NCBI GenBank assembly: GCA_963701855.1
Contig: CAVPBK010000009.1
Location: 352,001-416,000, forward strand
Length of the DNA stretch: 64,000 bases
From: Nitrospirota bacterium
Lineage (GTDB): Bacteria; Nitrospirota; Nitrospiria; Nitrospirales; Nitrospiraceae
Reading direction: 5' to 3'
Part shown: positions 1 to 64,000 of the stretch, one piece after another
Position numbering within the stretch: the first letter of the stretch is position 1
Layout: every line of letters starts with the position of its first letter
Notes under the pieces: generated by a model
What the model saw: the letters and a program-made list of their open reading frames with translations, nothing else
Told to the model about the DNA's origin: nothing
Databases searched by the model: none
Translations under genes and position numbers: made by a program

Positions 1-490
1 TGAGCACCACGCCAAACTCCCCGAGTGTATGGGCAAAGCTCAGCACTGCACCGGTCACGAGTCCCGCCGCCGACAGCGGAGCAATCAGACGGAAAAAGGT
101 CTTGAGCTTCGACACTCCAAGCGTCCAGGAGGCTTCGATCAACCGGCGATCGACTTGTTCAAAGGCTGCGGTAAATGGTTGCACGGCAAACGGAAGGCTG
201 TAGAGAATCGACGCGAGGAGTAGACCTTCGAAGGTAAACGGAAGCGGATGCCCGACCACGTCGGTGTAGAATCGACCGACCGGGCTGTGGGGACCGATCG
301 CGACTAGAATATAAAACCCCAGCACCGTCGGAGGCAACACGAGCGGGAGCGCGACCACTGACTCGACGATAAACTTCCAGCGCCACTTTGAAAAAGTGAG
401 CCAGTAGGCGATAGGCAGCCCGACGACCAGCAAGACACCGGCCGTCAGGCAAGCCAGTTTGAACGTGACCCAGATCGCCACCCAATTCAC
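1..490 (-). CDS. modB: Molybdate ABC transporter permease (3' end outside window)
   Basis: Not in the ORF track. Manual translation from GTG at 490 gives MNWVAIWVTFKLACLT..ALPLVLPPTVLGFYIL..SLPFAVQP..LIEASWTLG..SFAHTLGEFGVVL, the ModB motifs including the EAA-like loop. Confidence 0.93.
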   Translation of the reverse strand, partial: MNWVAIWVTFKLACLTAGVLLVVGLPIAYWLTFSKWRWKFIVESVVALPLVLPPTVLGFYILVAIGPHSPVGRFYTDVVGHPLPFTFEGLLLASILYSLPFAVQPFTAAFEQVDRRLIEASWTLGVSKLKTFFRLIAPLSAAGLVTGAVLSFAHTLGEFGVVL

Positions 491-567
491 AGTTCCGCCT
501 TTGTCACGGTCTGTCCTACCGAAACCGGCGCAATGGTAGGAAGCCGCGATCTGGAAGTCAACGCACG

Positions 568-771
568 CTACTTGCCGATCATGACTTCCGTGGCCTTCAC
601 GGCAACCAGCACAGAGTCATTGACCTTCAATCCCATGCTCTTGACCGACCCTTCCGTAATCGCCGCCACAAATTCAAGCGTGCCAACCTTCACCGTCACC
701 TCCGCCATGGCCTGTCCCTCAGTGATTTTGGTGACTGTGCCTTGGAACTGATTCCGCGCGCTAAGTTTCAT
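568..771 (-). CDS. Mop/TOBE-domain molybdate-binding protein (molbindin)
   Basis: MKLSARNQFQGTV..AAITEGSVKSMGLKVNDSVLVAVKATEVMI; AAGGAGG SD upstream of ATG 771. Confidence 0.92.
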   Translation of the reverse strand: MKLSARNQFQGTVTKITEGQAMAEVTVKVGTLEFVAAITEGSVKSMGLKVNDSVLVAVKATEVMIGK

Positions 772-838
772 GGTGCCCTCCTTAATAAAATGGCTGAATG
801 ATTCCAACCATCGGTTTCGAACAGCTTCCATTCAATCT

Positions 839-1423
839 CTACTTGGATTGATCGAAGCCGATCATGAATCCTTCCGGACCGGCGACCTCCAGCCGTATCA
901 CCCGACGATCTCCTCGCATCACGTCCGGCTTCAACCGAAAACGCACAATCTTTGCACGATCCTCTTCGCTCGATTGATAGACGGACGATGCCCGATATGC
1001 CTGTTCTAGTTCGCCCTGTAACGCGGCGACGTCCGAAACCATAAAATTGATTTGCACCCAGCCGGTCGGACGCGGCGTTCGCAAATCCTGCCGAACCACG
1101 ATTAAGACGCCTCGGTAACAATAGCCACGGAGACTGTCCACTTGGGGATGATCCAGGCTCTGGACAACCGGCGCGTGCAAAAAGGCTTCAAAGAATTGCT
1201 CGTGACGCTTGATATCGGACGTTTCAACCTGCACGCTTTCAAGTCCCTCATGTGAACGCGGGCCCTGAATCGCCGCTGTGCACGGTCGGTCTTGAGAAGC
1301 CGCGGCCTGAGGATGCTGAGTCTGCGGCACGTCTTGAGCCGACGCAGCCGTTACCCCAATCAGGAGCGCGCTCGCACTCATTAGATATGCAAGTCTGTGC
1401 ACACTTCTTCCTGCTACTTGCAT
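839..1423 (-). CDS. Exported hypothetical protein, possibly VOC/glyoxalase-like fold
   Basis: Signal-like ASA-Q; QINFMVSDV and GPEGFMIGF resemble VOC motifs. Start uncertain. Confidence 0.55.
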   Translation of the reverse strand: MQVAGRSVHRLAYLMSASALLIGVTAASAQDVPQTQHPQAAASQDRPCTAAIQGPRSHEGLESVQVETSDIKRHEQFFEAFLHAPVVQSLDHPQVDSLRGYCYRGVLIVVRQDLRTPRPTGWVQINFMVSDVAALQGELEQAYRASSVYQSSEEDRAKIVRFRLKPDVMRGDRRVIRLEVAGPEGFMIGFDQSK

Positions 1424-1743
1424 CGGAACTCGATTCCCCAGCGTCGTCCGCTGACTTCCCCTTCCGCTCCTCCCACGGTGGATATACTACTGTATCCCTC
1501 CACTTCCCCGTCTCTGAGAACTATGTAGCCAGAGGGACACTTTCTCTCTATGAGCTTCAACGCGTCCCTGCGATGTGGTGATCCCATTGGGCCGCCCCGG
1601 TCTTCCTTGAACAGGTAGGTCACTACGCCTGACTGCTCCGTTTCGTGGGTCAGCAGGACCGCTTGGGAACAGCCAACGCTGATGGCGAACGCGGCCAAGC
1701 CTATCACCTTCGTCCATTGCTTAACTAGGCAGCGTGAATCCAT
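1414..1743 (-). CDS. Small lipoprotein, unknown function
   Basis: Lipobox-like ISVGC after a hydrophobic stretch; overlaps both neighbours in the operon. Confidence 0.65.
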   Translation of the reverse strand: MDSRCLVKQWTKVIGLAAFAISVGCSQAVLLTHETEQSGVVTYLFKEDRGGPMGSPHRRDALKLIERKCPSGYIVLRDGEVEGYSSISTVGGAEGEVSGRRWGIEFRCK

Positions 1744-2527
1744 AGCGCTTCATGATCTCCTGTCCTTGGGGGCCTTTGATGAATTCAAGAAACTGTCTCG
1801 CGGCTTCTGGATTTTTGGACTGCTTCAAGATCACAACTCCCTGTTCCAGAGGCAAGTGTGCAATCGCCGGAATCTCCCAGTACTGCCCGGCGGCCTTCAT
1901 CGCTGGTGCTGTCGCCAAGGACAACGCAACGATTCCAATGTCGCAGGCGCCGGATTCAATGAATTGCGCCGTTTGCGAAATATTCTCCCCCAAAATGAGC
2001 TTGTCTTTGACCTGGTCATAGACCTTGAAGTATTCCATCGAGGCCACTGCCGCCCTGCCATAGGGAGCATGTTTGGGATTGGCGATGGCGATCTTCTTGA
2101 TCGTCGGTTCACGCAAAATCTCCAGCCCCTTGGAGAGATCGAGGTGCGAATCATTGCCGGTCCACAAAACAATCCGCCCGACGGCATAGGGATAGAGCGA
2201 TCCAGGCACGACTAGGCCGGCCTCTTCCAGTTTCTTGGGGTAGCCAATGTCGGCTGAAAAGTAGAGGTCAAACGGCGCGCCATTTTGAATTTGCGAGAAG
2301 AAATTGCCCGAGGATCCCAACGTGAGTTTCACATGCTCTCCGGTTTGCTGTTCGAACGTTGGGATCAACTCCTTGAATGCAAAGCTGAGATCGGAGGCAG
2401 CGGCTACCGTCAACTCTCCCGCCTGCCCTGACGGGGCCATGGAAAAGCCCATGATCATGAACAGGGCACACAGTACAGGCACTATGAGTACCCTCATTCT
2501 CCACATGTAACCCTCGTTGACTCCCAT
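1721..2527 (-). CDS. modA: Molybdate ABC transporter substrate-binding protein
   Basis: AAASDL, GSSGNF..QIQNGAPFDLYFSAD, IAIANPKHAPYG, GENISQT; signal peptide. Confidence 0.93.
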   Translation of the reverse strand: MGVNEGYMWRMRVLIVPVLCALFMIMGFSMAPSGQAGELTVAAASDLSFAFKELIPTFEQQTGEHVKLTLGSSGNFFSQIQNGAPFDLYFSADIGYPKKLEEAGLVVPGSLYPYAVGRIVLWTGNDSHLDLSKGLEILREPTIKKIAIANPKHAPYGRAAVASMEYFKVYDQVKDKLILGENISQTAQFIESGACDIGIVALSLATAPAMKAAGQYWEIPAIAHLPLEQGVVILKQSKNPEAARQFLEFIKGPQGQEIMKRYGFTLPS

Positions 2528-2571
2528 CTCAGTACCTCCTCGTTTCCACCGCCATTATCGGTCTTCATTTA

Positions 2572-3047
2572 TCAAACACTCAATGGCCCTCCAACCCCAA
2601 CGCTGCGAACCGGTCGCTTGGGCCGCAATTCCATGACATCCGGGCTTGAGAAACAAAGACGAACCAACTCAGGGTCAATTACGATATTCACTGTCTCCCA
2701 CGCTCATGGAAGACGATCCGATCGATCCAGCGATTCCACCGCTGTTTGCTCCGACGAAATATCCCAGCTTCTAAACAAACTGCCTCAGCAGCAATCGTGG
2801 CCACCACTCGTTGTTCAAGGAGAACACACCGCTCATCATCGATCGACCACTTCACACGCAAATCCATTCGCTCCAAGATTTTGATTCGGACACCGGCTCG
2901 GACAAGCCACATATGCTGAGATTGAATGACCCCCATTATCCGATTGATCCCGGTGCCTTCCGCACATGCATAGGCCATTTCGATCATGTGGTCTCTTTTC
3001 ACATTGCTACAGAAGTCTGGAACCCACCGCATTCCACCTTCCATCAT
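2572..3047 (-). pseudogene. Possible TOBE-like protein split by a frame change near 2690
   Basis: ORF 3047-2688 (..NRWIDRIV) stops; a shifted frame continues VNIVIDPELVRL to TGA 2572, resembling a TOBE last strand. Confidence 0.4.
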
Positions 3048-3064
3048 GGGTCAGCCCCATTGCG

Positions 3065-4852
3065 TTAGAAGAAGATTTGATACTGGACACGGATCATATT
3101 TTCAATCAGCGTCCCTGCATTGACATCTAATGGAACCTTACCGGATGGGAAGTTGGTACCGACAGCCGGCAACGGAGCGCTTCGGCCGATCGCGAACCCG
3201 CCTTGCCCCATGGCTATATTGCTATAGGTAAGCATGATCTGGTGGTCATAGGTTCCGCTCAGAAACCAGTTGAGAGACACGTCCACTTCCTTGATCAGAT
3301 CACTGGCTGAATGGGTATCAGGATCCCAGTAGGCGTACCGTGCCGCCACCTCCAATTGTCTCGGAATCAAATAGTAGCCTGATTGCACCGACCAGCCAGT
3401 TGAATTACCAAACTGCCCTGGAGCAAATGCGGTACAAGGCCCCCCTTGTACCGCCGTCTGTAAACATGGAAGCCCCTTCTCATGCCGGGTTATATTCCTG
3501 AACCAATATTCGGCTTGCAGGGAAAAGCCCCGATATTTGAAGACATAATCCAATGTTTCGGTGGAAAAGTCGACGACTCCCTGCCCAAGAATTCTCCCAT
3601 TTCCAGTTAGGGCCAGCGATCGCCTGAGATTTAGATTTGCCAGATCGATGCCGACAAAACTGTTATCCGTGCTGGTGTTAAGCCCGGGATTATAGGCATA
3701 GCCTCCCCCGATCACCATTTGAGGAGCCTCCGAGTAGGCAATATCACCTTCGCCATAGCCCGCCCGGCCCAAGATATTCCACTGCAACCGCGCCGTATAC
3801 ATGAGCTGGTTGATGCTGGTACGGACATTGGCGTTGAGATTCCGGTTATTCGCCGGGCAGCCTGCCGGAGAGGGAAACGGATTTCCTGAGGTTTGACCTC
3901 CCGGGCACCCCACCGTGGGCTCTTCGCTGCCGAATTGAGCAAACCGGTTCACGAGAGGACCTTCGCCATTGAAGACGCCGAAATAATAATTAACCGGGTA
4001 CACCTCTTCATCATTCATGATCGTGATGCCGACGTCTCGGCGGTTCAGCCCGTTGGCCGTAAACGCATCCATCGCAAGGGCGCGAGCGGCAAACTGCATC
4101 GCCGCCGTCGAATTAATCTGCGACCGATTGAAGTAAACCTTGTACTGGCCAAGTTGCACATTCAACCATGGGATATGAGTGCTCATCACGGTCGCATCAA
4201 GCATCGTCAAGGCGCCCGGAGCCTGCGCATTTTCTGCCGTCTCACCCGCGATTTGAAATAAGTATTTTAGTTCCGGGCTGAAGAGATGGCCCATGAAGTA
4301 GAGCCGCGCGGTCCTCAAATTGAACGTTGAGGCTTCATCGATAGTGCGATTGGCCCGGTAATCACCGAAGACGCCCAGCAGTTCCGGAAAATCTTTGGAG
4401 TCTCCTGTCGTACGCCAGGCATCATTTCTCGATCGCTGCGTATAGCGGGTTGCAAAGCGACCGCGGATTTTTAACAAGAAGGCGTTATCATTCATGGAAA
4501 AGTTGAAGCCACGATCATACCAGGCCTTAAAACTCGGCTGGAGCAAATAGGTTCGCTCCTGCGACGCTCTGACGACCGCATCGTATTCTTCCTGCGTGAT
4601 GGACCCCTGTTTGACAGCTCGCTCCAGGAGCAGTTTGGTCGCCGGATCCATACTCTCAACAAAGACATACTTCCCGTCCTTCTCCACCAATTTTCCCGCA
4701 TCAGCGGCGAGAGCCAGTTGTGGACCGAGCCATACCGCACAGGCCAAGCACAGAGCGAATCCAATATTCTTGTTCCACTGCGGGACAGCAATTGGAATGA
4801 CGGATAATATCCGAATGAACCTGAATGCCTTCCACCTGCCACGACCCTTCAT
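3065..4852 (-). CDS. OprO/OprP-like anion-selective outer-membrane porin (Mo arm)
   Basis: LLERAVKQGSITQEEY N-terminal segment, QLGQYKVYFNR, RRDVG, KYRGFSLQAEY, C-terminal QYQIFF barrel signal. Start uncertain. Confidence 0.8.
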   Translation of the reverse strand: MKGRGRWKAFRFIRILSVIPIAVPQWNKNIGFALCLACAVWLGPQLALAADAGKLVEKDGKYVFVESMDPATKLLLERAVKQGSITQEEYDAVVRASQERTYLLQPSFKAWYDRGFNFSMNDNAFLLKIRGRFATRYTQRSRNDAWRTTGDSKDFPELLGVFGDYRANRTIDEASTFNLRTARLYFMGHLFSPELKYLFQIAGETAENAQAPGALTMLDATVMSTHIPWLNVQLGQYKVYFNRSQINSTAAMQFAARALAMDAFTANGLNRRDVGITIMNDEEVYPVNYYFGVFNGEGPLVNRFAQFGSEEPTVGCPGGQTSGNPFPSPAGCPANNRNLNANVRTSINQLMYTARLQWNILGRAGYGEGDIAYSEAPQMVIGGGYAYNPGLNTSTDNSFVGIDLANLNLRRSLALTGNGRILGQGVVDFSTETLDYVFKYRGFSLQAEYWFRNITRHEKGLPCLQTAVQGGPCTAFAPGQFGNSTGWSVQSGYYLIPRQLEVAARYAYWDPDTHSASDLIKEVDVSLNWFLSGTYDHQIMLTYSNIAMGQGGFAIGRSAPLPAVGTNFPSGKVPLDVNAGTLIENMIRVQYQIFF

Positions 4853-4862
4853 AAATCCATCT

Positions 4863-5572
4863 CTACAAATATGCTCTGGAATCAAAAATGAATGCCGGGA
4901 AGAGACGCTGATTCGAATGGCTGCTTAGGGCGACGGGGCTGTTTTGAGAAACTTTCAGATAGTCGACGCCTCGCCAGTCGGTCTTAGGGTCATCCAGATA
5001 AAATCGACCCGGCTCGAAATATAGGAGGTAGGTCTTCGCAGGGGTCCAGGGCGTTGGATAGTTGTAATCGTAGGGATCGGATGTTCTGACCGGCTGCTGA
5101 ACATGAAAGTAATCGATGGTCAGATGGAGTAGTTGATCGTGCACCGCCACCCACCCGCCTGTGACATCGCGTCGGAACCGCGGGTTCATACCGGGAGCGA
5201 AGAGTTCGAAATAGACTCGTGCCTCAGGCCCCACCTTCTGCAGCGCATCGGCAAGTTGCGGAGCCAGTACCTGTAATTCGTCTTCGCGGAAGATCTTCTT
5301 CGGGGGAGTTTCTTCGGCATACCACCGAAGCGGCAGGCGCTGTTGCTCGCGCAGCGAAAAGCCGCGGAGTATTGCCGCCACCTGTTCGGTGTAATCTGAA
5401 CAGGATGCGTATAGCTGGCCGGCGTGATTTCCCGTTGCAGCATGACGGACAGCCGTTGGTCCTCATGCACCACCGTCGTCGTATAGGGAATCCGGGCACA
5501 TCCCAGACCAATCAACACGAGAACGGCAGCCAACAGAGTTGCTGGCTTTCTCATAACGTTCATCTGGGGCAT
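4863..5572 (-). pseudogene. Lipoprotein, paralog of 11832-12554, with a 1-nt frameshift near 5388
   Basis: LIGLGC lipobox ..YTHPVQITP in one frame continues EQVAAILRG..IFREDELQVLAPQLADAL..RVYF in another; the intact paralog reads NAHPATLTATEVGTLLRG. Confidence 0.75.
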
Positions 5573-5614
5573 GGTGAACCTCCTTCTAGTTTTCCTTACT
5601 CCATCATACATATA

Positions 5615-6481
5615 CTAATGACTGGTATAATTGACATATTGGGTAAAAAAATATTCCGGCTCGTCACTTGCTTGCCCAGGCAGTCCATAGCCCAATCCCT
5701 TTAGGATACTTTGGGCTTCTGGAGATTGGGAAAACGTCAGAAACTCTTCACAGAGCGGGCGATTGGGGCAGAACCGTTCCATTGCCAGAGAATGGGTGAT
5801 TGGACGGACAGCCTGCGCCGGTGCGACGGCTACGACGCGAACTCTCTCCCGTTTATCATAGGCGTCCGGCCCGAAGATGATGCCGACGTCCGCTTGTCCG
5901 TTGAGCAGGCGATCCAAGACACCGCGCGCATCCATTGCCACATCTAACCGTCCTTTCAGTGCCCCTGTGATCCCCAAGGCCTTGAAGAGTTCGCTCGTCT
6001 GCTGCCCGACCACAGTCAGCCCAGGATCTGCGACAGCTACTCGTAGCCGAGCATCCTGGGCAAGCGCCTCAAACGATGACGGCGCATCGACGAGCGATTC
6101 AGGCACGACCAACACTAAGGAGACAGTGGCATACGGCCGGCGCGTCTGTGGGAGCACATAATACTTCTGTTCCAAGCGAGTGATCAGCTCATCGCCGCCC
6201 GGTGCAATGATGTGGATGGGGCCCGAGCCGATGAAGTATTGTCCCGAGGAATGATTCTCCATCGCTGCGACCGTGCGACGCAGATCAAAATCTGAGTCGA
6301 AATAGAGACGTACCTTCACATCCGGGTGGGTCGTCTCAAATGCGCGACCCAAGGCTTCCAGGGGAATGGCCAAGCTGGGTGACCCCGCGATCACCAGCAG
6401 CTCGCTCGCTGAGGCTGAACCGATTCTTCCGGCTATCAGAGCAACGACGATCAACACGGTCATTTTTACGAAATTTTGCAT
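5615..6481 (-). CDS. Divergent ModA-like periplasmic binding protein
   Basis: Signal peptide; AGSPSL, RVAVADPGLTVVG, GQADVGIIFGPDA, C-terminal SPEAQSILKGLGY. Confidence 0.8.
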   Translation of the reverse strand: MQNFVKMTVLIVVALIAGRIGSASASELLVIAGSPSLAIPLEALGRAFETTHPDVKVRLYFDSDFDLRRTVAAMENHSSGQYFIGSGPIHIIAPGGDELITRLEQKYYVLPQTRRPYATVSLVLVVPESLVDAPSSFEALAQDARLRVAVADPGLTVVGQQTSELFKALGITGALKGRLDVAMDARGVLDRLLNGQADVGIIFGPDAYDKRERVRVVAVAPAQAVRPITHSLAMERFCPNRPLCEEFLTFSQSPEAQSILKGLGYGLPGQASDEPEYFFTQYVNYTSH

Positions 6482-6520
6482 GGATGTCCTGAGCACGAAC
6501 CTCTGTCACTCTCGGCTCAT

Positions 6521-7690
6521 CTACAATGTTTGCAGCTTGCCGGTGTCCCTCGTGTCGTAACCCCCGAGCGCCTTGATCTCTGCGCGAAACGAGCGGCTGA
6601 CGATAGTGTCAAACAGGTTGGCCAGCGTTGGATGGGACTTCAGATAGGCTTTGGGAACCACGAGGTCATATCGAGCGGCTTGAAGCGGCACAAAATCGAG
6701 GCCAAAGAGTTGTGCTGCAGACCGGATCCCAATCCCGACATCAGCTTGATGATTTGTGATGGTCCTAGCCACTTCGAAATGAGACGACACGGTTCTCTCG
6801 TACCCTCGTACTTGATTCGGATCGATCCTCGCCGCACGCAACCGCTGATCCAGCAACAGCCTGGCCCCAGCTCCCTCTTCTCGATTCACAAGTGTGATGT
6901 TAGGATCGGCTACATCGCTGACTGCACGGATAGACTTGGGATTACCTGCTCGAACGAGCAAGCCCTCTTCCCAGGTCGCAAACGTGACGACTTCATAGTT
7001 TGAACCTTTCAGCGCACGTCGGAGGAACGGCAGGTTTGATTCCCCGGTCGTCGGGTCAAAAAGATGCAGGCCTGCGACATGAACCTCGCCCTGCTGCAAA
7101 GCCCGAAGCGCCGCCGTGCTCCCCATTGTCCAGCCCACGATGGAGGTCTGATCCTTCCGCTGATGCAAATGCGCGCCGACGAGAAAGATCGCGGGATCAC
7201 AACCAGCGACAGAAATTTCCTGTTCAATCGCCTGACAATCGCGCGAGAGGTTTACTCGCACCATGGCACCCGATGCCTGACCATGGACATCCGTCGCGTA
7301 GCCATCGGCAGCCACCGTATACGAAAGCGCCTCACCCAATTCTGAGACGGGTCGCACGATCATACGGGTCCCTACCCTGGCCACCTTCACACGAATCGTC
7401 GAGATCTTCTCATCGCGCTGAGGGAAACCCCCGATCAGTTTCCCTTCAATGGCATCATGCGCCTCTGCAAGACTGAAGAGATCTTCCACGCGACAGCCCA
7501 ACACAGCAGCCATTCGAAGCGCCACTGCGGTGGTGGGTAAGTAGAGGTGAGATTCGATTGCCGAGACGGCCTGCCTGGTGATTCCGGATTTTCCGGCAAG
7601 TTCACCCTGTGAAAGACCTTGAGTGACTCGAATTCGTTTTAGATGATTCTGGAAATGGTCCGTAGATTCCGCTCGGTGAGCCTGTCCCAT
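6521..7690 (-). CDS. XRE-family HTH fused to a molybdate-binding PBP-like domain (transcriptional regulator)
   Basis: LSQGELAGKSGITRQAVSAIES..ALRMAAVLGCRVEDLF; C-terminal GSTAALRAL..HVAGLHL..VNREEGAGARLLLD..ADVGIG..LGGYD. Confidence 0.88.
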   Translation of the reverse strand: MGQAHRAESTDHFQNHLKRIRVTQGLSQGELAGKSGITRQAVSAIESHLYLPTTAVALRMAAVLGCRVEDLFSLAEAHDAIEGKLIGGFPQRDEKISTIRVKVARVGTRMIVRPVSELGEALSYTVAADGYATDVHGQASGAMVRVNLSRDCQAIEQEISVAGCDPAIFLVGAHLHQRKDQTSIVGWTMGSTAALRALQQGEVHVAGLHLFDPTTGESNLPFLRRALKGSNYEVVTFATWEEGLLVRAGNPKSIRAVSDVADPNITLVNREEGAGARLLLDQRLRAARIDPNQVRGYERTVSSHFEVARTITNHQADVGIGIRSAAQLFGLDFVPLQAARYDLVVPKAYLKSHPTLANLFDTIVSRSFRAEIKALGGYDTRDTGKLQTL

Positions 7691-7704
7691 AGTGATGCAA
7701 TGGA

Positions 7705-7722
7705 TAGCATGTATACTTGCTA
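7705..7722. promoter_or_regulatory. Palindromic operator candidate TAGCATGTATACTTGCTA
   Basis: 16/18 dyad symmetry, 15 nt upstream of the HTH-PBP start; half-site GCAAGTAT follows. Confidence 0.5.
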
Positions 7723-7843
7723 CTTTGCAAGTATGCGGTCAGTGATTATTTAAGTTCTCGTGCATTTCAGGATTGAGGTCACCGATTAAGATCTCTCTAT
7801 TTATGCAATTATAATAAGCGAAAGCAATGGATAAATTTTATTG

Positions 7844-7872
7844 TTGACAATATAGATTGACTTAGTTATAAT
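7844..7872 (+). promoter_or_regulatory. Sigma70 promoter driving the sulfur arm
   Basis: Exact TTGACA (7844-7849), 17-nt spacer, TATAAT (7867-7872) in an AT-rich divergent intergenic region. Confidence 0.85.
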
Positions 7873-7882
7873 ATTAAATCAT

Positions 7883-7909
7883 TAATCATGACCGGAATAA
7901 TAGGAATTA
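7883..7909 (+). promoter_or_regulatory. Possible Rrf2/CymR-type operator
   Basis: TAATCATGACCGGAATAATAGGAATTA just downstream of the -10; the ATAGGAATTA half resembles CymR boxes as I recall them. Confidence 0.4.
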
Positions 7910-8964
7910 AAATAGTGCTTACACTTATCCAGCGGTTTCACTATCAAAAGCTCTTCTTGAGCTCGCTTGTCGTCGTCCTCCTCCTGACAGCGACCACGGT
8001 TCCCTCTCCGTCCTCAGCACTGGATTGGGTGCCGACTGAGGAGGAGATCAAGAAGTATCGCAAGAGCTGGAATCCCCTGTCCCACGGCCCTGTTCTCCTC
8101 CAGGCAGTCGATGTACAACCGAAAGGGCAGCTTTCAATTCGAGAATTCCTTTTCTCACAAATCGGAGAGAGCAGCTTCGGCAATCACCTCAGCTTTGCGA
8201 CTGACAGCAAAAACGGCCCAGTTCATCTCTACCAGGTGTCGCCCTCCGTCAATGCTTCCTACGGACTGACCAATCATGTCGAATTAGGTGTCGCACTTTC
8301 GATGAATTCGTTCTGGGCCACCCAAAACGGACAGAGCACGAGTTCGACCGGCGTAGGCGACACCTCGCTCATCATGAAGTACCGGCCGATCATCCAGGAC
8401 CCTGAAAGCTGGCGCCCTTCCCTTACCCATTACACGCAAGTTGTACTACCCACCAGCCGTTGGGCCGATGCAGAGAAACCACCTGGGGGGTTCACGCCCC
8501 TCGGACGACTTCCCAGTACGCGATTTGGCGAATATGGGCTGACGCAAGGGCTTATGACGCGAAAGAACCTCGAGCCCATTCGCATCAGCGCAGCCGTGTT
8601 TTATACCTACGCCGCACCCGGAGAGAACGGCGGACAGAACACCTACACCGGCGACATAGTCAACACGCGCCTGATCTATGAGCACATACTCAATGACAAG
8701 AACGGGTTCGGGTACAACATCGAAGTCAGCACCTTGCACGGGCTTACCTGGCGGGCGGACGGACACGACATCAACGCAGGACAGAGAAACGGCTTTACGA
8801 TTATCGGTGTGGAGCCTGCGCTTCAATGGAACTTTTCTCAAAACTGGTTGGTCGCCGTCGGCTGTCTGTTTACTGTTGCAGGCCAGAATGCCACCAATTC
8901 CACCTATCCAAATCTGTCTGTCTTTTGGATGTGGGACAAGAGTGGAAAGATTACCATGCGATAG
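7888..8964 (+). CDS. Outer-membrane beta-barrel, MetA-pathway/SphA 'transporter'-like
   Basis: Signal peptide; SYGLTNHVELG, GVGDTSLIMKYR, amphipathic strands. True start probably downstream of 7888. Confidence 0.65.
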   Translation: MTGIIGIKIVLTLIQRFHYQKLFLSSLVVVLLLTATTVPSPSSALDWVPTEEEIKKYRKSWNPLSHGPVLLQAVDVQPKGQLSIREFLFSQIGESSFGNHLSFATDSKNGPVHLYQVSPSVNASYGLTNHVELGVALSMNSFWATQNGQSTSSTGVGDTSLIMKYRPIIQDPESWRPSLTHYTQVVLPTSRWADAEKPPGGFTPLGRLPSTRFGEYGLTQGLMTRKNLEPIRISAAVFYTYAAPGENGGQNTYTGDIVNTRLIYEHILNDKNGFGYNIEVSTLHGLTWRADGHDINAGQRNGFTIIGVEPALQWNFSQNWLVAVGCLFTVAGQNATNSTYPNLSVFWMWDKSGKITMR

Positions 8965-8996
8965 CCCGTCACACGAGAGCGAGCAGGACCGTCATC

Positions 8997-9179
8997 ATGG
9001 GAAGTACAGAGCAATCAGATCGGCAGGACCATCAAACAATCGAGCACGCGATTCGACTCGCACTCAGAGGCATCCGCTTTGGATCCGTTGAAATCATCGT
9101 TCACGATTCCAAAGTCGTGCAGATTGAGCGCAAGGAGAAGACACGTTTTGACGGCGAAGGTTCTCCGTCCACGCGCTGA
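8997..9179 (+). CDS. DUF2292/YezD family (OscA-like sulfur-starvation protein)
   Basis: IRLALRGIRFGSVEIIVHDSKVVQIERKEKTRF signature; lies upstream of sulfate genes. Confidence 0.88.
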   Translation: MGSTEQSDRQDHQTIEHAIRLALRGIRFGSVEIIVHDSKVVQIERKEKTRFDGEGSPSTR

Positions 9180-9228
9180 GGTCAGGATGATTCGTCACAG
9201 CTATTGTCGTTGCTAAAGGAGAACAACG

Positions 9229-9305
9229 GGCCGTCCAGATGACTGGAGGCCAAGACCGACTGTTTCAATCGTCAAATTGAGAACTGACCGGACCACCGGA
9301 GGTTC
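9229..9305 (+). ncRNA. Tandem cis-regulatory hairpin candidates
   Basis: GGCC-GT-CCAG-ATGA-CTGG-A-GGCC (9229-9251) and GAACT-GA-CCGG-ACCA-CCGG-A-GGTTC (9281-9305) share the same topology with covarying stems. Confidence 0.55.
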
Positions 9306-9326
9306 ACATGTCACGGAGGGAGCGAC

Positions 9327-10970
9327 ATGAGAATTTCCGGTGTGTGGTTTCTGGCAATTGCACTGCTCACGCTGCTGGCAGGCCTGCCGCTACAGGCTCG
9401 GGCGGTGGAAGAAGGCCAGCTTCAGAAGAAAGACGGCCGATGGGAGTATCTGCCGAGTGAAGACCCCGGCCTCAAGTATCTACTCCTCAAGGGAATCATT
9501 ACCCAAGATGAGTACGACAAGGGGCTTAAGACCTTGGAGACCAGAGAACGGATCGTGAAACCGAACTTCAACATCGACGTCAACAACGGCTTGAATATCC
9601 GCGTCGGCTCGAAATTCATGCTCAAAATGCGGCTGCTCACCCAGGTGCGCTACAGCTACAGTACCTTTAATAATGCCTGGGGGACTGTCGGAGACTCGAG
9701 GAACGAAGAAATTCTGGGAGGCCAGGTCGAATTTCGAGCTTTTAAACGCCAGAGTAATTCGAGTCAGTTTTCGGTTCCCCGGGCCCAACTCCAGTTCCTG
9801 GGGTTCGCCTTCGATCCCGACCTTCGCTACAACGTGTCTTTGCAGATGGATTCAACGACATATAACCAAGAAGGCGGTAATGGAAGAGCCACCCTCCAAG
9901 ATGCGTACATCTCTTCCTGGCATATCCCATGGGCAACCGCCCAGTTCGGCCAGCAACGGGTCTGGTTCAATCGCGCCTTGATCAGTTCTTCGGCCACGTC
10001 CACGTTCGCCGACAACATGATCGTGCAGAATGTGTTCGCCTCCAACCTTCAGAGCAGTCGTGATGTCGGGATCAACATCCTGAGCGATGAGGATCAATAC
10101 AAATTCAACTATGCCTTTGGCATTTGGGGAGGCGTCGGGGCGAATCTCGATCGGGACGGCACCGCTGTCAGCCAAAGGGTGCTGCCCCCTACCGGAACTC
10201 CAGGAGCGCCTAATTCTGGGACAACCAGAACTTACAACTACGACACCCGATTCATGAGCGGCGAATTAATGTATACGGCCCGGGTGCTGTACAAAATTGC
10301 CGGCAATCCGGGGTATGGGCAGGGCGACATCCTGAACTCCCGCACACTGCAATCTGCCATCGCCTTCGGGTACGCGTACGACCCAGGTCAGAACTATCTG
10401 AGTGCCACACGCTCCGATATTGTCGATCGCGCATACCGCCAGGCAGTGGCCAAAGCCATGAACGGCCGACTCCTTGGCGGAGGTATCTACGATTTTCAGA
10501 CCTATGAAACGGATTTCATTGCGAAGTACCAAGGCTGGTCGCTCCAAACAGAAGGGTACTACAGACACCAACGGGTACGGAACAAGGATGCCGGTACCCT
10601 AGCATTCGACAACGGAACGATCCCGACGAGCCCGCTCGCCGTAGGTCCCCCGGTGGATCTCGGCCAAGCCTGGGGCTGGTACGTGCAAGTCGGCAAGTAC
10701 ATCATTCCCAGGAAGCTCGAACTGGCCGTTCGGTATGGAGTACTGGATCCGTCCACCAAACAAAAAGACGATCTGACCAAAGAGTTCGGCGCCGCCATCA
10801 ACTATAGCTTTGACGGCACCTACAACAATCGGCTCATCATCGACTACTCCAACATCACTATGGGAAGCGGCGGGCGCGCACCGGACCGGTTCCCGTTCGA
10901 GAATCAACCGGGATTCGGTCGCGATCTCGTCGAAAACCGCATCAATGTGCAGTACCAGTTCTATTTCTAA
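9327..10970 (+). CDS. OprO/OprP-like anion-selective porin (S arm), paralog of 3065-4852
   Basis: LLLKGIITQDEY, QFGQQRVWFNR, SRDVG, KYQGWSLQTEGY, QYQFYF; GGAGGGAG SD. Confidence 0.82.
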   Translation: MRISGVWFLAIALLTLLAGLPLQARAVEEGQLQKKDGRWEYLPSEDPGLKYLLLKGIITQDEYDKGLKTLETRERIVKPNFNIDVNNGLNIRVGSKFMLKMRLLTQVRYSYSTFNNAWGTVGDSRNEEILGGQVEFRAFKRQSNSSQFSVPRAQLQFLGFAFDPDLRYNVSLQMDSTTYNQEGGNGRATLQDAYISSWHIPWATAQFGQQRVWFNRALISSSATSTFADNMIVQNVFASNLQSSRDVGINILSDEDQYKFNYAFGIWGGVGANLDRDGTAVSQRVLPPTGTPGAPNSGTTRTYNYDTRFMSGELMYTARVLYKIAGNPGYGQGDILNSRTLQSAIAFGYAYDPGQNYLSATRSDIVDRAYRQAVAKAMNGRLLGGGIYDFQTYETDFIAKYQGWSLQTEGYYRHQRVRNKDAGTLAFDNGTIPTSPLAVGPPVDLGQAWGWYVQVGKYIIPRKLELAVRYGVLDPSTKQKDDLTKEFGAAINYSFDGTYNNRLIIDYSNITMGSGGRAPDRFPFENQPGFGRDLVENRINVQYQFYF

Positions 10971-11010
10971 ACGCATGCTGAACGTTATCACGATGACCAG
11001 GAGGTTCTTT

Positions 11011-11832
11011 ATGACACGCCCAAGTGTTCTGTTGAGAAGTCTATTGTTCCTTAGTGTCTTGACCACAACCGTGTGGACCGCGCCGCCTGTGCAGGCGGCG
11101 CCTGAGACCGTCACGATCGCGGCTGCCAACAGCTTGAGGGAGGCCTTTCGACAAATACTCCCGCTCTTCGAAGCGCACAATAAGGACATCAATGTGCGAG
11201 TTATCTACGGGCCCTCTCAAACCCTCAGCAAGCAAATCGAAGAAGGCGCACCGATCGATGTGTTCCTGCCTTCGCAGGTTGAAGAAATCGACCAACTCGA
11301 GGAAAAAGGGCTCGTCATTCAAGGCACAAGACGTGTCTATGCCGGTACTTCGTTGGTCCTGATCGCCGGCACTGAGCTCCCGGCGCCAATCGCGTCGGTC
11401 CAGGATCTTCGCACAACTCTGATCCGGTACATTGCCATCGGCGACCCGAAAACCTCGTCGGTGGGAAAAGTAGCGGCTCAGTATCTCAAGTACAGCAAGC
11501 TCGACTCCCAACTCAAGTCGCAACTTGTCTATGGCGAGCATTCGCGAGCCGTCCTGGACCTGGTCGCCAAGGGCGAAGCCGATCTCGGCATCGTCTACCG
11601 CACAGACGCCGTATCGAATAAGAAGATCCGTATTCTCGACGAGGCCCCGGTGGACTCGCATTCACCAGTCCGCTACGGAGTCGCTGCAGTCTGGACCGCA
11701 AAGAACATCTCGGGCGCAGGAGATTTCATCAATTTTCTGGGGAGACCCCAGATCCAAACGCTCTTGCAAGACTACGGCTTCGATCGCATCGCCGAGTCGT
11801 CCGGCGTCGCTCAAAGACGGGAGGGACAATAA
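11011..11832 (+). CDS. ModA-like oxyanion-binding protein
   Basis: AAANSL, GPSQTLSKQIEEGAPIDVF, IAIGDPKTSSVG, GEADLGIVYRTD, LQDYGF. Confidence 0.85.
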   Translation: MTRPSVLLRSLLFLSVLTTTVWTAPPVQAAPETVTIAAANSLREAFRQILPLFEAHNKDINVRVIYGPSQTLSKQIEEGAPIDVFLPSQVEEIDQLEEKGLVIQGTRRVYAGTSLVLIAGTELPAPIASVQDLRTTLIRYIAIGDPKTSSVGKVAAQYLKYSKLDSQLKSQLVYGEHSRAVLDLVAKGEADLGIVYRTDAVSNKKIRILDEAPVDSHSPVRYGVAAVWTAKNISGAGDFINFLGRPQIQTLLQDYGFDRIAESSGVAQRREGQ

Positions 11833-12554
11833 TGAATCGCCACCAATACAATTTGACGCGTGGGTCGGCATGGCCCCTGCGCGCACTGTTCCTCATCGTC
11901 GGTCTCTCCATCGCCGCCGGTTGCGCGAGCCAACCTATCTCGCCATCGAGGACGGTCTACGAGGCTGGGTTGAATACGGTCCGGTTGGAGCAGGACCCTG
12001 ACTCCACGTCCAATGCGCATCCTGCCACGTTGACGGCAACTGAAGTCGGCACGTTGCTCCGGGGGGTCCGCGCATCGGAGCGGCGGAACATCGTTCACCG
12101 CCTCATTTTCGGCCAAGCTGATCAAACCAGGGCATTCCGGAAAGAAGAGATCGCCGTGCTGGCGTTGCCTCTTTCAACAGCGCTCTCTCTGGCTGAGCCG
12201 ACAGAACGTGTGTACTTCAACTTGAGTCATGCCACGGATCAGGGAGATCAGGAAACCACCACGGGCTGGATCTCCATCCAAGGGCCGATTCTGCACCTGA
12301 TCATCAGCGCCGTACACACCAGGCATAGCCCCGGTCCCGATATCAGCAAGTATGACCGTCAACTGCCGAACATTCCGGAGGCCTCGGCATTGTATGACGT
12401 GACGTTCGAGCCGGAGTATTATCTAGCCAAGGTGAGTTCGTCGCCCCGTTTCTGGGCGCCGGATCAGCGGGAAGAGTTGCAGATTCTATATCAGGATGCG
12501 CTTGCCGGGTTGACCGTTCAGCCCGCCCCAGAGCGCGAAGGAAAGAAGCCTTAG
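11832..12554 (+). CDS. Lipoprotein of unknown function
   Basis: IAAGC lipobox; TAATG stop/start overlap with the upstream gene; paralog at 4863-5572. Confidence 0.8.
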   Translation: MNRHQYNLTRGSAWPLRALFLIVGLSIAAGCASQPISPSRTVYEAGLNTVRLEQDPDSTSNAHPATLTATEVGTLLRGVRASERRNIVHRLIFGQADQTRAFRKEEIAVLALPLSTALSLAEPTERVYFNLSHATDQGDQETTTGWISIQGPILHLIISAVHTRHSPGPDISKYDRQLPNIPEASALYDVTFEPEYYLAKVSSSPRFWAPDQREELQILYQDALAGLTVQPAPEREGKKP

Positions 12555-12582
12555 TCACAGCCGTGAGTGGTTGGCGCCGAGC

Positions 12583-12613
12583 GAATGGCGGCAGGAATGT
12601 CCTGCTGCCATTC
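12583..12613 (+). other. Intergenic 14-bp stem-loop
   Basis: GAATGGCGGCAGGA-ATG-TCCTGCTGCCATTC with one G-U pair; no U-tract. Confidence 0.55.
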
Positions 12614-12634
12614 ATCGAAGAGGCAAAGAGGTCA

Positions 12635-12949
12635 ATGAGTATCCTTGTTGTCGGTGGCGATTCAGCTGAGATGTTCCGGCAGCAGACCGGCGGCGGGCAT
12701 GGATACGTCGAGCATTGGAGCGGTCGTAAGAACCGCGACATGGCAAAGTCCATTCCCAAAGATACGGAAGCAGTGGTCGTCGTGCTGGATCGGGTGAGCC
12801 ATGGACTGGCTCGCAAGGTCCGAACCGAAGCGACACGTCGCGGCCTTCCCGTCTTCTTTCAAAAGCGAGCACGGCATGCGAGTCCGATGGATCATGACCC
12901 CATGGATTTGGCCCAATGGCTGAGCAAGACCTCGGAGATCAAGAAGTAA
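12635..12949 (+). CDS. DUF2325-domain protein
   Basis: MSILVVGGD..HWSGRK..IPKDTEAVVVVLDRVSHGLARKVR..GLPVFF. Confidence 0.8.
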   Translation: MSILVVGGDSAEMFRQQTGGGHGYVEHWSGRKNRDMAKSIPKDTEAVVVVLDRVSHGLARKVRTEATRRGLPVFFQKRARHASPMDHDPMDLAQWLSKTSEIKK

Positions 12950-13039
12950 CTCTGTTCAATAAATGATCGGCCACGTAATCGATGGTCGAATGACAACACT
13001 TGATTGTAGAAGTCCATTACGAATAGAAAGGACCATCCC

Positions 13040-14062
13040 ATGATGTTGAAGCCGTTCGTTCTCACGCTTGCGCTCCTGACCGGAGCCTTGGGATTCACGT
13101 CGTCTATCCAGGCGGCAGGATCCGTTTCCATCCTGAACGTCTCATACGATCCGACACGCGAACTCTACCAGGAGTTCAATGTGGCGTTCGCCAAACACTG
13201 GTTGGCCAAGACGGGCCAGACCGTCAAAGTCTTGCAATCCCACGGAGGATCGAGCAAGCAGGCACGAGCTATCATCGATGGCTTGGAGGCCGACGTCGTG
13301 ACGCTGGCGCTGGCCTACGATATCGACGCCATCTCCGAAAAGGCCGGGCTGCTTCCAGCAAACTGGCAGAGTCGTCTTCCCAACAACAGCGCACCCTACA
13401 GCTCGACGATCACGTTCCTGGTCCGCAAGGGCAATCCCAAGGGCATCAAGGATTGGAACGACCTGGTCAAACCAGGAATCTCCGTCATCACCCCAAACCC
13501 CAAGACCTCCGGTGTCGCCCGCTGGAACTACTTGGCTGCATGGGGCTATGCTCTGAAACAATCCGGCGGCGATGAAGCCAAAGCGCAGGAATTTGTCCGG
13601 CAACTTTTTAAGAACGTGCCGGTGCTCGACTCGGGCGCCCGCGGCGCCACAACCACCTTCGTGGAGCGGGGCATCGGCGACGTTCTGATTAACTGGGAAA
13701 ACGAAATCTTGCTGAGCACCAAAGGCTCGGGCAAAGACAAGTTCGATATCGTCGTGCCGCCAATCAGCATCCTGGCAGAGCCGACGGTCAGCGTCGTAGA
13801 CAAGATCGTGGACAAGCGAGGCACCAGGCAAGTAGCTCAAGCCTATCTGGAATATCTCTACTCTGAAGAAGGCCAGGACATTGCCGGCAAAAACAACTAC
13901 CGCCCGCAGCTTCCATCAGTTGCCGCCAAATATGCTACGAATTTCCCGTCGGTGGAGCGGTTCACGCTACAAGAGGTCTTCGGCAACTGGCAGAAGGCGC
14001 ACAAGGCGCACTTTGCCGATGGCGCCAGCTTCGATCAAATCTATTTGCAGGGCGCAAAGTAG
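13040..14062 (+). CDS. sbp: Sulfate/thiosulfate ABC transporter substrate-binding protein
   Basis: [42 protein letters not shown]. Confidence 0.97.
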
Positions 14063-14169
14063 CGGCGATGAGACACACTTCGCCGATGGTAAGACATGTG
14101 ATCAGCTGTACTGTTGACTCCCAACAGCCTGGATAATCGTTCCCTGCAATCGGAGGCGGTGAGAAATTC

Positions 14170-15006
14170 ATGGCTATGGTGTTGAAACAACCCAGTGTCC
14201 TTCCGGGATTCGGTCTGACTCTGGGATTTGCATTGTTCTATTTCAGCCTGATCGTCTTGATCCCCCTCAGCGGTCTCGTCGTCAAGACGACCACACTGAG
14301 CTGGGAACAATTCTGGCACACGGTGACGGAGCCGCGTGCGCTTGCCTCCTACCAGCTCACATTCGGCGCCTCATTTCTGGGGGCTTTGATCAACGGCTTC
14401 TTCGGATCGGTGGTGGCGTGGGTCCTTGTGCGATACCGCTTTCCCGGGCGCTCGATCGTGGACGCGCTCGTGGATCTGCCCTTTGCCCTGCCGACCGCCG
14501 TCGCCGGAATTGCCTTGACCGCCATCTATTCGTCGAATGGATGGATCGGACGCTATCTCGAACCGCTGGGTCTCAAAGTCGCCTTTACGCCCCTGGGTGT
14601 CCTGGTCGCACTGACCTTCATTGGATTGCCGTTCGTGGTGCGAACGGTGCAACCGGTGCTACAGGATCTGGACAGGGAGGTGGAGGAAGCCGCCACTACG
14701 CTGGGAGCCAATCGGTGGCAAACAATCAGGGCGGTGATTATGCCTGAACTGTGGCCTGCCTTGTTGACCGGCGTGGCAATGGCATTCGCCCGCTCCGTCG
14801 GAGAATATGGCTCGGTCATCTTCATCGCCGGCAATATGCCTCTCAAATCGGAGATCACTCCGCTGTTGATCATGACCAAACTCGAACAGTACGATTACGC
14901 CGGAGCCACGGCGCTGGGAGTCGTCATGCTCGTGGTGTCGTTTATCCTCGCCCTGATGATCAATCTCATACAATGGTGGAGCGGCAGACGCCACACCGCT
15001 CGTTAG
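14170..15006 (+). CDS. cysT: Sulfate ABC transporter permease CysT
   Basis: VLPGFGLTLG, DLPFALPTAVAG, GLPFVVRTVQPVL, EEAA, GEYGSVIFIAGN. Confidence 0.96.
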   Translation: MAMVLKQPSVLPGFGLTLGFALFYFSLIVLIPLSGLVVKTTTLSWEQFWHTVTEPRALASYQLTFGASFLGALINGFFGSVVAWVLVRYRFPGRSIVDALVDLPFALPTAVAGIALTAIYSSNGWIGRYLEPLGLKVAFTPLGVLVALTFIGLPFVVRTVQPVLQDLDREVEEAATTLGANRWQTIRAVIMPELWPALLTGVAMAFARSVGEYGSVIFIAGNMPLKSEITPLLIMTKLEQYDYAGATALGVVMLVVSFILALMINLIQWWSGRRHTAR

Positions 15007-15018
15007 AAAGAGAAGAGT

Positions 15019-15927
15019 ATGTCGACAGAGACCGTTGCCAGAGTAAGAAACGAAGAGTGGAACGCCTCATTGACCAGCGAAGGCGCCTTGGTTCGATGGG
15101 CACTGATTGTCGCGGCTCTCGGATACCTGACGCTCTTCCTGTTTATCCCCCTCGCAGCTGTGTTTACCGAAGCGCTGAAGAACGGACTTGAAGGCTACTT
15201 CGCCTCATTCACGGACCCGGATACCCTGTCGGCGATTCGCCTGACCTTCCTCGCCGCATCCCTGGCCGTTCCACTCAACCTCATGTTCGGCGTCTCTGCA
15301 GCCTGGGCCATCGCCAAATTCGAATTCGTCGGTAAACAGATTCTCATCACGCTCATCGACATCCCGTTGGCCGTGTCCCCCGTCATCTCGGGATTGATTT
15401 ACGTGCTGCTCTTCGGAGCGCAGGGCTGGGTGGGCCCCTGGCTGGCCGAACACGACATCAAGATCATCTTCGCCCTGCCGGGCATCGTGCTCGCCACCAC
15501 CTTTGTCACCGTTCCATTTATCGCGCGCGAGCTGATCCCATTGATGCAATCACAGGGACGAGAGGAAGAAGAGGCGGCGCTCACGCTGGGCGCGTCGGGA
15601 TGGCACACGTTTATTCGAGTCACTCTCCCGAATATCAAGTGGAGCCTGCTCTATGGGGTCATTCTCTGCAATGCACGGGCGATGGGAGAATTCGGAGCGG
15701 TCTCCGTCGTGTCAGGCCATATTCGGGGGCTCACCAATACGATGCCGCTTCATGTCGAGATCCTGTACAACGAGTATAACGCCGTCGGGGCCTTCGCGGT
15801 GGCCTCGCTCCTCACCTTGTTGGCCATTGTGACGCTTGTCGTCAAAACAGTCATCGAACGGAAATCCGCTTCATCACGATCGACTCATGATCCTGCATCA
15901 ACCACGCAGCCAGGGAGTCCATCGTGA
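15019..15927 (+). CDS. cysW: Sulfate ABC transporter permease CysW
   Basis: [41 protein letters not shown]. Confidence 0.96.
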
Positions 15928-17006
15928 GTATCCAGGTCGATCACGTCACCAAACGATTCGGCAGCTTCACCGTCCTGAATGACGTGAGCCTTCACGTACA
16001 GACTGGAGAACTCGTGGCGCTCCTCGGTCCATCCGGTTGCGGCAAGACCACCCTGCTCAGAATTCTGGCTGGATTGGAGAGGCCCGACCAGGGACGAATT
16101 CTCTTGCATGGCGACGAGGTAACGGAACAGCGCATCACCGACCGGCGCGTGGGATTCGTGTTCCAGCATTACGCGTTGTTCCGGCATATGACCGTCGCAG
16201 AAAATGTCGCATTCGGACTGACCGTGCTTCCCCGCCCGCAACGGCCTTCTCCTGACCAGATCCAGAAGAAAGTCCATGACTTGCTGTCATTGGTCCAGCT
16301 GCAGGCGATGGCCGACCGCTATCCAAATCAGCTTTCCGGAGGGCAACGTCAACGCGTGGCCTTGGCCAGAGCGCTGGCCGTGGAACCGAAAATGCTTCTG
16401 CTTGATGAACCCTTTGGCGCACTGGACACCAAAGTCAGAAAGGAACTGAGACGCTGGCTCCGGCGACTCCATGACGAATTGCACATTACAAGTATCCTAG
16501 TCACGCATGACCAGGAAGAAGCCTTAGAAGCGGCAGACCGTATCGTGGTGTTGAACCAGGGGCATATCGAGCAGATCGGCACGCCGGAGGAAGTCTATGA
16601 ACACCCGGCAACACCGTTCGTGTACCGCTTCCTCGGCGATGTGAACGTGTTTCATGGCCGAATTGCCCACGACGAGACTGCGCACGAAGAGGCGGACGGG
16701 CAACCTCCTGCAGGGAGAGACCCTTCGAACGAACATGAGGTCACCTTTGTCCGTCCCCACGACCTGGAACTCAGCCGAAGCCGGACCACGACGACACAGC
16801 TCGAGGCGACCGTACGATTTGTCATCACAGCCGGATCGCGCGTCCGCCTCGAGCTGGTCTCGAAAAACTCTCCGCAAACCATTGAGGTTGAACTCACCAA
16901 AGAGCGTTATCGCGAGTTACGGCTTCAACAAGGCGATGTGGTCTTTGTGCACCCGAAACAACTACAAGTATTCAAAATGCCCGGCCCCTTATCTGGGAGG
17001 CCGTGA
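15924..17006 (+). CDS. cysA: Sulfate ABC transporter ATPase CysA
   Basis: [38 protein letters not shown]-terminal TOBE-like region. Confidence 0.96.
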
Positions 17007-17094
17007 TCCGTGTGAGTACGCATTTCACCGATGCGGGTGCCGGCCGACAGCAGCAATCCGCAACGAGGTAACTGCAACTCGTAGAGCTAAAGTC

Positions 17095-18171
17095 ATGAGT
17101 ATTGAAACACCTCTCCAGATCGTGACTGCGGACCCGCACACACTGGCCCTCTCTATCCGGGCCAGTTGCCTGGTCTTTGAAGACCCTGCGTCCAGAGCAC
17201 TACTGAAACGTGTGCAACGGATCGCTCCGAGCAATGCGACGGCCCTCATCATCGGCGAGACCGGCACCGGCAAGGAGCTGATCGCGCGCCACATCCACGA
17301 ACTGAGCGGTCGCCGATCCGGCCCGTTCGTGGCGTTCAATTGCGCCGCGATCAGCGAATCCTTGATGGAAAGCGAACTCTTCGGCCATGAGCGCGGCGCC
17401 TTTACCGGCGCCGTGGCCGCCAAGGCCGGCTGGTTCGAAACCGCGCAGGGGGGCTCGTTGTTCCTGGATGAGATCGGCGATCTCCCACTCGTGCTTCAGG
17501 CCAAACTGCTGCGGGTCATCCAAGAGCGGGAAGTCATCCGTGTCGGATCGCGCCAGTCCATCGCCATCGATGTACGATTGATTGCGGCGACAAACGTGAA
17601 CCTGGATGACGCAGTGGCGGCAGGGCGATTCCGCGAGGATCTCTACTACCGGCTTCATGTGGCGCCGGTACCGCTTCCTCCGCTGCGGGAGCGTCCCGGA
17701 GATATTCTGCCGCTGGTTCACCACTTTCTGAAGATCTACGGAACTCGTCTCGGATTCGCCAGTGCCGACCTCGCTCCCGACGCGGTGCAGCAATTGCTCG
17801 ATTATCCTTGGCCAGGCAACATTCGCGAGCTGGAAAACACCGTCCATCATGCGCTGCTCGTCTGCCCCGATCACACCGTGCGCCCCGAAGATCTGCGCCT
17901 CCCCGCTCCACGATCCCCACAACCGCCCGCACCGGCAGCGGGCTCGACGCAGTCATTGGAAGCGCTCCTTCGTACACTCTTCAACGGCGACAGATCCAAT
18001 CTCTATCGTCGAATCGATGAAACGGTGATTCGCACCGCATACGAGTATTGCGAACGGAACCAGCTGCGGACCGCCCGACTTCTGGGCATCAGCCGCAATA
18101 TCGTGCGCGATCGCCTGAAACAGTACGGACTGCTCAATGTAGAAAAGCAACGGTATTGCCATGATAGCTAA
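17095..18171 (+). CDS. Sigma54-dependent activator with no sensory domain (SfnR-like)
   Basis: VFEDPAS, GETGTGKE, GAFTGA, FLDEIG, WPGNIREL, HTH NQLRTARLLGISRN. Confidence 0.9.
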   Translation: MSIETPLQIVTADPHTLALSIRASCLVFEDPASRALLKRVQRIAPSNATALIIGETGTGKELIARHIHELSGRRSGPFVAFNCAAISESLMESELFGHERGAFTGAVAAKAGWFETAQGGSLFLDEIGDLPLVLQAKLLRVIQEREVIRVGSRQSIAIDVRLIAATNVNLDDAVAAGRFREDLYYRLHVAPVPLPPLRERPGDILPLVHHFLKIYGTRLGFASADLAPDAVQQLLDYPWPGNIRELENTVHHALLVCPDHTVRPEDLRLPAPRSPQPPAPAAGSTQSLEALLRTLFNGDRSNLYRRIDETVIRTAYEYCERNQLRTARLLGISRNIVRDRLKQYGLLNVEKQRYCHDS

Positions 18172-18580
18172 ACCTTGTTTCGTGATTTTTGCCCACAACG
18201 CCAACTACGACAACCTCCATCAGGTCGGCACGCTGGGACTGACGGCGGCAGCGATGGGCAAGAATGTCACGGTGGTGCTGCTCTTCTGGACCATTCGCAA
18301 GCTGGCAGAGGGGCGAATCGACGAGGTGGACTTTTCACCGGAATATGACGGAGCGGCGGATCAAGTCCGCCGCCTGCTGAAGGAAAAGAAGGTGCCCCTC
18401 GTGTCCGAGATGTTCCAGGAAGCCAGGGCGGTCGGCGACTTCCAGCTGGTCGCGTGCAGTGCCGGACTCGAATATATGGGGGTGGAGGCAGATGCAATCA
18501 CAAAGCAAGTGGATTGCGTCATGGGACTGCCGGCCATCCTGGCACTGACAGCCAACGCCGAAACGACACTCTTTATTTAA
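18161..18580 (+). CDS. DsrE/DsrF-like (sulfur relay) protein
   Basis: TAAAMGKNVTVVLLFW..LVACSAGLEYMG..TTLFI. Confidence 0.75.
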   Translation: MIAKPCFVIFAHNANYDNLHQVGTLGLTAAAMGKNVTVVLLFWTIRKLAEGRIDEVDFSPEYDGAADQVRRLLKEKKVPLVSEMFQEARAVGDFQLVACSAGLEYMGVEADAITKQVDCVMGLPAILALTANAETTLFI

Positions 18581-18613
18581 AGACGCAGCGAAGCCAGCAG
18601 GAGAACCGAGTAT

Positions 18614-18814
18614 ATGGTGATCACGATCAACGGAAAACCCGAGGAGGTTCAGGTATCAGTCCTCCTGGACCTGCTGAAAGCGAAGAAGATCGAGCCACGA
18701 ATGGTCGCGGTGGAACTCAACGACACGATGATCGAGGGTGATCACCTGGCCTCAACCACGGTGAAGGAAGGTGATCGGGTGGAATTTCTGTTCTACATGG
18801 GGGGCGGTCGGTGA
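18614..18814 (+). CDS. thiS: ThiS/MoaD-like sulfur carrier protein
   Basis: ITINGK..VAVELN..EGDRVEFLFYMGGGR. Confidence 0.88.
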   Translation: MVITINGKPEEVQVSVLLDLLKAKKIEPRMVAVELNDTMIEGDHLASTTVKEGDRVEFLFYMGGGR

Positions 18815-19740
18815 CACAGCACGTGCATCCGAACATCACAAAACAGATCGGCCACACACCCCTGGTTCGCCTGAACCGACTCTCTCCGGCAGGCGGCGCG
18901 ACCATCAATGCGAAGGTTGAATTCTCCAATCCCGGCGGGAGCGTCAAGGATCGGATCTGCCTGAACATGATCGATGAAGCGGAACGATCAGGCCGGCTCA
19001 AGCCAGGCGCCACTATCGTCGAACCGACCAGCGGCAACACAGGCATCGGCCTCTCGCTGGTCGCAGCCGTGCGAGGCTATCGAGTGGTTCTGGTCATGCC
19101 GGACAGCATGAGCGAAGAGCGAGTGAGTCTCCTGTCCTCGTATGGGGCGGAGTTGGTCCTGACCCCTGGGTGGGAAAGCATGAGGGGTTCCATCAAAGAA
19201 GCCGAACGCATCGTCGCCCAGCATCCCTCGTATTTCATGCCGGATCAATTCTCCAACCCGGCCAATCCTGACGCCCACCGGAAAACCACGGCCATCGAAA
19301 TCTGGGACGCATTGGGAGGGAAGTTCGACGCCTTCGTCGCGGGGGTCGGGACCGGAGGGACCATCACCGGCTGCGGAGAAGTCTTCAAGGTGCGCAATCC
19401 CACCATCCAGATCGTGGCCGTGGAACCGAGTGGATCCCCTGTCCTCTCGGGTGGAGACTCCGGTCCTCACAAGATCCAGGGCATCGGAGCGGGGTTCATC
19501 CCCGAAGTCTTGAATCGCAAGATTCTCGATCGCGTGATAGCCGTCACCGACGATGACGCGTATCAGACATCCAAACTCCTTGCGAAGCAGGAAGGACTGC
19601 TTGTCGGGATTTCGGCCGGGGCCAACGTGTGGGCGGCCCAACAGGTCGCCAGGGAACTCGGTCCCGGCAAGAGTGTGGTCACCGTGCTCTGCGATACGGG
19701 TGAGCGGTATATCAGTATGGAGAAGTATTTTAATATCTGA
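18811..19740 (+). CDS. cysK: Cysteine synthase
   Basis: IGHTPLVRL, NPGGSVKDR (PLP lysine), EPTSGNTG, GVGTGGT, HKIQGIGAGF, DTGERY. Confidence 0.95.
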   Translation: MTQHVHPNITKQIGHTPLVRLNRLSPAGGATINAKVEFSNPGGSVKDRICLNMIDEAERSGRLKPGATIVEPTSGNTGIGLSLVAAVRGYRVVLVMPDSMSEERVSLLSSYGAELVLTPGWESMRGSIKEAERIVAQHPSYFMPDQFSNPANPDAHRKTTAIEIWDALGGKFDAFVAGVGTGGTITGCGEVFKVRNPTIQIVAVEPSGSPVLSGGDSGPHKIQGIGAGFIPEVLNRKILDRVIAVTDDDAYQTSKLLAKQEGLLVGISAGANVWAAQQVARELGPGKSVVTVLCDTGERYISMEKYFNI

Positions 19741-19765
19741 CCCCTCATTAAACGGCTTCTATTCT

Positions 19766-20588
19766 ATGAACTTCACCGATGACCAAATCACCAGGTACAG
19801 CCGACATATCTTGCTTCCCGAAGTGGAGGGCAAGGGGCAGAAGAAACTCGCTCAGGCTCGTATTCTGATCGTTGGAGTCGGCGGTCTCGGCTCGCCGGCG
19901 GCGCTCTACCTGGCTGCGGCGGGCGTCGGCACCTTGGGCCTGATCGACAGCGACGTCGTGGACCTGTCGAATCTCCAACGACAGATCATCCATTACACAG
20001 CCGATGTGGGACGGTCCAAAGTGCTCTCCGCCAAGGAAAAAATCCAAGCGTTGAACCCAGAACGTCACGGCGGTACTGCATGAAGACCGTTTCATGGCCA
20101 GGAACGCTCTGGAACTGGTTCGCGACTATTCGGTGGTGATCGACGGAGTGGATAATTTCCCGGCGAAATTCCTCATCAACGACGCCTGCTATTTTTCCGG
20201 GATACCGCTCGTGCACGGCGGGATCCTACGCTTCGATGGACGTGTCTCTACCATCATCCCCAAGCACTCAGCCTGTTACCGGTGTGTGTTCACACAACCG
20301 CCACCGCCCGGTCTGGTGGCCAGTTGCCAGGAAGCCGGCGTGCTCGGAGTCTTGGCGGGCATCATAGGAACGATCCAAGCAACCGAAGCGTTGAAATTGA
20401 TCTTAGGCATCGGCCACCCCTTGACCGATCGGATGCTGGATGTTGATGCCCGACGCATGCGGTTCCGGGAAATCCCCGTCACACGCAATCCCCGGTGCCC
20501 GCTCTGCGGGGACCAGCCGACCATCACAGAACTGACCGATCACGAACCGGTAGTTTGTCAGGTGCGGCCTCCTGTTGCCATCGGGTGA
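19766..20588 (+). pseudogene. moeB: MoeB/ThiF-family adenylyltransferase with a +1 frameshift at about 20061
   Basis: RYSRHILL, GVGGLGS, DLSNLQRQ, then CYRC, SCQEAG, CPLCG in the next frame; removing one A of CCAGAACGTC restores NPDVTAVLHEDRF. Confidence 0.88.
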
Positions 20589-20732
20589 GGAGTTGAGCAG
20601 AACATAACCATCGATTCTCATCAGACAATCCGAGAGTCTTGGAGGACACCATATGACGACATGAGCGATTGAAAAGAAGCGAGTTCATATACCTTAGGAG
20701 CCCAGGCTCCATCACACAGGAAGGATACGACC

Positions 20733-21704
20733 ATGAGTGAACGTACCAATGTTTCGGACCATCAGAGTCTCAGCGCCCAAGCGGCGCGCAATCTGGCGAC
20801 TGCCACGGTCACCGTCCCGCAGATGACGGAAATCACTCCGCGGTGGCTCCATAAACTGCTGCCATGGGTGGATGTGGACGGCGGCGTCTATCGTCTCAAC
20901 CGCGTGGCCAAGGCCGCGAAGGGGGAGCCGGCCAACGAATTCGGCGAAGCCACAGTCGATCTCTTGACCGTAGATAGCGGCGAGCCGAAACTGCCGACCA
21001 CCTTCGTCGATTACGAGTTGCACCCACGTGAGTATCACCTGAGCACGATCCAAACAGTGCTGCAGACGCATACACGCGTGACCGATCTGTACAGCAATCG
21101 TATCGACCAATTGCGTCAACAAGTACGCCTGACGGTGGAAGGTGTCAAGGAACGCGAGGAATGGGAGATCATTAATCACGCTCAGTTCGGTCTTTTAAGG
21201 GAGGTCGCGCCGGTACAGCGCATCAACACACGCAAAGGCACACCGACTCCTGACGATCTGGACGAACTCCTGAGTCTGGTCTGGAAAAAACCCGCCTTCT
21301 TCCTCGCGCATCCCAAAGCGATCGCCGCGTTCGGACGCGAAGCCACCAGGCGCGGTGTACCCCCGCCCACCGTACACCTGTTCGGCTCGCCCTTCATCAC
21401 CTGGCGTGGCATTCCGTTGATCCCGAGCAACAAACTGGAGGTCGATAAAGCAGGCAAGACCAGTATCCTCTTGTTGCGCGTCGGCGAGGCAGAACAAGGC
21501 GTCGTCGGCCTGCAAAAGGCGGGCGTGACAGGCGAGCTCGAAGCCGGCCTCTCCGTCAGATACATGAGCACCAATGAACACGGCATTGCGTCGCATCTGG
21601 TGACACGCTACTTCTCGACGGCAGTGCTGACCGAGGACGCGATCGCGCGCCTCGATAACGTGTCGATCAAGTTCTATCACGAATATGTTTATCCAAAGGG
21701 CTAA
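20733..21704 (+). CDS. Family 2A encapsulin shell protein (SrpI-like)
   Basis: SLSAQAARNLAT..ITPRWL..LLPWV..GVYRLNRV, LPTTFVDYE.PREY, PTPDDLDELL, FFLAHPKAIAAFGRE, TWRGIP, EQGVVGL. Confidence 0.95.
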   Translation: MSERTNVSDHQSLSAQAARNLATATVTVPQMTEITPRWLHKLLPWVDVDGGVYRLNRVAKAAKGEPANEFGEATVDLLTVDSGEPKLPTTFVDYELHPREYHLSTIQTVLQTHTRVTDLYSNRIDQLRQQVRLTVEGVKEREEWEIINHAQFGLLREVAPVQRINTRKGTPTPDDLDELLSLVWKKPAFFLAHPKAIAAFGREATRRGVPPPTVHLFGSPFITWRGIPLIPSNKLEVDKAGKTSILLLRVGEAEQGVVGLQKAGVTGELEAGLSVRYMSTNEHGIASHLVTRYFSTAVLTEDAIARLDNVSIKFYHEYVYPKG

Positions 21705-21707
21705 CCT

Positions 21708-23447
21708 ATGACACCGACAACACAAGACGTCACCGCTGGCAGGAATGATCCATTCGATACCACATTAATCGCGCAGCTGGCGAATGAGTTCTACTCTGAA
21801 TCAACCGGCAGCCCCTCGCTGCCGGCATGGATTCCGGCGCTCCCATTGGGCGCCCCTAACGGATCCGAACTCTCCGGAGGCTATCCGTCTGCCAGTTCCA
21901 CCACCCATCCTCCGGTCCATTCCGGACTGCAACCAGACACGGCACACCCGCCGGCAACGCCCGGCACGCTGTCCGGCGAACATGCTCCCGGCTCCGAGGA
22001 CACCTACCCCTTTGGCGAACCGCGCTGCAACGGGGACAGGTTCGGCCAGCGCCACCAAGCCACACCGTCAGCGAACATACCGCAGCGGAATGACTCTCCG
22101 AACATCGCAACCCCCCTCCCCGGCTACAAGGAAAATCTCTTTGCCCCGGATTATTATTTCCTGCGCCATGTCGACTCGGCCACCCAGTCATCCATCCCGA
22201 GTGCGCCGGTTTCCCGCTTCAGTCCGACCTTGTCCGTTCTGGATATTGAAGCCATCCGGCGGGATTTCCCCGCGCTGCATCAATCGGTCCATGGCAAGCC
22301 GCTCATCTGGCTGGATAACGCAGCCACCACGCAGAAACCACAGAGTGTGATCGACGCCATCGCCCAGTTCTACAGCCGGGATAACTCGAATATCCACCGG
22401 GCGGCACATACCTTGGCCTTCCGCGCCACGGAGTTGTACGAAGAAGGACGGAAGAAGGTGCAGCGCTTCCTTGGGGCGGCCGATCCCAAAGAGATCGTCT
22501 TTGTCCGTGGGACCACGGAAGCCGTCAACCTGGTGGCACAGACCTACGGTCGCACCCATGTCGGCCAAGGCGATGAAATACTTCTGACGACCATGGAGCA
22601 CCACGCGAACATCGTGCCCTGGCAGATGCTCGCCGAACAGACAGGAGCCGTGCTGCGCGTCGCGCCGATCAACGACGCCGGTGAATTGATCCTCGATCAA
22701 TTTGCCGCACTGCTGACCTCGCGCACGAAACTCGTGGCCGTCACGCAAGTCTCGAATGCCCTGGGTACGATCAATCCGGTCGAACAGCTCATTGCCATGG
22801 CTCATGCTCACGGCGTGCCGGTCCTCGTGGACGGCGCGCAATCGGCGCCGCACATACCGGTGAACGTCCAGGCGATGGATTGCGATTTTTTCGTGTTCTC
22901 CGGCCACAAAATCTTCGGGCCGACCGGGATCGGCGTGCTGTACGGCAAGGCGGCGCTGTTGGAAGAGATGCCGCCCTGGCAAGGCGGCGGCAATATGATT
23001 CAGGACGTGACCTTCGAAAAGACTACGTATCAAGGCATTCCGCAAAAATTCGAGGCGGGCACCCCGAACATCGCCGGGGTGGTCGGCTTAGGGGCTGCCA
23101 TCGATTATCTGAACCAGGTGGGCATACCAGCCATTGCGGCCTACGAGCATGAGCTGTTGTCCTATGCGACACACACCCTGTCCTTGGTTCGCGGCCTCCG
23201 CCCGATCGGGACCGCCGCCACCAAGGCCAGCGTCCTCTCGTTCGTCATGGACGGCATGTCCAACGAGTCGGTCGCTCGCCATCTGGATCAGCACGGTATC
23301 GCGGTTCGAGCCGGACACCACTGCGCACAACCGACTGTGCGCCGGTACGGGTTGACCGGAACGGTCCGTCCGTCTCTGGCGTTTTACAACACGCCGGATG
23401 AAATCGACACGTTGGTGAGCGCCTTAAGCCAGATCAGGAAGAACTGA
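21708..23447 (+). CDS. Encapsulin cargo cysteine desulfurase (SufS class) with N-terminal loading domain
   Basis: About 175-aa Pro/Ser-rich N-terminus with LIAQLANEFYS; LDNAATTQKP, SGHKIFGP, EAGTP, RAGHHCA. Confidence 0.95.
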   Translation: MTPTTQDVTAGRNDPFDTTLIAQLANEFYSESTGSPSLPAWIPALPLGAPNGSELSGGYPSASSTTHPPVHSGLQPDTAHPPATPGTLSGEHAPGSEDTYPFGEPRCNGDRFGQRHQATPSANIPQRNDSPNIATPLPGYKENLFAPDYYFLRHVDSATQSSIPSAPVSRFSPTLSVLDIEAIRRDFPALHQSVHGKPLIWLDNAATTQKPQSVIDAIAQFYSRDNSNIHRAAHTLAFRATELYEEGRKKVQRFLGAADPKEIVFVRGTTEAVNLVAQTYGRTHVGQGDEILLTTMEHHANIVPWQMLAEQTGAVLRVAPINDAGELILDQFAALLTSRTKLVAVTQVSNALGTINPVEQLIAMAHAHGVPVLVDGAQSAPHIPVNVQAMDCDFFVFSGHKIFGPTGIGVLYGKAALLEEMPPWQGGGNMIQDVTFEKTTYQGIPQKFEAGTPNIAGVVGLGAAIDYLNQVGIPAIAAYEHELLSYATHTLSLVRGLRPIGTAATKASVLSFVMDGMSNESVARHLDQHGIAVRAGHHCAQPTVRRYGLTGTVRPSLAFYNTPDEIDTLVSALSQIRKN

Positions 23448-23477
23448 ACCTGAGCGCCGAGCCGTTCGAACACATAG

Positions 23478-24464
23478 GTGACCATGGCCATCAATCCGAT
23501 TCCACAATCAGACATCGCGTTAACCACATGGAATATCGACCGCGTAGTCGCTGAACTCCGGCAATCGCGTGAAGTCGCGCACAACGTGAGGCATCAGGGC
23601 CTCATCCGGGAGTTGCCGTCGCGGAAAGCCTTGCTCGGCGTCCTGGACGGGTTGTGTGCCGTCTTGTTTCCGACCCATTATGGCCGCTCGGACTTGAACG
23701 AGTCGAACATCGATTATTTTGTCGGCAATCAACTGAACCTGACATTGAACCTGTTACAAGATCAAGTTCGCCGAGGGCTGCTGTTTGTCTCTGACCAAGA
23801 CGAGCCAATGGACGCGGACGCAAATCGCGCCGCCAGCGAGATGACCACTAAGTTTGCGGCACAGTTGCCGTCCATTCGCGCACGACTCTTCACCGATTTG
23901 CAAGCCGCCTATCAAGGCGATCCGGCGGCTACCAGCGCGTCGGAGATTCTGCTCTGCTATCCCGGCATGACCGCGATCATCTACTATCGCCTGGCGCATG
24001 CGCTCTATGAGTTGGGAGCGCACCTGCCGGCGCGATTGATCTCGGAGATCGCCCATTCCACGACGGGGATCGACATTCATCCGGCCGCGAACATCGGTGG
24101 ATACTTTTTTATCGATCACGGTACCGGGGTGGTCATCGGGGAAACGACGATCATCGGCGAGCGGGTCCGGCTCTATCAAGCCGTCACCCTCGGCGCGAAA
24201 CGCTTCCCTGAAAATGAGCAGGGCGTGCTCATCAAAGGCGCCACCCGTCATCCCATCGTCGAAGACGACGTCGTCATCTACGCCGGCGCGACGATCTTGG
24301 GCCGCATCACGATCGGCAAAGGGGCGATCATCGGCGGTAATGTGTGGTTGACCCAGAGCGTGCCGCCCGGAAGCAATGTCATCCAGGCACAGATGCGCCA
24401 GAGCAGTACGTTGACGATCGAGCCCAAACAGGTGAGCCAGACAATCTGGCAACCCAGTATCTAA
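23478..24464 (+). CDS. cysE: Serine O-acetyltransferase (EpsC/SrpH type)
   Basis: GDPAA, CYPG, TGIDIHP, DHGTGVVIGET, RHP, hexapeptide repeats. Confidence 0.92.
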   Translation: MTMAINPIPQSDIALTTWNIDRVVAELRQSREVAHNVRHQGLIRELPSRKALLGVLDGLCAVLFPTHYGRSDLNESNIDYFVGNQLNLTLNLLQDQVRRGLLFVSDQDEPMDADANRAASEMTTKFAAQLPSIRARLFTDLQAAYQGDPAATSASEILLCYPGMTAIIYYRLAHALYELGAHLPARLISEIAHSTTGIDIHPAANIGGYFFIDHGTGVVIGETTIIGERVRLYQAVTLGAKRFPENEQGVLIKGATRHPIVEDDVVIYAGATILGRITIGKGAIIGGNVWLTQSVPPGSNVIQAQMRQSSTLTIEPKQVSQTIWQPSI

Positions 24465-24541
24465 TAACAGTCATTCCTGAAAAGTCCTCGCGACCAACAG
24501 GACCATCCCCTGCATTCGTCATTTGTGATTTTCCCGCGTCC

Positions 24542-25450
24542 TCAGCCTGGTACGCCGATTCGGTCCACCGCTGTCTCCCGCCCGAATGGGACCCTCCGAT
24601 CCTCCCTGCCCTGTGGCCCTCGATACACCAGCTCATCGGTATCGAGGTCGTACTCCGGTATCTCGCGGCTACCCCAGCGCTGCACAAAGTAGTGGTAGTA
24701 GAAGGTGTACAGACCGTGATCCTTCAGATTGTGTTGGAGCACATATTCCGGCATCGCCCTGACATTCAAATCGGGATGGTAATGCTGCAACCAGAGATAG
24801 TCTCCGAGAATGACCAATTTGACGAGCGGCGGCTCCGCATAGAGTTTAAGCCTGACGGATTTGCCGATCGCCCTGAGTCGCTTGAGCAGTTCGATGCTTC
24901 GCCACACCTCGTCTTGAAAGAGTCCCATCGTATAATCGGGGTCCGCGATCGCCTCGATTCGTGCCCGCGCTTCCAGGCTGTGCGGATTCACCAGCAGAAC
25001 CCTGGCTCCCATGCATCGTTCCAGGATTGAGGACAAGTCCCCCACTTGATCAGTCAATGTTCCGTACCCGCTCGACCCGATCGCCATGATCGTCCGCCCC
25101 GTGCTCTGCTTCTCCTTGAGTTGCTTGATTCGCCTCCTTGTACGCGGGTCATGGCTGGGATAAAACGAGGCCAAACCTGCGCCGACAGCCATCTTGGCGA
25201 GCGCTCTGTCGCGAATGATCAGACGGATTGCATTGGCCGAGATAATCAACAGGATCGCCACCACCACTTCCAACACCAGAAGAGACGTCTTGTCATCCGC
25301 TACCCTTGTCCAGTAAGCCAGAAAGCTCCTGGCCATCGCCGGCAGTGACAGGGCAATGCCGGCGCTCAGGCCAAGTACCACAATGTGATACCAAATCTGG
25401 GCAAAGTTTTTCATGGCAGTTCGGGCCTGTGCGAATATCGTCTCTACCAC
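24542..25450 (-). CDS. Membrane-anchored hypothetical protein
   Basis: Two N-terminal TM segments followed by a soluble domain (RVLLVNP..LKLY..KLVILGDYLWLQHY). Confidence 0.7.
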   Translation of the reverse strand: MVETIFAQARTAMKNFAQIWYHIVVLGLSAGIALSLPAMARSFLAYWTRVADDKTSLLVLEVVVAILLIISANAIRLIIRDRALAKMAVGAGLASFYPSHDPRTRRRIKQLKEKQSTGRTIMAIGSSGYGTLTDQVGDLSSILERCMGARVLLVNPHSLEARARIEAIADPDYTMGLFQDEVWRSIELLKRLRAIGKSVRLKLYAEPPLVKLVILGDYLWLQHYHPDLNVRAMPEYVLQHNLKDHGLYTFYYHYFVQRWGSREIPEYDLDTDELVYRGPQGREDRRVPFGRETAVDRIGVPG

Positions 25451-25564
25451 CGAACCCTCCGATCTTGATCTTCTGACACAGTCGGTTCACGCTTACTATG
25501 CCGGAACAACTATGAGCCAACCACGATCAAGGCCATCATGAATGGCGCATGTGCATGAACGGCA

Positions 25565-26032
25565 TCACACAAACGACGCAATCTCCTGATCTTGAAAGGC
25601 CTGAAGCAGTTCCCTGAGAGCCGCCATCCCTCGATCGTTGAGGCTGTGTATCAGATGAAATCGTAGGACTCCGTCGGGATCGATCAGAAACGTTCGTGCC
25701 CGCCCTGAAGAATAGGTGGTCGGACCACCATAGAGACGCTGCAACCGCCCCTGTGGATCTCCTACAATGGTGAAATGCACTCGTCCGATGCTATGCTTCC
25801 CTTCCTGGTAGAGCGCCTGCGGCTCTATCGGAACCACGAGCAGCACCGCTCCAAGCTCTTCCATGTCCTTTCCTTGCTCATCCCAACGCACCCTGTCGGA
25901 TTGCCCAAGGCTTGGCACAAAGCTGAGCACAACCCACTGCTCCAGAAATTCGTCTGGATCAATGTATGTCATCTCTCCAGCAACGACGACCGGAAGCCGA
26001 AACGTGAATGCTCGTTCTCCAATGCGTCTCAT
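25565..26032 (-). CDS. AhpC/TSA redoxin-fold protein lacking cysteines
   Basis: IGERAFTFRLP, WVVLSF, FTIVGDP..YG, RTFLIDPDGVLR; no Cys. Confidence 0.75.
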   Translation of the reverse strand: MRRIGERAFTFRLPVVVAGEMTYIDPDEFLEQWVVLSFVPSLGQSDRVRWDEQGKDMEELGAVLLVVPIEPQALYQEGKHSIGRVHFTIVGDPQGRLQRLYGGPTTYSSGRARTFLIDPDGVLRFHLIHSLNDRGMAALRELLQAFQDQEIASFV

Positions 26033-26034
26033 GA

Positions 26035-26319
26035 CTACCTCCCTTTCGCGGGTATGACGGCCAGGTTTTCGAGATCCTTGCCTGGTGTCACCGAGACAAG
26101 ATAGTCACCATTCTTCGGAGGCCCGATTACGATTTTTCCTACCCGGCTCAGCCGGTCGATAGCGAGAAACACCGGTGCCCATCCCTCAGCAGATAATGCT
26201 TGGCTCAAGCGATCGAGCGATTGCGTTCCATCTGTCCGCAATGCGTCAAGAATCCATTCATCCATAGCCCGGCTTTCTACAGCAACACTCGACTTCTCTA
26301 TCACCGAAACAGTGGCCAT
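26035..26319 (-). CDS. Small hypothetical protein (possible winged helix)
   Basis: AGGAGG SD; ILDALR..LDRL..WAPVFLAIDRLSRVGKI. Confidence 0.65.
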   Translation of the reverse strand: MATVSVIEKSSVAVESRAMDEWILDALRTDGTQSLDRLSQALSAEGWAPVFLAIDRLSRVGKIVIGPPKNGDYLVSVTPGKDLENLAVIPAKGR

Positions 26320-26543
26320 ATCGCACCTCCTTCTCGAAACGTTTGAACGGGTCGAAATTAATCAACGGCGCGACGAAACAGCCATGGGAAAGCTTTGCGA
26401 CGGTGCGACCGGTGCCGCGTTCAGCTTGAATCGCTCAGCACCATCTGCCAACCAGGCACGCTGAAGGTCAACAGACTCGAATGGAGAGCGGTGCTATGTT
26501 GGAAGGGGGATGGTGTGAGCTATACATACACAGTCCTCTCGTA

Positions 26544-26952
26544 CTACCGCTCGCCGACACCGGCCAACTGCCGTGATTCTATCAACACCGTGAACAATTG
26601 ATTGAAATCAGCCTCGGCGGCTTTGGCAAAGACCCCGCGGCCTCCGCCGACGACGATCGTGAGATCGCCGCCCGAATAGGCCCACCCTTGTTCCGACAAC
26701 AAGTTGAAACCGCTGGCCTGACCATGACCGGCAGCCAGCACACCCAGGAGGCCGCTGATCCGACCATGAATAGGGGTCAGAGCTCACAGGAGTTGACTGA
26801 CCGCAACAGCATTGATTCGTCAGGAGCGCCCCATCATCGGGGAGCAGCGTCCCCTTCAAACGGATGTCGAGGAGTTTGCCGTTCGGGGCAAACTCACCGG
26901 CAGCGATCACGCCCTTGAGCCGAAGGAGTTCATCCAAAGATTTCGCCATCAT
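26544..26952 (-). pseudogene. DUF2173-family gene interrupted by a 40-bp insertion
   Basis: SLDELLRLKGVIAAGEF N-terminus and QGWAYSGGD..GVF..ADFN C-terminus are in different frames; deleting 26766-26805 gives one 123-codon frame. Confidence 0.78.
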
Positions 26953-27119
26953 GACTGCCCTTTTTTGTTGTGTCGTATGAGCATGATGGAGCATTTTCTT
27001 AAGAACCACGAGGGAGCAGCAATACCTCGACGTTTGATGCTTCCGTACTTCCCGAACAATCTGACTAGTAGCTTCACGAAACCTCCAAGCAAGAGTACAC
27101 GATTTTGTATCGTGGATAA

Positions 27120-27135
27120 TGCAGGACGCATGCCT
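27120..27135 (-). promoter_or_regulatory. Possible sigma54 promoter
   Basis: AGGCATGCGTCCTGCA (GG-N10-GC) upstream of the DUF2173 gene, divergent from an NtrC-type two-component system. Confidence 0.45.
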
Positions 27136-27574
27136 TCAATTTTTGGTCACTTTGAAGGGTCAAAACAATTCTCTGTAGATAAAGCAGCAGAAGTTGCAGG
27201 TGAACTGTTGCTGGATCAACAGTTCATACCCCTGTCACTCTGGTAGGAGAAGATCATGACACGTCTCTCGTTCCGAAGGCGCCCGCACCTTTCGACCTCC
27301 TCTGGTATATCCACCATGGCTGGTCTTCGAGGTTTGGCGTCTAATAAAATGGGCTATGGGGTTCTCACGGCTCCAGTCACCGTTCTCGCAACGTGGCTCA
27401 GCGATTTCGCGACGAACCTTATGAATAATGCCAGCTAGTTCATCGGACTGGCCGCCTTCATCGCTCTCTGCGCTACATGCTTCACATCATTCCAGTGGTC
27501 GGCGCCTGCGCGGCAGCCGGGCCGGCTCTCACCCCCTCCAAGACAGGCTGCACGGCTGACACATTCAGTGCGCT

Positions 27575-29167
27575 ATGCTAGGCTACGCCATGCCTGTCAG
27601 TTGGCTCAGTCGCCTCTCCATAGGCAAGAAGCTCACGCTTTCGTTCAGCGTGATCCTCATCCTGCTCATCGGAAGTCTCGGCGCATCGTTCTTCTATCTC
27701 TCCCGTGTGAATAGCTATGTCGAACGCCATCAGCGGATCACTATTCCCGCCGTCGTCACGGCGTCGGAGATGCTCCGCAACCTCTCCGACATGCAGACCC
27801 ACATGCACCATCTCCTCGATCATCAAAACAACGCAGAGCAGACCATCAGCCTGAAAGCCATCGCGGAAATCGAACAACGAACACTCACGACACTGGACAC
27901 GTATCAAGCCGTTCACGCTGTCCGTACACATCCCGTTTTGTACGGCATGTTGCAACAGCACGGGCAAGGCGACCTGGCCGATCAGGAGAGCCAAACGATC
28001 GTCGCCATCGCCGATGGAATGAGTGCCTTACGGGTTCAGCGGGAGGATCTCGAAGCCGCGACTCGTCAGAGCGAGAAAAATCTGTCGAACGCAGAGCCGG
28101 CGTACGAACAGACTGCAACCAAGACCGAAAATGCGATCGTTTCTCTTTTCGAACTTCACCGCAAGATTGATGTGGAGATGAAGATCGAGGGCGATCGCCT
28201 CGTCCAGCAGGCACGGATCATCGTCATCGGCCTCGTCGGCCTAGTTGGACTTCTAATCGTTTCGATCTATCTCATGATGAAACGGCTCGTGGCCACACCG
28301 CTTAAACAGCTTGCAGCCACAGCAGACCGTGTCGCCCGGCATGACCTCACGGCCGAGTTTGAACCCTGGCCTACACGAGACGAAGTCGGCATCCTGGCTG
28401 ATTCCCTGACGACGATGCTTGCAAATCTCCGCGAGCGAGACAACGCCCTCATGCGCAAGGCCAAGGAACTCGAATCCTTCACCTACTCCGTGGCACACGA
28501 CCTCAAAGGACCTCTTCGCGAAATCGAAGGCTTCTCGTCGCTTTTGGAAAAGCGATTTGAAGAAGCCGAAGACCCCCAAGTGCAACACCACATCGACATC
28601 ATCAGGAAGTCCTCGTTACGCCTCACACACATGATCGACGCCCTGCTCAAGTATTCACGCCTGGAACAGCAGAATCTCCCACGCACCCGCTTCAACGTGT
28701 TGGAGATGATCAGCAGCCTGGTCATCGACCGGCAAAGCGAGATCGCCGGCATCGCACCTCAGATCAAAATCAATCTCCCCTTCGCCGATCTGTATGGCGA
28801 GCCGGTCAGCATCCGTCAGTCCTTGGTTAATCTACTCGATAATGCCATCAAGTTCTCCCGCCATTCCCCGGTTCCGACTATCAACATCGGGGGACAGCAA
28901 ACCCCGACCGAACGTATACTCTGGGTACAGGACAACGGTATTGGCTTCGAGGCCGACCAGAAGGAGAAACTCTTCGGTCTCTTCGAGCGGTTGCACAATG
29001 CCCAGGAGTACGAAGGCACCGGCGTAGGCCTAGCTATCGTGAAGATGGTAGCGGAGAAACACGGGGGCCGTGTCTGGGCAGAATCGTCGCCCGGCAAAGG
29101 CAGCACGTTTTTTCTGGGATTCCCGGATGGCCAAGAAGCTGTCAGTCTTCACTCAGAGCAAAGCTGA
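27575..29167 (+). CDS. Membrane sensor histidine kinase (4HB-HAMP-HisKA-HATPase)
   Basis: Two TMs, DEVG HAMP, SVAHDLKGPL, NLLDNAIKF, DNGIGF, GTGVGLAIV. Confidence 0.95.
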   Translation: MLGYAMPVSWLSRLSIGKKLTLSFSVILILLIGSLGASFFYLSRVNSYVERHQRITIPAVVTASEMLRNLSDMQTHMHHLLDHQNNAEQTISLKAIAEIEQRTLTTLDTYQAVHAVRTHPVLYGMLQQHGQGDLADQESQTIVAIADGMSALRVQREDLEAATRQSEKNLSNAEPAYEQTATKTENAIVSLFELHRKIDVEMKIEGDRLVQQARIIVIGLVGLVGLLIVSIYLMMKRLVATPLKQLAATADRVARHDLTAEFEPWPTRDEVGILADSLTTMLANLRERDNALMRKAKELESFTYSVAHDLKGPLREIEGFSSLLEKRFEEAEDPQVQHHIDIIRKSSLRLTHMIDALLKYSRLEQQNLPRTRFNVLEMISSLVIDRQSEIAGIAPQIKINLPFADLYGEPVSIRQSLVNLLDNAIKFSRHSPVPTINIGGQQTPTERILWVQDNGIGFEADQKEKLFGLFERLHNAQEYEGTGVGLAIVKMVAEKHGGRVWAESSPGKGSTFFLGFPDGQEAVSLHSEQS

Positions 29168-29189
29168 TGGCTAACTCCTGAAAGCCACT

Positions 29190-30536
29190 ATGATGCGCAC
29201 ACTCATCATCGACGACGAAGAATACGTTCGCTTGGTGTTGGAGCAGGCGCTCCGCGAGGAAGGCTGTGAGGTGACCGCCGTTACTCACGGGGCGGCGGGC
29301 ATCGAGGCCCTGCAGACCACATCGTTCGAATGCGTCATTACCGATCTCCGTATGCCGGGCCTCGACGGTCGAGCCGTCTTGAAGTGGGTCCGCGAGCATC
29401 AACCGGACGTGGACGTCCTGATGCTAACAGGCCATGGCGACGTCAAAGACGCGGTCGAGGCCATTAAGCAAGGCGCCTGGGACTTTCTGGTCAAGGATAC
29501 GCCTTTCGACGCCGCAGCAATCAAAGCCGCATTGGCCAGACTCACCACCGTGCGCGCCCTCCGCAAAGAGAACTTGGCGGCGCGGCATGGCGGCTTCACC
29601 CGCGATGTCATCATCGAAGGACCAAGTCAGGTTTGGCAAAAACTCAAGGCCCAGATCGCGCAGATCGCTCCCTCCAATGCGCCGGTCCTCATTCAGGGGA
29701 AAACCGGCTCGGGCAAAGAAATCGCAGCGCGGCTGCTTCATGACCTCAGCCGGCGATCCAGTGGACCATTTCTTGCCGTGAACTGCGGAGCCGTGAGCCG
29801 CGAACTCTTAGAGAGCGAACTCTTCGGCCATGAAAAGGGCGCGTTTACCGGCGCGACCGCCGCAAAGCCTGGACTCATCGCCGCCGCTGAAGGGGGCACG
29901 CTATTTCTGGATGAACTGGGCGAGATGTCGGGCCCGATGCAGGTGAGTCTGTTACGCTTCCTGGATCGAGGCGAATACCGCCCCGTCGGCAGCACGCGCA
30001 CGTTCCAGGCGAACGTCCGTGTTATCGGAGCCACGAATCAGGACATCCAAGAACTCGTGCACCAAGGTCGCTTCCGTGACGACCTGCTCTACCGAATCAA
30101 TACCGTCACCCTGCGCGTACCTCAGCTCCACGAGCGAAAAGAAGACCTTCCGAAACTTGCAGAACACATCCTCTCGACCCTGCGTCTCTCTGGAATTACG
30201 AAACGAACTATCTCACCTGAGGGCGTGCAGACGCTTAGCACCCACAGTTGGCCCGGCAACGTGCGTGAACTGCGGAATGTGCTTGAGGGAATTGTGCTGA
30301 TGAGCAATCGAACTGGCCCGATCGGTCCAGAAGAGGTTCTCGCGCTATTGCCGAAAACCCGGAGCTCGTCTCAGACGGGAGACCAGAGTCATCTTTCCCT
30401 GGAAGAGATTGAACGGCTGCATATCGAGCGCGTCCTCGATGCCAGCGGCGGCAACAAGACCCAGACGGCAAAAACGCTTGACATCGATTACAAAACACTC
30501 CTCACCAAACTGAAGAAATACGGACTCGCCACGTAA
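29190..30536 (+). CDS. NtrC-family sigma54 response regulator
   Basis: IIDDE, TDLRMP, GAFTGA, WPGNVREL, GNKTQTAKTL. Confidence 0.95.
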   Translation: MMRTLIIDDEEYVRLVLEQALREEGCEVTAVTHGAAGIEALQTTSFECVITDLRMPGLDGRAVLKWVREHQPDVDVLMLTGHGDVKDAVEAIKQGAWDFLVKDTPFDAAAIKAALARLTTVRALRKENLAARHGGFTRDVIIEGPSQVWQKLKAQIAQIAPSNAPVLIQGKTGSGKEIAARLLHDLSRRSSGPFLAVNCGAVSRELLESELFGHEKGAFTGATAAKPGLIAAAEGGTLFLDELGEMSGPMQVSLLRFLDRGEYRPVGSTRTFQANVRVIGATNQDIQELVHQGRFRDDLLYRINTVTLRVPQLHERKEDLPKLAEHILSTLRLSGITKRTISPEGVQTLSTHSWPGNVRELRNVLEGIVLMSNRTGPIGPEEVLALLPKTRSSSQTGDQSHLSLEEIERLHIERVLDASGGNKTQTAKTLDIDYKTLLTKLKKYGLAT

Positions 30537-30618
30537 CCTAAGCCGGCCTCGTTAAACGTAAAAAGTAAAACGTACAACGTTTCGGCTTTCGGAGGTTTGA
30601 TCTGTCTGCAAGGGTGCG

Positions 30619-30942
30619 TTATGCGGCAGTGCGCTTGCGGGTCGTCCGTCTTGACCGCGAAGCGAGACTAGACTTTCGCTCGCGAAGACGGCCGGTCGCG
30701 AACTTGTGCAGGACGCTCGCCATGAGGGTCTGATACGGTATACCTTCCTCACTCGCTCGCGCCTGGATATCCGCTAGATCGACCGTGGACATGCGGATGT
30801 TCACACGACGGTTTTTGGTCAAGGTGGCACGTGCGTATTCTCGGTAGCGGCGCAGTGATACTTCCGTGGTCACAACCGATTTGAGCATGCCGCGCTCGTA
30901 TGCGGAGAGAATCTGCTTCTCGTATCGGTCAAGTCTCTTCAT
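30619..30942 (-). CDS. Antitoxin (BrnA/CopG-like)
   Basis: LDRYEKQIL..KNRRVNIRMS..ASEEGIPYQTLMASVLHKF; overlaps the toxin stop. Confidence 0.85.
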   Translation of the reverse strand: MKRLDRYEKQILSAYERGMLKSVVTTEVSLRRYREYARATLTKNRRVNIRMSTVDLADIQARASEEGIPYQTLMASVLHKFATGRLRERKSSLASRSRRTTRKRTAA

Positions 30943-31220
30943 GGCTTATCCTTTCTGCCATAGTCCCGCGTGGCTTTCCGGCTTGGGATAATGGTCTTGA
31001 GAAACAGATAGTCGGCCTCTTCCACGTGAGGAACGAGATAGACATACTCCATAACCGCCACAACAAGCACTTTTTGGTTCGGATACTGCCTTGGATTCGG
31101 GTGCATGAGAACATCAAGGAGCCCGTCTGATTCGAGCGCCAGAACAACATCTTCAAACGAAATACCCCGTGACTGCTTCAGTTGTTCATTCTTCTTCTCG
31201 CTCCAACGATATGTTCTCAC
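30939..31220 (-). CDS. BrnT-like toxin
   Basis: WSEKKNEQLKQSRGISFEDV..HPN..YVYLVP..FLKTIIPSRKATR. Confidence 0.85.
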   Translation of the reverse strand: MRTYRWSEKKNEQLKQSRGISFEDVVLALESDGLLDVLMHPNPRQYPNQKVLVVAVMEYVYLVPHVEEADYLFLKTIIPSRKATRDYGRKDKP

Positions 31221-31484
31221 GTCGCTATGATAGCTCACAGGTGTGCCTTTTGTCATCACCTGATATGGTTACTGTTTCTGGCAACACGCACATCAAATAT
31301 ACACACGCATATCGTGAGGCGAGGAATTCAGCCGGTTGCTTTTCTTTGCTTGGTTGAATCAGACTATCCAGCTAAACCAGATAGACCGCAAACGACGAGG
31401 ACCGAACTCGGTGGGCAACTGGCTGGACTGAATCATGTTCACACCTAAACTGCTCCTGATACCGATGTCTACCCATGATGATAT

Positions 31485-32435
31485 TCATGGCAACATTCGA
31501 AGTACTTCGGCAAAACGGTCGGCGATTCGGCTCCAGCCTCGCGGAGTCGGATGCAGTTCATTCGCCCACCAGTCTTTATAGTCTCGGCCAGTTGAGAGCG
31601 AGTTCCTTAAATCGATATAGTGAACATGCCGGTATTGCGAAAGAGCGGCAACTCCCGCGAGCATTGTGTTGAAGCGCTCAATCAACTCGTGTGCAATCTG
31701 AATGCAAGAAGGCAGATCGCCGAAACCCTTTTCGCGGAATCCTGGTTCCAGCCAAGGCCCTGGCAAAGGCCCCCAACCACCCATAAAGCCTCGGCCATCC
31801 GGGACAGGGTAATCGTACCCATGAACAAGAATCGGCAGGGGTTGTCCCGTTAATTCCCTGCTTACCTCGGTAACGGCGGTCAAGACCGTTACATACGCAA
31901 TTTCGATGCGTGTATTAATGACGCCCACTACAATGTTGCTGTTTAAGCCTGCGATTGACGAACGGGCATGATTCAGCAACATGCCAAACTCGTTACCAGC
32001 AATATCATTGCCGCCGCCCGAGAGCAAAATGGCTTTAGGTTTCACACCCCGCCGAAGGAGCTTTTCAATCAAACGGGTAAGATCGTTTAGCTGGTTGTCA
32101 CCGTAGGCCATCTCCTCGATTGGGTCACCCTTATGCGCCACCGACTCGACATCATACCCATGATTATCTTCCAATTCTTTAAGGACGTCATGGAATGGGT
32201 AATCAAACCACGAGTCACCCTCCGAGACAAGGACGCCTGCCGTTTGCATGACCGTGGCCCTAGCGACCGGCATGCCCTTTCGAGGAATTGCCTGGATGCG
32301 TAGCGCGAGCGGCTTGGGGTGCGCTTTGAGAGCTTTGGCACGAGTCTTTGACGCGGCGGCACGGAGTTTCAAAATCTCGGCTGCATGCCGACGGCCGACA
32401 TGCATCGCTTCCAATATACGTTTGTCGTTGGCCAT
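31485..32435 (-). CDS. SGNH/GDSL hydrolase
   Basis: SEGDSWF, SGGGND, HGYDY, NELHP; basic N-terminal extension and no signal peptide. Confidence 0.85.
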   Translation of the reverse strand: MANDKRILEAMHVGRRHAAEILKLRAAASKTRAKALKAHPKPLALRIQAIPRKGMPVARATVMQTAGVLVSEGDSWFDYPFHDVLKELEDNHGYDVESVAHKGDPIEEMAYGDNQLNDLTRLIEKLLRRGVKPKAILLSGGGNDIAGNEFGMLLNHARSSIAGLNSNIVVGVINTRIEIAYVTVLTAVTEVSRELTGQPLPILVHGYDYPVPDGRGFMGGWGPLPGPWLEPGFREKGFGDLPSCIQIAHELIERFNTMLAGVAALSQYRHVHYIDLRNSLSTGRDYKDWWANELHPTPRGWSRIADRFAEVLRMLP

Positions 32436-32467
32436 TAGATCTCTCCGGTCAAATCGTTTCAGAACTA

Positions 32468-33310
32468 TTAGGACCGACGGCGTGATTTCTTTCTTTTAGA
32501 TGAGGACTTCTTCGTGGGTTTTGCAGCATGCGAGCCATGAGGTTTGGGATAGATCTTGCCCACGAATGCATAATCTGATTTATCAATGTCTAATCCTCCA
32601 ATAATCGGCTTGCCGTCCTTCGTAATGATCCCAGGAATCTGATAACACATGATCGACTTAGGATCAGCATGCGCTGTGCCCAGAAGCGAGGACTCCTCTA
32701 ATGGTGTCAAGACCTGTTGTTCAACCTCTTGCCGAGACCAGCCTTGCGTGTTTCTAAAATACTTAATCGCCTTCTCCGGATCAATTTTTGCCACCAATTC
32801 TCGCCGCATATGCTCGTGCGGAAAGCCCATTGTATGACCAGTCTCATGGCGGACCACACGGTGATATTCCGATTCAGGCGTATTCATGGTGAATGATTCC
32901 AGATTCATTGTGGGGGCACCGGCCTGGATACTGAGGATATCCGTGCCCAGATAGGACCAATAACCGTCCCCTACCGTACGGGCAATGCGCACTTCCGGGT
33001 CGGTTTTGGCCTCCACGAATCTGACGTTAGCTGTTTTATTCCATGCATTCATATGCGACAAGATCCGAGTTCGAAGCGCCTTCGGTGGATTATCAAGAAA
33101 TCCGACCGTTAGTCGTACGCCCCCTGCGTGCCAGTACTTCGTCGTCAGCACGGCAATATGCAGGGGGTGGGGATTAAATCCCGTGATAGCCCGCATCAGC
33201 CGCTCGATCGGGGGATGATTCACAGGATTGATCTCCGACGCCATGCGGGCTGCTGATACCCATTGACCGCGCGGCAGCACTTTCGGCATACAGACAATCG
33301 GTTCGCTCAT
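32468..33310 (-). CDS. M12/astacin-like metzincin peptidase
   Basis: HETGHTMGFPHEH zinc motif, SIMCY Met-turn, YWSYLGTD. Confidence 0.88.
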   Translation of the reverse strand: MSEPIVCMPKVLPRGQWVSAARMASEINPVNHPPIERLMRAITGFNPHPLHIAVLTTKYWHAGGVRLTVGFLDNPPKALRTRILSHMNAWNKTANVRFVEAKTDPEVRIARTVGDGYWSYLGTDILSIQAGAPTMNLESFTMNTPESEYHRVVRHETGHTMGFPHEHMRRELVAKIDPEKAIKYFRNTQGWSRQEVEQQVLTPLEESSLLGTAHADPKSIMCYQIPGIITKDGKPIIGGLDIDKSDYAFVGKIYPKPHGSHAAKPTKKSSSKRKKSRRRS

Positions 33311-33358
33311 AAATGACCTCCCTAAATTGAATGGCATGGGTGAATGAACAACTAGATG

Positions 33359-34141
33359 CTACCGATATGTGCGTAACCTTTGTGTCCTTTTGTTACCCAA
33401 CGTCGATGCGAGCTTGTATCGGACGGATCGGCGGGTTCCTCTCGCCAGATTTTTAATGGCCATGCGTTTCTTCGCGAGATCATCGGGCATAAAGGTGTCA
33501 GTCTTGTTCCGGGCTGGGTCAAAGAATCCGATATAGCCACCCGGATTAACCGAGAAGGACCGCAAGGTCTTCCCGTTGTGAATCCGTGCAAGAAAATCGT
33601 TTCGTCCGCCCAACTCATCCTCTCCGGTGAAGTAAAGAGGCAATACGAAATTGGACACCTCCACGCCATCGATGAGATAGGTTTCCGCCTGCACGGCATC
33701 GCACATTTCGAACCAGTGAAAGACAGTTTTCTTGGGATTTCTCGGATGGGGCCCTGAGACAAGGAGATTGGCCTGAGCATCTCCAACCAGCTCCAGCGCC
33801 TCATGCGACAACGTGACTGTCCAGGCCTCACCGAGCTCCTTCGCAATCTCCGTGAACACAAATCCATAGGGAATGCCACGGTTGTTTCTGTCGTGATAGC
33901 CAAGTGCATCTTTGACTTCGTCGACTTCGTTCCACAAATAAATGACGGCATCCCCCCGTAAATCCTCGAGGTGTTGCGCTTGCGGCTTCTTCCCGCTTCG
34001 CCCCTCCAGCCGAAGGCTCGCGCCGAATGACCAATAGGGCTCGAAATCCTGCTTGATCTGGCGATTGATCGCACGAATCGCCTGCAGGATTTCCTCGTCG
34101 CTCAGTGCCCCATGTGTATGGTTGATGATCGATATCACCAT
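33359..34141 (-). CDS. Putative zinc metallopeptidase-like protein
   Basis: ALGYHD, TLSHEALELVGD, EMCDAVQ, VSNFVLP; GGAGG SD. Confidence 0.65.
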   Translation of the reverse strand: MVISIINHTHGALSDEEILQAIRAINRQIKQDFEPYWSFGASLRLEGRSGKKPQAQHLEDLRGDAVIYLWNEVDEVKDALGYHDRNNRGIPYGFVFTEIAKELGEAWTVTLSHEALELVGDAQANLLVSGPHPRNPKKTVFHWFEMCDAVQAETYLIDGVEVSNFVLPLYFTGEDELGGRNDFLARIHNGKTLRSFSVNPGGYIGFFDPARNKTDTFMPDDLAKKRMAIKNLARGTRRSVRYKLASTLGNKRTQRLRTYR

Positions 34142-34565
34142 GGTATTCACCTCCATTTCACCAAACAACAAGCACAAGATATGCCAGCTATGTAAGAAGC
34201 CAGCACGCAAATATTCACTGAGGTTTGAGCGTCTATATCGTGGCAGATTAACCCTGGATGAATCTTTTCTGATTCGTGCCCGTGCTCAAACAGATTCATT
34301 GGCAAGAATTCTGGGTTTGAATGGAGACGAACCGCAGGCAAGTCTCCCGGCACAACATAAGGTGGACGTGGAAAGGGGCAGGTCTTGCAACTATTCACAC
34401 CTAACGGGGAAGTCTTCCATTTGGGAGAGAATAAGGATGAGAGACGACATCGGACAGGTGGGCGATCAGCGAGGCTGAGGAGACTGTTCAGACTGAATTG
34501 GTCCTGGCATCTTCCTATTCTGGTTACACCCATTTGGGCGATGCACATCACAAAATTCTTGTCGC

Positions 34566-35339
34566 TTAGTGGGTCCAGATCTTTACAGGAGTCGATTCGA
34601 ACGGATACACATGAATCATCCATCCACCGGCTTGCGGAACAAATCGTCCGCCTGCTTGCCGGCACTCTGACTCCGTGGCAATCGTCCCCTTGCCTCCGAG
34701 TTGTTTCCGGGTCATACGGCGTCTACTGCCGTCCGGCTGGAAACAGAGATTGACGTGGGCATGCCACTGCGCGACGCTCAACGGAATGCGCTCGTTCAAC
34801 TGGTCCTCGCTCATATCTCTCGGCGCGGTATACATCGCCCCTTCGAGTTCATAACCATCCCCAGCCTTCTTATATAACAGTGCGGTCGGTTCGGCCGGAT
34901 CAAAGCGAACCTTGGCCATAAGGCGACGCTGCTTATTGGCGAAATGATAATGTTTGGGCGTTCGCTCGGGGTGAAGCGAAACATAGCCATCGCCCATAGC
35001 CACCCGATAATCCTTGTACTTGGCAAGGGCCTGTCGCAGAGTCTGCACGATCTGATCGGCACGCCCGGCATCGTCTGCGTTCGCCGGCCGCAACTCCGTC
35101 CATCTCATGTGGGGCCCGAGATGTTTCTGATGCGGAACCATCATATCGACAGTCCCCTCCCCGTGATCATGACGATCCATATCCATGCTCTGGGTAGCAG
35201 ACTCTCCCTGCGCTGACTCACCCGCCTGAGCCGAACGAGCACCATCCATGAGAAACAACAAGATCCCTGAGAAGGCAACCACAAGGCCCAGGGAAAACCT
35301 GAGCCAGCGCATTGATGTTCGAATATCTTGACCGGCCAT
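34566..35339 (-). CDS. Exported His/Met-rich hypothetical protein
   Basis: Signal/TM segment; HYHF, DPAEPTALLY, GAMYT, WHAHVNLC, GWMIHVYP. Confidence 0.7.
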   Translation of the reverse strand: MAGQDIRTSMRWLRFSLGLVVAFSGILLFLMDGARSAQAGESAQGESATQSMDMDRHDHGEGTVDMMVPHQKHLGPHMRWTELRPANADDAGRADQIVQTLRQALAKYKDYRVAMGDGYVSLHPERTPKHYHFANKQRRLMAKVRFDPAEPTALLYKKAGDGYELEGAMYTAPRDMSEDQLNERIPLSVAQWHAHVNLCFQPDGSRRRMTRKQLGGKGTIATESECRQAGGRFVPQAGGWMIHVYPFESTPVKIWTH

Positions 35340-35531
35340 GGTTGCCCTCCATTGGAACCAGAAGATCACATGCCCACCATGGCAAACATCTTATCCCGCA
35401 TATTGCCTTAACACCAGACATGCAGCGTAGACAGCCTTTACAAAACTCAAGCTCTCTACGTGAACCGTGAGGAGTTCTAAGAGACGAGCGACGAGATGTC
35501 AGAAACAAATTGAGAGGCAGGCAGCGACTAT

Positions 35532-37058
35532 TCAGACTGAAATGGCTCCTATTACTTTTCCACCTCTCGCATCACCTCCGGTCACTGTCGAAATTCCAAG
35601 ACTCTTCAATATTTGAATTAACTCCGAGTCGAGCTCCGTCAAGCAAGCAATGCAGAGCATCTCTCGTGGCCGAGTAAACGCCACATATCCAAGTCTGCAT
35701 TTGTCTTGTTTGTCGGCAACGCGAAGTAACGGTTCAGTCTGCAGCCATTTCCTTAACTCCGTGAGGCTTTTCGCAACTACAAGTGCCGCGTCTGCTTGCA
35801 GCCCTTTAGCCTTGCGAATCGAAGAATAGCATTCAGCCGCCTGTGACAAATTCCCTCCACCGAATTCAATGCTGAGACGACATAAGCGGTCTTCGATCAG
35901 GTCAATGCGTGAGTTCGACACTTTGTGGCCAAAGGCATCGAAGACAAGCACCTTAAGTTGTTCAATTCCGTACTGCCCTGCACGAAGCTCTCTGAGTAGC
36001 CGAACGCCAACGGTTCGCAATTGAAGCCGTGTCAACCCCAACTCCTCGCAAATTCTCCTTTGACTGCGATCGAGCGCAAGAGACAAAAGGTCAAGTGCAT
36101 CTCCAAGAAGGGTATTGGTCTTTCGTCCGTCATTCGAGATTGGACTTAATTTGAACTGCTCACGAACAGAGTCGAATGTCGCGTTCTCCTCCGAGAGATA
36201 TAGCCGTGTCCGTTGCTCTTCTTCAATTTCAACATTCTCACTCAACGCCTGATAACGTCGAACGATTTCTTCAAGAGCAGTGGCGGGAATGAAAAGAACT
36301 CTGGGTTCTCCACGATAAGGCTTGACCGGTATTTGCTGTACATCTACGCGAAACTGATTCACAAACGTGACGATTTCTCCATTTGACCGGTGGTTCTCGA
36401 TGATTTGTTGCACTTCGGCCTGCTTTTTGAATCGGAAGAATGGAATTTTGTCGAACGACGGTGGCTTCTTACCCCGATACCCAAAACTCATCACATACTG
36501 CTCAGAATCGCCGACAACATATAGTCTGGTTTTCTCGGCCTTGTGGAAATGTTCAAAAACCTCAAACATTCCAATATCCGTATCTTGAAATTCATCGACA
36601 AAAAGGTACGCAATCCGTCCGCAGATAAGATCTCGCATGCCTGGTGTCTCCAGAACCTGACGAGCTTTCGGGATCATCGAGGAATAGGGAACAATCCCCT
36701 TTTTGATCAGATTCTTCTCGTAAGCAGCGGCCCCTGCTGGTCCTACTTTGTCGTATGGATCAATCGCCACATATATTCGATCTTCAGGAAGTAACTTCAG
36801 AAGTTCCGCGCACGGCATCAGAAGAAATCGATTCACAAAAGAATGGATAGTTCCAACAAAAATATTGCTCGGAACCCTGGGAACTCTTTCAACAAGACGA
36901 TCATGAATAGTGTTCGCAGCCGCGTTAGTGTATGTAACGGCTGCAAGACATCGATGTGGCGGAAGGATTGGAATCGCGGCCACAATTTCGTCGACCATCG
37001 CATGCGTTTTCCCAGCACCAGGACCCGCCTCAGCAAACTTGGGTTTCGGCAACTTCAT
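35532..37058 (-). CDS. UvrD-like SF1 helicase (GajB-like)
   Basis: AGPGAGKT, TYTNAAA, GTIHSF, VDEFQD, VGDSEQ, NHRS, KAKGLQ, YVAFTR. Confidence 0.88.
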   Translation of the reverse strand: MKLPKPKFAEAGPGAGKTHAMVDEIVAAIPILPPHRCLAAVTYTNAAANTIHDRLVERVPRVPSNIFVGTIHSFVNRFLLMPCAELLKLLPEDRIYVAIDPYDKVGPAGAAAYEKNLIKKGIVPYSSMIPKARQVLETPGMRDLICGRIAYLFVDEFQDTDIGMFEVFEHFHKAEKTRLYVVGDSEQYVMSFGYRGKKPPSFDKIPFFRFKKQAEVQQIIENHRSNGEIVTFVNQFRVDVQQIPVKPYRGEPRVLFIPATALEEIVRRYQALSENVEIEEEQRTRLYLSEENATFDSVREQFKLSPISNDGRKTNTLLGDALDLLSLALDRSQRRICEELGLTRLQLRTVGVRLLRELRAGQYGIEQLKVLVFDAFGHKVSNSRIDLIEDRLCRLSIEFGGGNLSQAAECYSSIRKAKGLQADAALVVAKSLTELRKWLQTEPLLRVADKQDKCRLGYVAFTRPREMLCIACLTELDSELIQILKSLGISTVTGGDARGGKVIGAISV

Positions 37059-37062
37059 TGCC

Positions 37063-38991
37063 CTAGTTTCCCTTTATGAAGTCAAACGCCTGAGAAATAT
37101 ATTTGGGAATTGTCAATTTCTTGGGTGGGCGACTGTCCTTCTCTGCAACCTTCTCATCTTCTGCTAGAACGGAGATCAGATTAAAAGCAAACTCGGCCTT
37201 ATGGCTTTCGATTTCGGCGAAGAAAGCATCTACGTTAATGTCATTTGTTCCAGTCTCAGCTCGGAGTTTTGGGCCGTTGCTTGGCTTCGTCATGGTGAGC
37301 GCCAAGAACAGAAGTTCCTTCCCATCACCAACCTTATTCGATGAGACGAGCTCCTTCTCAAATGTACTCTCGGTCGTGACCTGAATTTTGATGTGTGGAG
37401 TATCGTTGAAGTCCGCCTGCAGTGATGCGGCTCGGTTTTCGACTTTTGTCCCTGAGTCACTATCTGTGAGCACCACGCACTTCTTGAAGAAACCATTTTT
37501 CACGATCGTCAGAAAATGTCTAAACGCAATGCCATTCACATTAATAATAGTGCACCCGATACTTTCGAGTGACCTATCTGCATTTTGCTCAAAAAGTTTG
37601 GGGATGACAATTTGCTCTGCAATACCCTCAACGAGAATGAGCCGTCGCGCGAAAAACATTCGAGATTTCGTCGCATCGAGATAAAGACTCAAAAAACGAA
37701 CAGCCGCATCATCTTTTTTAGGGTCGATGTCTTTGAGGACATAGTGTGCGGCAATGGAATCGTCTAAATCTCGCCGAAATAGTACTACCGTATTTGGGAG
37801 AGAAAGCTTCGCCGCCACATGAGTGGAATGCGAGGTCAGAATCAACTGAAGCGACTCGGATTGCCCCTTCCTTATGTCCTCGATGTTTCTGGCTAGGTGG
37901 TCCTGAAGATGCGGATGCAAATGGGCTTCAGGCTCCTCGATTCCAACCAGGCGAAAACAGACAAAGGTATCATCTCCTGCTGAACTATCGGGAGTTTTAG
38001 CCAATTGCGATAGCACAAGTGCCACATAGAGAAGGTTATTCCTACCAAGGCCATTGCGAGCAACCGTAATGGGGTTTGCGCCATAGGTCATCCCGATCTT
38101 CTTTAAGAACTCGGCTGCATCGGGAGCGACAAATTGAAGTCCAACGGAGTGGTTCTCACCTGGAGTATCAAGCGACACACGTACAAGTAATTGCTGAACA
38201 TCAGTCTTGATCGCAACGAGTGAGGGGTCATTATCGATTGCGTTCTTCAGATCGCCAATCAGTCTCTTGATATCTGTGTATCGAGAATCGCTACTCTGCC
38301 GAAGAACGCGAAACAGTAGACGTTGCTCGCCGCCAGCGACCAGTTCTCGCTCTGCGTCACGAAGCGCATCGAGAATCTCAACACGAAGCATTCTTAGCAG
38401 CCAGGATTCGCATTCATTCGAAGGACGTCCGCCTCCGTAGATCGTGTAGCGGTATTCAGCAATCGGGAATTCAACATAGCCACTATATTCCGGCTCCTCC
38501 GAACCAACACCGGGATCTGGATTCGCCTTCTTGTCCTGTGCTTTTCGGTGAGCAATTGCCTCTCGTTGCTCCTTAACCCATCTGTCACACTTGAAGTTCC
38601 CTCTCACTGCGAACCGATATGTCACACATGCCTCGGTCAAATCTGGCTTGCTATACCAGTCACCAACGACAGCGTGCTGGTCATCTTGAATCTTGCTCAG
38701 GGTTGCATGGATCTCTACTTCCGGAAACACAACCTTATCAACGTCAATGGATTGATCGGCGACTTGTTTCTTGAAAGCGATAACAGTCAGGTAATTAATA
38801 TCGTCAATTTCAAGATTCCGATGTTGAATGACAGAGATCTCCTGGCTGAAGAGTAGGGAAATTGCAGCCAGAAGATTCGTCTTGCCGATGTTGTTCTCAC
38901 CTAATATGAGCGTGAACGGTCGCAGATCCATCACAAATGGTGGGTCGCCAAAGTTCCTAAAGTTCTTGATTCTGAGATTGCTCACATACAT
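37063..38991 (-). CDS. OLD-family ABC-ATPase/TOPRIM endonuclease (GajA-like)
   Basis: IKNFRNF, GENNIGKTN, IEEPEAHLHP, LTSHSTH, ILVEGIAE, LTDSD, TFEKEL. Confidence 0.9.
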   Translation of the reverse strand: MYVSNLRIKNFRNFGDPPFVMDLRPFTLILGENNIGKTNLLAAISLLFSQEISVIQHRNLEIDDINYLTVIAFKKQVADQSIDVDKVVFPEVEIHATLSKIQDDQHAVVGDWYSKPDLTEACVTYRFAVRGNFKCDRWVKEQREAIAHRKAQDKKANPDPGVGSEEPEYSGYVEFPIAEYRYTIYGGGRPSNECESWLLRMLRVEILDALRDAERELVAGGEQRLLFRVLRQSSDSRYTDIKRLIGDLKNAIDNDPSLVAIKTDVQQLLVRVSLDTPGENHSVGLQFVAPDAAEFLKKIGMTYGANPITVARNGLGRNNLLYVALVLSQLAKTPDSSAGDDTFVCFRLVGIEEPEAHLHPHLQDHLARNIEDIRKGQSESLQLILTSHSTHVAAKLSLPNTVVLFRRDLDDSIAAHYVLKDIDPKKDDAAVRFLSLYLDATKSRMFFARRLILVEGIAEQIVIPKLFEQNADRSLESIGCTIINVNGIAFRHFLTIVKNGFFKKCVVLTDSDSGTKVENRAASLQADFNDTPHIKIQVTTESTFEKELVSSNKVGDGKELLFLALTMTKPSNGPKLRAETGTNDINVDAFFAEIESHKAEFAFNLISVLAEDEKVAEKDSRPPKKLTIPKYISQAFDFIKGN

Positions 38992-39172
38992 GAATCTATT
39001 CCTGCTTCTTCACTATGTCATCTGCGGCGGACTGCTTCCGCTCTACCTAGTCGTCAGGGCAGCTCTGTCTTTTGGAGTGAAAAACAGGCATAAGCTACTT
39101 TTAGCCGAGTACTGTGTCAACACAAGGGGGGCCTAGTTCGCGGAAAAAGTACCCGCCTAGACCGACTTACAA

Positions 39173-39336
39173 ATGTTCCCTCCAAGCTCGCTCGTTTCTC
39201 CCCTCCCCTCTAGGGCGAGCAGTCCGATTTTCAAAGGGAGGGTGGCCTGAATCGGTCTCCCACTGCGCGCGTCCAACGAGGCCCTTCCGAGGGCGCGCGT
39301 TGCGCGAGCACAGGAGACCGATCAGGCCGCCCTCCC
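39173..39336 (+). repeat. Structured palindromic repeat element, intergenic copy A
   Basis: Long IR GGGAGGGTGGCCTGA.TCGGTCTCC / GGAGACCGATCAGGCCGCCCTCCC enclosing a 50-nt core (39261-39310) that is 45/50 identical to 39722-39771. Confidence 0.85.
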
Positions 39337-39480
39337 AGTCCCTCTGGAATTTTTCCCTTCCACTCTGGAATTTCTCCCCAACTCCCTCTCCCATTCCCCC
39401 TCATCAGTCACATCTATATATTCATCGTAACTAACTGACTTTATTAACTATTCAATCGTTCTTCTCTTCATCTTCGAGCC

Positions 39481-39496
39481 CGGCACATTCCCTGCT
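39481..39496 (+). promoter_or_regulatory. Probable sigma54 promoter
   Basis: CGGCACATTCCCTGCT (GG-N10-GC) just upstream of the regulator-RND operon. Confidence 0.55.
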
Positions 39497-39512
39497 GATA
39501 TCCCCCTATATA

Positions 39513-40070
39513 ATGGTAGCGCACCCCTCCATCCTCTTGATCGAAGACAGCCCCGGCGAGTGCGAACTGTTTCGCCTGGCACTGATCCAAACCACTTTCG
39601 ATGTCGTCCTCTATACCCAGCATGACGCAGATGCCGCGCTCCACTTCTTACAAGACCGAGTCAGTTATAATCCCAACATCTCCTTCCAATACGCTTCTGG
39701 CGAGACGGCTGGAGTGGGCTCCACTGCGCGCGTCGAACGAGGGCCTTCTGAGGTCGCGCGTTCCGCGAGCAAAGAGACCATGCCAGCTGCCTCGCCCTCC
39801 CTTATCCTGCTCGATCTCAAGCTCGGCCGACGGAATGGTTGCGACTTTTTGATTCGAGTCCGGGCCGATACCCGTCTCTCTGCGATCCCTGTCGTCGTCT
39901 TCACCACATCAGATGACCAGACCGACTTGGCACACTGCTACGCCAACGGCGCGAATGGGTATGTCGTGAAGCCCGGCACGTACGACAAGCTCGTTCACTG
40001 TACCGGCGACATCTGTCGGTATTGGCTGAGATGGAATCGATCCCTCTTAACGGCTGAAACCCGATGCTGA
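39513..40070 (+). CDS. Single-domain response regulator with in-frame repeat insertion
   Basis: IEDS, ILLDLKL, FTTS, GANGYVVKP all present; about 35 extra residues between alpha2 and beta3. Confidence 0.85.
   Translation: MVAHPSILLIEDSPGECELFRLALIQTTFDVVLYTQHDADAALHFLQDRVSYNPNISFQYASGETAGVGSTARVERGPSEVARSASKETMPAASPSLILLDLKLGRRNGCDFLIRVRADTRLSAIPVVVFTTSDDQTDLAHCYANGANGYVVKPGTYDKLVHCTGDICRYWLRWNRSLLTAETRC
39678..39796 (+). repeat. Structured palindromic repeat element, copy B inside the CDS
   Basis: IR GGCGAGACGGCTGG / CCAGCTGCCTCGCC around the shared core; 5' TCCTTCCAATACGCT resembles copy A TCCCTCCAAGCTCGCT. Confidence 0.82.
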
Positions 40071-43000
40071 CCCGCGCTTCGCTCAAAAATCCATACGCCG
40101 TCATCGCGATCAGCCTCATTGTTATCATTCTAGGCGTCGTCTCCTACCAGAAAATGGTGGTGGACATCTTCCCGGAGATCAACATGCCGGTCGTGGCGGT
40201 GGCCACGTTCTATAAAGGCATGGGGCCGTCGGAGGTCGAAGGCGCCATCACATTGCGACTGGAGCAAGCTTTTCTTCAGGCCTCTTACATCGACCACATC
40301 GAGTCTCGTTCCTTGCCCGGTGTCAGTCTCATCAAGATTTACTTCCATTCCTCCTATGACGTAAACGCTGGGCTGGCCGAAATCACCAGCCTCACCTATG
40401 CGAACCTGAAATTTCTGCCGCAAGGGATCTTTCCCCCGATCATCATCAAGTTCGGGGCTGCCAGCTTGCCTATTGCCATCCAGACGACCAGCAGCGAGAC
40501 GATGACGGAGAAGGAAGTGCGGGACCTCGCGTATTTCAACGTACGTCCGCAACTGGGTGGCGTACCAGGAGTCGCGTTCCCAACCACGTTCGGAGGGACG
40601 GTTCGCCAAGTCACGATCTTTCTCGATCCCGAACGCATGCTGGCTCGTGGTGTTTCCACTCACGAGATTGTAAATTCGGTGAACATGCAGAGCGTCCTCC
40701 TGCCGGCTGGGGACGTGAAAATCGGCGACTTCGATTACAACGTCTACACGAATAGCATGATCAAGGTCGTGGACCAAATGAACGACATTCCCATCAAGAT
40801 GGTGAACGGAGTGCCGTTGTTCTTGCGAGATGTGGGGAAAGCCGTGGACTCCACGATGATCCAGACCAACGTAGTACGGATCAATGGCAATAGGGCTGTC
40901 TATCTTCCTATTCTGAAGCAGGCCGGAGCCAACACCATAGCCGTCATCGATGGGATCAAGGAGGTCCTGCCTAAACTGATCAATATTCCGAAGGACCTGG
41001 CGATCAAGTTGTTGTTCGATCAGTCCCTCTATATCCGCCAGGCCATCAAAACACTGGAGCATGAAGGGCTTCTTGGGGGAGGGCTCGCCTGTCTGATGGT
41101 CCTGCTGTTCCTTGGGAGCCTGCGCTCAACCCTCATAGTCGCCATGGCGATTCCACTGTCCATCACGGCCGCTTTCATTGGTCTCTACTTCACCGGCCAC
41201 TCGGTGAACATCATGACGCTCGGCGGATTGGCACTGGCCGTTGGACGGTTAGTCGATGACGCGATTGTCGTCGTCGAAAACTTTCATCGCCATATGGCGA
41301 TGGGAAAGACTTCTTCCCAAGCGGCGGCTGATGCCGTCAACGAAGTGGCTCTCCCCATGCTCATTATCACCATTACGGTCTTCCTCGTCTTCTTGCCCAT
41401 CGCGTTTTTCACGGGCGTGATCAAGTTTTTGTTCGTGCCGCTTGCTCTCGCAGTGGCCTATGCCATGATGGCTTCCTACGTCGTTGCACTGACCCTGGCC
41501 CCTGTTTCGATGGCACGGTTGCTTCGTGACCATGCAAGCCATGCACAGGGAGGGGCTCCTGCCGTGTATCAAGGACGCTTCACCGCGTTCTGGAATCGCC
41601 TCAACATCTTCGACCCATTTGTTGAACGATACGTGCTCCTCCTGCGCTGGTGCTTGGTTCACAAGGTGATCGTGATTGTCACGGTCACGGCAATCTTCGT
41701 CGGCTCCATGTTCATGGCTCCTCTGATGGCGACGGAGTTCTTCCCGAAAGTAGATGCCGGTTCGTTCGTCCTCAACGTCTCGGTTCCTGAGGGCACACGA
41801 ATTGAAAAAACCGAGGCGATCGTGGCCAGGGTCGAGGGGCTCATTCGGGATGCGATTCCCGCGGCAGAGTTGGATCAGATCGTGTCGAACATCGGAGTTC
41901 CGCAGGGCTGGATGGTGCTCTACACACCGGTGAATGGTCCCCATCAGGCCTTCGTGCTCGTGAGTCTGAAGGATGACCATGATGTCCGCACCGATGACAT
42001 CATCATGAAGTTGCGCCAGTCGTTTCGTCGTGAGTTGCCAGGAGTGAAATTCTCCTTCCAGACTGGCGGGATCGTCAGTGATGTGATCAATGCCGGCTTG
42101 CCCGCGCCAATCGATATCAAAGTGAGCGGTCCCAACATGGGGGATCTTGCGGCAACGGCCAACATGGTTCGGGATCTTGTAGCAGCGATTCCCGGCACGG
42201 CAGATGTACAGGTTCGGCAGGGTATGGACTATCCTGAAATTCATCTCGATATCAATCGAGACAAAGCCTCCTTTGTTGGGCTCAATGAGTCTCAGATCGT
42301 GACGGATTTGGTCACCGGGCTCTCGTCAAATGTTACCTTGAACCCCGGCTATTGGATCGATCCCCGGACAAATAATGCCTATTTTGTCGTGACCCAATTT
42401 CCTGAGCAGATCTTGCTGGAGTTCGATGATTTTCTGAACATGCCGCTCGTAGGGACATATGTAGACAAGCCGATGTCGGTCAGTGCCGGTGGTACCAGGC
42501 TCAGGGGCAGTTCATTGGTGCTCACCCAAACACCCTTTCCAGAACAAGTTCGCTTGCCAGGTGTGATCTCGACCGGGGGGAGCCCCGTCCTCCTGCGAGA
42601 TCTGGTGGATGTCGTTCGAAAAGTCGGTCCTGAGACCGTCGATCACTTCAACTTGCAGCGAACGATGGACGTGCTTGTCAGCGTCCCTGGTAACGATCTG
42701 GGGCATATCGCGACTCAGATCGAACAGTCCGTGGCGAAGCTCAAGATTCCGAAGGATGTGGTGCTGACCTTCAAGGGGGAAGTGGACAGTATGCGCGCGG
42801 CGATTTCTGGATTTGCCTGGAATCTGCCGATGGCGATGGTATTGATCTATTTGGTGATGGTGGGGCTGTTTCGTTCCTGGCTCGATCCCTTTGTGGTCAT
42901 GTTTGCCGTCCCGTTGGGATTTATCGGGGTAATCTGGATGTTGCTGCTGACCCATACCTCGGTCAATGTGGAATCGATGATCGGCACCCTGATGATGATC

Positions 43001-43333
43001 GGGATCGTCGTATCTAACAGCGTGCTCCTGGTGGATTTCGCGAATAACAAGTTGCGCGAGGGCATGCCGATCGAGGAGGCCGTTGTGGAGGCGGGGCGTC
43101 TCAGAATCAGGCCCATTCTCATGACGTCACTCGCCACGGTGTTTGGGTTAGCACCGATGGCGCTGGGCATCGGGGAGGGAAGCGAGAGCAATATGCCGCT
43201 CGCGCGCGCTGTGATCGGAGGCTTGACGGTCTCGACGTTTATGACATTACTGTTTATTCCGGTTCTGCACGCGATCGCCCGCCGGCGTTCAGCAGCCGGC
43301 CAGACTGAAACTGAAAGAGGCGAGGTTCGCTGA
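40064..43333 (+). CDS. RND efflux permease (AcrB/CusA superfamily)
   Basis: VDIFPEI, NIMTLGGLALAVGRLVDDAIVVVEN, GIVVSNSVLLVD, RIRPILMTSLAT. Confidence 0.96.
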   Translation: MLTRASLKNPYAVIAISLIVIILGVVSYQKMVVDIFPEINMPVVAVATFYKGMGPSEVEGAITLRLEQAFLQASYIDHIESRSLPGVSLIKIYFHSSYDVNAGLAEITSLTYANLKFLPQGIFPPIIIKFGAASLPIAIQTTSSETMTEKEVRDLAYFNVRPQLGGVPGVAFPTTFGGTVRQVTIFLDPERMLARGVSTHEIVNSVNMQSVLLPAGDVKIGDFDYNVYTNSMIKVVDQMNDIPIKMVNGVPLFLRDVGKAVDSTMIQTNVVRINGNRAVYLPILKQAGANTIAVIDGIKEVLPKLINIPKDLAIKLLFDQSLYIRQAIKTLEHEGLLGGGLACLMVLLFLGSLRSTLIVAMAIPLSITAAFIGLYFTGHSVNIMTLGGLALAVGRLVDDAIVVVENFHRHMAMGKTSSQAAADAVNEVALPMLIITITVFLVFLPIAFFTGVIKFLFVPLALAVAYAMMASYVVALTLAPVSMARLLRDHASHAQGGAPAVYQGRFTAFWNRLNIFDPFVERYVLLLRWCLVHKVIVIVTVTAIFVGSMFMAPLMATEFFPKVDAGSFVLNVSVPEGTRIEKTEAIVARVEGLIRDAIPAAELDQIVSNIGVPQGWMVLYTPVNGPHQAFVLVSLKDDHDVRTDDIIMKLRQSFRRELPGVKFSFQTGGIVSDVINAGLPAPIDIKVSGPNMGDLAATANMVRDLVAAIPGTADVQVRQGMDYPEIHLDINRDKASFVGLNESQIVTDLVTGLSSNVTLNPGYWIDPRTNNAYFVVTQFPEQILLEFDDFLNMPLVGTYVDKPMSVSAGGTRLRGSSLVLTQTPFPEQVRLPGVISTGGSPVLLRDLVDVVRKVGPETVDHFNLQRTMDVLVSVPGNDLGHIATQIEQSVAKLKIPKDVVLTFKGEVDSMRAAISGFAWNLPMAMVLIYLVMVGLFRSWLDPFVVMFAVPLGFIGVIWMLLLTHTSVNVESMIGTLMMIGIVVSNSVLLVDFANNKLREGMPIEEAVVEAGRLRIRPILMTSLATVFGLAPMALGIGEGSESNMPLARAVIGGLTVSTFMTLLFIPVLHAIARRRSAAGQTETERGEVR

Positions 43334-43389
43334 ATGGAGTAGTCATGGAGGGATCATGTATGCTTGCTGAGGGAGCTTCGTGGGGGGAT

Positions 43390-44535
43390 ATGACACAGAC
43401 GTCGCGGGTCAAAATCGTCCTAATGGTTGCCGCGGGGCTCTTTCTTCTTGCGGCAGCCTTGATGATAATCCAGGGCCAGTACCCGACAGTGTCCGCACCC
43501 AATACAGATCGGGACTCGGCTCAGTCTTCTGCCCACCAGGTCCAAGTATTGAAAGTGCAACGGCGCGACATTAGCCAGACCCTGACTCTGCCGGCAAATA
43601 TCTCTCCTTGGTACCAAGCCACATTGTACGGAAAGGTCTCTGGCTATGTTAAATGGATCGGCTTCGACAAGGGCGATGTCGTGAAGCAGGGGCAGTTGCT
43701 GGCCGTATTAGATGCGCCCGAGATCGAAGACCAATACAAGCAGGCTGATGCCGATTACCAAATCAAGAAAGTCACGTATGAGCGGTACCTGAGCGTCTGG
43801 CAGGATAATCACGATATCATCGCCAAGCAGGATGTGGATGTGGCCAAAGCCGCGGCTGAATCGGCGAAACATCAGCGAGACAGCCGCCGCACCTTACTGG
43901 AGTACACCAAAGTCTATGCTCCGTTTCCAGGCGTGATCACGGCTCGGTTTGCTGATCCAGGCGCACTCATCCAGTCGGCGACCGGTTCGGCAACGCAAGC
44001 GGCGCCGCTGTTCACGATCATGGATATGGATAGCGTCAGGATCTATGTGAATGCCCCGCAGGAAGCTGCACAGTTGGCGAAACCAGGGCTTCCCGTGACG
44101 ATGACCGCACGTGAATGGTCTGAAGAATTGCAGGCTTCGATCACTCGGACCACCGAGGCCCTGGATCCAGCCACCAGAACATTGCTGGTCGAAATCGATG
44201 TGCCGAACAAAGACCATCGGCTGCAGCCTGGGATGTTCGTCAAGGTGGCGCTCCATCTGCAGCAACATCCGAACGCACTGGCGATTTCTCCCGCCTCCGT
44301 TGTTCCGAGCAAAAACGGACAGGAGAAATCTGTGTTCGTAATCGATTCCGGCAAGGCCAAACTCGTTCCCGTGAAAGCCGGCATTGATGACGGGATCTGG
44401 GTGGAAGTGGTGGAAGGACTGACCGGCGAAGAAGAAGTGGTCGTCGTCGGCAAAAACGGGTTGGTCGATGGGCAGACGGTTCAATCGTCCCCTTACAACC
44501 TTCCAAACGGCAAAGCAGCCAAGCAGAAAATGTAA
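43390..44535 (+). CDS. RND periplasmic adaptor (MFP)
   Basis: KVSGYV..DKGDVVKQGQLLA, YAPFPGVITAR, DPATRTL, LQPGMF. Confidence 0.94.
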   Translation: MTQTSRVKIVLMVAAGLFLLAAALMIIQGQYPTVSAPNTDRDSAQSSAHQVQVLKVQRRDISQTLTLPANISPWYQATLYGKVSGYVKWIGFDKGDVVKQGQLLAVLDAPEIEDQYKQADADYQIKKVTYERYLSVWQDNHDIIAKQDVDVAKAAAESAKHQRDSRRTLLEYTKVYAPFPGVITARFADPGALIQSATGSATQAAPLFTIMDMDSVRIYVNAPQEAAQLAKPGLPVTMTAREWSEELQASITRTTEALDPATRTLLVEIDVPNKDHRLQPGMFVKVALHLQQHPNALAISPASVVPSKNGQEKSVFVIDSGKAKLVPVKAGIDDGIWVEVVEGLTGEEEVVVVGKNGLVDGQTVQSSPYNLPNGKAAKQKM

Positions 44536-44581
44536 CATTCACAGAGGGAACGGTCGAGACGTTTTCCGGAGGCGACCCCTC

Positions 44582-46003
44582 ATGCAACAGTCCATCACCA
44601 AAATTTTAATTATCGCACTTATTGCGGGCAGCTCCCATGTCGGTCTCGCACAATCAAGGGAACAGTCGCCATCGGCGGAACCAACTGTATCTCGTCCTGC
44701 CGTAAAACCTGCCGGCTCTCTGCTGCCGCTCGATGAAGCCATCAAAACCGGTCTTGCCACCCATCCGCTGATCGAGCGTTCGCGCTATAGCTTACTCCTT
44801 ACAAAGGCTCTGACCCGTCAAACGCAAGGTGAACGCTATCCCTGGCTTGAAGCCTCCCTCGCCGGAAGCAGCGGTTCTATGCGCATTGTGACAACTGATG
44901 GCAAAGCGATTCACGATCGTGGTGGGCATGGGTTCGATCCGGGCGGCGCGCTCGCGCATCATAACCAGAACATGTTGTCCGGCGGGTTCATGCTCAATCA
45001 ATTGATCTCGGATTTTGGCTACACCGCTCATCGCATTCTCGCAACCGAGGCCAATGAAGCAGCCAGTGAAAAAGAAATTCTGACGAACAAAGCCTTCGTC
45101 ATCCTCAATGTTCAAAGGGCCTATCTCAACTGTTTGCTTCAGAAGAGTTTGGTGACGATCGCGGCTGAGACGGTCAAGCAGCGGCAAGCCGTCCGTGATC
45201 AAGTGCAGGCGCTGTATAAACATCAACTCAAATCGAAAGTCGATCTGGACTTGATGTTGGTGGAAGTCTCGAATGCTGAGCTCTCGCTGATCAAAGCGAA
45301 GAATGAGATCAAACAGTCTTTTGCTGCCTTGAACAACGCGATGGGCATCGAAGGCCCGGACCAGTACGAACTGGAACAAATCCCTATTCGCGTGACTCCA
45401 AGCCAAGCGGTCGACACATTGGTTGCCACCGGGCTCAGCGACCGGCCAGAGCTCCTAGGCAATCGGGACCGTCTGGTCGCCACCGAAGAATTGCTCAAGG
45501 CGGTCAAGGCCTTGAATTTTGGTTCCCTCTCTGCCGTCGGCTCGATCGGCATGACCAAATACGGCGATGTGCATGATAGTGGCATTCCTTCCGATGGCGT
45601 AGCCCCGTTTTGGGGGTATGGCGCCACGATGAAGTTCCCTCTCTTCACAGGATTCAGGATTCAGAGTCAAATCAAAGAGGCCAGCTACCGCAAAGGGGAA
45701 ACGGAAGAAGAACTCCAGAGCCTCGCGAATGAGATCGTCTTGCAGATTGTTCGGGCCTATCTCACCAAGACGACGAATGCCGAGCAAATCGCACTCGAGC
45801 AGGAGCGCGTGACCTTTTCGAAAGAGGCGTTGCTGCTGTCACAAGAGCGCTACCGCCTTGGCTTGAGCCCGATCGTAGAGGTCATCCGCGCGACGGCCGT
45901 GTTGTTCGAATCCGAATCTCGCTTGGCGGAAGCCCGGTATATCTATAAAACCAGTGAGTCAGTGGTCGCCTATGCTACAGGCCAAGAGTACAAACGCTTC
46001 TAG
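44582..46003 (+). CDS. TolC-family outer-membrane protein 1
   Basis: QLISDFG, VQRAY, LNNAMG, RPEL, PLFTGF, ERYRLGL. Confidence 0.9.
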   Translation: MQQSITKILIIALIAGSSHVGLAQSREQSPSAEPTVSRPAVKPAGSLLPLDEAIKTGLATHPLIERSRYSLLLTKALTRQTQGERYPWLEASLAGSSGSMRIVTTDGKAIHDRGGHGFDPGGALAHHNQNMLSGGFMLNQLISDFGYTAHRILATEANEAASEKEILTNKAFVILNVQRAYLNCLLQKSLVTIAAETVKQRQAVRDQVQALYKHQLKSKVDLDLMLVEVSNAELSLIKAKNEIKQSFAALNNAMGIEGPDQYELEQIPIRVTPSQAVDTLVATGLSDRPELLGNRDRLVATEELLKAVKALNFGSLSAVGSIGMTKYGDVHDSGIPSDGVAPFWGYGATMKFPLFTGFRIQSQIKEASYRKGETEEELQSLANEIVLQIVRAYLTKTTNAEQIALEQERVTFSKEALLLSQERYRLGLSPIVEVIRATAVLFESESRLAEARYIYKTSESVVAYATGQEYKRF

Positions 46004-47360
46004 ATGCCTGGCCTGTGTGCTGGTCATCATTACGTGGGGGGTGAACACTTCGCTCGCCGCGGAGCAGATGTCACCCCGTCCCATGTCTGCGGCCGGCACT
46101 CCATTGAGCTGGGAGCAGGCGATTCGAACAGCACTTGAGAAACAGCCGCTCATCAAAATGGCGGAGCATGAGGCCCTGGAATCCCATGCCCTGGTCAAGC
46201 AGATCGAATCAGCCAATTATCCACAAGTAAGCGGCATTGTCTCAAGTACTGCCGGAAACACCAGAGTCCTGGGCAACCTCGGGATCTCAGGCTCACTGCC
46301 AAAACCCACCAACTACCTGACGACTCCCGGCATTCGCGCAGATTACCTCATCACGGACTTCGGTCAGACGGCTCATCGAATTCTCTCTCAGAAGTCGCTC
46401 GCAGCGTCCGCCGAGAAAGCCGTGTTGACTGCCAAAGCACTCACTATCTTGAGCGTGGAGCAGGCCTATCTCAATTGCCTGAAGCAGCAGCGGCTCGTGG
46501 ACATCTCCCGCGAAGTCTTGAATGAACGCGAGTTGATCCGACAACAGACGGAGACGTTCTACCGACGGCAATTGCGATCCAAGTTGGACTTGGATTTTGC
46601 ATCGGTCGAGGCTAATCGGGCAGAAGTGCTGTTGATCAAGGCTCAGAACAACCTTGTATTGGCATTTGCCGCACTGAATACTGCCATGGGTCTGCAGGGT
46701 CCCGGGGACTACCTCTTGGAACAGGCGGTCCTCGTAGTCACGTCTAGCGCAAGTCCTGAATCACTGGTTCAGGACGCGCTGAATCAGCGACCGGAGTTGC
46801 TCGGAAGCAAAGACCGTATACAGGCGGCGGAAGAGGCGCTGCAGGCAGCCAAGGCCCTTCGCTTCGGATCGGTGACCGGGATCGGCACCATGGCCTACAC
46901 CTGGTGGGGCCATGAGGAACGACCCAGCGGAAAAGACGTCAGCAATCCCGGCGCAAAACTGGGATGGTACGGACTTGGCGGGACCAGTTCATTCCCCTTA
47001 TATACCGGCGGCCGCATTGAAGGCCAAATCGAAGAGGCCGATGCCCGGAAAGGCGAGACCCAGGCCACCACTCGATCGATCACCAACGATATCGTGCTGC
47101 AAGTCGCGCAAGCCTATCTCAGCCGGCTGACCGCCGAACAGCAGATTAAGGTTTCGGAAGAGAAGGTCGCCCACGCGCGCGAAGCACTGACCCTCGCTCG
47201 CGAGCGGTACAAAGCCAGCCTGGGCTCTATCCTCGATGTGACGACCGCGACGACCGATCTCTTGAGCGCCGAGGTTGGGCTCGCAGATGCACAGTATGAC
47301 TATCGAGCCAGTGAAGCCGCGCTCGCTTACGCGACAGGAGTTGAATATGCGCGATATTGA
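45954..47360 (+). CDS. TolC-family outer-membrane protein 2
   Basis: YLITDFG, VEQAY, LNTAMG, RPEL, PLYTGG, ERYKASL. Start uncertain. Confidence 0.9.
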   Translation: MSQWSPMLQAKSTNASRCLACVLVIITWGVNTSLAAEQMSPRPMSAAGTPLSWEQAIRTALEKQPLIKMAEHEALESHALVKQIESANYPQVSGIVSSTAGNTRVLGNLGISGSLPKPTNYLTTPGIRADYLITDFGQTAHRILSQKSLAASAEKAVLTAKALTILSVEQAYLNCLKQQRLVDISREVLNERELIRQQTETFYRRQLRSKLDLDFASVEANRAEVLLIKAQNNLVLAFAALNTAMGLQGPGDYLLEQAVLVVTSSASPESLVQDALNQRPELLGSKDRIQAAEEALQAAKALRFGSVTGIGTMAYTWWGHEERPSGKDVSNPGAKLGWYGLGGTSSFPLYTGGRIEGQIEEADARKGETQATTRSITNDIVLQVAQAYLSRLTAEQQIKVSEEKVAHAREALTLARERYKASLGSILDVTTATTDLLSAEVGLADAQYDYRASEAALAYATGVEYARY

Positions 47361-48786
47361 CTCCACGCGATGGCAGATCGCACGTCGGTTCTCTTGGTGT
47401 CTATGGTGCGTGCTGGTCTTTGCTCTTGTATCCGGCGGAACCTGCTGGTCGGCGGAGCGTGCTTCTGAGGGCCCTGCACAGCCGCTCGCGTACCCGCCAT
47501 CGCCGCATGTTCCTTTATCGAAGGGAGCCTTTCTGGGATACGAGTCCGCGATTCGCATCAGTCTTGATCGTCATCCGCTGCTTCGTCGATCGAAGCAGAC
47601 TGCTCTCGCCGCGGAGGCAGTCACGGATCAGGCGGCGGCTCGCTACTACCCGGAATTGAATGCCTATGCGATTCAGACCGGAGGGACCGTTCGTCCGCTC
47701 AGCGCGTTCAACGTGGGTGGGGCACAGAATAAGCCGACCTCCTACGTGGAAAGTGCGGGATTTCGGGCGGACCAGCTGATTTACGATTTCGGTCAAACTG
47801 CGCACAAAGTGCTGGCGGAGCGGGCTGGCCAGGAGGCGACTGAAAAAGATATCCAGACACACAAGGCGACGGTGATTCTGAGGGTGCAACAAGCCTATAT
47901 CCACTGCCTCCGACAAAAGCGCCTCATCGACATTGCAGAAGAAACCGTGCGGGAACGTGGAGTCCTGCGTGACCAAGTAGCAACTTTGTATAAGCGGGAG
48001 TTGAAGTCCAAACTCGACTTCGACTTCATGTCGGTCGAGCTCAGGAATGCCGAGATTCAGTTGCTCCAAGCCAAGAACGAACTCCGGGCTGCGTTCGCAG
48101 GACTCAACAACGCCATGGGAATCCGGGGCTCAGAAGACTACACCTTGGAGGATCTCCCTACCGCCTCTTCGTCGTCGAGCACACTGGAAACACTGATCAC
48201 TCAGGCACTGGGGGATCGCCCGGAATTACTCGCCACAGAGGATCGGATCACACAGGCGGATGAACGACTCAGTTCGGCCCACGCCTCGAACCTTCCCACG
48301 ATCGCAGCCCAAGGAATGTCGGGCGTTATCCACTTCAGTGATGCCCCGCTGAACCAATATGCCGGTTCACATCCAGGGCAAACCAATCTGTGGTGGGGTG
48401 CAGGAGCCATGGTCTCCATGCCCATATTTACTGGATTTCTGATCGAGAACCGCGTGGCTGAAGCGCGACAACAAAAGTACAAGGCTGAGCAGCGGAAGGT
48501 CGATCTGTCAAACAGAATTGCGTTGGAGGTGATGGAGGCCTACCTGACACTGCAAACGGCCCGGCAACAGATTACCGTCGAGGAGAAGGAAGTTGAGTCA
48601 GCACGCAGTGCGCTCACCTTGGCCAAGGAACGATATCGGCTGGGGCTGTCTTCCATTGTCGATGTCACCACGGCGACCACGGCTCTTTTGCTGTCTGAAG
48701 TTCGACTGTCCGAAGCACGATATGCCGTTCAGGTTGGCATCGCGGCCGTTGCCTTCGCCACCGGGATAGGGTATCAGCAGTTTTGA
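47347..48786 (+). CDS. TolC-family outer-membrane protein 3
   Basis: QLIYDFG, VQQAY, LNNAMG, RPEL, PIFTGF, ERYRLGL. Confidence 0.9.
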   Translation: MRDIDSTRWQIARRFSWCLWCVLVFALVSGGTCWSAERASEGPAQPLAYPPSPHVPLSKGAFLGYESAIRISLDRHPLLRRSKQTALAAEAVTDQAAARYYPELNAYAIQTGGTVRPLSAFNVGGAQNKPTSYVESAGFRADQLIYDFGQTAHKVLAERAGQEATEKDIQTHKATVILRVQQAYIHCLRQKRLIDIAEETVRERGVLRDQVATLYKRELKSKLDFDFMSVELRNAEIQLLQAKNELRAAFAGLNNAMGIRGSEDYTLEDLPTASSSSSTLETLITQALGDRPELLATEDRITQADERLSSAHASNLPTIAAQGMSGVIHFSDAPLNQYAGSHPGQTNLWWGAGAMVSMPIFTGFLIENRVAEARQQKYKAEQRKVDLSNRIALEVMEAYLTLQTARQQITVEEKEVESARSALTLAKERYRLGLSSIVDVTTATTALLLSEVRLSEARYAVQVGIAAVAFATGIGYQQF

Positions 48787-48891
48787 CCAGCGAGTCCAGC
48801 TGGGTGATTCACCAAGTTCGTACAAGCCGAACATGAACATAGAGAATCAACCGTACCCACCTTGTTATGAGCATCCTGGTGCTGGGATGAC

Positions 48892-49537
48892 GTGTCTATG
48901 GGGAGCGAGAAGCCGGTGAACTGGATAGGCGACCGGTTGAATGCAAGCATCTCGCGCATTATGGGCGTGTTAGGTGGAGTTGTGGTGACCGGCATTGTGC
49001 TGGTCCTTCTGGCCATCGCATCGGTGAACGTAGTTGATACCCTCGTGATTGAGCGGGCCGCCGCGCAAGACCGTCTGGATGCGTTTCTGCGAGCGGCAAC
49101 AGCCATAAGCCGCATCGTTGGAAACACAGGCGGCGATCTTCGCGACGTGCAAGCCGTGAACACGGCCTTCGTGGACATCATGGAGTTGCGTCCCGGCCTC
49201 CGGCATCTGAGTGTCTACGATGTCTCGGGTGATCCCGGCCCGCTGGTCACGAGCACAAATCCGAGAGACGCTCCCACGATGTTGAGCGATCAGGATCGGA
49301 TCTCCGTGCGGGCTGGACGGGCCGTGACCAGATTTGACGATGGGCCGGGATGGGGAGATGGTGCCTGGTACGGACCATGGGCTTGGAGGGGGCTATGGAG
49401 GGGCCATGGCGGTACCGTCCGATCTCAAAGTTAAAGCATGGTCAAGAACAGGAAAGAACCTAGACCTTCCGGGCGGGGGATCATGGCAGATTTCTGTGAT
49501 TCGGTACACGGACTTCGAGGAATCCGCATCCACGTGA
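48892..49537 (+). pseudogene. Chimeric remnant: membrane-sensor-like N-terminus joined to a lipoprotein C-terminal fragment
   Basis: TM plus periplasmic-like segment switches abruptly to GPGWGDGAWYGPW, then GGYGGAMAVP..VIRYTD in a shifted frame, matching the tail of 49905-50530. Confidence 0.5.
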
Positions 49538-49564
49538 CGATCGAGAGCGAAGAAGGTGATGAAC

Positions 49565-49838
49565 ATGTCGGCGCCACATAAGTTCGATCTGGTCTATACC
49601 GGGAGCGGGCCGGCCAGCCAGCGATCGGCGATTTCATCGGCGAAGATGGGGAAGCGTATCGCGGTCGTTGAATGGAGACGCTTTTTCGGTGTCCATGCGA
49701 TTGGAACCGGTGCAACCAAGGTCATTCACATAGGGCAAGCGATGCTCGATCTGGATGGCGGGACGAATCATTTTCTGCGCACTGTGTTCAACTACCCGAC
49801 GTTGACCGAGTGCTACAAGGTGGCAGCGCTGGATGCGT
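49565..49838 (+). pseudogene. Internally deleted sthA remnant
   Basis: GSGPASQRSAISSAKMGKRIAVVE joined directly to GVHAIGTGAT..VFNYPTLTECYKVAALDA; about 370 aa missing relative to 52467-53879. Confidence 0.88.
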
Positions 49839-49904
49839 CACTACACTGTCGCCGTACCACAGGGGCATCAGGCTTGAACGCGGGAAGGAGTGGTGAGTTC
49901 CAGG

Positions 49905-50530
49905 TGTGTCAGTGTCTAAAACAGCCTCGCGTTGAGGGAGTCTTCTTACTTCTGTCGGTCCTTGCCCTGTGTCTGCTCTTCTCAGGATGCACAAGCGTGG
50001 ACACCATCCTCCTGACCAGCGACAGATTTCCCCCCAAGGAGTCTGCGGATGAAGTCGCCGTGCTGGAAGCGAAACCGACCCGACCTCATCGAGAACTCGC
50101 GGAACTGCGGATCGGCGATAGTTGGCTCAGTTTCGGCAGCTTGCAGCGAAAGATCTTGAATCAGGCCGCCACTCTGGGAGCCGATGCAGTGATCTTTGCC
50201 AAACCGCAAACCGTGACTCTGCACGAGGTGGCGTATCAACCGATGTATGATTCGTGGGGCTACGACAGTCCGTATTATGGAACTCCGTGGGGGTATGGGG
50301 GGTATGGCGGTCCTTTTGGGTCGTGGGGCCCGTGGGGTGGAAGCTACTCCGGCAGCGTCGCGGTTCCGTACGACGAGGTCACAAGAATGTTCATGGGAAC
50401 AGCCATCCGTTATACGGAAGCGACAGACTTTGACGATCGCACACAGTCAGGAGAAGCATGGTTACCGAGAAAAGAACCCATCACCAAGGATTCGTCAGAC
50501 GGAGGGGCCGATGAGCCCGTAGAGAAATAG
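49905..50530 (+). CDS. Lipoprotein (GADAV family, Tyr/Gly/Trp-rich loop), in frame with the sthA remnant
   Basis: LFSGC lipobox, AATLGADAVI, GTAIRY. Start uncertain. Confidence 0.7.
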
Positions 50531-50698
50531 AGATTTCTGAGGGGAGAAAATTTCCGCGCGAGTTCAAAGATCAAGGGAAGCCGGCAGTTCCTTCGAACAG
50601 ATGCATGGGCCAGACCGCAGGTTCGTAGAGTGCGAAATGGTATGCACGGAGTAGTGGATCTGTCGCATGCGTAGTGACCGAAGAAGTTTGCTACCGCC

Positions 50699-51064
50699 AT
50701 GCCCATGCGGAGACTGCCGCAACTCGTAGTTTCCTTCTCTTTGCTTCTGCTGAGCGGAGGCTGCTCCACTGACCAGAGCCCTGTGCTGGCTGGGGTGTTT
50801 CAAACGTGGGATGACGTCATCACTCGCTGGGTCGGCCAGCAGAAAGTTGACCTGTATTACGAACTCGGCCCTCCTCAGTTTCATAAGGAAGCGCAGGACG
50901 GCATGGAGGAACTGGTCTGGGATATGACACGGCCAAGTCTGCCGGGCCAAGCGGAGATCTATGGCACGCTTCCGCTCTACGGAAATAGAGTAGATTGTCG
51001 GCTCTTCTTCTTTGCCAATGCGCAAGGGGTCATCAAGACCGGCCGGCGTGTAGGGTGTGATTAG
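50699..51064 (+). CDS. Small lipoprotein
   Basis: LSGGC lipobox; WVGQ..LGPP..CRLFF..GC. Confidence 0.7.
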   Translation: MPMRRLPQLVVSFSLLLLSGGCSTDQSPVLAGVFQTWDDVITRWVGQQKVDLYYELGPPQFHKEAQDGMEELVWDMTRPSLPGQAEIYGTLPLYGNRVDCRLFFFANAQGVIKTGRRVGCD

Positions 51065-51086
51065 GGCTCATGTCTGGATGATCATT

Positions 51087-51617
51087 ATGAATCAGCTTTA
51101 CATCAGCGCGGCATCACGTTGTTCTGTCAGGTCATCCGGGAGGCGGCTCCACCGTGCGGCACGGTATGGATTGATCCTATCTGCTTTGTTTCTGCTGACG
51201 GCATGCGTGTCGGTGCGCGTCGAACCATTGACCCATGAGTCCTATCCGCCTCGCGTCAGTGGCGAACCAGTCCAATGGCTGGAGACTGAGCCCGACTCTC
51301 CGTATGTCAAGCTGGCCCGGATCATTGCGACGAGTCAGAGTGCGGATGAAGACCGGCTACGCGACAAGATTCTGGCTCGTGCGAGTATGATGGGAGCTGA
51401 CGCAGTGGTGCTGGGGAAATCTGATGTGTTGGAATCGATGGGGCCGAGTCCTCCATATGAATCCACCATGGGTCCGGGGTTGGGTAATTTTGGCCTATAC
51501 GGAGGGGGCTGGTGGAATTATTACGACCCCTGGAGTTTTGTGCAAAGCACGGCGGACCAGACTGAATGGACGGAATATTTGTCCGGTACAGCCATTCGTT
51601 ACGTGAACCAGAAATAG
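51087..51617 (+). CDS. Lipoprotein, paralog of 49905-50530
   Basis: LTAC lipobox, YPP, MGADAVV, GTAIRY. Confidence 0.72.
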   Translation: MNQLYISAASRCSVRSSGRRLHRAARYGLILSALFLLTACVSVRVEPLTHESYPPRVSGEPVQWLETEPDSPYVKLARIIATSQSADEDRLRDKILARASMMGADAVVLGKSDVLESMGPSPPYESTMGPGLGNFGLYGGGWWNYYDPWSFVQSTADQTEWTEYLSGTAIRYVNQK

Positions 51618-51848
51618 ACGCATCGCGGATCGTGCGCGAAGGGGTTGAGCCTTACCGATGAACCGGCGGCGGGTTTCTACGGCTCTTCCTCCGACAGGTA
51701 GGCGGAGCGGGGTCACACCGTCGACGAGCAGGCCCTGGATCCGGTGCAAACACATGCGGTGCCTGTTGCGGTGCTGAATGAAGCTCCTGAACAGCCATAA
51801 CGTTCAGAATGAATCGAGGTTGTCGAATTCTCGCATGAGGGAGGGTGT

Positions 51849-52334
51849 ATGATGATACACAAATTGTGGATACTTGCCGGATTTGTGCTTGTGATGAGCG
51901 TCACGGCCTGTGCCGGCCCCAGCCAGATTGATCGCGAACATGTCTCACCTGGCGATCCGGTCATTGGTCTGTTGAGCAAAGGCATTGCGCGACTGAACGT
52001 TAACATCAATGCGTTGTCAAAGCGCATGAACGATGTTCAGCAGGCGTCGGCGGAAACGGACCCCGTGCTGCGGGAATTGCAGGCTCTGGATCTATCGGGA
52101 TGGCAGCTGCATCAGCAGCAATGGGTATTGCAGCGCGATCATCTTGTCTTGGCCCGCGACGTCCTTCAGCAGGCGTATAAGAGCCAAGGAGAAAAAGAAC
52201 GACTGCTCGTCCAGTGGCGCCAACACTGGACACTCTACGTGAACGCCATAGAGGAATTGCGTCAAGAACGACAACACTTAGAGCGTAAGCATCTGGAGGT
52301 GGAAGCCCGGTTGGTTGAACGTGGGCTTCAGTGA
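51849..52334 (+). CDS. Coiled-coil lipoprotein
   Basis: VTAC lipobox; helical Q/E/L/R-rich body; GAGGGAGG SD. Confidence 0.7.
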   Translation: MMIHKLWILAGFVLVMSVTACAGPSQIDREHVSPGDPVIGLLSKGIARLNVNINALSKRMNDVQQASAETDPVLRELQALDLSGWQLHQQQWVLQRDHLVLARDVLQQAYKSQGEKERLLVQWRQHWTLYVNAIEELRQERQHLERKHLEVEARLVERGLQ

Positions 52335-52466
52335 ATGCCAGCAGCCATGCGTGCGAACGAAAAGATCGTGATGGAGACACTGGGTCACTTGGTAGGAATG
52401 CTTGTAGGCGGCAACCAATCTGGTTTCTGCAACGTGACGGAATCAAGTTAGAGCACGCTATGAACC

Positions 52467-53879
52467 ATGGAGGATCCGATGCCTGAGCTATACGATGTTG
52501 ATCTTTTGTGCATCGGGAGCGGGCCCGCCGGTCAACGCGCAGCGATTCAAGCGGCAAAGCTGGGAAAGCGCACAGCGGTGGTGGAGCGGCAACAGATCAT
52601 CGGTGGGGTCTGTGTCGCCACCGGCACGATTCCCAGCAAGACATTCCGGGAAGCCGTGTTGTCCTTCGTCGCTCAAGACACCCTGGGTGATGGGCATCTC
52701 GGCCATCATCTCAAAAGCCGCCCGACTGCGGAGCAGTTGTTGCGGCGCGTAGAAAACGTCATCCAGCGAGAAGCCCAAGTCGTGGAAGATCAGCTTTGGC
52801 GAAATGATATCCCATTGCTTCGGGGAGAGGCTTCCTTCAAAGATCCCCATACGCTGATGGTGGTGTCCGCGCAGGAGTGGCGGACGGTAACGGCGGACAA
52901 GATTCTGATCGCGGTAGGTACCCAACCGGCGATCCCTCGTGGCGTGAACCTGGATGGAGAATTCGTCCTGACCAGTGCTCAGGTCATGCTAATGAAGCAC
53001 TTACCTCGGAGGATGGCGGTGGTGGGAGCCGGGGTTATTGGCATTGAATACGCCTCCATGTTTGCAGCTTTGGAACTCGATGTGACGGTGATTGACAAGC
53101 GGGAACGCCCGCTCGAATTCGTGGATGAAGAAATCGTTGAAGAACTCATGCATCAAATGCGCAATCATGAGGTGACATTCCGCCTTGGCGAGGCCGTGGA
53201 GAGAATAGAAATCGCCGAGGGCCCCCCACGCCACGTTGTCATCCATTTGGAATCCGGGAAAGTGATTGTCTCCGATCTAGTCCTCTTTTCGGCCGGGCGT
53301 GTAGGCGCGACCACTCAGTTGAATCTCACGGCGGCAGGGCTGACCGTAGATCCGCGCGGTTTGCTGACCGTCGACCCGTTGTTTCGGACTCAGGTGCCGC
53401 ATATCTTTGCCGCAGGGGATATCATTGGCTATCCCAGCTTAGCGGCGACCGCTGCAGAACAAGGCCGCTTAGCCGCCTACTCAGCGTTTGGGGTAGAGTC
53501 GAAACCCATGGCCACCCATTTCCCTGTGGGGATCTATTCGATTCCTGAAATTTCGATGGTAGGAGCTTATGAACATGAATTGACGACCAACAAAGTTCCG
53601 TACGAGACCGGGGTCGCTCGGTATCGTGAAATCGCCCGAGGCCAAATTCTTGGCGACGACAGCGGACTGGTGAAGCTCCTGTTCCATCGAGAAAATCATC
53701 GGCTGCTGGGCGTGCATGCCATCGGCACCGGCGCAACCGAACTGATCCATATTGGGCAAGCGGTCTTAGGCCTGGATGGAGGACTCGATTACTTTCTGGA
53801 CACAGTGTTCAACTATCCCACCCTTGCCGAGTGTTACAAAGTCGCCGCCCTGAACGCCTCGAATAAACTGGCGCGCTAG
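52467..53879 (+). CDS. sthA: Soluble pyridine nucleotide transhydrogenase
   Basis: GSGPAGQRAA, GGVCVATGTIPSKT (CxxxGT), GAGVIGIEYAS, GDIIGYPSLA, FNYPTLAECYKVAALN. Confidence 0.95.
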   Translation: MEDPMPELYDVDLLCIGSGPAGQRAAIQAAKLGKRTAVVERQQIIGGVCVATGTIPSKTFREAVLSFVAQDTLGDGHLGHHLKSRPTAEQLLRRVENVIQREAQVVEDQLWRNDIPLLRGEASFKDPHTLMVVSAQEWRTVTADKILIAVGTQPAIPRGVNLDGEFVLTSAQVMLMKHLPRRMAVVGAGVIGIEYASMFAALELDVTVIDKRERPLEFVDEEIVEELMHQMRNHEVTFRLGEAVERIEIAEGPPRHVVIHLESGKVIVSDLVLFSAGRVGATTQLNLTAAGLTVDPRGLLTVDPLFRTQVPHIFAAGDIIGYPSLAATAAEQGRLAAYSAFGVESKPMATHFPVGIYSIPEISMVGAYEHELTTNKVPYETGVARYREIARGQILGDDSGLVKLLFHRENHRLLGVHAIGTGATELIHIGQAVLGLDGGLDYFLDTVFNYPTLAECYKVAALNASNKLAR

Positions 53880-53942
53880 ACTCGTGAGGACGATGAATGG
53901 TTTCGAACAACTTGTGTTCGCCATCCGGAAGCGCTCGGGCCT

Positions 53943-54692
53943 ATGAAGCTTGTGGTAAAAATTGTCTTCTTTGCGATGGTCTTCTCGGCAACGTTTTTCT
54001 TTCTTCATGCGACGGATGCCACTAAAGCCGTGATGAGAGATGATCTCGATGACCTAGGGGGCATCCCCTGGTTGTACTCCGCAGTCTGTCTCATTTTCAG
54101 CATCTTGGTCGGGTTTGTCATCCAGCATGAATGGGACAACTGGAACGACTTCGTGGAGGCAATTAATGGAGAACTCAGTACCCTACGGTCCCTGTGGTTG
54201 TGGTCCCAGCATGTCCCTGACTGCGCAACAGAATTACGAGAAGCCATGAGCCAATATTTGACTGTGACGATCGAGGACGAATGGCGGACAAGCGCGATGG
54301 GCGAGAGTGAGGTCGCCGACAAGGCCCTCGCTGTTCTACAAGAGGAGGCCTCTACGCTCTTTCAGCATTCGGACCTCAACATGACCACCGTTGGGATCAT
54401 TAGTGATCTCCTGCGACACCGGGAACATCGCCTGTACTCGGGTCAGCGGCACATGCCGAAGATTTTGAAAGTGACGGTCGGATTCGCCGATGGATTGGTG
54501 ATCGTCCTGTCGTTGTTCATCGGCGTGAAACATTTGTGGCTGGATTACCTTTTCACCCTCAGCATCGCGTTGCTGGCTTATGTCGTCTATCTGGTGGTCA
54601 ACGACTTGGATCATCCGCTCCGACCTGGGATTTGGCATGTGACATCCAAGCGGTATGAGCGTCTGCTCGCCCAGCTTCAGCAGCAGACATGA
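53943..54692 (+). CDS. DUF4239/bestrophin-like membrane protein
   Basis: FSILVGFVI..W, E..L, R..R, DLDHPLRPG pattern. Confidence 0.7.
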   Translation: MKLVVKIVFFAMVFSATFFFLHATDATKAVMRDDLDDLGGIPWLYSAVCLIFSILVGFVIQHEWDNWNDFVEAINGELSTLRSLWLWSQHVPDCATELREAMSQYLTVTIEDEWRTSAMGESEVADKALAVLQEEASTLFQHSDLNMTTVGIISDLLRHREHRLYSGQRHMPKILKVTVGFADGLVIVLSLFIGVKHLWLDYLFTLSIALLAYVVYLVVNDLDHPLRPGIWHVTSKRYERLLAQLQQQT

Positions 54693-54950
54693 CGCTGTGG
54701 AATAGGGTGGTTCGCAAGCAAGGCAGAGTCGCATGAGAAGTGGCGTGGAGACGACCAACGCGCACTCTCAACTCAGGGCCGCACAGGACAAAAATTAGAA
54801 AAATGTATGGGGGGATGTGCCGAACGGTAACGCCTTGGTATCCTCGCCTGCGTGGCCGCGAATGCGCCAAGCTCCGTCCTCATAGACCACATGGTGAATC
54901 TCGTACCACCAGCGCCAGGCCTGCAAACACGAACGTCAAGACCGTCGGCT

Positions 54951-55562
54951 CTACTGATTGCCACTCCCGAGCGGCTGCTTGATGCTGACCGCGCCGTGCA
55001 GCTCTCCTGCCTTGTAGCCCGTAGCCGCATCGAAGGGATACCGCGTCCTCAGCACGGAACGAATCGACTCCGGAATCTGATCACTCGGCCCGTGACAGAA
55101 CAGACATTTCCGCTGAATTATAATTGGCTTCATGAACCGGAAGTACTGACCAGCTGGCTCCGATACGACTTCATGATGGGTCATGTCCGCAAATGCCTCC
55201 CCTTTCGCGGCGCGCTCGGAAAATTCAGCCAGCACCTTCTGCTCCCAGGCATCCGGCATCCCGAGCAAGGGATTGCGCACACGAGTCCCCACGCGTGTCA
55301 CCCGCCAGCCATGCTCCCGAGATAGCCGGCCAGCGATGTTCTGGGCAAGTTCGGCATACACCTTGATCGTCTCTGTCGGACCACTCTTGATCATCTCCCT
55401 CGTCACGGCCTCGCCCAGCTCTCCCAGGAATTCCTCGGCAACTTCGCTGGCCACCTGTTCGCGCTCGGTCTGATCGGCATAGGCCATACTTGTCGCGATC
55501 ACAAGAACTGCGACGCTTCCTGCGAGTGCTCTCACAATACGAAATCTGTTCCTTGCCATCAT
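54951..55562 (-). CDS. DUF3365/Tll0287-like c-type cytochrome
   Basis: Signal peptide; RVRNP..PDAWE, CLFCHG heme motif, YPFDAATGYKAGEL.GAVS. Confidence 0.85.
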   Translation of the reverse strand: MMARNRFRIVRALAGSVAVLVIATSMAYADQTEREQVASEVAEEFLGELGEAVTREMIKSGPTETIKVYAELAQNIAGRLSREHGWRVTRVGTRVRNPLLGMPDAWEQKVLAEFSERAAKGEAFADMTHHEVVSEPAGQYFRFMKPIIIQRKCLFCHGPSDQIPESIRSVLRTRYPFDAATGYKAGELHGAVSIKQPLGSGNQ

Positions 55563-55775
55563 GCCCACCGCCACCCATTCCGCCTCCATGCTGTCCCTCG
55601 ACACCAAAATCCCCCTCGTACAGCTATCCATCATCTGACGCCTCTCAGGTGTAGATACCGTGAGATAGAAGGAAATGCCATAGACTCTCATTCTTCTTCG
55701 CCACAAATCTAGTGGTGAGAACTTTCCCTACGACTTGTCTCAGGTTTGGGGCTGTTTGCACACCCATGTCCTTTA

Positions 55776-55984
55776 CTAGCAGGCTGTTGACAAAGTCCGC
55801 CAGCGGCGTTCTCGCGGCGCTCAGAGGCTCAACGTACGGCAAAGAGTACGCTTCGCCTCTTCACTTGCTGCGGCCTTGCTGGACGGCCATTCTGAACAGC
55901 CTGCGAGGAACCCTGAAAGAGTCTGTGGACATCCAAGTGCTCATGGTTTCGATATGCTCAAGTAGTTTGTCAACTGCCTGCTAG
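55776..55984. mobile_element. MITE-like non-autonomous element
   Basis: Terminal IR CTAGCAGGCTGTTGACAAA / TTTGTCAACTGCCTGCTAG (18/19); internal extra end AACAGCCTGC at 55895-55904; no transposase. Confidence 0.8.
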
Positions 55985-56086
55985 CCACAGGGAGCAGTCC
56001 ATTTCCCCGCGCCTTCTCTCCTCCTTCCCGATCACGCTGGCGGTTTTGCTAGCTCAACACACCGGCAGGAAAACAGGGTGCTGGTC

Positions 56087-57127
56087 TCAAAACCGATAGC
56101 TGCCCCCGAGCGAATAGATCGTGTCGTGGAAATCTCGCGTCACAACTGTCGAGGATCCCTGAGTCTGTTGGAAAGACGCCAAAAGGCTCGCCGCAGCGGT
56201 GAGGCGATAGCGTAACTCAGCCATACCCTGGTGGATATTATCATGCCGGTTGAGATGCGTATCCCCGAGCAGCTCACTGGTAAAGTCCTTGCGTCGGTAG
56301 ATATACCCTAGATGCAGGGAGAGCGACTCGATCAGCGTGAGGTCAGCTCCGGCCGAGACCGCGTGCAATCGGTACGAAACATCGTCATTGAATTGGGTAT
56401 TGCTGCGGCCATCGGCCAAGCCCCGTTCATAGAGGTAGCCCAACGACACCGCCATGCGCGGATTGATGAGGTACTGTAGCTGTGAACCGATGGTCCAGAA
56501 ATTCGTGTCACGCTCCGCGAACGCATCGTTATACGAACGGAGGCCATAGCGCCCAATGAGCGTCAACGTCCACGATTCGTTCACTCGATGTTCGAGCTCC
56601 GCGCGCCACGTCTGCGAGGAGACACGTTCCTCTTGGATCAGGTTGTTCCCGGTACGGCGCTCGATATTGGGGCCCAGGAACTGGTCGGGCACATTCCGGT
56701 ACCGGATGAGGAGCGACGTGTCAGGGGAGAGCCCCTGCTTGAATTGCAGCCGATAGTCGCCGAAGTTGAAGATCGGATTATTAGTATAGATAAACCCCTG
56801 TGCTTTGATGGAGAGCTCGTTAGGCCCGAGCTTCGACGAAGAAGATCGGATCACCTCGAGCGAGGGATCCCAGATGACATCGGAGAGCTGACTCGGGAGG
56901 GCGGTCGGTTGGCTCGGGTCTTCGCTGAATTTCAGGCGACGGGCCGCAGAAAAATTGGTCACATTATTGGTGTACGAAACCTTGCTCTCGGCAATGGCGG
57001 ACCATTCTGCCGTGACGCTGCGCGGGAAACAAAGCAGGACCAAGAGTCCGAGGGAAAAGAGGAGACTTGTAGGGACAAAGCACCGGGCCATAAAGGCCCA
57101 CATTTGGTTAACTGAAGGTCCGCACAT
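56087..57127 (-). CDS. Outer-membrane beta-barrel protein
   Basis: Signal peptide, alternating amphipathic strands, C-terminal GGSYRF. Confidence 0.75.
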   Translation of the reverse strand: MCGPSVNQMWAFMARCFVPTSLLFSLGLLVLLCFPRSVTAEWSAIAESKVSYTNNVTNFSAARRLKFSEDPSQPTALPSQLSDVIWDPSLEVIRSSSSKLGPNELSIKAQGFIYTNNPIFNFGDYRLQFKQGLSPDTSLLIRYRNVPDQFLGPNIERRTGNNLIQEERVSSQTWRAELEHRVNESWTLTLIGRYGLRSYNDAFAERDTNFWTIGSQLQYLINPRMAVSLGYLYERGLADGRSNTQFNDDVSYRLHAVSAGADLTLIESLSLHLGYIYRRKDFTSELLGDTHLNRHDNIHQGMAELRYRLTAAASLLASFQQTQGSSTVVTRDFHDTIYSLGGSYRF

Positions 57128-57313
57128 ATCGCAGTACCTGCCAGGCTTCTTCTCCCGTCAGCACGAGCAGAACAAAGGGAGTCATCGCCGTTAAGAAACT
57201 AGCGCCTAACGGCGTCACGTGAGTCTCGCTCCTCACCTTGTCTCGCACCACTCCGCCATTTTTCGACGAACCGTGATGAATATTCCGGTGCTAACGACAC
57301 GTCGCGCGGATTA

Positions 57314-59734
57314 CTACTTCCTCTGCTTGGCTCGCGCCAAGGCCAGAGCCATAGCCATCGTGCCGGTGGGCTGTGGCTGGCGAACCGGAGCGTGCTGGGG
57401 TGTCGGCGGACGCCGGTCACGCGGTTCGCGTGATGCTCCCGTGGAGACCTCGATCGGCGCGCGATTTGAAGATGATGTACTGCCTGCTGCATCGTCGATG
57501 CACATGGTCAGGGAAATGCGCTGGCGCTTCACATCGACGTTTAGCACCTTCACCTTCACGATCTGGCCAGGCTTGACGACCTCATGGGGGTCCTTGATGA
57601 ATTTATTGGCCAGCGCGGACACGTGCACAAGACCGTCCTGATGCACGCCGACATCGACGAAGGCGCCGAAGGCCGCGACGTTCGTCACGACCCCTTCGAG
57701 AATCATGTCTTGTTGTAGATCGGTCAGAGACTCAATACCTTCTTGGAATGTGGCCGTCTTGAATTCCGGGCGCGGATCGCGGCCCGGTTTTTCCAACTCG
57801 TTCAGAATGTCGCGCACCGTCGGCAGGCCGAACTTCTCATCGGTAAAATCGGCGGGAGATAATCCCTTGAGCACCGCCGGCTGGCCCATGACGTCCACAA
57901 TACCTTTGCTGATACGTGTGAGAATGCGCTCGACCACCGGGTAGGCTTCCGGATGGACCGAAGAGCGATCCAGCGGATTATCGCCACCGTTGATGCGCAG
58001 AAACCCGGCGGCCTGCTCGAACGTCTTGTCACCTAGACGCGGTACCTTGCGCATCGTAGTACGATTCTGAAATGGGCCGTTCGCATCACGGTACTCGACG
58101 ATATTTTTCGCCAGCACCTTGTTCAGACCCGACACCCGTTCAAGCAATGGAGCGGAGGCTGTGTTGACGTCCACGCCCACGGCATTGACGCAGTCTTCAA
58201 CTGTGGCATCGAGCGATCGTGCCAGCGCCCGTTGGTTCACGTCGTGCTGATATTGGCCGACGCCGATTGCCTTGGGATCGATCTTCACCAGTTCAGCCAG
58301 CGGGTCTTGCAGACGTCGTGCGATGGAGACGGCGCCGCGCAGACTGACATCCAACTCAGGAAACTCCGCAGCGGCGAAGGCCGATGCTGAATAGACCGAG
58401 GCGCCGGCCTCGCTGACCACGATCTTGAGCACTTTGTGTTCCGGCTTCTGAGCCGTGACTAATTTAATCACCTCAATGGCCAGCTTGTCGGTCTCCCGGC
58501 TGCCGGTCCCGTTGCCGATCGAAATCAGCTCGACGCCATGCTGCACAACCAACCGTGCCAGCGTCGCCAACGAGCCCTGCCAGTCATTGCGCGGCTGGAG
58601 CGGGTAAATGGTCGTGGTCTCCAGCAGCTTACCGGTTGCATCGACCACCGCCACCTTGCAGCCCGTGCGGATGCCGGGGTCGAGGCCGAGCACGGCCTTC
58701 GGGCCCGCAGGCGCCGCCAGCAACAATTCATGCAAATTGCGTCCGAAAATCTTAATCGCCTCGGCTTCCGCCGCTTCGCGCAACTGCACCAGCAGTTCCA
58801 CCGAAAGATGTAGATGTACCTTGCCTCGCCAGGTCCAATCGCAGACGCCCATCAGCCATTTGTCCGCACGGCGGTCACGGTCTTCAATACCGACATGCGC
58901 CGCGATCGTCGCGACACAGGGATGCGGCGTCACCGCTTCCAGTGCCTCGCCCAGGCCCAGTTCAATTTTCAACACACCCAGCGTGCGGCCACGGAACAGC
59001 GCCAGCGCGCGGTGCGAAGGAATGGTGCGGATGGTTTCAGCATACGCATAGTAATCCCGGAACTTTTCTTCCTGGGCCGTTTCCTTTCCTTTCATCACGG
59101 TGGACGTGACGACGCCCTGGTCCCACAGACGAGTACGCAATTTCGCGAGCAGCTCGGCGGTTTCGGCAAAACGTTCGACCAGAATGTCCCGCGCACCCTC
59201 AAGCGCAGCTTTTGCGTCCGACACATTGATGGCCTCAACACCCTCGGCAGCAGGCCTTACGATCAGATACTTCACGGCTTCCTGTTCCGGGTCGAGCGTC
59301 GGATCGGCGAACAAGGCATCGGCCAGCGGCTCCAGCCCTGCCTCGCGCGCAATCTGCGCTCGCGTGCGCCGCTTGGGTTTGTAGGGCAAGTAGAGATCTT
59401 CCAACGTTTGCTTGGTTGCAGCCGCTTCAATGGTCCCGCGCAGTGCATCGGTGAGTTTGCCCTGCTCCTCAATCGACGCCAGAATCGCCGCGCGGCGCAG
59501 CTCCAATTCCCGCAGATACAGCAGGCGCTCTTCCAATGTGCGCAAGTGTGTATCGTCCAAGTTGCCGGTGGCCTCCTTACGATAGCGCGCGATAAACGGC
59601 ACGGTCGAACCTTCATCGAGCAAAGCGACCGCAGCCGCGACCTGGCTGGGTCCCACACCAAGTTCCTTGGCGATGAGTGGAACAATCTTCAGCTGCGCTG
59701 CGTCTGAAACCGTCTGGGTGATTGGAGAATCCAT
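57314..59734 (-). CDS. tex: Tex RNA-binding transcription accessory protein
   Basis: [50 protein letters not shown]-terminal S1 domain. Confidence 0.97.
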
Positions 59735-59988
59735 CTGTATCCGTTACCGTTCTTTCCGAAAGCGGTATCGTGCTGAGTGCCGGCCACTCGAAGCACCCGC
59801 TTTCTTCTTGTTAAGGTGCGTGGGAGATATTGGTCCGTGGAATTAGTTCATACTCAGCGGGCTGTAGGAAGCTCACGACAAGTGTACTGCAAAAACCCCC
59901 GCGTATCTAGCCGGAACCACATGAGCCACTGACCTTCGGCTAGATCTCAGCTTAAGACTCCGTTACACTTCTCGATAAGGAGAGACCG

Positions 59989-60885
59989 ATGCGGGATGAC
60001 AGGATGACCAACTACTATACGTTGCTCGAACTCTTGCCCACAGCAACGGAAGTTGAGATCAAAAAGTCCTGGCATGAACAAATCCAGGTCTGGCATCCGG
60101 ATCGCTTCAACCATTCCCCGACGTTGCACCGAAAAGCGGAAGCCCGGACACAACTGATCAACCAAGCCTATCAAACCCTCAGCGACCCCATCGCACGCGC
60201 ACGCTACGATGCCACAACCGAGCCCTCGACCTCCCGCAGACAGCCGCCACGGCCTTCTCCTGCATCAGGCCCATCGTCTGAATCCTACGCTTCTCCTCCG
60301 CCACGCGCTCAACAGACTGCACGGTCTCGCCAGGGCCCTCGCGGGCCCCAATCGCTCATGATGCTTTCGCGGCAAGGCCAACCCAAAACCATGGTGCCGG
60401 CCATTACGATGCTCGTCGACAGCCACGAGCATCTCCCCTACGAGTTTGAACATCTCGTCCGCATCGCCGGAACTATTCGGCAGACGCTTCCGGCGGGTGA
60501 TTACGCCATTGCAGAAGCCCCTGAGATTTTTTGCGTCGAACGCCGGCGCGTGGAAGAGTTCAACACGATCTTTTCGAATCCCTCCGATAACCGATCGCCC
60601 TTTCTCCAAGAACTCGAACCGCTCCTGGACTACCCGCATCGGTTTCTCGTCATCGAAGGAACGCTTCAGTCCACCAAAGGTAGCGGACGGCTTGGCGAAT
60701 ATCACAAGAACGGCATGATGGATTTCTTGGATGCCCTGACGGCGCGATTTGGGATTACGATCATTTATGCGGACAGCCGGGAAGAAGCGGAAGAACGAGT
60801 GGCAAATCTGGCCGCCCTGCACTACGCCTACCACTTTGCCGAGCAGCAGGGACTCGGCCGCTGCCTCGCGGAGGACGATTTGTAG
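59989..60885 (+). CDS. J-domain protein fused to an ERCC4-like nuclease domain
   Basis: NYY.LL..WHPDR..INQAYQTLSDP..RARYD; then VDSHE..LPAGDYAI..VERRR..FLVIEG. Confidence 0.82.
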   Translation: MRDDRMTNYYTLLELLPTATEVEIKKSWHEQIQVWHPDRFNHSPTLHRKAEARTQLINQAYQTLSDPIARARYDATTEPSTSRRQPPRPSPASGPSSESYASPPPRAQQTARSRQGPRGPQSLMMLSRQGQPKTMVPAITMLVDSHEHLPYEFEHLVRIAGTIRQTLPAGDYAIAEAPEIFCVERRRVEEFNTIFSNPSDNRSPFLQELEPLLDYPHRFLVIEGTLQSTKGSGRLGEYHKNGMMDFLDALTARFGITIIYADSREEAEERVANLAALHYAYHFAEQQGLGRCLAEDDL

Positions 60886-60971
60886 AGCTGCTGGACGATG
60901 AGAAGCCGTGTTTCGTAAAACGTGAAATGTTTCTCGCATTCAGCGGGAGCAAACGACACTACGCTCTCCGC

Positions 60972-61436
60972 TCAAGTCTTCGCTCCAAATCCCATCTGCC
61001 GCCAGGCTTCGTAGATGACCACGGCCACTGCGTTGGAAAGATTGAGGCTTCGGTTTCCAGGGACCATGGGGACGCGGATACGCTGTTGCGCGGCGACGCT
61101 TCCTAGAATCTCAGCCGGCAACCCACGGCTTTCCGGACCAAACACAAAGACATCACCGGCAGCGTAGTTGACCATATCGTATTGTTGTGCGCCTTTGGTG
61201 GAAACGGCAAACAGTCGGCGATCTTTCACGCTGGCAGCGCAATCGGACCAACTTTCATGGACCGTGATCGTGGCGAATTCGTGATAGTCCAATCCCGCCC
61301 GAAGCAACTGCTTATCCTCCAGAGAGAAGCCCAGCGGTTTCACGAGATGCAGCCTGGCGCCCGTGTTGGCGCAAAGGCGGATGATGTTGCCGGTGTTCGG
61401 AGGAATTTCCGGTTGATAGAGAATGACGTCGAACAT
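60972..61436 (-). CDS. trmL: tRNA (cytidine34-2'-O)-methyltransferase
   Basis: PEIPPNTGNIIRLCA, RAGLDY, FGPESRGLP, RSLNLSN. Confidence 0.96.
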   Translation of the reverse strand: MFDVILYQPEIPPNTGNIIRLCANTGARLHLVKPLGFSLEDKQLLRAGLDYHEFATITVHESWSDCAASVKDRRLFAVSTKGAQQYDMVNYAAGDVFVFGPESRGLPAEILGSVAAQQRIRVPMVPGNRSLNLSNAVAVVIYEAWRQMGFGAKT

Positions 61437-61644
61437 GACGGAGATCAGAACCTATGGCTGATGGCCATGGACTATAGCACGAAGACAGAGAATCCTGACC
61501 CCTTGTCATGGCCGCTATTTGTTCTTGCGTGACCCCTCAGGCTATCAGCTATAGGAGATACGCTCTTCAGGTTTCTGATGTGGTGGTTCATTTCACCACT
61601 CCAGGGCTTCTTGGTATAGTGAATGTGAATCAACGACGGTTTCT

Positions 61645-63414
61645 ATGTTCATGAATAGATCGTTGCTATCTCACATGCACGGCCCTACCGCCCGGCCACA
61701 ATATTGTTCCATCGCTATCCTCATTGGTGCGCCACTGGTGTGGACTCTCACGATGGGTCTTTCTGCTCTCGCGGAAGACCCGTCGTTACGTTCAGAGGAG
61801 CACATCGCCGAACAAGCAGAAGCGGCCTGGGAGAGCGGTGCGATCACCCCTGCGCTCGCGATTCTTGACCAAGGGATTCAAGACTATCCTCACGCGCTCA
61901 CACTCCAGAGATTGCGCGCCGATATTCTCACCACATCCCGAGGCCCCCGAGAGGCGGTTGAGGCCTATGAGACGGTCCTCGCCAGTACACCAACCGCGTT
62001 GGATGTCCGATGGGCCAAGTGGAGCGTGTTGACTCGGTCGGGACAGGGGAAGGAATCCATCGCCGAGTTAAGACGCATCACAGAGATCGATGTAGGAAAT
62101 CCGTTGGTTCACCTGCGACTGGCGCAAGAACTCCGGAAACTCGATCGTCTTGAGGAGTCGCTCGAATCGTATAAGAAGGCCGTGGAACTCTTGCCGGATT
62201 TGCTCGCCTGGCGATTAGCGTTGGCCCGGGCTCGGTTTGACGTCCTGGATTATGAAGGCGCGGATAGTGATGTACACTACGTATTGAAAAAGATGCCTCC
62301 CGGTTCTCCGCTGGAACTTCCCGCCAAGAATCTGCTCGCACAAGTGAATGGAAACTCCATCGATCGAGGCCGACGCTTCGATCCCGTTCTGACCAAAGAA
62401 ATGACAGGGGCACAGCGCAAGGAATGGGCCTCCATTCGCGCAGAGGCATGGAGACTCTTCTCGATGGGCCGATATCAGGAGGCCGAGCCCATCTATCAAA
62501 GAATGCTGGCCCTTAATCCCAACGATGCTCTAGCCAATTATCAATTAGGGCTCACTCTCATGCAGCTAGGCCGATGCAAGGACGCACTGACCGTGTTTGG
62601 GAACTTGTCCAACCTTGATCCCAACGACGAGGACTACGCAGACACGGTGTATCGGATGGGTCAATGTTTCGTTGAGTTGGAACAATGGGAAGATGCCTTC
62701 GTACATTTCCAAACCCTCTATGATGCCGCCGTCGAATTTGAGGAAGACAACAAAAACGTTCGACTCCCGCCCGACACCCGTGTCATAGATAAGAAAAAAA
62801 TCGCACGATGGATCGAGAAGGTGCGTCCCCATGTTCCCGAATTGGCACAAGGAAGAGCCGATGAGGCTATGAACCGCGTCCCCCCGGATGATTCGTCTCC
62901 GGTCACAGTCTCTCCAGAGGAAGAGCTGTACGCAAGAGCGGCCGAGCAATTTAAGCCCCAGAACCCAATAGACCAGCGAGCGTCGCTCATGGGCAGAGAC
63001 GCCGACTTCAGTTGGTTTCGGTTTGTCATCCCGGCTAGCAAGATCGTGCGGGACGATTTCCCCACAGGCGCCCATGAATTTATTCCCTTGAACCCTGGGG
63101 ACACCTTTCCGACTACACAGGAAGAGATCTACTTGGTCTTTGGACTGGTGTCTGCCTCCTTTGATGCGGTGTCACTCACCGCCCGCTGTTTCTTGGAAAC
63201 ATCTGAGATGACCGGAGAGCAACCCGTCATGGCACAGGACCGTGTCATGACGACCATGAATGACCAGTCAGGCTATTTTATGTTAACCCCTCCAAGAACC
63301 GGATGGACCGCCGGCCTCTATCACTGTGGGTTGATCGCAGGAGAACGGACATCTGCCGATACCCTTGTGGACGAAGTCAGATTTCGTATCATTGCGCCAC
63401 CCCGGTCCTCCTAA
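61645..63414 (+). CDS. Exported tetratricopeptide-repeat protein
   Basis: Several TPR-like helices, e.g. GRYQEAEPIYQRMLALNPNDALANYQLG. Confidence 0.85.
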   Translation: MFMNRSLLSHMHGPTARPQYCSIAILIGAPLVWTLTMGLSALAEDPSLRSEEHIAEQAEAAWESGAITPALAILDQGIQDYPHALTLQRLRADILTTSRGPREAVEAYETVLASTPTALDVRWAKWSVLTRSGQGKESIAELRRITEIDVGNPLVHLRLAQELRKLDRLEESLESYKKAVELLPDLLAWRLALARARFDVLDYEGADSDVHYVLKKMPPGSPLELPAKNLLAQVNGNSIDRGRRFDPVLTKEMTGAQRKEWASIRAEAWRLFSMGRYQEAEPIYQRMLALNPNDALANYQLGLTLMQLGRCKDALTVFGNLSNLDPNDEDYADTVYRMGQCFVELEQWEDAFVHFQTLYDAAVEFEEDNKNVRLPPDTRVIDKKKIARWIEKVRPHVPELAQGRADEAMNRVPPDDSSPVTVSPEEELYARAAEQFKPQNPIDQRASLMGRDADFSWFRFVIPASKIVRDDFPTGAHEFIPLNPGDTFPTTQEEIYLVFGLVSASFDAVSLTARCFLETSEMTGEQPVMAQDRVMTTMNDQSGYFMLTPPRTGWTAGLYHCGLIAGERTSADTLVDEVRFRIIAPPRSS

Positions 63415-63565
63415 CACACGCAGTTCAAAAGAATACGCACCTCGAGAAGCGTCCATCAGGAAGCGTTTCACTAATTAAGCGATTCAAGCGACAAGAATCT
63501 AACGTGCTGGACAGCTGGTGGAGGACAAACGACATGGCGATCGGAGGAGCGGTTCCTCACGATGC

Positions 63566-64000
63566 CTATAAAGGAAATGCCACCGACTTGGTAAACCAAA
63601 GCCGCTGGACGACACGAAATACCAAGACCGCCACACCAGACGGCAGCCAGATCCATAGTGCTTCGCTGGCTAGGATCCGAACACCATATTCGCTGAAAAA
63701 TTCGCTGACGCCGATTGGAGACACAAGGACCGGTCGCACAGGGAAAAAATACCTCGTCGTTTCAAATGGAGCGAAAAACCCCACGCCCAACCCCCCATTT
63801 GTGATTGAATCGAGTACGCCATGTGACGCGGTACAGAAAAAGAAATAGAGAAAGAGTCCCGTCATCGCTACCGTTCCCTTGCCTCGATACCACACCGCAA
63901 CAATACTCCCGGCTAACAGCGCCGCAAACACGACCGAGTGCGTCAGCCCACGATGGCCCCACAGATCACCGTACTGGATGCCAAAGTAAAACCCGATCAC
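63566..64000 (-). CDS. YdjM-like membrane metal-dependent hydrolase (5' end outside window)
   Basis: GHRGLTHS, SHGVLDSITNGGLGV..FAPF..RYFFP. Confidence 0.9.
   Translation of the reverse strand: MIGFYFGIQYGDLWGHRGLTHSVVFAALLAGSIVAVWYRGKGTVAMTGLFLYFFFCTASHGVLDSITNGGLGVGFFAPFETTRYFFPVRPVLVSPIGVSEFFSEYGVRILASEALWIWLPSGVAVLVFRVVQRLWFTKSVAFPL

Follow-up and report, generated by a model that had tools for sequence, protein, structure and literature searches.

A conserved hairpin downstream of a Nitrospirota DUF2292 gene, a candidate translational switch belonging to a widespread sulfur-related RNA element

The window, by which we mean the whole 64,000-nt stretch of Nitrospirota DNA that was analyzed, contains a putative operon in which a DUF2292 gene is followed by a structured leader and by a gene for a porin-like protein. 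The relevant features are as follows.

7844..7872, + strand: promoter-like site TTGACA-17-TATAAT, 12/12 consensus positions; a consensus match, with a presumed function
7888..8964, + strand: open reading frame for a 358-aa protein whose N-terminus is hydrophobic; it opens the putative operon
8997..9179, + strand: DUF2292 (YezD/OscA family) gene, 60 aa, recognized by its PF10055 match
9208..9228, + strand: upstream hairpin CGUUG-CUAAAGGAGAA-CAACG with an SD-like loop, from the minimum free energy (MFE) fold and relatives
9229..9251, + strand: hairpin H1, a second copy of the H2 type, GGCC-GU-CCAG-AUGA-CUGG-A-GGCC, from the MFE fold, consensus and covariation
9281..9305, + strand: hairpin H2, the core element, GAACU-GA-CCGG-ACCA-CCGG-A-GGUUC, from pattern, model and covariation
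9294..9342, + strand: sequestor hairpin with arms 9294-9312 and 9324-9342, a 19-nt inverted repeat (84%)
9327..10970, + strand: porin-like outer-membrane protein, 547 aa, the regulated gene in our proposal, from the open reading frame and its paralogue and orthologues

The promoter-like site is the probable start of an operon with the order OMP - DUF2292 - leader - porin, and the same promoter/terminator scan revealed no promoter-like or terminator-like site in 8997-9326. The 358-aa protein matched no Pfam or NCBIfam family. The 547-aa protein itself had zero matches in a Pfam search; it shares 39% identity with the window's Porin_O_P paralogue (3065-4885), and its orthologues match PF07396. 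Upstream, a gene for an HTH-PBP_like regulator lies divergently at 6521-7690. The original prediction placed the hairpins between a 60-aa DUF2292 gene and genes for sulfur uptake; they do lie 3' of the former, but the latter are not immediate neighbors, as the porin-like gene and a ModA-like binding protein gene come first and the sulfate transporter sbp-cysTWA begins only at 13040. In two studies, metatranscriptome contigs from close relatives, corresponding to 9072-9322 and 9152-9341, span the 3' end of the DUF2292 gene and the leader; these contigs, which are of low depth, represent small shares and carry no ends, strand or level, hint at co-transcription of the gene and the leader.

H1 and H2 share a common plan: the internal loop is 2x1, the tetraloop is ANNA and the 3' strand contains GGAGG. 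H1 is composed of GGCC (9229-9232), GU, CCAG (9235-9238), the loop AUGA, CUGG (9243-9246), a single A and GGCC (9248-9251), and H2 of GAACU (9281-9285), GA, CCGG (9288-9291), the loop ACCA, CCGG (9296-9299), a single A and GGUUC (9301-9305). Their starts are 52 nt apart, and their folding energies are -15.1 kcal/mol (H1) and -11.1 kcal/mol (H2). This anatomy agrees exactly with the original prediction of two hairpins of the same topology at this distance, including GGAGG in both 3' strands. The fold of the leader (9177-9340) has z = -3.1, and the generic pattern CCRGNNNNCYGGAGG was observed twice in the window against 0.18 expected. The upstream hairpin (9208..9228) is conserved within the Nitrospira clade only, its CUAAAGGAG block being kept in 11 of 13 relatives and missing in G003 and G005; because one relative carries an insertion of ~190 nt at this place, the hairpin is probably dispensable. 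Two other candidates were discarded: a genome-wide repeat, as CCRGNNNNCYGGAGG gave 23 matches in 4.3 Mb against 11 for the reversed control, and a short open reading frame starting from the AUG in the H1 loop, which reads AAAA, ACAA and the like in relatives.

Both hairpins are kept in 13 loci of the genus Nitrospira, and they persist in orthologous loci in which the identity of the flanking proteins is no more than 72-92% for the porin and 47-93% for DUF2292. In helices 1-2 of H1, both sides change in 8/8 pairs; outside Nitrospira-like loci, H1 is variable or a plain hairpin. The two members of the tandem pair are both real here; H2 is the universal element of the family. The consensus of H2 is C-UGA-CCGG-ANNA-CCGG-A-RG, and the H2 of the window meets the family pattern C-UGA-CNNG-loop(3-6)-CNNG-A-RG on the sense strand. 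Its unpaired GA/A positions and its stem sequence are nearly invariant across phyla, and its inner stem covaries (CCAG/CUGG, CUGG/CCAG, CAGG/CCUG and UUGG/CCGA). Among 76 model matches in DUF2292-anchored loci, 92.5% of cells were paired, against 79.1% after shuffling (0/500 shuffles reached the observed value), and both-sided changes occurred in 16/17 pairs, in an alignment (A4) that was fitted to the model and whose pair counts therefore lean towards it. The covariation score of these matches was 0.302, compared with 0.132 after shuffling and no more than 0.094 in slid controls, which confirms the earlier claim that the stems differ in sequence and yet keep pairing. GGAGG, although present in both hairpins of the window, is not the conserved hallmark that it was taken for; the 3' strand of H2 is A-RG, and many copies read GGAAG.

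The H2 element occurs in Actinomycetes, Bacillota and Gram-negatives. None of the Rfam 15 covariance models matched the leader (9180-9326) at E ≤ 10, in line with the initial statement that no named RNA family was known for it, and in 19 further loci none matched at H2 at E ≤ 1. The RNA element that has H2 at its core is uncatalogued. With our model R1, the leader of the window scores 76.9 bits, a score obtained by construction because the window is in the seed, and relatives outside the seed reach 59-84 bits. The search for another copy of the H2 element in the genome gave none: the next best model match, at 13.9 bits, lies within a coding gene.

The motif was found in DUF2292-anchored loci of many phyla, in 51/80 at E ≤ 0.001 and in 72/80 at E ≤ 1, the 80 loci being the best of at least 557 by similarity to motif-locus proteins, and the matches were always just 3' of the DUF2292 gene on the same strand. 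This amounts to the check proposed with the original prediction, on RNA that follows DUF2292 genes across phyla, and the recurrence makes a role of DUF2292 as the operator protein of a switch a testable proposal. In a protein-blind pattern search, DUF2292 was present within 500 nt upstream in 53 of 54 true loci (of 80 loci, 26 were set aside as chance occurrences of the pattern, most of them within coding DNA); in the other true locus, a contig end cuts the sequence. The first downstream open reading frame in 70 DUF2292-anchored loci encoded Porin_O_P (33), Alginate_exp (6), a TonB plug (3), a sulfate-type substrate-binding protein (SBP; 7) or an ABC ATPase (2), and was absent in 19. Such varied downstream genes, together with DUF2292 upstream in 53/54 loci, indicate that the hairpin is tied to DUF2292 and not to the downstream gene. 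Within the window's order, 15 of 61 genomes had DUF2292 and 15 had the motif, with both present and adjacent in 14; the two exceptions to the pairing are contig ends.

The H2-only pattern identified 80 loci, about 4 of which are chance matches, and 42 adjoin DUF2292. Where a genome has a non-adjacent H2 copy, DUF2292 is encoded elsewhere in 30/37 cases; four of the seven exceptions are likely chance matches in coding DNA, and three are MAGs. In Pseudomonadaceae, H2 precedes sbp in 11/20 genomes with DUF2292 (12/20 with a relaxed pattern) and in 0/18 without it, the latter count overstating independence because the DUF2292-negative genomes are small and probably represent few clades. A recognizable H2 before sbp is missing in 8/20 of the DUF2292-positive genomes, which suggests that DUF2292 can exist without an adjacent site. 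Inheritance as one cassette could be the source of the co-occurrence, with a single, always adjacent copy in this genome and genus. The co-occurrence of gene and RNA fits what a protein-RNA pair would produce.

The context of the element beyond the window points to sulfur. The first open reading frame after 33 non-adjacent H2 copies was cysE in 7, cysK in 6, ssuA in 2, sbp in 1 and cysT in 1. Induction of oscA-sbp by chromate and sulfate starvation was reported (PMC2996968), and, according to a cited 2009 study, loss of DUF2292 (OscA/YezD) leads to chromate sensitivity and the gene is linked to the sulfate-starvation response. In two Bacillaceae loci, a SAM riboswitch is followed by the DUF2292 gene and then by H2, an order suggesting that the regulator is itself subject to sulfur-related control. 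The H2 element is thus sulfur-related, though its immediate neighbors in the window are a porin and a ModA-like protein.

The 3' arm of H2 (9296-9305) is common to the sequestor hairpin; therefore, H2 and the sequestor are mutually exclusive. The sequestor (9294-9342) folds at -27.2 kcal/mol; its stem includes the start codon of the porin gene (9327-9329) as well as the first codons, with the SD sequence GGAGGGAG (9315-9322) in its loop; it is seen in the MFE and centroid folds and in the RNAalifold consensus, with compensatory pairs (CG:6/UA:5 and GC:6/GU:4/AU:1). The segment 9279-9345 folds at -28.8 kcal/mol when free and at -20.1 kcal/mol when H2 is enforced, in which case a 6-bp stem is still formed over the porin AUG. 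Downstream pairing of the H2 3' arm was found in 61/73 distinct sequences, against 26% in controls in which the downstream 50 nt were dinucleotide-shuffled, and the start codon was paired in 51/70 sequences. In other taxa, the H2-type hairpin overlaps terminators before cysK, cysE, ssuA and sbp. It is structurally plausible that the DUF2292-porin switch of the window is translational, with H2 as a predicted anti-sequestor, and the earlier suggestion of a control of downstream translation gains from this competition between H2 and a hairpin that sequesters the start codon. Two alternatives were rejected: the upstream AUG at 9308 is CGUA/CGUG in other taxa and its conservation is restricted to the ability to pair with the real start codon, and ribosome-coupled attenuation by DUF2292 translation is ruled out both by the stop codon, which precedes H1 by 49 nt and H2 by 101 nt, and by non-adjacent H2 copies lacking such an open reading frame.

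The only DUF2292 gene in the genome ends 49 nt 5' of H1; among the control genomes, that of E. coli has no such gene. Its product matches Pfam PF10055 over residues 17-51 (E 1.3e-16; 60.3 bits, cut-off 22) and is below the cut-off of the sulfur_OscA equivalog NCBIfam NF033785 (62.8 vs 85 bits); by these scores, it is a relative within the family and no OscA equivalog. The predicted fold consists of a helix (3-23) and a beta hairpin (29-47) with a pLDDT of 79.5, and the protein has no net charge as counted from its sequence. A homodimer model scored 0.44, a mark reached by 20/30 solved homo-pairs and 1/23 single chains, compared with 0.02 for the best control; the runs agreed in at least 92% of contacts, with a pLDDT of at least 64. 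The modeling supports self-binding as a homodimer, and a dimer would suit two like hairpins. Foldseek comparison of the model with solved structures returned nothing at E ≤ 0.001, weak PDB rows (MazE/AbrB and coronavirus N-CTD) being far above any threshold, and a PDB sequence search with DUF2292 revealed no relative.

On balance, we favor the view that the DUF2292-porin spacer is a translational switch belonging to a widespread sulfur-regulon element, in which a DUF2292 dimer likely holds H2 closed. By default, the long hairpin 9294-9342 would form and pair the porin start codon, which would keep the gene OFF. With H2 (9281-9305) kept in its closed form, the sequestor would lose access to the 3' arm of H2, and only the 6-bp stem would remain over the AUG, such that ribosomes could start translation (ON). 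H2, together with the look-alike H1 in the Nitrospira clade, would most likely be held closed by the DUF2292 dimer, in a regulator-first arrangement resembling that of hutP and its RNA target. We infer that DUF2292 may bind the hairpin RNA; the control would then be an activation, and sulfur limitation would presumably be the signal. We speculate, at even chances, that DUF2292/YezD/OscA is the first member of a new class of ~60-residue dimeric RNA-binding regulators that read a 20-nt hairpin, possibly sensing a sulfur metabolite, and turn on sulfate, sulfonate and cysteine genes in at least 12 phyla by antitermination or by freeing of the start codon, depending on the lineage. The first reading of the locus is partly supported.

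A rather unlikely alternative is that H2, alone or together with H1, forms a minimal riboswitch for a sulfur-status metabolite or ion and that DUF2292 is a mere member of the regulon, usually first in its operon. Tandem small hairpins can be aptamers, as in guanidine-II, and the expression platform is classic, an anti-sequestor here and an antiterminator elsewhere; the near-invariance of the GA/A positions and the stem across phyla, the copies that precede cysK, cysE, ssuA and sbp with no DUF2292 next to them, and the three genomes with real-looking copies in which DUF2292 was not found would all suit an aptamer, for which co-occurrence with the regulon is likewise expected. However, there is little room for a pocket in a hairpin of ~20 nt whose stem has 4 bp and whose tetraloop varies, and DUF2292 lies upstream of H2 in 42/80 loci and not downstream like a regulated gene. 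Moreover, DUF2292 is present in 30/37 genomes with non-adjacent copies, the three real-looking exceptions being MAGs; H2 precedes sbp in 0/18 of the DUF2292-less Pseudomonadaceae; and in two loci DUF2292 is already under a SAM riboswitch.

It is improbable that the hairpins serve another trans factor or act, without any sensing, as a processing or stability signal that sets the DUF2292:porin mRNA ratio. Differential decay elements between cistrons are common, and the element is operon-internal. CsrA/RsmA sites have GGA in hairpin loops, one of them over the SD, and the GGA-containing strands resemble such sites; however, GGA here is located in the stem and internal loop, not in loops, and is unconserved (A-RG), the G after the A being R. 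The element also occurs in Actinomycetes and Bacillota besides Gram-negatives, its conserved and mutually exclusive overlap with terminators or start codons would be needless for a stability signal, and the strict link to DUF2292 would be left unexplained.

It is scarcely credible that a dimeric DNA-binding protein, DUF2292 or the HTH-PBP_like regulator (6521-7690), uses CCAG-N4-CTGG and CCGG-N4-CCGG as DNA operators spaced by 52 bp, although both cores are perfect DNA palindromes about five helical turns apart, a regulator gene is close by and DUF2292 is modeled as a symmetric dimer, because the stems contain G-U pairs, which would be mismatched in the complementary strand (column 103/142 is UG in 22 sequences, 107/139 in 7 and A2 column 70/87 in 32), compensatory changes preserve pairing and not sequence, strong matches all lie in the sense orientation of the neighboring genes, the 3' arm can pair with another, conserved stretch of the RNA, and the sites are 1.4 kb downstream of the sole promoter-like site.

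If the proposed switch by DUF2292 is correct, sulfur assimilation in many phyla would have a control layer, located before cysK, cysE, ssu and sbp genes, that is invisible to annotation, and this post-transcriptional sulfur regulon would have a reach comparable to that of the S-box. A molecular function of DUF2292 (OscA/YezD) has so far been missing; a conserved RNA partner would explain the chromate and sulfate-starvation phenotype and would lengthen the short list of RNA-binding antiterminators by one family. Given the Nitrospira version, the same hairpin would have been coupled to translation here as well as to termination in other taxa.

Several known systems resemble this arrangement. Guanidine-II (mini-ykkC) likewise has two tandem like hairpins upstream of a transporter gene and acts by translational control, and it is defined by ACGR tetraloops on both hairpins; these are absent here, the loops being AUGA and ACCA and varying in relatives. 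ANTAR proteins read loop bases, and a scan of six neighboring genes (window 6521-12554) revealed no ANTAR domain. In the ANTAR systems as outlined in PMC3369931 and PMC8934654, two tandem small hairpins are stabilized by the protein, and the 3' hairpin excludes a downstream terminator; targets that act on translation are also mentioned (PMC8164766). As described in these accounts, ANTAR targets are dual hexaloop motifs, whereas the tetraloops here vary and what is conserved is the GA/A internal loop plus the stem.

HutP of Bacillus subtilis offers a likeness in gene order: it is encoded by the first cistron or one of the early ones, and the intercistronic region that follows contains its RNA target, where, as summarized in PMC12591593, the hutP-hutH terminator contains two RNA sites for an oligomeric protein whose binding turns on the downstream genes. 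HutP, a protein unrelated to DUF2292, is described there as a hexamer that reads single-stranded NAG triplets and opens a terminator. The DUF2292 protein of the window matches PF10055 only, and the conserved unit is a closed hairpin, not NAG repeats, which competes with a start-codon sequestor and not with a terminator.

An RNA that is probably of the same family as H2, as judged by eye, was previously reported as the 'ssuB-ABC-leader' of the Bacillus cereus group, a terminator-containing leader (Naville and Gautheret 2010, PMC2965389). It shows the same hairpin type, GCUGA-UUGG-loop-CCAA-AGGC, before a sulfonate transporter operon and an unknown gene; in the portion of that paper devoted to this leader, the hairpin is unannotated, DUF2292 is unlinked and no factor is proposed. 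The ssuB-ABC-leader would thus represent the transcription-termination version of the element, whereas the window would represent a translational version with a second hairpin.

The 147-nt spacer between the gene for DUF2292 (YezD/OscA family, PF10055) and a porin-like gene carries a real, conserved and uncatalogued cis-regulatory RNA. Reading the sequence from 8700 to 9700 showed the two like hairpins, H1 and H2, 52 nt apart from start to start as described in the original prediction, and no Rfam 15 family matched them, in line with its statement that it knew of no named RNA family for them. The window contains two occurrences of the generic hairpin pattern, where 0.18 would be expected; a genome-wide repeat as their source was rejected by a pattern count in the genome. 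The features of the locus are as follows.

1721–2527, minus strand: ModA of a second oxyanion-uptake set
3065–4885, minus strand: Porin_O_P paralogue of the second set, 39% identical to the regulated porin
5615–6496, minus strand: weak ModA-like protein of the second set
6521–7690, minus strand: HTH_3 + PBP_like regulator, divergent from the DUF2292 operon
7844–7872, plus strand: promoter-like site TTGACA-17-TATAAT, 12/12 match to the sigma-70 consensus
8997–9179, plus strand: DUF2292 gene, ATG at 8997, 60 codons
9229–9251, plus strand: H1, GGCC-GU-CCAG-AUGA-CUGG-A-GGCC
9281–9305, plus strand: H2, GAACU-GA-CCGG-ACCA-CCGG-A-GGUUC
12563–12949, plus strand: DUF2325 gene, no known function, between the ModA-like cluster and sbp-cysTWA
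15924–17006, plus strand: cysA, its 3' end overlapped for ~350 nt by the listed sigma-54 activator ORF
16654–18171, plus strand: sigma-54 activator, listed ORF, between cysA and cysK

On the plus strand, a 358-aa protein without family is followed by DUF2292, the spacer, the 547-aa porin-like protein, a ModA-type binding protein, a 240-aa protein, DUF2325, sbp-cysT-cysW-cysA and, later, cysK, whereas the second uptake set occupies the minus strand at 1721–7690. Together these genes make up an island for the uptake of oxyanions and sulfur. The prediction that the hairpins precede sulfur uptake genes is correct in a broad sense, but it is the porin that is under direct control. The promoter-like site ends 15 nt before ATG 7888 of the 358-aa gene; this gene has either a very short leader or a true start further downstream. 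The sigma-54 activator probably starts later than the listed 16654. A site scan of the spacer behind DUF2292 found no promoter-like or terminator-like sites. In two studies, low-depth metatranscriptome contigs from close relatives (93–96% identical) span 9072–9322 and 9152–9341 and fit one transcript over DUF2292 and the leader, although they give no strand or ends and may reflect DNA carry-over.

The original prediction missed a long hairpin, 9294–9312/9324–9342, here called the sequestor. The minimum free energy (MFE) and centroid structures of 9177–9340 both keep H1 and replace H2 by this pairing, whose loop contains the Shine-Dalgarno (SD) sequence GGAGGGAG and whose 3' arm comprises the porin start codon (9327) and first codons. 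The 3' arm of H2, CCGGAGGUUC, doubles as the 5' arm of the sequestor, and the two structures are thus mutually exclusive. The sequestor folds at -27.2 kcal/mol and H2 at -11.1 kcal/mol, and segment 9279–9345 at -28.8 kcal/mol when free versus -20.1 with H2 enforced; these energies suggest that the ground state conceals the AUG and that whatever keeps H2 closed exposes it. Three SD-like GGAGG/GGAGA stretches (9208–9228, 9243–9251 and 9296–9305) lie upstream of the real SD, their conservation limited to the Nitrospira clade; any of them might base-pair with the sequestor's 3' arm (UUUCCGG/UCUCCGG) or act as a ribosome standby site.

The switch was examined by MFE folding of H2 plus 50 nt downstream in 73 distinct sequences. 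At least 4 of the 7 bases of the H2 3' arm paired downstream in 61 of these, compared with 26% when the downstream part was dinucleotide-shuffled, and the mean energy was -23.7 versus -17.5 kcal/mol. The AUG was paired in 51 of the 70 sequences with a called start codon, a count that excludes 14 sequences (H2 missed by the search expression in 11, no long ORF in three) and in which part of the unpaired cases stem from wrongly called starts. The alternative pairing of the H2 3' arm is general among H2 loci.

A search with a DNA pattern combining H1 and H2, blind to protein content and run on one genome per species, returned 90 stretches; an nhmmer profile divided the 80 that were fetched into 54 true loci and 26 chance matches, mostly coding DNA. 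By record titles, the true loci include Gammaproteobacteria, Verrucomicrobiota, Methylomirabilota, Omnitrophota, Binatia and Acidobacteria MAGs, and in 53 of the 54 a DUF2292 ORF lies upstream at a distance of no more than 500 nt, the remaining locus being truncated. In the reverse direction, as the original prediction had proposed, a 12-protein DUF2292 alignment retrieved 557 relatives, and the H1–H2 covariance model matched 51 of the best 80 loci (those most similar to proteins from known motif loci) at E<=0.001, rising to 72 at E<=1, always on the sense strand directly after the DUF2292 stop. The covariation noted originally held in the resulting alignment: although its fitting to the model biases pair statistics towards the model, 92.5% of pairing cells were paired versus 79.1% in shuffles (reached by 0 of 500), 16 of 17 pairs changed on both sides, and the covariation score was 0.302, compared with 0.132 after shuffling and no more than 0.094 for slid controls. 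The universal core of the element is H2, whose inner stem takes the compensatory forms CCAG/CUGG, CUGG/CCAG, CAGG/CCUG and UUGG/CCGA. In several phyla, H1 takes the form of a second, H2-like copy; Methylococcales preserve its shape with different sequences, and Asticcacaulis and Pseudomonas have a plain hairpin as H1. The GGAGG emphasized originally is not a conserved feature, the consensus of the H2 3' strand being A-RG.

Within the genus, 13 orthologous spacers (porins 72–92%, DUF2292 proteins 47–93% identical) share H1, H2 and the sequestor as conserved blocks, and the RNAalifold consensus consists of H1 and the sequestor, with compensatory pairs (CG:6/UA:5, GC:6/GU:4/AU:1). In one relative (locus L011, genome G033, contig C104, oriented ~1165–1355), a MITE-like insertion of ~190 nt with terminal inverted repeats lies inside the CUAAAGGAG hairpin of the leader 5' part and leaves H1, H2 and the sequestor intact, so this part, judged from sequence, is probably dispensable. 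Of 61 genomes in the order, 15 contain DUF2292 and 15 the motif; the two lie adjacent in the 14 that contain both, and a contig end cuts each of the two exceptions. Neither feature was found in the 24 genomes from the three remaining families. Another relative (G031, contigs C92 and C710) carries two DUF2292-motif cassettes, which may represent two strains, since its assembly is 5% contaminated.

The first ORF after the motif at 70 DUF2292 loci encodes Porin_O_P (33), Alginate_exp (6), TonB plug (3), a sulfate-type binding protein (7), an ABC ATPase (2) or a protein without Pfam match (19), and this variety associates the motif with DUF2292, not the porin. An H2-only pattern gave at least 122 stretches, those listed belonging by record titles to Bacillota, Actinomycetes, Chloroflexota, Planctomycetota, Verrucomicrobiota, alpha-, beta- and gamma-proteobacteria and others. 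DUF2292 lies within 900 nt in 42 of the 80 fetched, in nearly all ending 12–147 nt before H2. In many of the 38 non-adjacent loci (37 genomes, one locus sharing a genome with another), H2 overlaps an intrinsic terminator; the first ORF after the 33 real-looking ones is cysE (7), cysK (6), ssuA (2), sbp (1), cysT (1), another gene (3) or one without family match (13). DUF2292 is encoded elsewhere in 30 of the 37 genomes, and the other seven comprise four apparent chance matches in coding DNA and three MAGs. Of 151 sampled Pseudomonadaceae, 99 possess DUF2292; an H2-like hairpin precedes sbp in 11 of 20 DUF2292-positive genomes (12 relaxed) and was absent there from 18 of 18 lacking DUF2292, which are small genomes of probably few lineages.

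Unexpected regulon members with a non-adjacent H2 are a family 2B encapsulin shell gene in a Pirellulales MAG (L321, 1105–1818) and a NifH-type gene in Butyrivibrio (L272, 1031–1819). In two Lachnospiraceae/Ruminococcus loci (L253 and L262, ~880–920), the DUF2292 frame apparently stops within the CUGA of H2, so that stop codon and hairpin overlap. Two Siminovitchia loci show a SAM riboswitch (L303 511–630, 97.5 bits; L306 206–324, 96.1 bits), the DUF2292 gene and then H2, which indicates that DUF2292 genes can themselves be riboswitch-controlled; in Alkalibaculum, a cobalamin riboswitch (L319 465–604, 43 bits) lies upstream of H2.

The DUF2292 protein, single-copy in the 4.3-Mb host genome, scored 60.3 bits against Pfam DUF2292 (cut-off 22, E 1.3e-16) and, at 62.8 bits, below the cut-off of 85 of the NCBIfam OscA equivalog model. 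An AlphaFold2 model from a 58-row alignment comprises helix 3–23 and beta hairpin 29–36/39–47 (mean pLDDT 79.5), for which Foldseek gave no structural match at E<=0.001; no PDB relatives were found by sequence. The two-copy model scored 0.44 versus 0.02 for the best control, a level that 20 of 30 solved homo-pairs also reach, as does 1 of 23 single chains, and its runs (at least 92% contact agreement, pLDDT at least 64) place strand 26–38 antiparallel across copies. The modelling supports binding of one copy to the other, and a pair of like hairpins would fit such a symmetric dimer.

The protein-RNA pair proposed originally is the best available reading, its binding step being putative. DUF2292 would bind H2 (and H1) and keep H2 closed; closed H2 would block the sequestor and turn porin translation on, and in other lineages the same binding would block the terminator, with the regulator encoded first, then the target RNA, then the structural genes. 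We regard this scheme as reasonably probable. That H2 acts as a tiny riboswitch by itself is a less likely explanation, and action of another trans factor, or of H2 as a stability element, is less likely still. A DNA operator is very improbable because of the strand-specific G-U pairs and the compensatory stem changes.

In full-text searches we found no paper that gives DUF2292/YezD/OscA a molecular function or describes the hairpin, and sulfur, sulfate, YezD and OscA are absent from a 2025 review of RNA-binding antiterminators (PMC12591593). OscA has been tied to sulfate starvation and chromate resistance (PMC2996968, in a passage citing Viti et al. 2009). In the 'ssuB-ABC-leader' of the Bacillus cereus group, Naville and Gautheret (2010) annotate the terminator alone and name no factor; by eye, their alignment contains an H2-type hairpin beside the terminator. 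To this, the window's locus adds a translational version, a tandem H1 copy and a porin target. Its layout of regulator, target RNA and structural genes is that of HutP, as outlined in the same review, and its dual-hairpin logic resembles that of ANTAR targets.

Follow-up and report, generated by a model that had tools for sequence, protein, structure and literature searches.

K is an abundant, previously undescribed small hairpin repeat of the Nitrospiraceae, one copy of which lies in frame within a response regulator gene. We consider it a mobile element, non-coding and non-autonomous, that folds from one single strand into a hairpin and is recognised and moved in this form, a reading to which we give a probability of roughly 55%. 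Its main anatomical characters are antisense polarity at stop codons, arms that match the host sequence, and replacement of hairpin tips. K was studied from a stretch of 64,000 nucleotides of a Nitrospirota bacterium (GCA_963701855.1, contig CAVPBK010000009.1, positions 352,001 to 416,000), called the window throughout, and from there in the 4.3-Mb genome and its relatives.

The window holds two K hairpins near each other, copy A in a spacer and copy B in the regulator (Table 1). Base-for-base comparison bore out the initial annotation, in that the 50-nt cores starting at 39261 and 39722 mismatch at exactly five positions (14, 22, 28, 33, and 42). The pair 14/42 changes from C-G to G-C, the pair 22/33 changes from C-G to G-T, and position 28 lies in the loop; segments 39260-39313 and 39721-39774 are 89% identical. 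The outer stems are unlike in sequence, yet each forms a long hairpin, as had been noted. The + strand folded with z = -8.7 for copy A and -3.4 for copy B, and none of 200 shuffled sequences folded equally well.

Table 1. Positions in the window of the two K hairpins and of the response regulator that contains copy B.
Feature	Position	Strand	Remarks
Leader module of copy A with remnant 3' core end	39173..39220	+	Small local hairpin
Copy A, 5' arm	39236..39260	+	25 nt; arm type is that of the type-2 in-frame inserts elsewhere
Copy A, conserved core (K)	39261..39312	+	
Copy A, 3' arm	39313..39336	+	
Single-domain response regulator	39513..40070	+	185 aa; Pfam Response_reg; Rcp1/RcpA-like; phospho-Asp101 at 39813-39815
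alpha2-beta3 loop	39657..39797	+	141 nt, against 24 nt in empty orthologues; predicted disordered
Copy B, 5' arm	39699..39721	+	
Copy B, conserved core (K)	39722..39773	+	In-frame reading
Copy B, 3' arm	39774..39796	+	Foot merges with host Pro-Ser codons

The leader of copy A had been proposed to form an alternative fold or pseudoknot with the core. The complementarity of 39187-39197 to two core segments is real, but the fold gained no support. Positions 39186-39193 pair with the local remnant at 39213-39220, and the probability of leader-core pairing was 0.0 with both RNA and DNA parameters in an ensemble fold of nested structures, a model outside which pseudoknots fall; a leader-core switch was rejected on this ensemble. 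Genome-wide, the leader motif gave 67 matches (8 in the reversed control), of which 49 were followed by K and 31 lay 45-51 nt 5' of a core. Copy A also marks a junction: similarity to the relatives G015 and G018 ends at 39172, and the DNA upstream varies among relatives. A Gabija defence pair (35532-38991, - strand; GajA, E=1.6e-216; GajB, E=3.6e-122) lies directly upstream. In a further relative (G009, locus L019), the sequence on the upstream side of copy A corresponds to window positions 29569-31423, so that the intervening block looks like an insertion ending at copy A.

The possibility, raised beforehand, that only these two copies exist was checked with an iterated profile. It gave 179 K matches in the genome at E<0.01, 147 of them near full length, and a single match at E<1 in the reversed genome. 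The pair is thus not a mere local twin, and local duplication alone was ruled out, though type-2 inserts reuse the arms of copy A.

All copies share an inside-out plan, in which a conserved, covarying 52-nt core is enclosed by 19-26-bp arms of variable sequence. The core is rod-shaped; two G-A mismatches are conserved in it, and two bases bulge out. In 80 of 137 ungapped cores, 96.2% of the cells were paired and double-sided changes numbered 94, compared with 26.6 in shuffles, none of 500 of which reached 94; structures slid along the core paired far worse. The shuffle control is blind to kinship, which weighs against the mobile reading, as does the chance that arm complementarity is mechanical rather than selected. 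Arms measured 19-26 nt in 117 of the 137 copies and fell into 44 sequence clusters, 35 of them singletons. Within arms, G-T wobbles outnumbered A-C mismatches (224 vs 93, p=1e-13), and the same strand had the lower energy in 129 of 137 copies with DNA parameters and in 95 of 137 with RNA parameters; one strand is therefore the folded one. Orientation was uniform within 41 of 42 multi-copy clusters. The flanks of K are 72-80% C/T, and no target duplication above chance was detected (flank direct repeat 4.18, vs 4.08 +/- 0.07 in shuffles); nested copies carry a short CCTTC repeat on their flanks.

We searched related genomes with a degenerate exact pattern, which had no match in the reversed control. 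It was present in 52 of the 53 genus genomes sampled (completeness at least 90%), with 3-166 copies each. The outlier, which is 99% complete, had no exact match, and two other genomes had 3-5. At the family level, 12 of 25 genomes of the Nitrospiraceae carried the pattern, compared with 0 of 126 genomes from other families in the phylum sample, a comparison in which the exact pattern misses diverged relatives. K copy number is high in this genus and 1-8 in other genera, and G080 has none. Among the 80 records listed, from 128 stretches with K, 79 were labelled Nitrospira, Nitrospiraceae, or a higher Nitrospirota rank. Viral contigs gave no exact match, and phage carriage was rejected on this basis. 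Rfam searches returned nothing at E<=4 in the window and nothing at gathering score in three repeat-rich loci. In the literature on Nitrospira repeats, hairpins and MITEs, in-frame palindromic elements, ORF6N, and REPIN/RAYT, as covered outside supplements and most subscription journals, we found no account of the family. The earlier proposal of an undescribed, structured, mobile repeat family was supported.

Using our own gene calls (3957 genes), we mapped K relative to genes. Clusters lay outside called genes in 135 of 136 cases, the remaining one being that in the response regulator. An antisense gene stood on the 3' side of 97 of the 136 clusters, and 62 of 98 full copies with such a gene were within 60 nt of its stop; in contrast, a sense stop lay within 110 nt of only 6 of 53 copies. 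No more than 13 nt separated the stop from the stem foot in 43 of 63 cases. Behind 1766 stops without K, the sense strand was 50.7% purine, so that base composition does not explain the polarity at stop codons; target composition was rejected as its source, a result that also tells against the mobile reading. For the C-rich genome strand, a modest K bias was left in convergent and divergent spacers (30 vs 14). The neighbours of K are mostly housekeeping proteins, including RecG, PurF, DegP, SdhA, and GcvP (on the basis of 56 of 120 adjacent proteins and, in a second set, of 55 proteins), and an integron cassette array was rejected for this reason.

The folD locus gave the closest view of the arms. 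By eye, 29 of 30 genomes had K or a remnant there and one was empty; the 5' arm was a sense copy of the end of the host gene, 7-9 nt including the stop codon, and three different host ends were matched in this way. Such arms would point to copying from, or correction against, the target. Against this, the host-matched arms come from few independent lineages and one well-sampled locus. Behind a cyclophilin-like gene in another genome (L441, G095), a K arm has given rise to a core-less, re-perfected short hairpin, which suggests active palindrome correction.

K sites turn over quickly. Across 502 of 790 kb, G015 is 95.1% identical. Of the 54 K loci compared with it, 21 were unchanged, 9 had another K arrangement, 7 had no K, and 17 did not have anchors at both ends; two of the 16 differing rows were alignment artefacts. 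K was in contact with 20 of 115 collinear indels and with none of 15 rearrangements; for spacers, the figure was 132 of 2825. The windows used favour indels. Pairwise comparisons revealed new K units within the loops of older ones, or exchanged for the tip of a K or of a second family, M, with the outer stem kept. New units also displaced the 3' half of older hairpins, whether K or other Nitrospira hairpin families. Gain, loss, and swapping of K are thus rapid between close genomes. The linkers of nested copies, inspected by eye, were G-poor and shared a common length and a loose consensus; they therefore look inherited, and a non-templated origin was rejected.

These data bear on the view that K is an RNA element kept by the host, in which the reverse-complement hairpin behind a stop shields the mRNA or brings it to an end, or the K strand serves as an antisense RNA or protein-bound site, with selection and gene conversion in place of movement. 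The bias toward antisense stops, the closeness of the stem foot to the stop, and the retention of K or a remnant at folD all speak for it, as does the near-constant stem of about 22 bp, which we take to resemble an RNase III-type substrate. The exact core found throughout the genus likewise fits selection for host function and counts against the mobile reading. However, the better-folding, G-T-tolerant strand is the opposite of the neighbouring mRNA, K sites change between genomes of 95% identity, with unrelated hairpins often taking their place, and some orthologous sites are empty; the outlier genome and the two with 3-5 copies also argue against it. We regard a host-kept RNA element as unlikely.

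Family M is itself a repeat of about 124 nt with TIR-like ends that often supplies or abuts a stop codon (for example, window 55780-55903, - strand). Its 346 end motifs in the genome formed 118 pairs, and 25 of 57 plain M copies had CTAG or CTAA behind them, on one side only. Other repeats accompany small genes: four-helix-bundle genes (L519-L533) and small GIY-YIG genes (L539 and L542) are each bracketed by short-unit or palindromic repeats of their own with inverted arms, and gene-less versions of these repeats occur at K hot spots and inside K loops.

A mobilising enzyme tied to K was not found among the families searched, and no insertion intermediate was seen; both count against the mobile reading. 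Y1 transposases were present in 30 and reverse transcriptases in 22 of the 53 genus genomes. Among the 33 Y1 loci examined, out of roughly 80 Y1 matches, K was near 4 and bracketed none; it was near 0 of 12 reverse transcriptase, 0 of 6 IS110, 0 of 6 DDE, and 1 of 15 four-helix-bundle loci. Tyrosine recombinases and GIY-YIG genes had no consistent link to K. DUF559 was absent from 5 genomes, and integron integrase gave no match at E<=1e-40 in 5 genomes, as in the control genomes. G001, which is 99% complete and has 60 exact K copies, had no Y1, reverse transcriptase, DDE_Tnp_1, IS110, or ORF6N match. The neighbours of 20 K loci in 7 low-copy genomes included no common gene (48 of 79 proteins scanned). 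No gene was enclosed in a split K, the best case being two whole copies around a HigBA block (L582): these direct repeats with near-identical arms, at about 2600-4600 of G206:C15, surround a HigB toxin gene, a neighbour, and an HVO_A0114-family gene. We also observed a 204-nt tandem duplication with 99% identity (L026:968-1375, G000 C11) next to a Y1-family gene of 239 aa.

According to this survey, it is doubtful that K is an ordinary REP or MITE, cut and pasted, often inside family M, by a transposase of the RAYT/TnpA or IS5 type that has a patchy distribution or has been lost. K does resemble REPINs in its size, copy number, and extragenic position, 19 of the 118 M end-pairs enclose K, and Y1 transposases exist in the genus. 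One-strand folding without target duplication is, moreover, typical of HUH transposition. On the other hand, only 27 of 136 K clusters lie near an M end, K is near 4 of 33 Y1 loci, bracketing none, and near none of the reverse transcriptase, IS110, and DDE loci, G001 carries its copies without a match to any of these families, and the ends are the least conserved part of K.

REPINs, as described in bioRxiv 10.1101/2021.07.10.451892, have conserved arms, a variable spacer, and an accompanying RAYT. In the accounts of REPIN and REP-RAYT systems given there and in PMC3733652 and PMC3479197, the repeats are, like K, about 100 bp long, palindromic, extragenic, non-coding, present in hundreds of copies, frequently placed a short way downstream of genes, and persistent in lineages. 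K reverses this design, having a conserved centre and variable arms. The GTAG/CGTC tag is absent at the stem feet listed, where the flanks are just C/T-rich; no flanked RAYT occurs in the 33 Y1 loci; and the strict antisense polarity at stops is a further difference. Prokaryotic MITEs such as NEMIS/Correia, ERIC, and RUP are described as small non-coding hairpins beside coding sequences (PMC10969869, PMC3733652), as is K. Unlike MITEs, K has neither conserved terminal inverted repeats nor target-site duplication, and family M is closer to the MITE class.

Accessory genes gather at K sites, most clearly those for ORF6N proteins. For 27 of 38 ORF6N loci, K lay no farther than 600 nt upstream or 400 nt downstream, on both sides in 8, compared with 236 of 3957 genes of this genome, on both sides in 17, as background (Fisher p=2e-24, with kin that are not independent). 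An ORF6N protein acting as the cognate partner, that is, a small DNA-binding protein that binds K or other hairpins and recruits host enzymes in a REPtron-like unit, would account for this association and for the many different sites of ORF6N genes. We judge such a partnership quite improbable. A structural model of ORF6N gave weak winged-helix matches (best E=0.23) and revealed no catalytic fold, and where ORF6N loci lack K, repeats of other families often flank them. Of 85 genomes, 55 contained ORF6N; G001 gave no match. The protein matches PDC-S05, a defence candidate, and genes for toxin-antitoxin and restriction systems cluster at K sites as well. ORF6N genes look like cargo of K sites. 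ORF6N proteins end in a conserved RIGF motif, and a conserved short inverted repeat with a -35-like TTGA, a candidate operator, lies about 60-110 nt upstream of nearly all ORF6N starts (L506-L570).

Integron attC sites stand behind a stop codon, fold on the bottom strand with extrahelical bases, conserve structure more than sequence, and have accessory genes nearby. K is similar in its place directly behind stops, in the folding of the antisense strand with extrahelical bases, in keeping structure more than sequence, and in the accessory genes around it. It differs in lacking fixed R''/R' boxes and L boxes (its AAC/GTT pairs covary), in its mostly housekeeping neighbours, and in being dispersed rather than arrayed.

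Copy B had been described as an in-frame insertion of about 35 aa in a receiver protein; it is indeed in frame, and its size is 39 aa. We examined 109 regulator loci and retained 77 after removal of 22 incomplete and 10 duplicate ones. K was in the alpha2-beta3 loop of 44 orthologues (43 in frame and stop-free, 1 broken), 29 were empty, and 4 had another long loop (3 in frame, 1 broken). The suggestion that all orthologues might be equally long-looped therefore does not hold. Empty orthologues have a loop of 5-10 aa and include the most distant ones; the nearest solved structures to an empty orthologue are Rcp1/RcpA-type regulators. A different, K-free in-frame insert of 105-123 nt occupies the same loop in L307, L308, and L326. 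The regulators at L009 (G015) and L379 (G081) carry a frameshift within this loop, either as pseudogenes or through an assembly error. The stop of the window regulator overlaps the start of an operon (40064-46003, + strand) that by appearance encodes an RND pump, an adaptor, and an outer-membrane channel.

The receiver motifs had been reported intact, and they are so across the orthologues with K: the acidic pair, the Asp, and the Lys-Pro were kept in 44 of 44, and the T-T-S motif in 43 of 44. AlphaFold kept the receiver fold, with pLDDT <50 for residues 56-90. The inserts are of three types, in two reading frames, with one or two cores and some chimeras, and always in sense orientation. Distinct insert lengths were divisible by three in 18 of 19 cases (p=3e-8), and 43 of 44 inserts were stop-free, compared with 51-67 of 137 non-coding K copies open in a given frame. 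Median flank dN/dS was 0.164 with an insert (42 sequences) and 0.152 without (29). Purifying selection acts on the gene. Given a dN/dS of 0.16 and the kept catalytic residues, we consider it probable that the insert is translated into a disordered loop that the protein tolerates, and that it is not an intron removed from the RNA. In this respect, the proposal that K adds new protein sequence was supported by the in-frame, stop-free inserts, and the alternative of removal at the RNA level was contradicted by lengths and open frames as for a translated insert. That K is a ribozyme or processing signal excised from the regulator mRNA, restoring the short loop, is highly improbable: strict internal-loop conservation and the invariable sense (folding) orientation speak for it, and the frame and stop constraint, the absence of an Rfam match, and insert boundaries that differ by insert type speak against it. 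One soil RNA run contained 7% of the words, and its aligned contigs, from assembled contigs only, all derived from other loci.

On a tree of the flanks, filled and empty regulator alleles interleave. Gain or loss on repeated occasions would fit this pattern; recombination between lineages could also yield it without new insertions, which counts against the mobile reading. The arms of type-2 inserts are those of copy A upstream, which suggests local copying from copy A. A habit of entering genes, like that of the Rickettsia palindromic elements (RPEs), was not borne out. K is inside a gene in 1 of 136 clusters here, and among 370 further copies no gene has an internal in-frame K other than the orthologue of this one; a weak protein search gave no match of the insert peptide in longer proteins. 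The in-frame insertion is an exception that recurs at this loop. It is probably a tolerated passenger, the peptide itself being without evident function. According to PMC10969869, almost one-half of RPEs are located within ORFs, where they encode a conserved peptide. Like them, K is a palindromic in-frame insert in a protein gene, with a peptide at a tolerated position. It is unlike them in occupying one gene only, in two frames and with three insert types, exchanged repeatedly at the same loop. K thus works like REP/REPIN and RPE repeats but departs from both in their defining features.

The anatomy and turnover of K were observed, and the chemistry and enzyme of its movement are what we infer. 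For K as a hairpin moved in one folded strand, the moved strand would be ssDNA or RNA, the + strand in this window. With short homologies as its foothold, the donor strand may invade at a hairpin or in a patch rich in C/T; the point of entry would probably be a replication fork or a break that a structure-specific nuclease has made. Its arms would then be renewed from the neighbouring host sequence by template switching or palindrome correction. As the mover, a host activity would fit, and so would a transposase that is patchy or has been lost. Invasion and arm renewal by copying would make K sites hot spots for acquiring and losing accessory DNA such as ORF6N genes, toxin-antitoxin pairs, and Gabija. 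In the regulator, there may have been several entries of K into the C-rich alpha2-beta3 loop, of which one or more probably started from copy A, and the survivors would be the in-frame, stop-free products only.

A bolder proposal, which we put forward tentatively and consider unlikely as it stands, is that bacteria harbour a class of mobile hairpins without their own transposase, of which K is the clearest example. Host enzymes would patch the folded strand, with no more than a 52-nt core for recognition, closely behind stops or into hairpin tips, the 22-bp arms being copied from the target. K would also act as a recombination site that travels and moves accessory genes about, namely those for ORF6N, toxin-antitoxin pairs, and defence, much as an attC system would if it were dispersed and had no integrase.

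Small palindromic repeats and in-frame insertion were already known. What K adds is the reversed REPIN/MITE plan with host-matched arms of constant length, the antisense polarity at stops that composition does not explain, and quick turnover without a transposase that can be linked to it. K marks points of gene gain and loss in a genus central to nitrification, and the regulator offers a rare natural series, 44 inserts and 29 empty alleles, for testing the tolerance of a loop to new sequence. If K belongs to a transposase-free class of mobile hairpins, the regulator loop would be a natural, exchangeable peptide cassette; that its mobility is host-driven would, if true, matter most.
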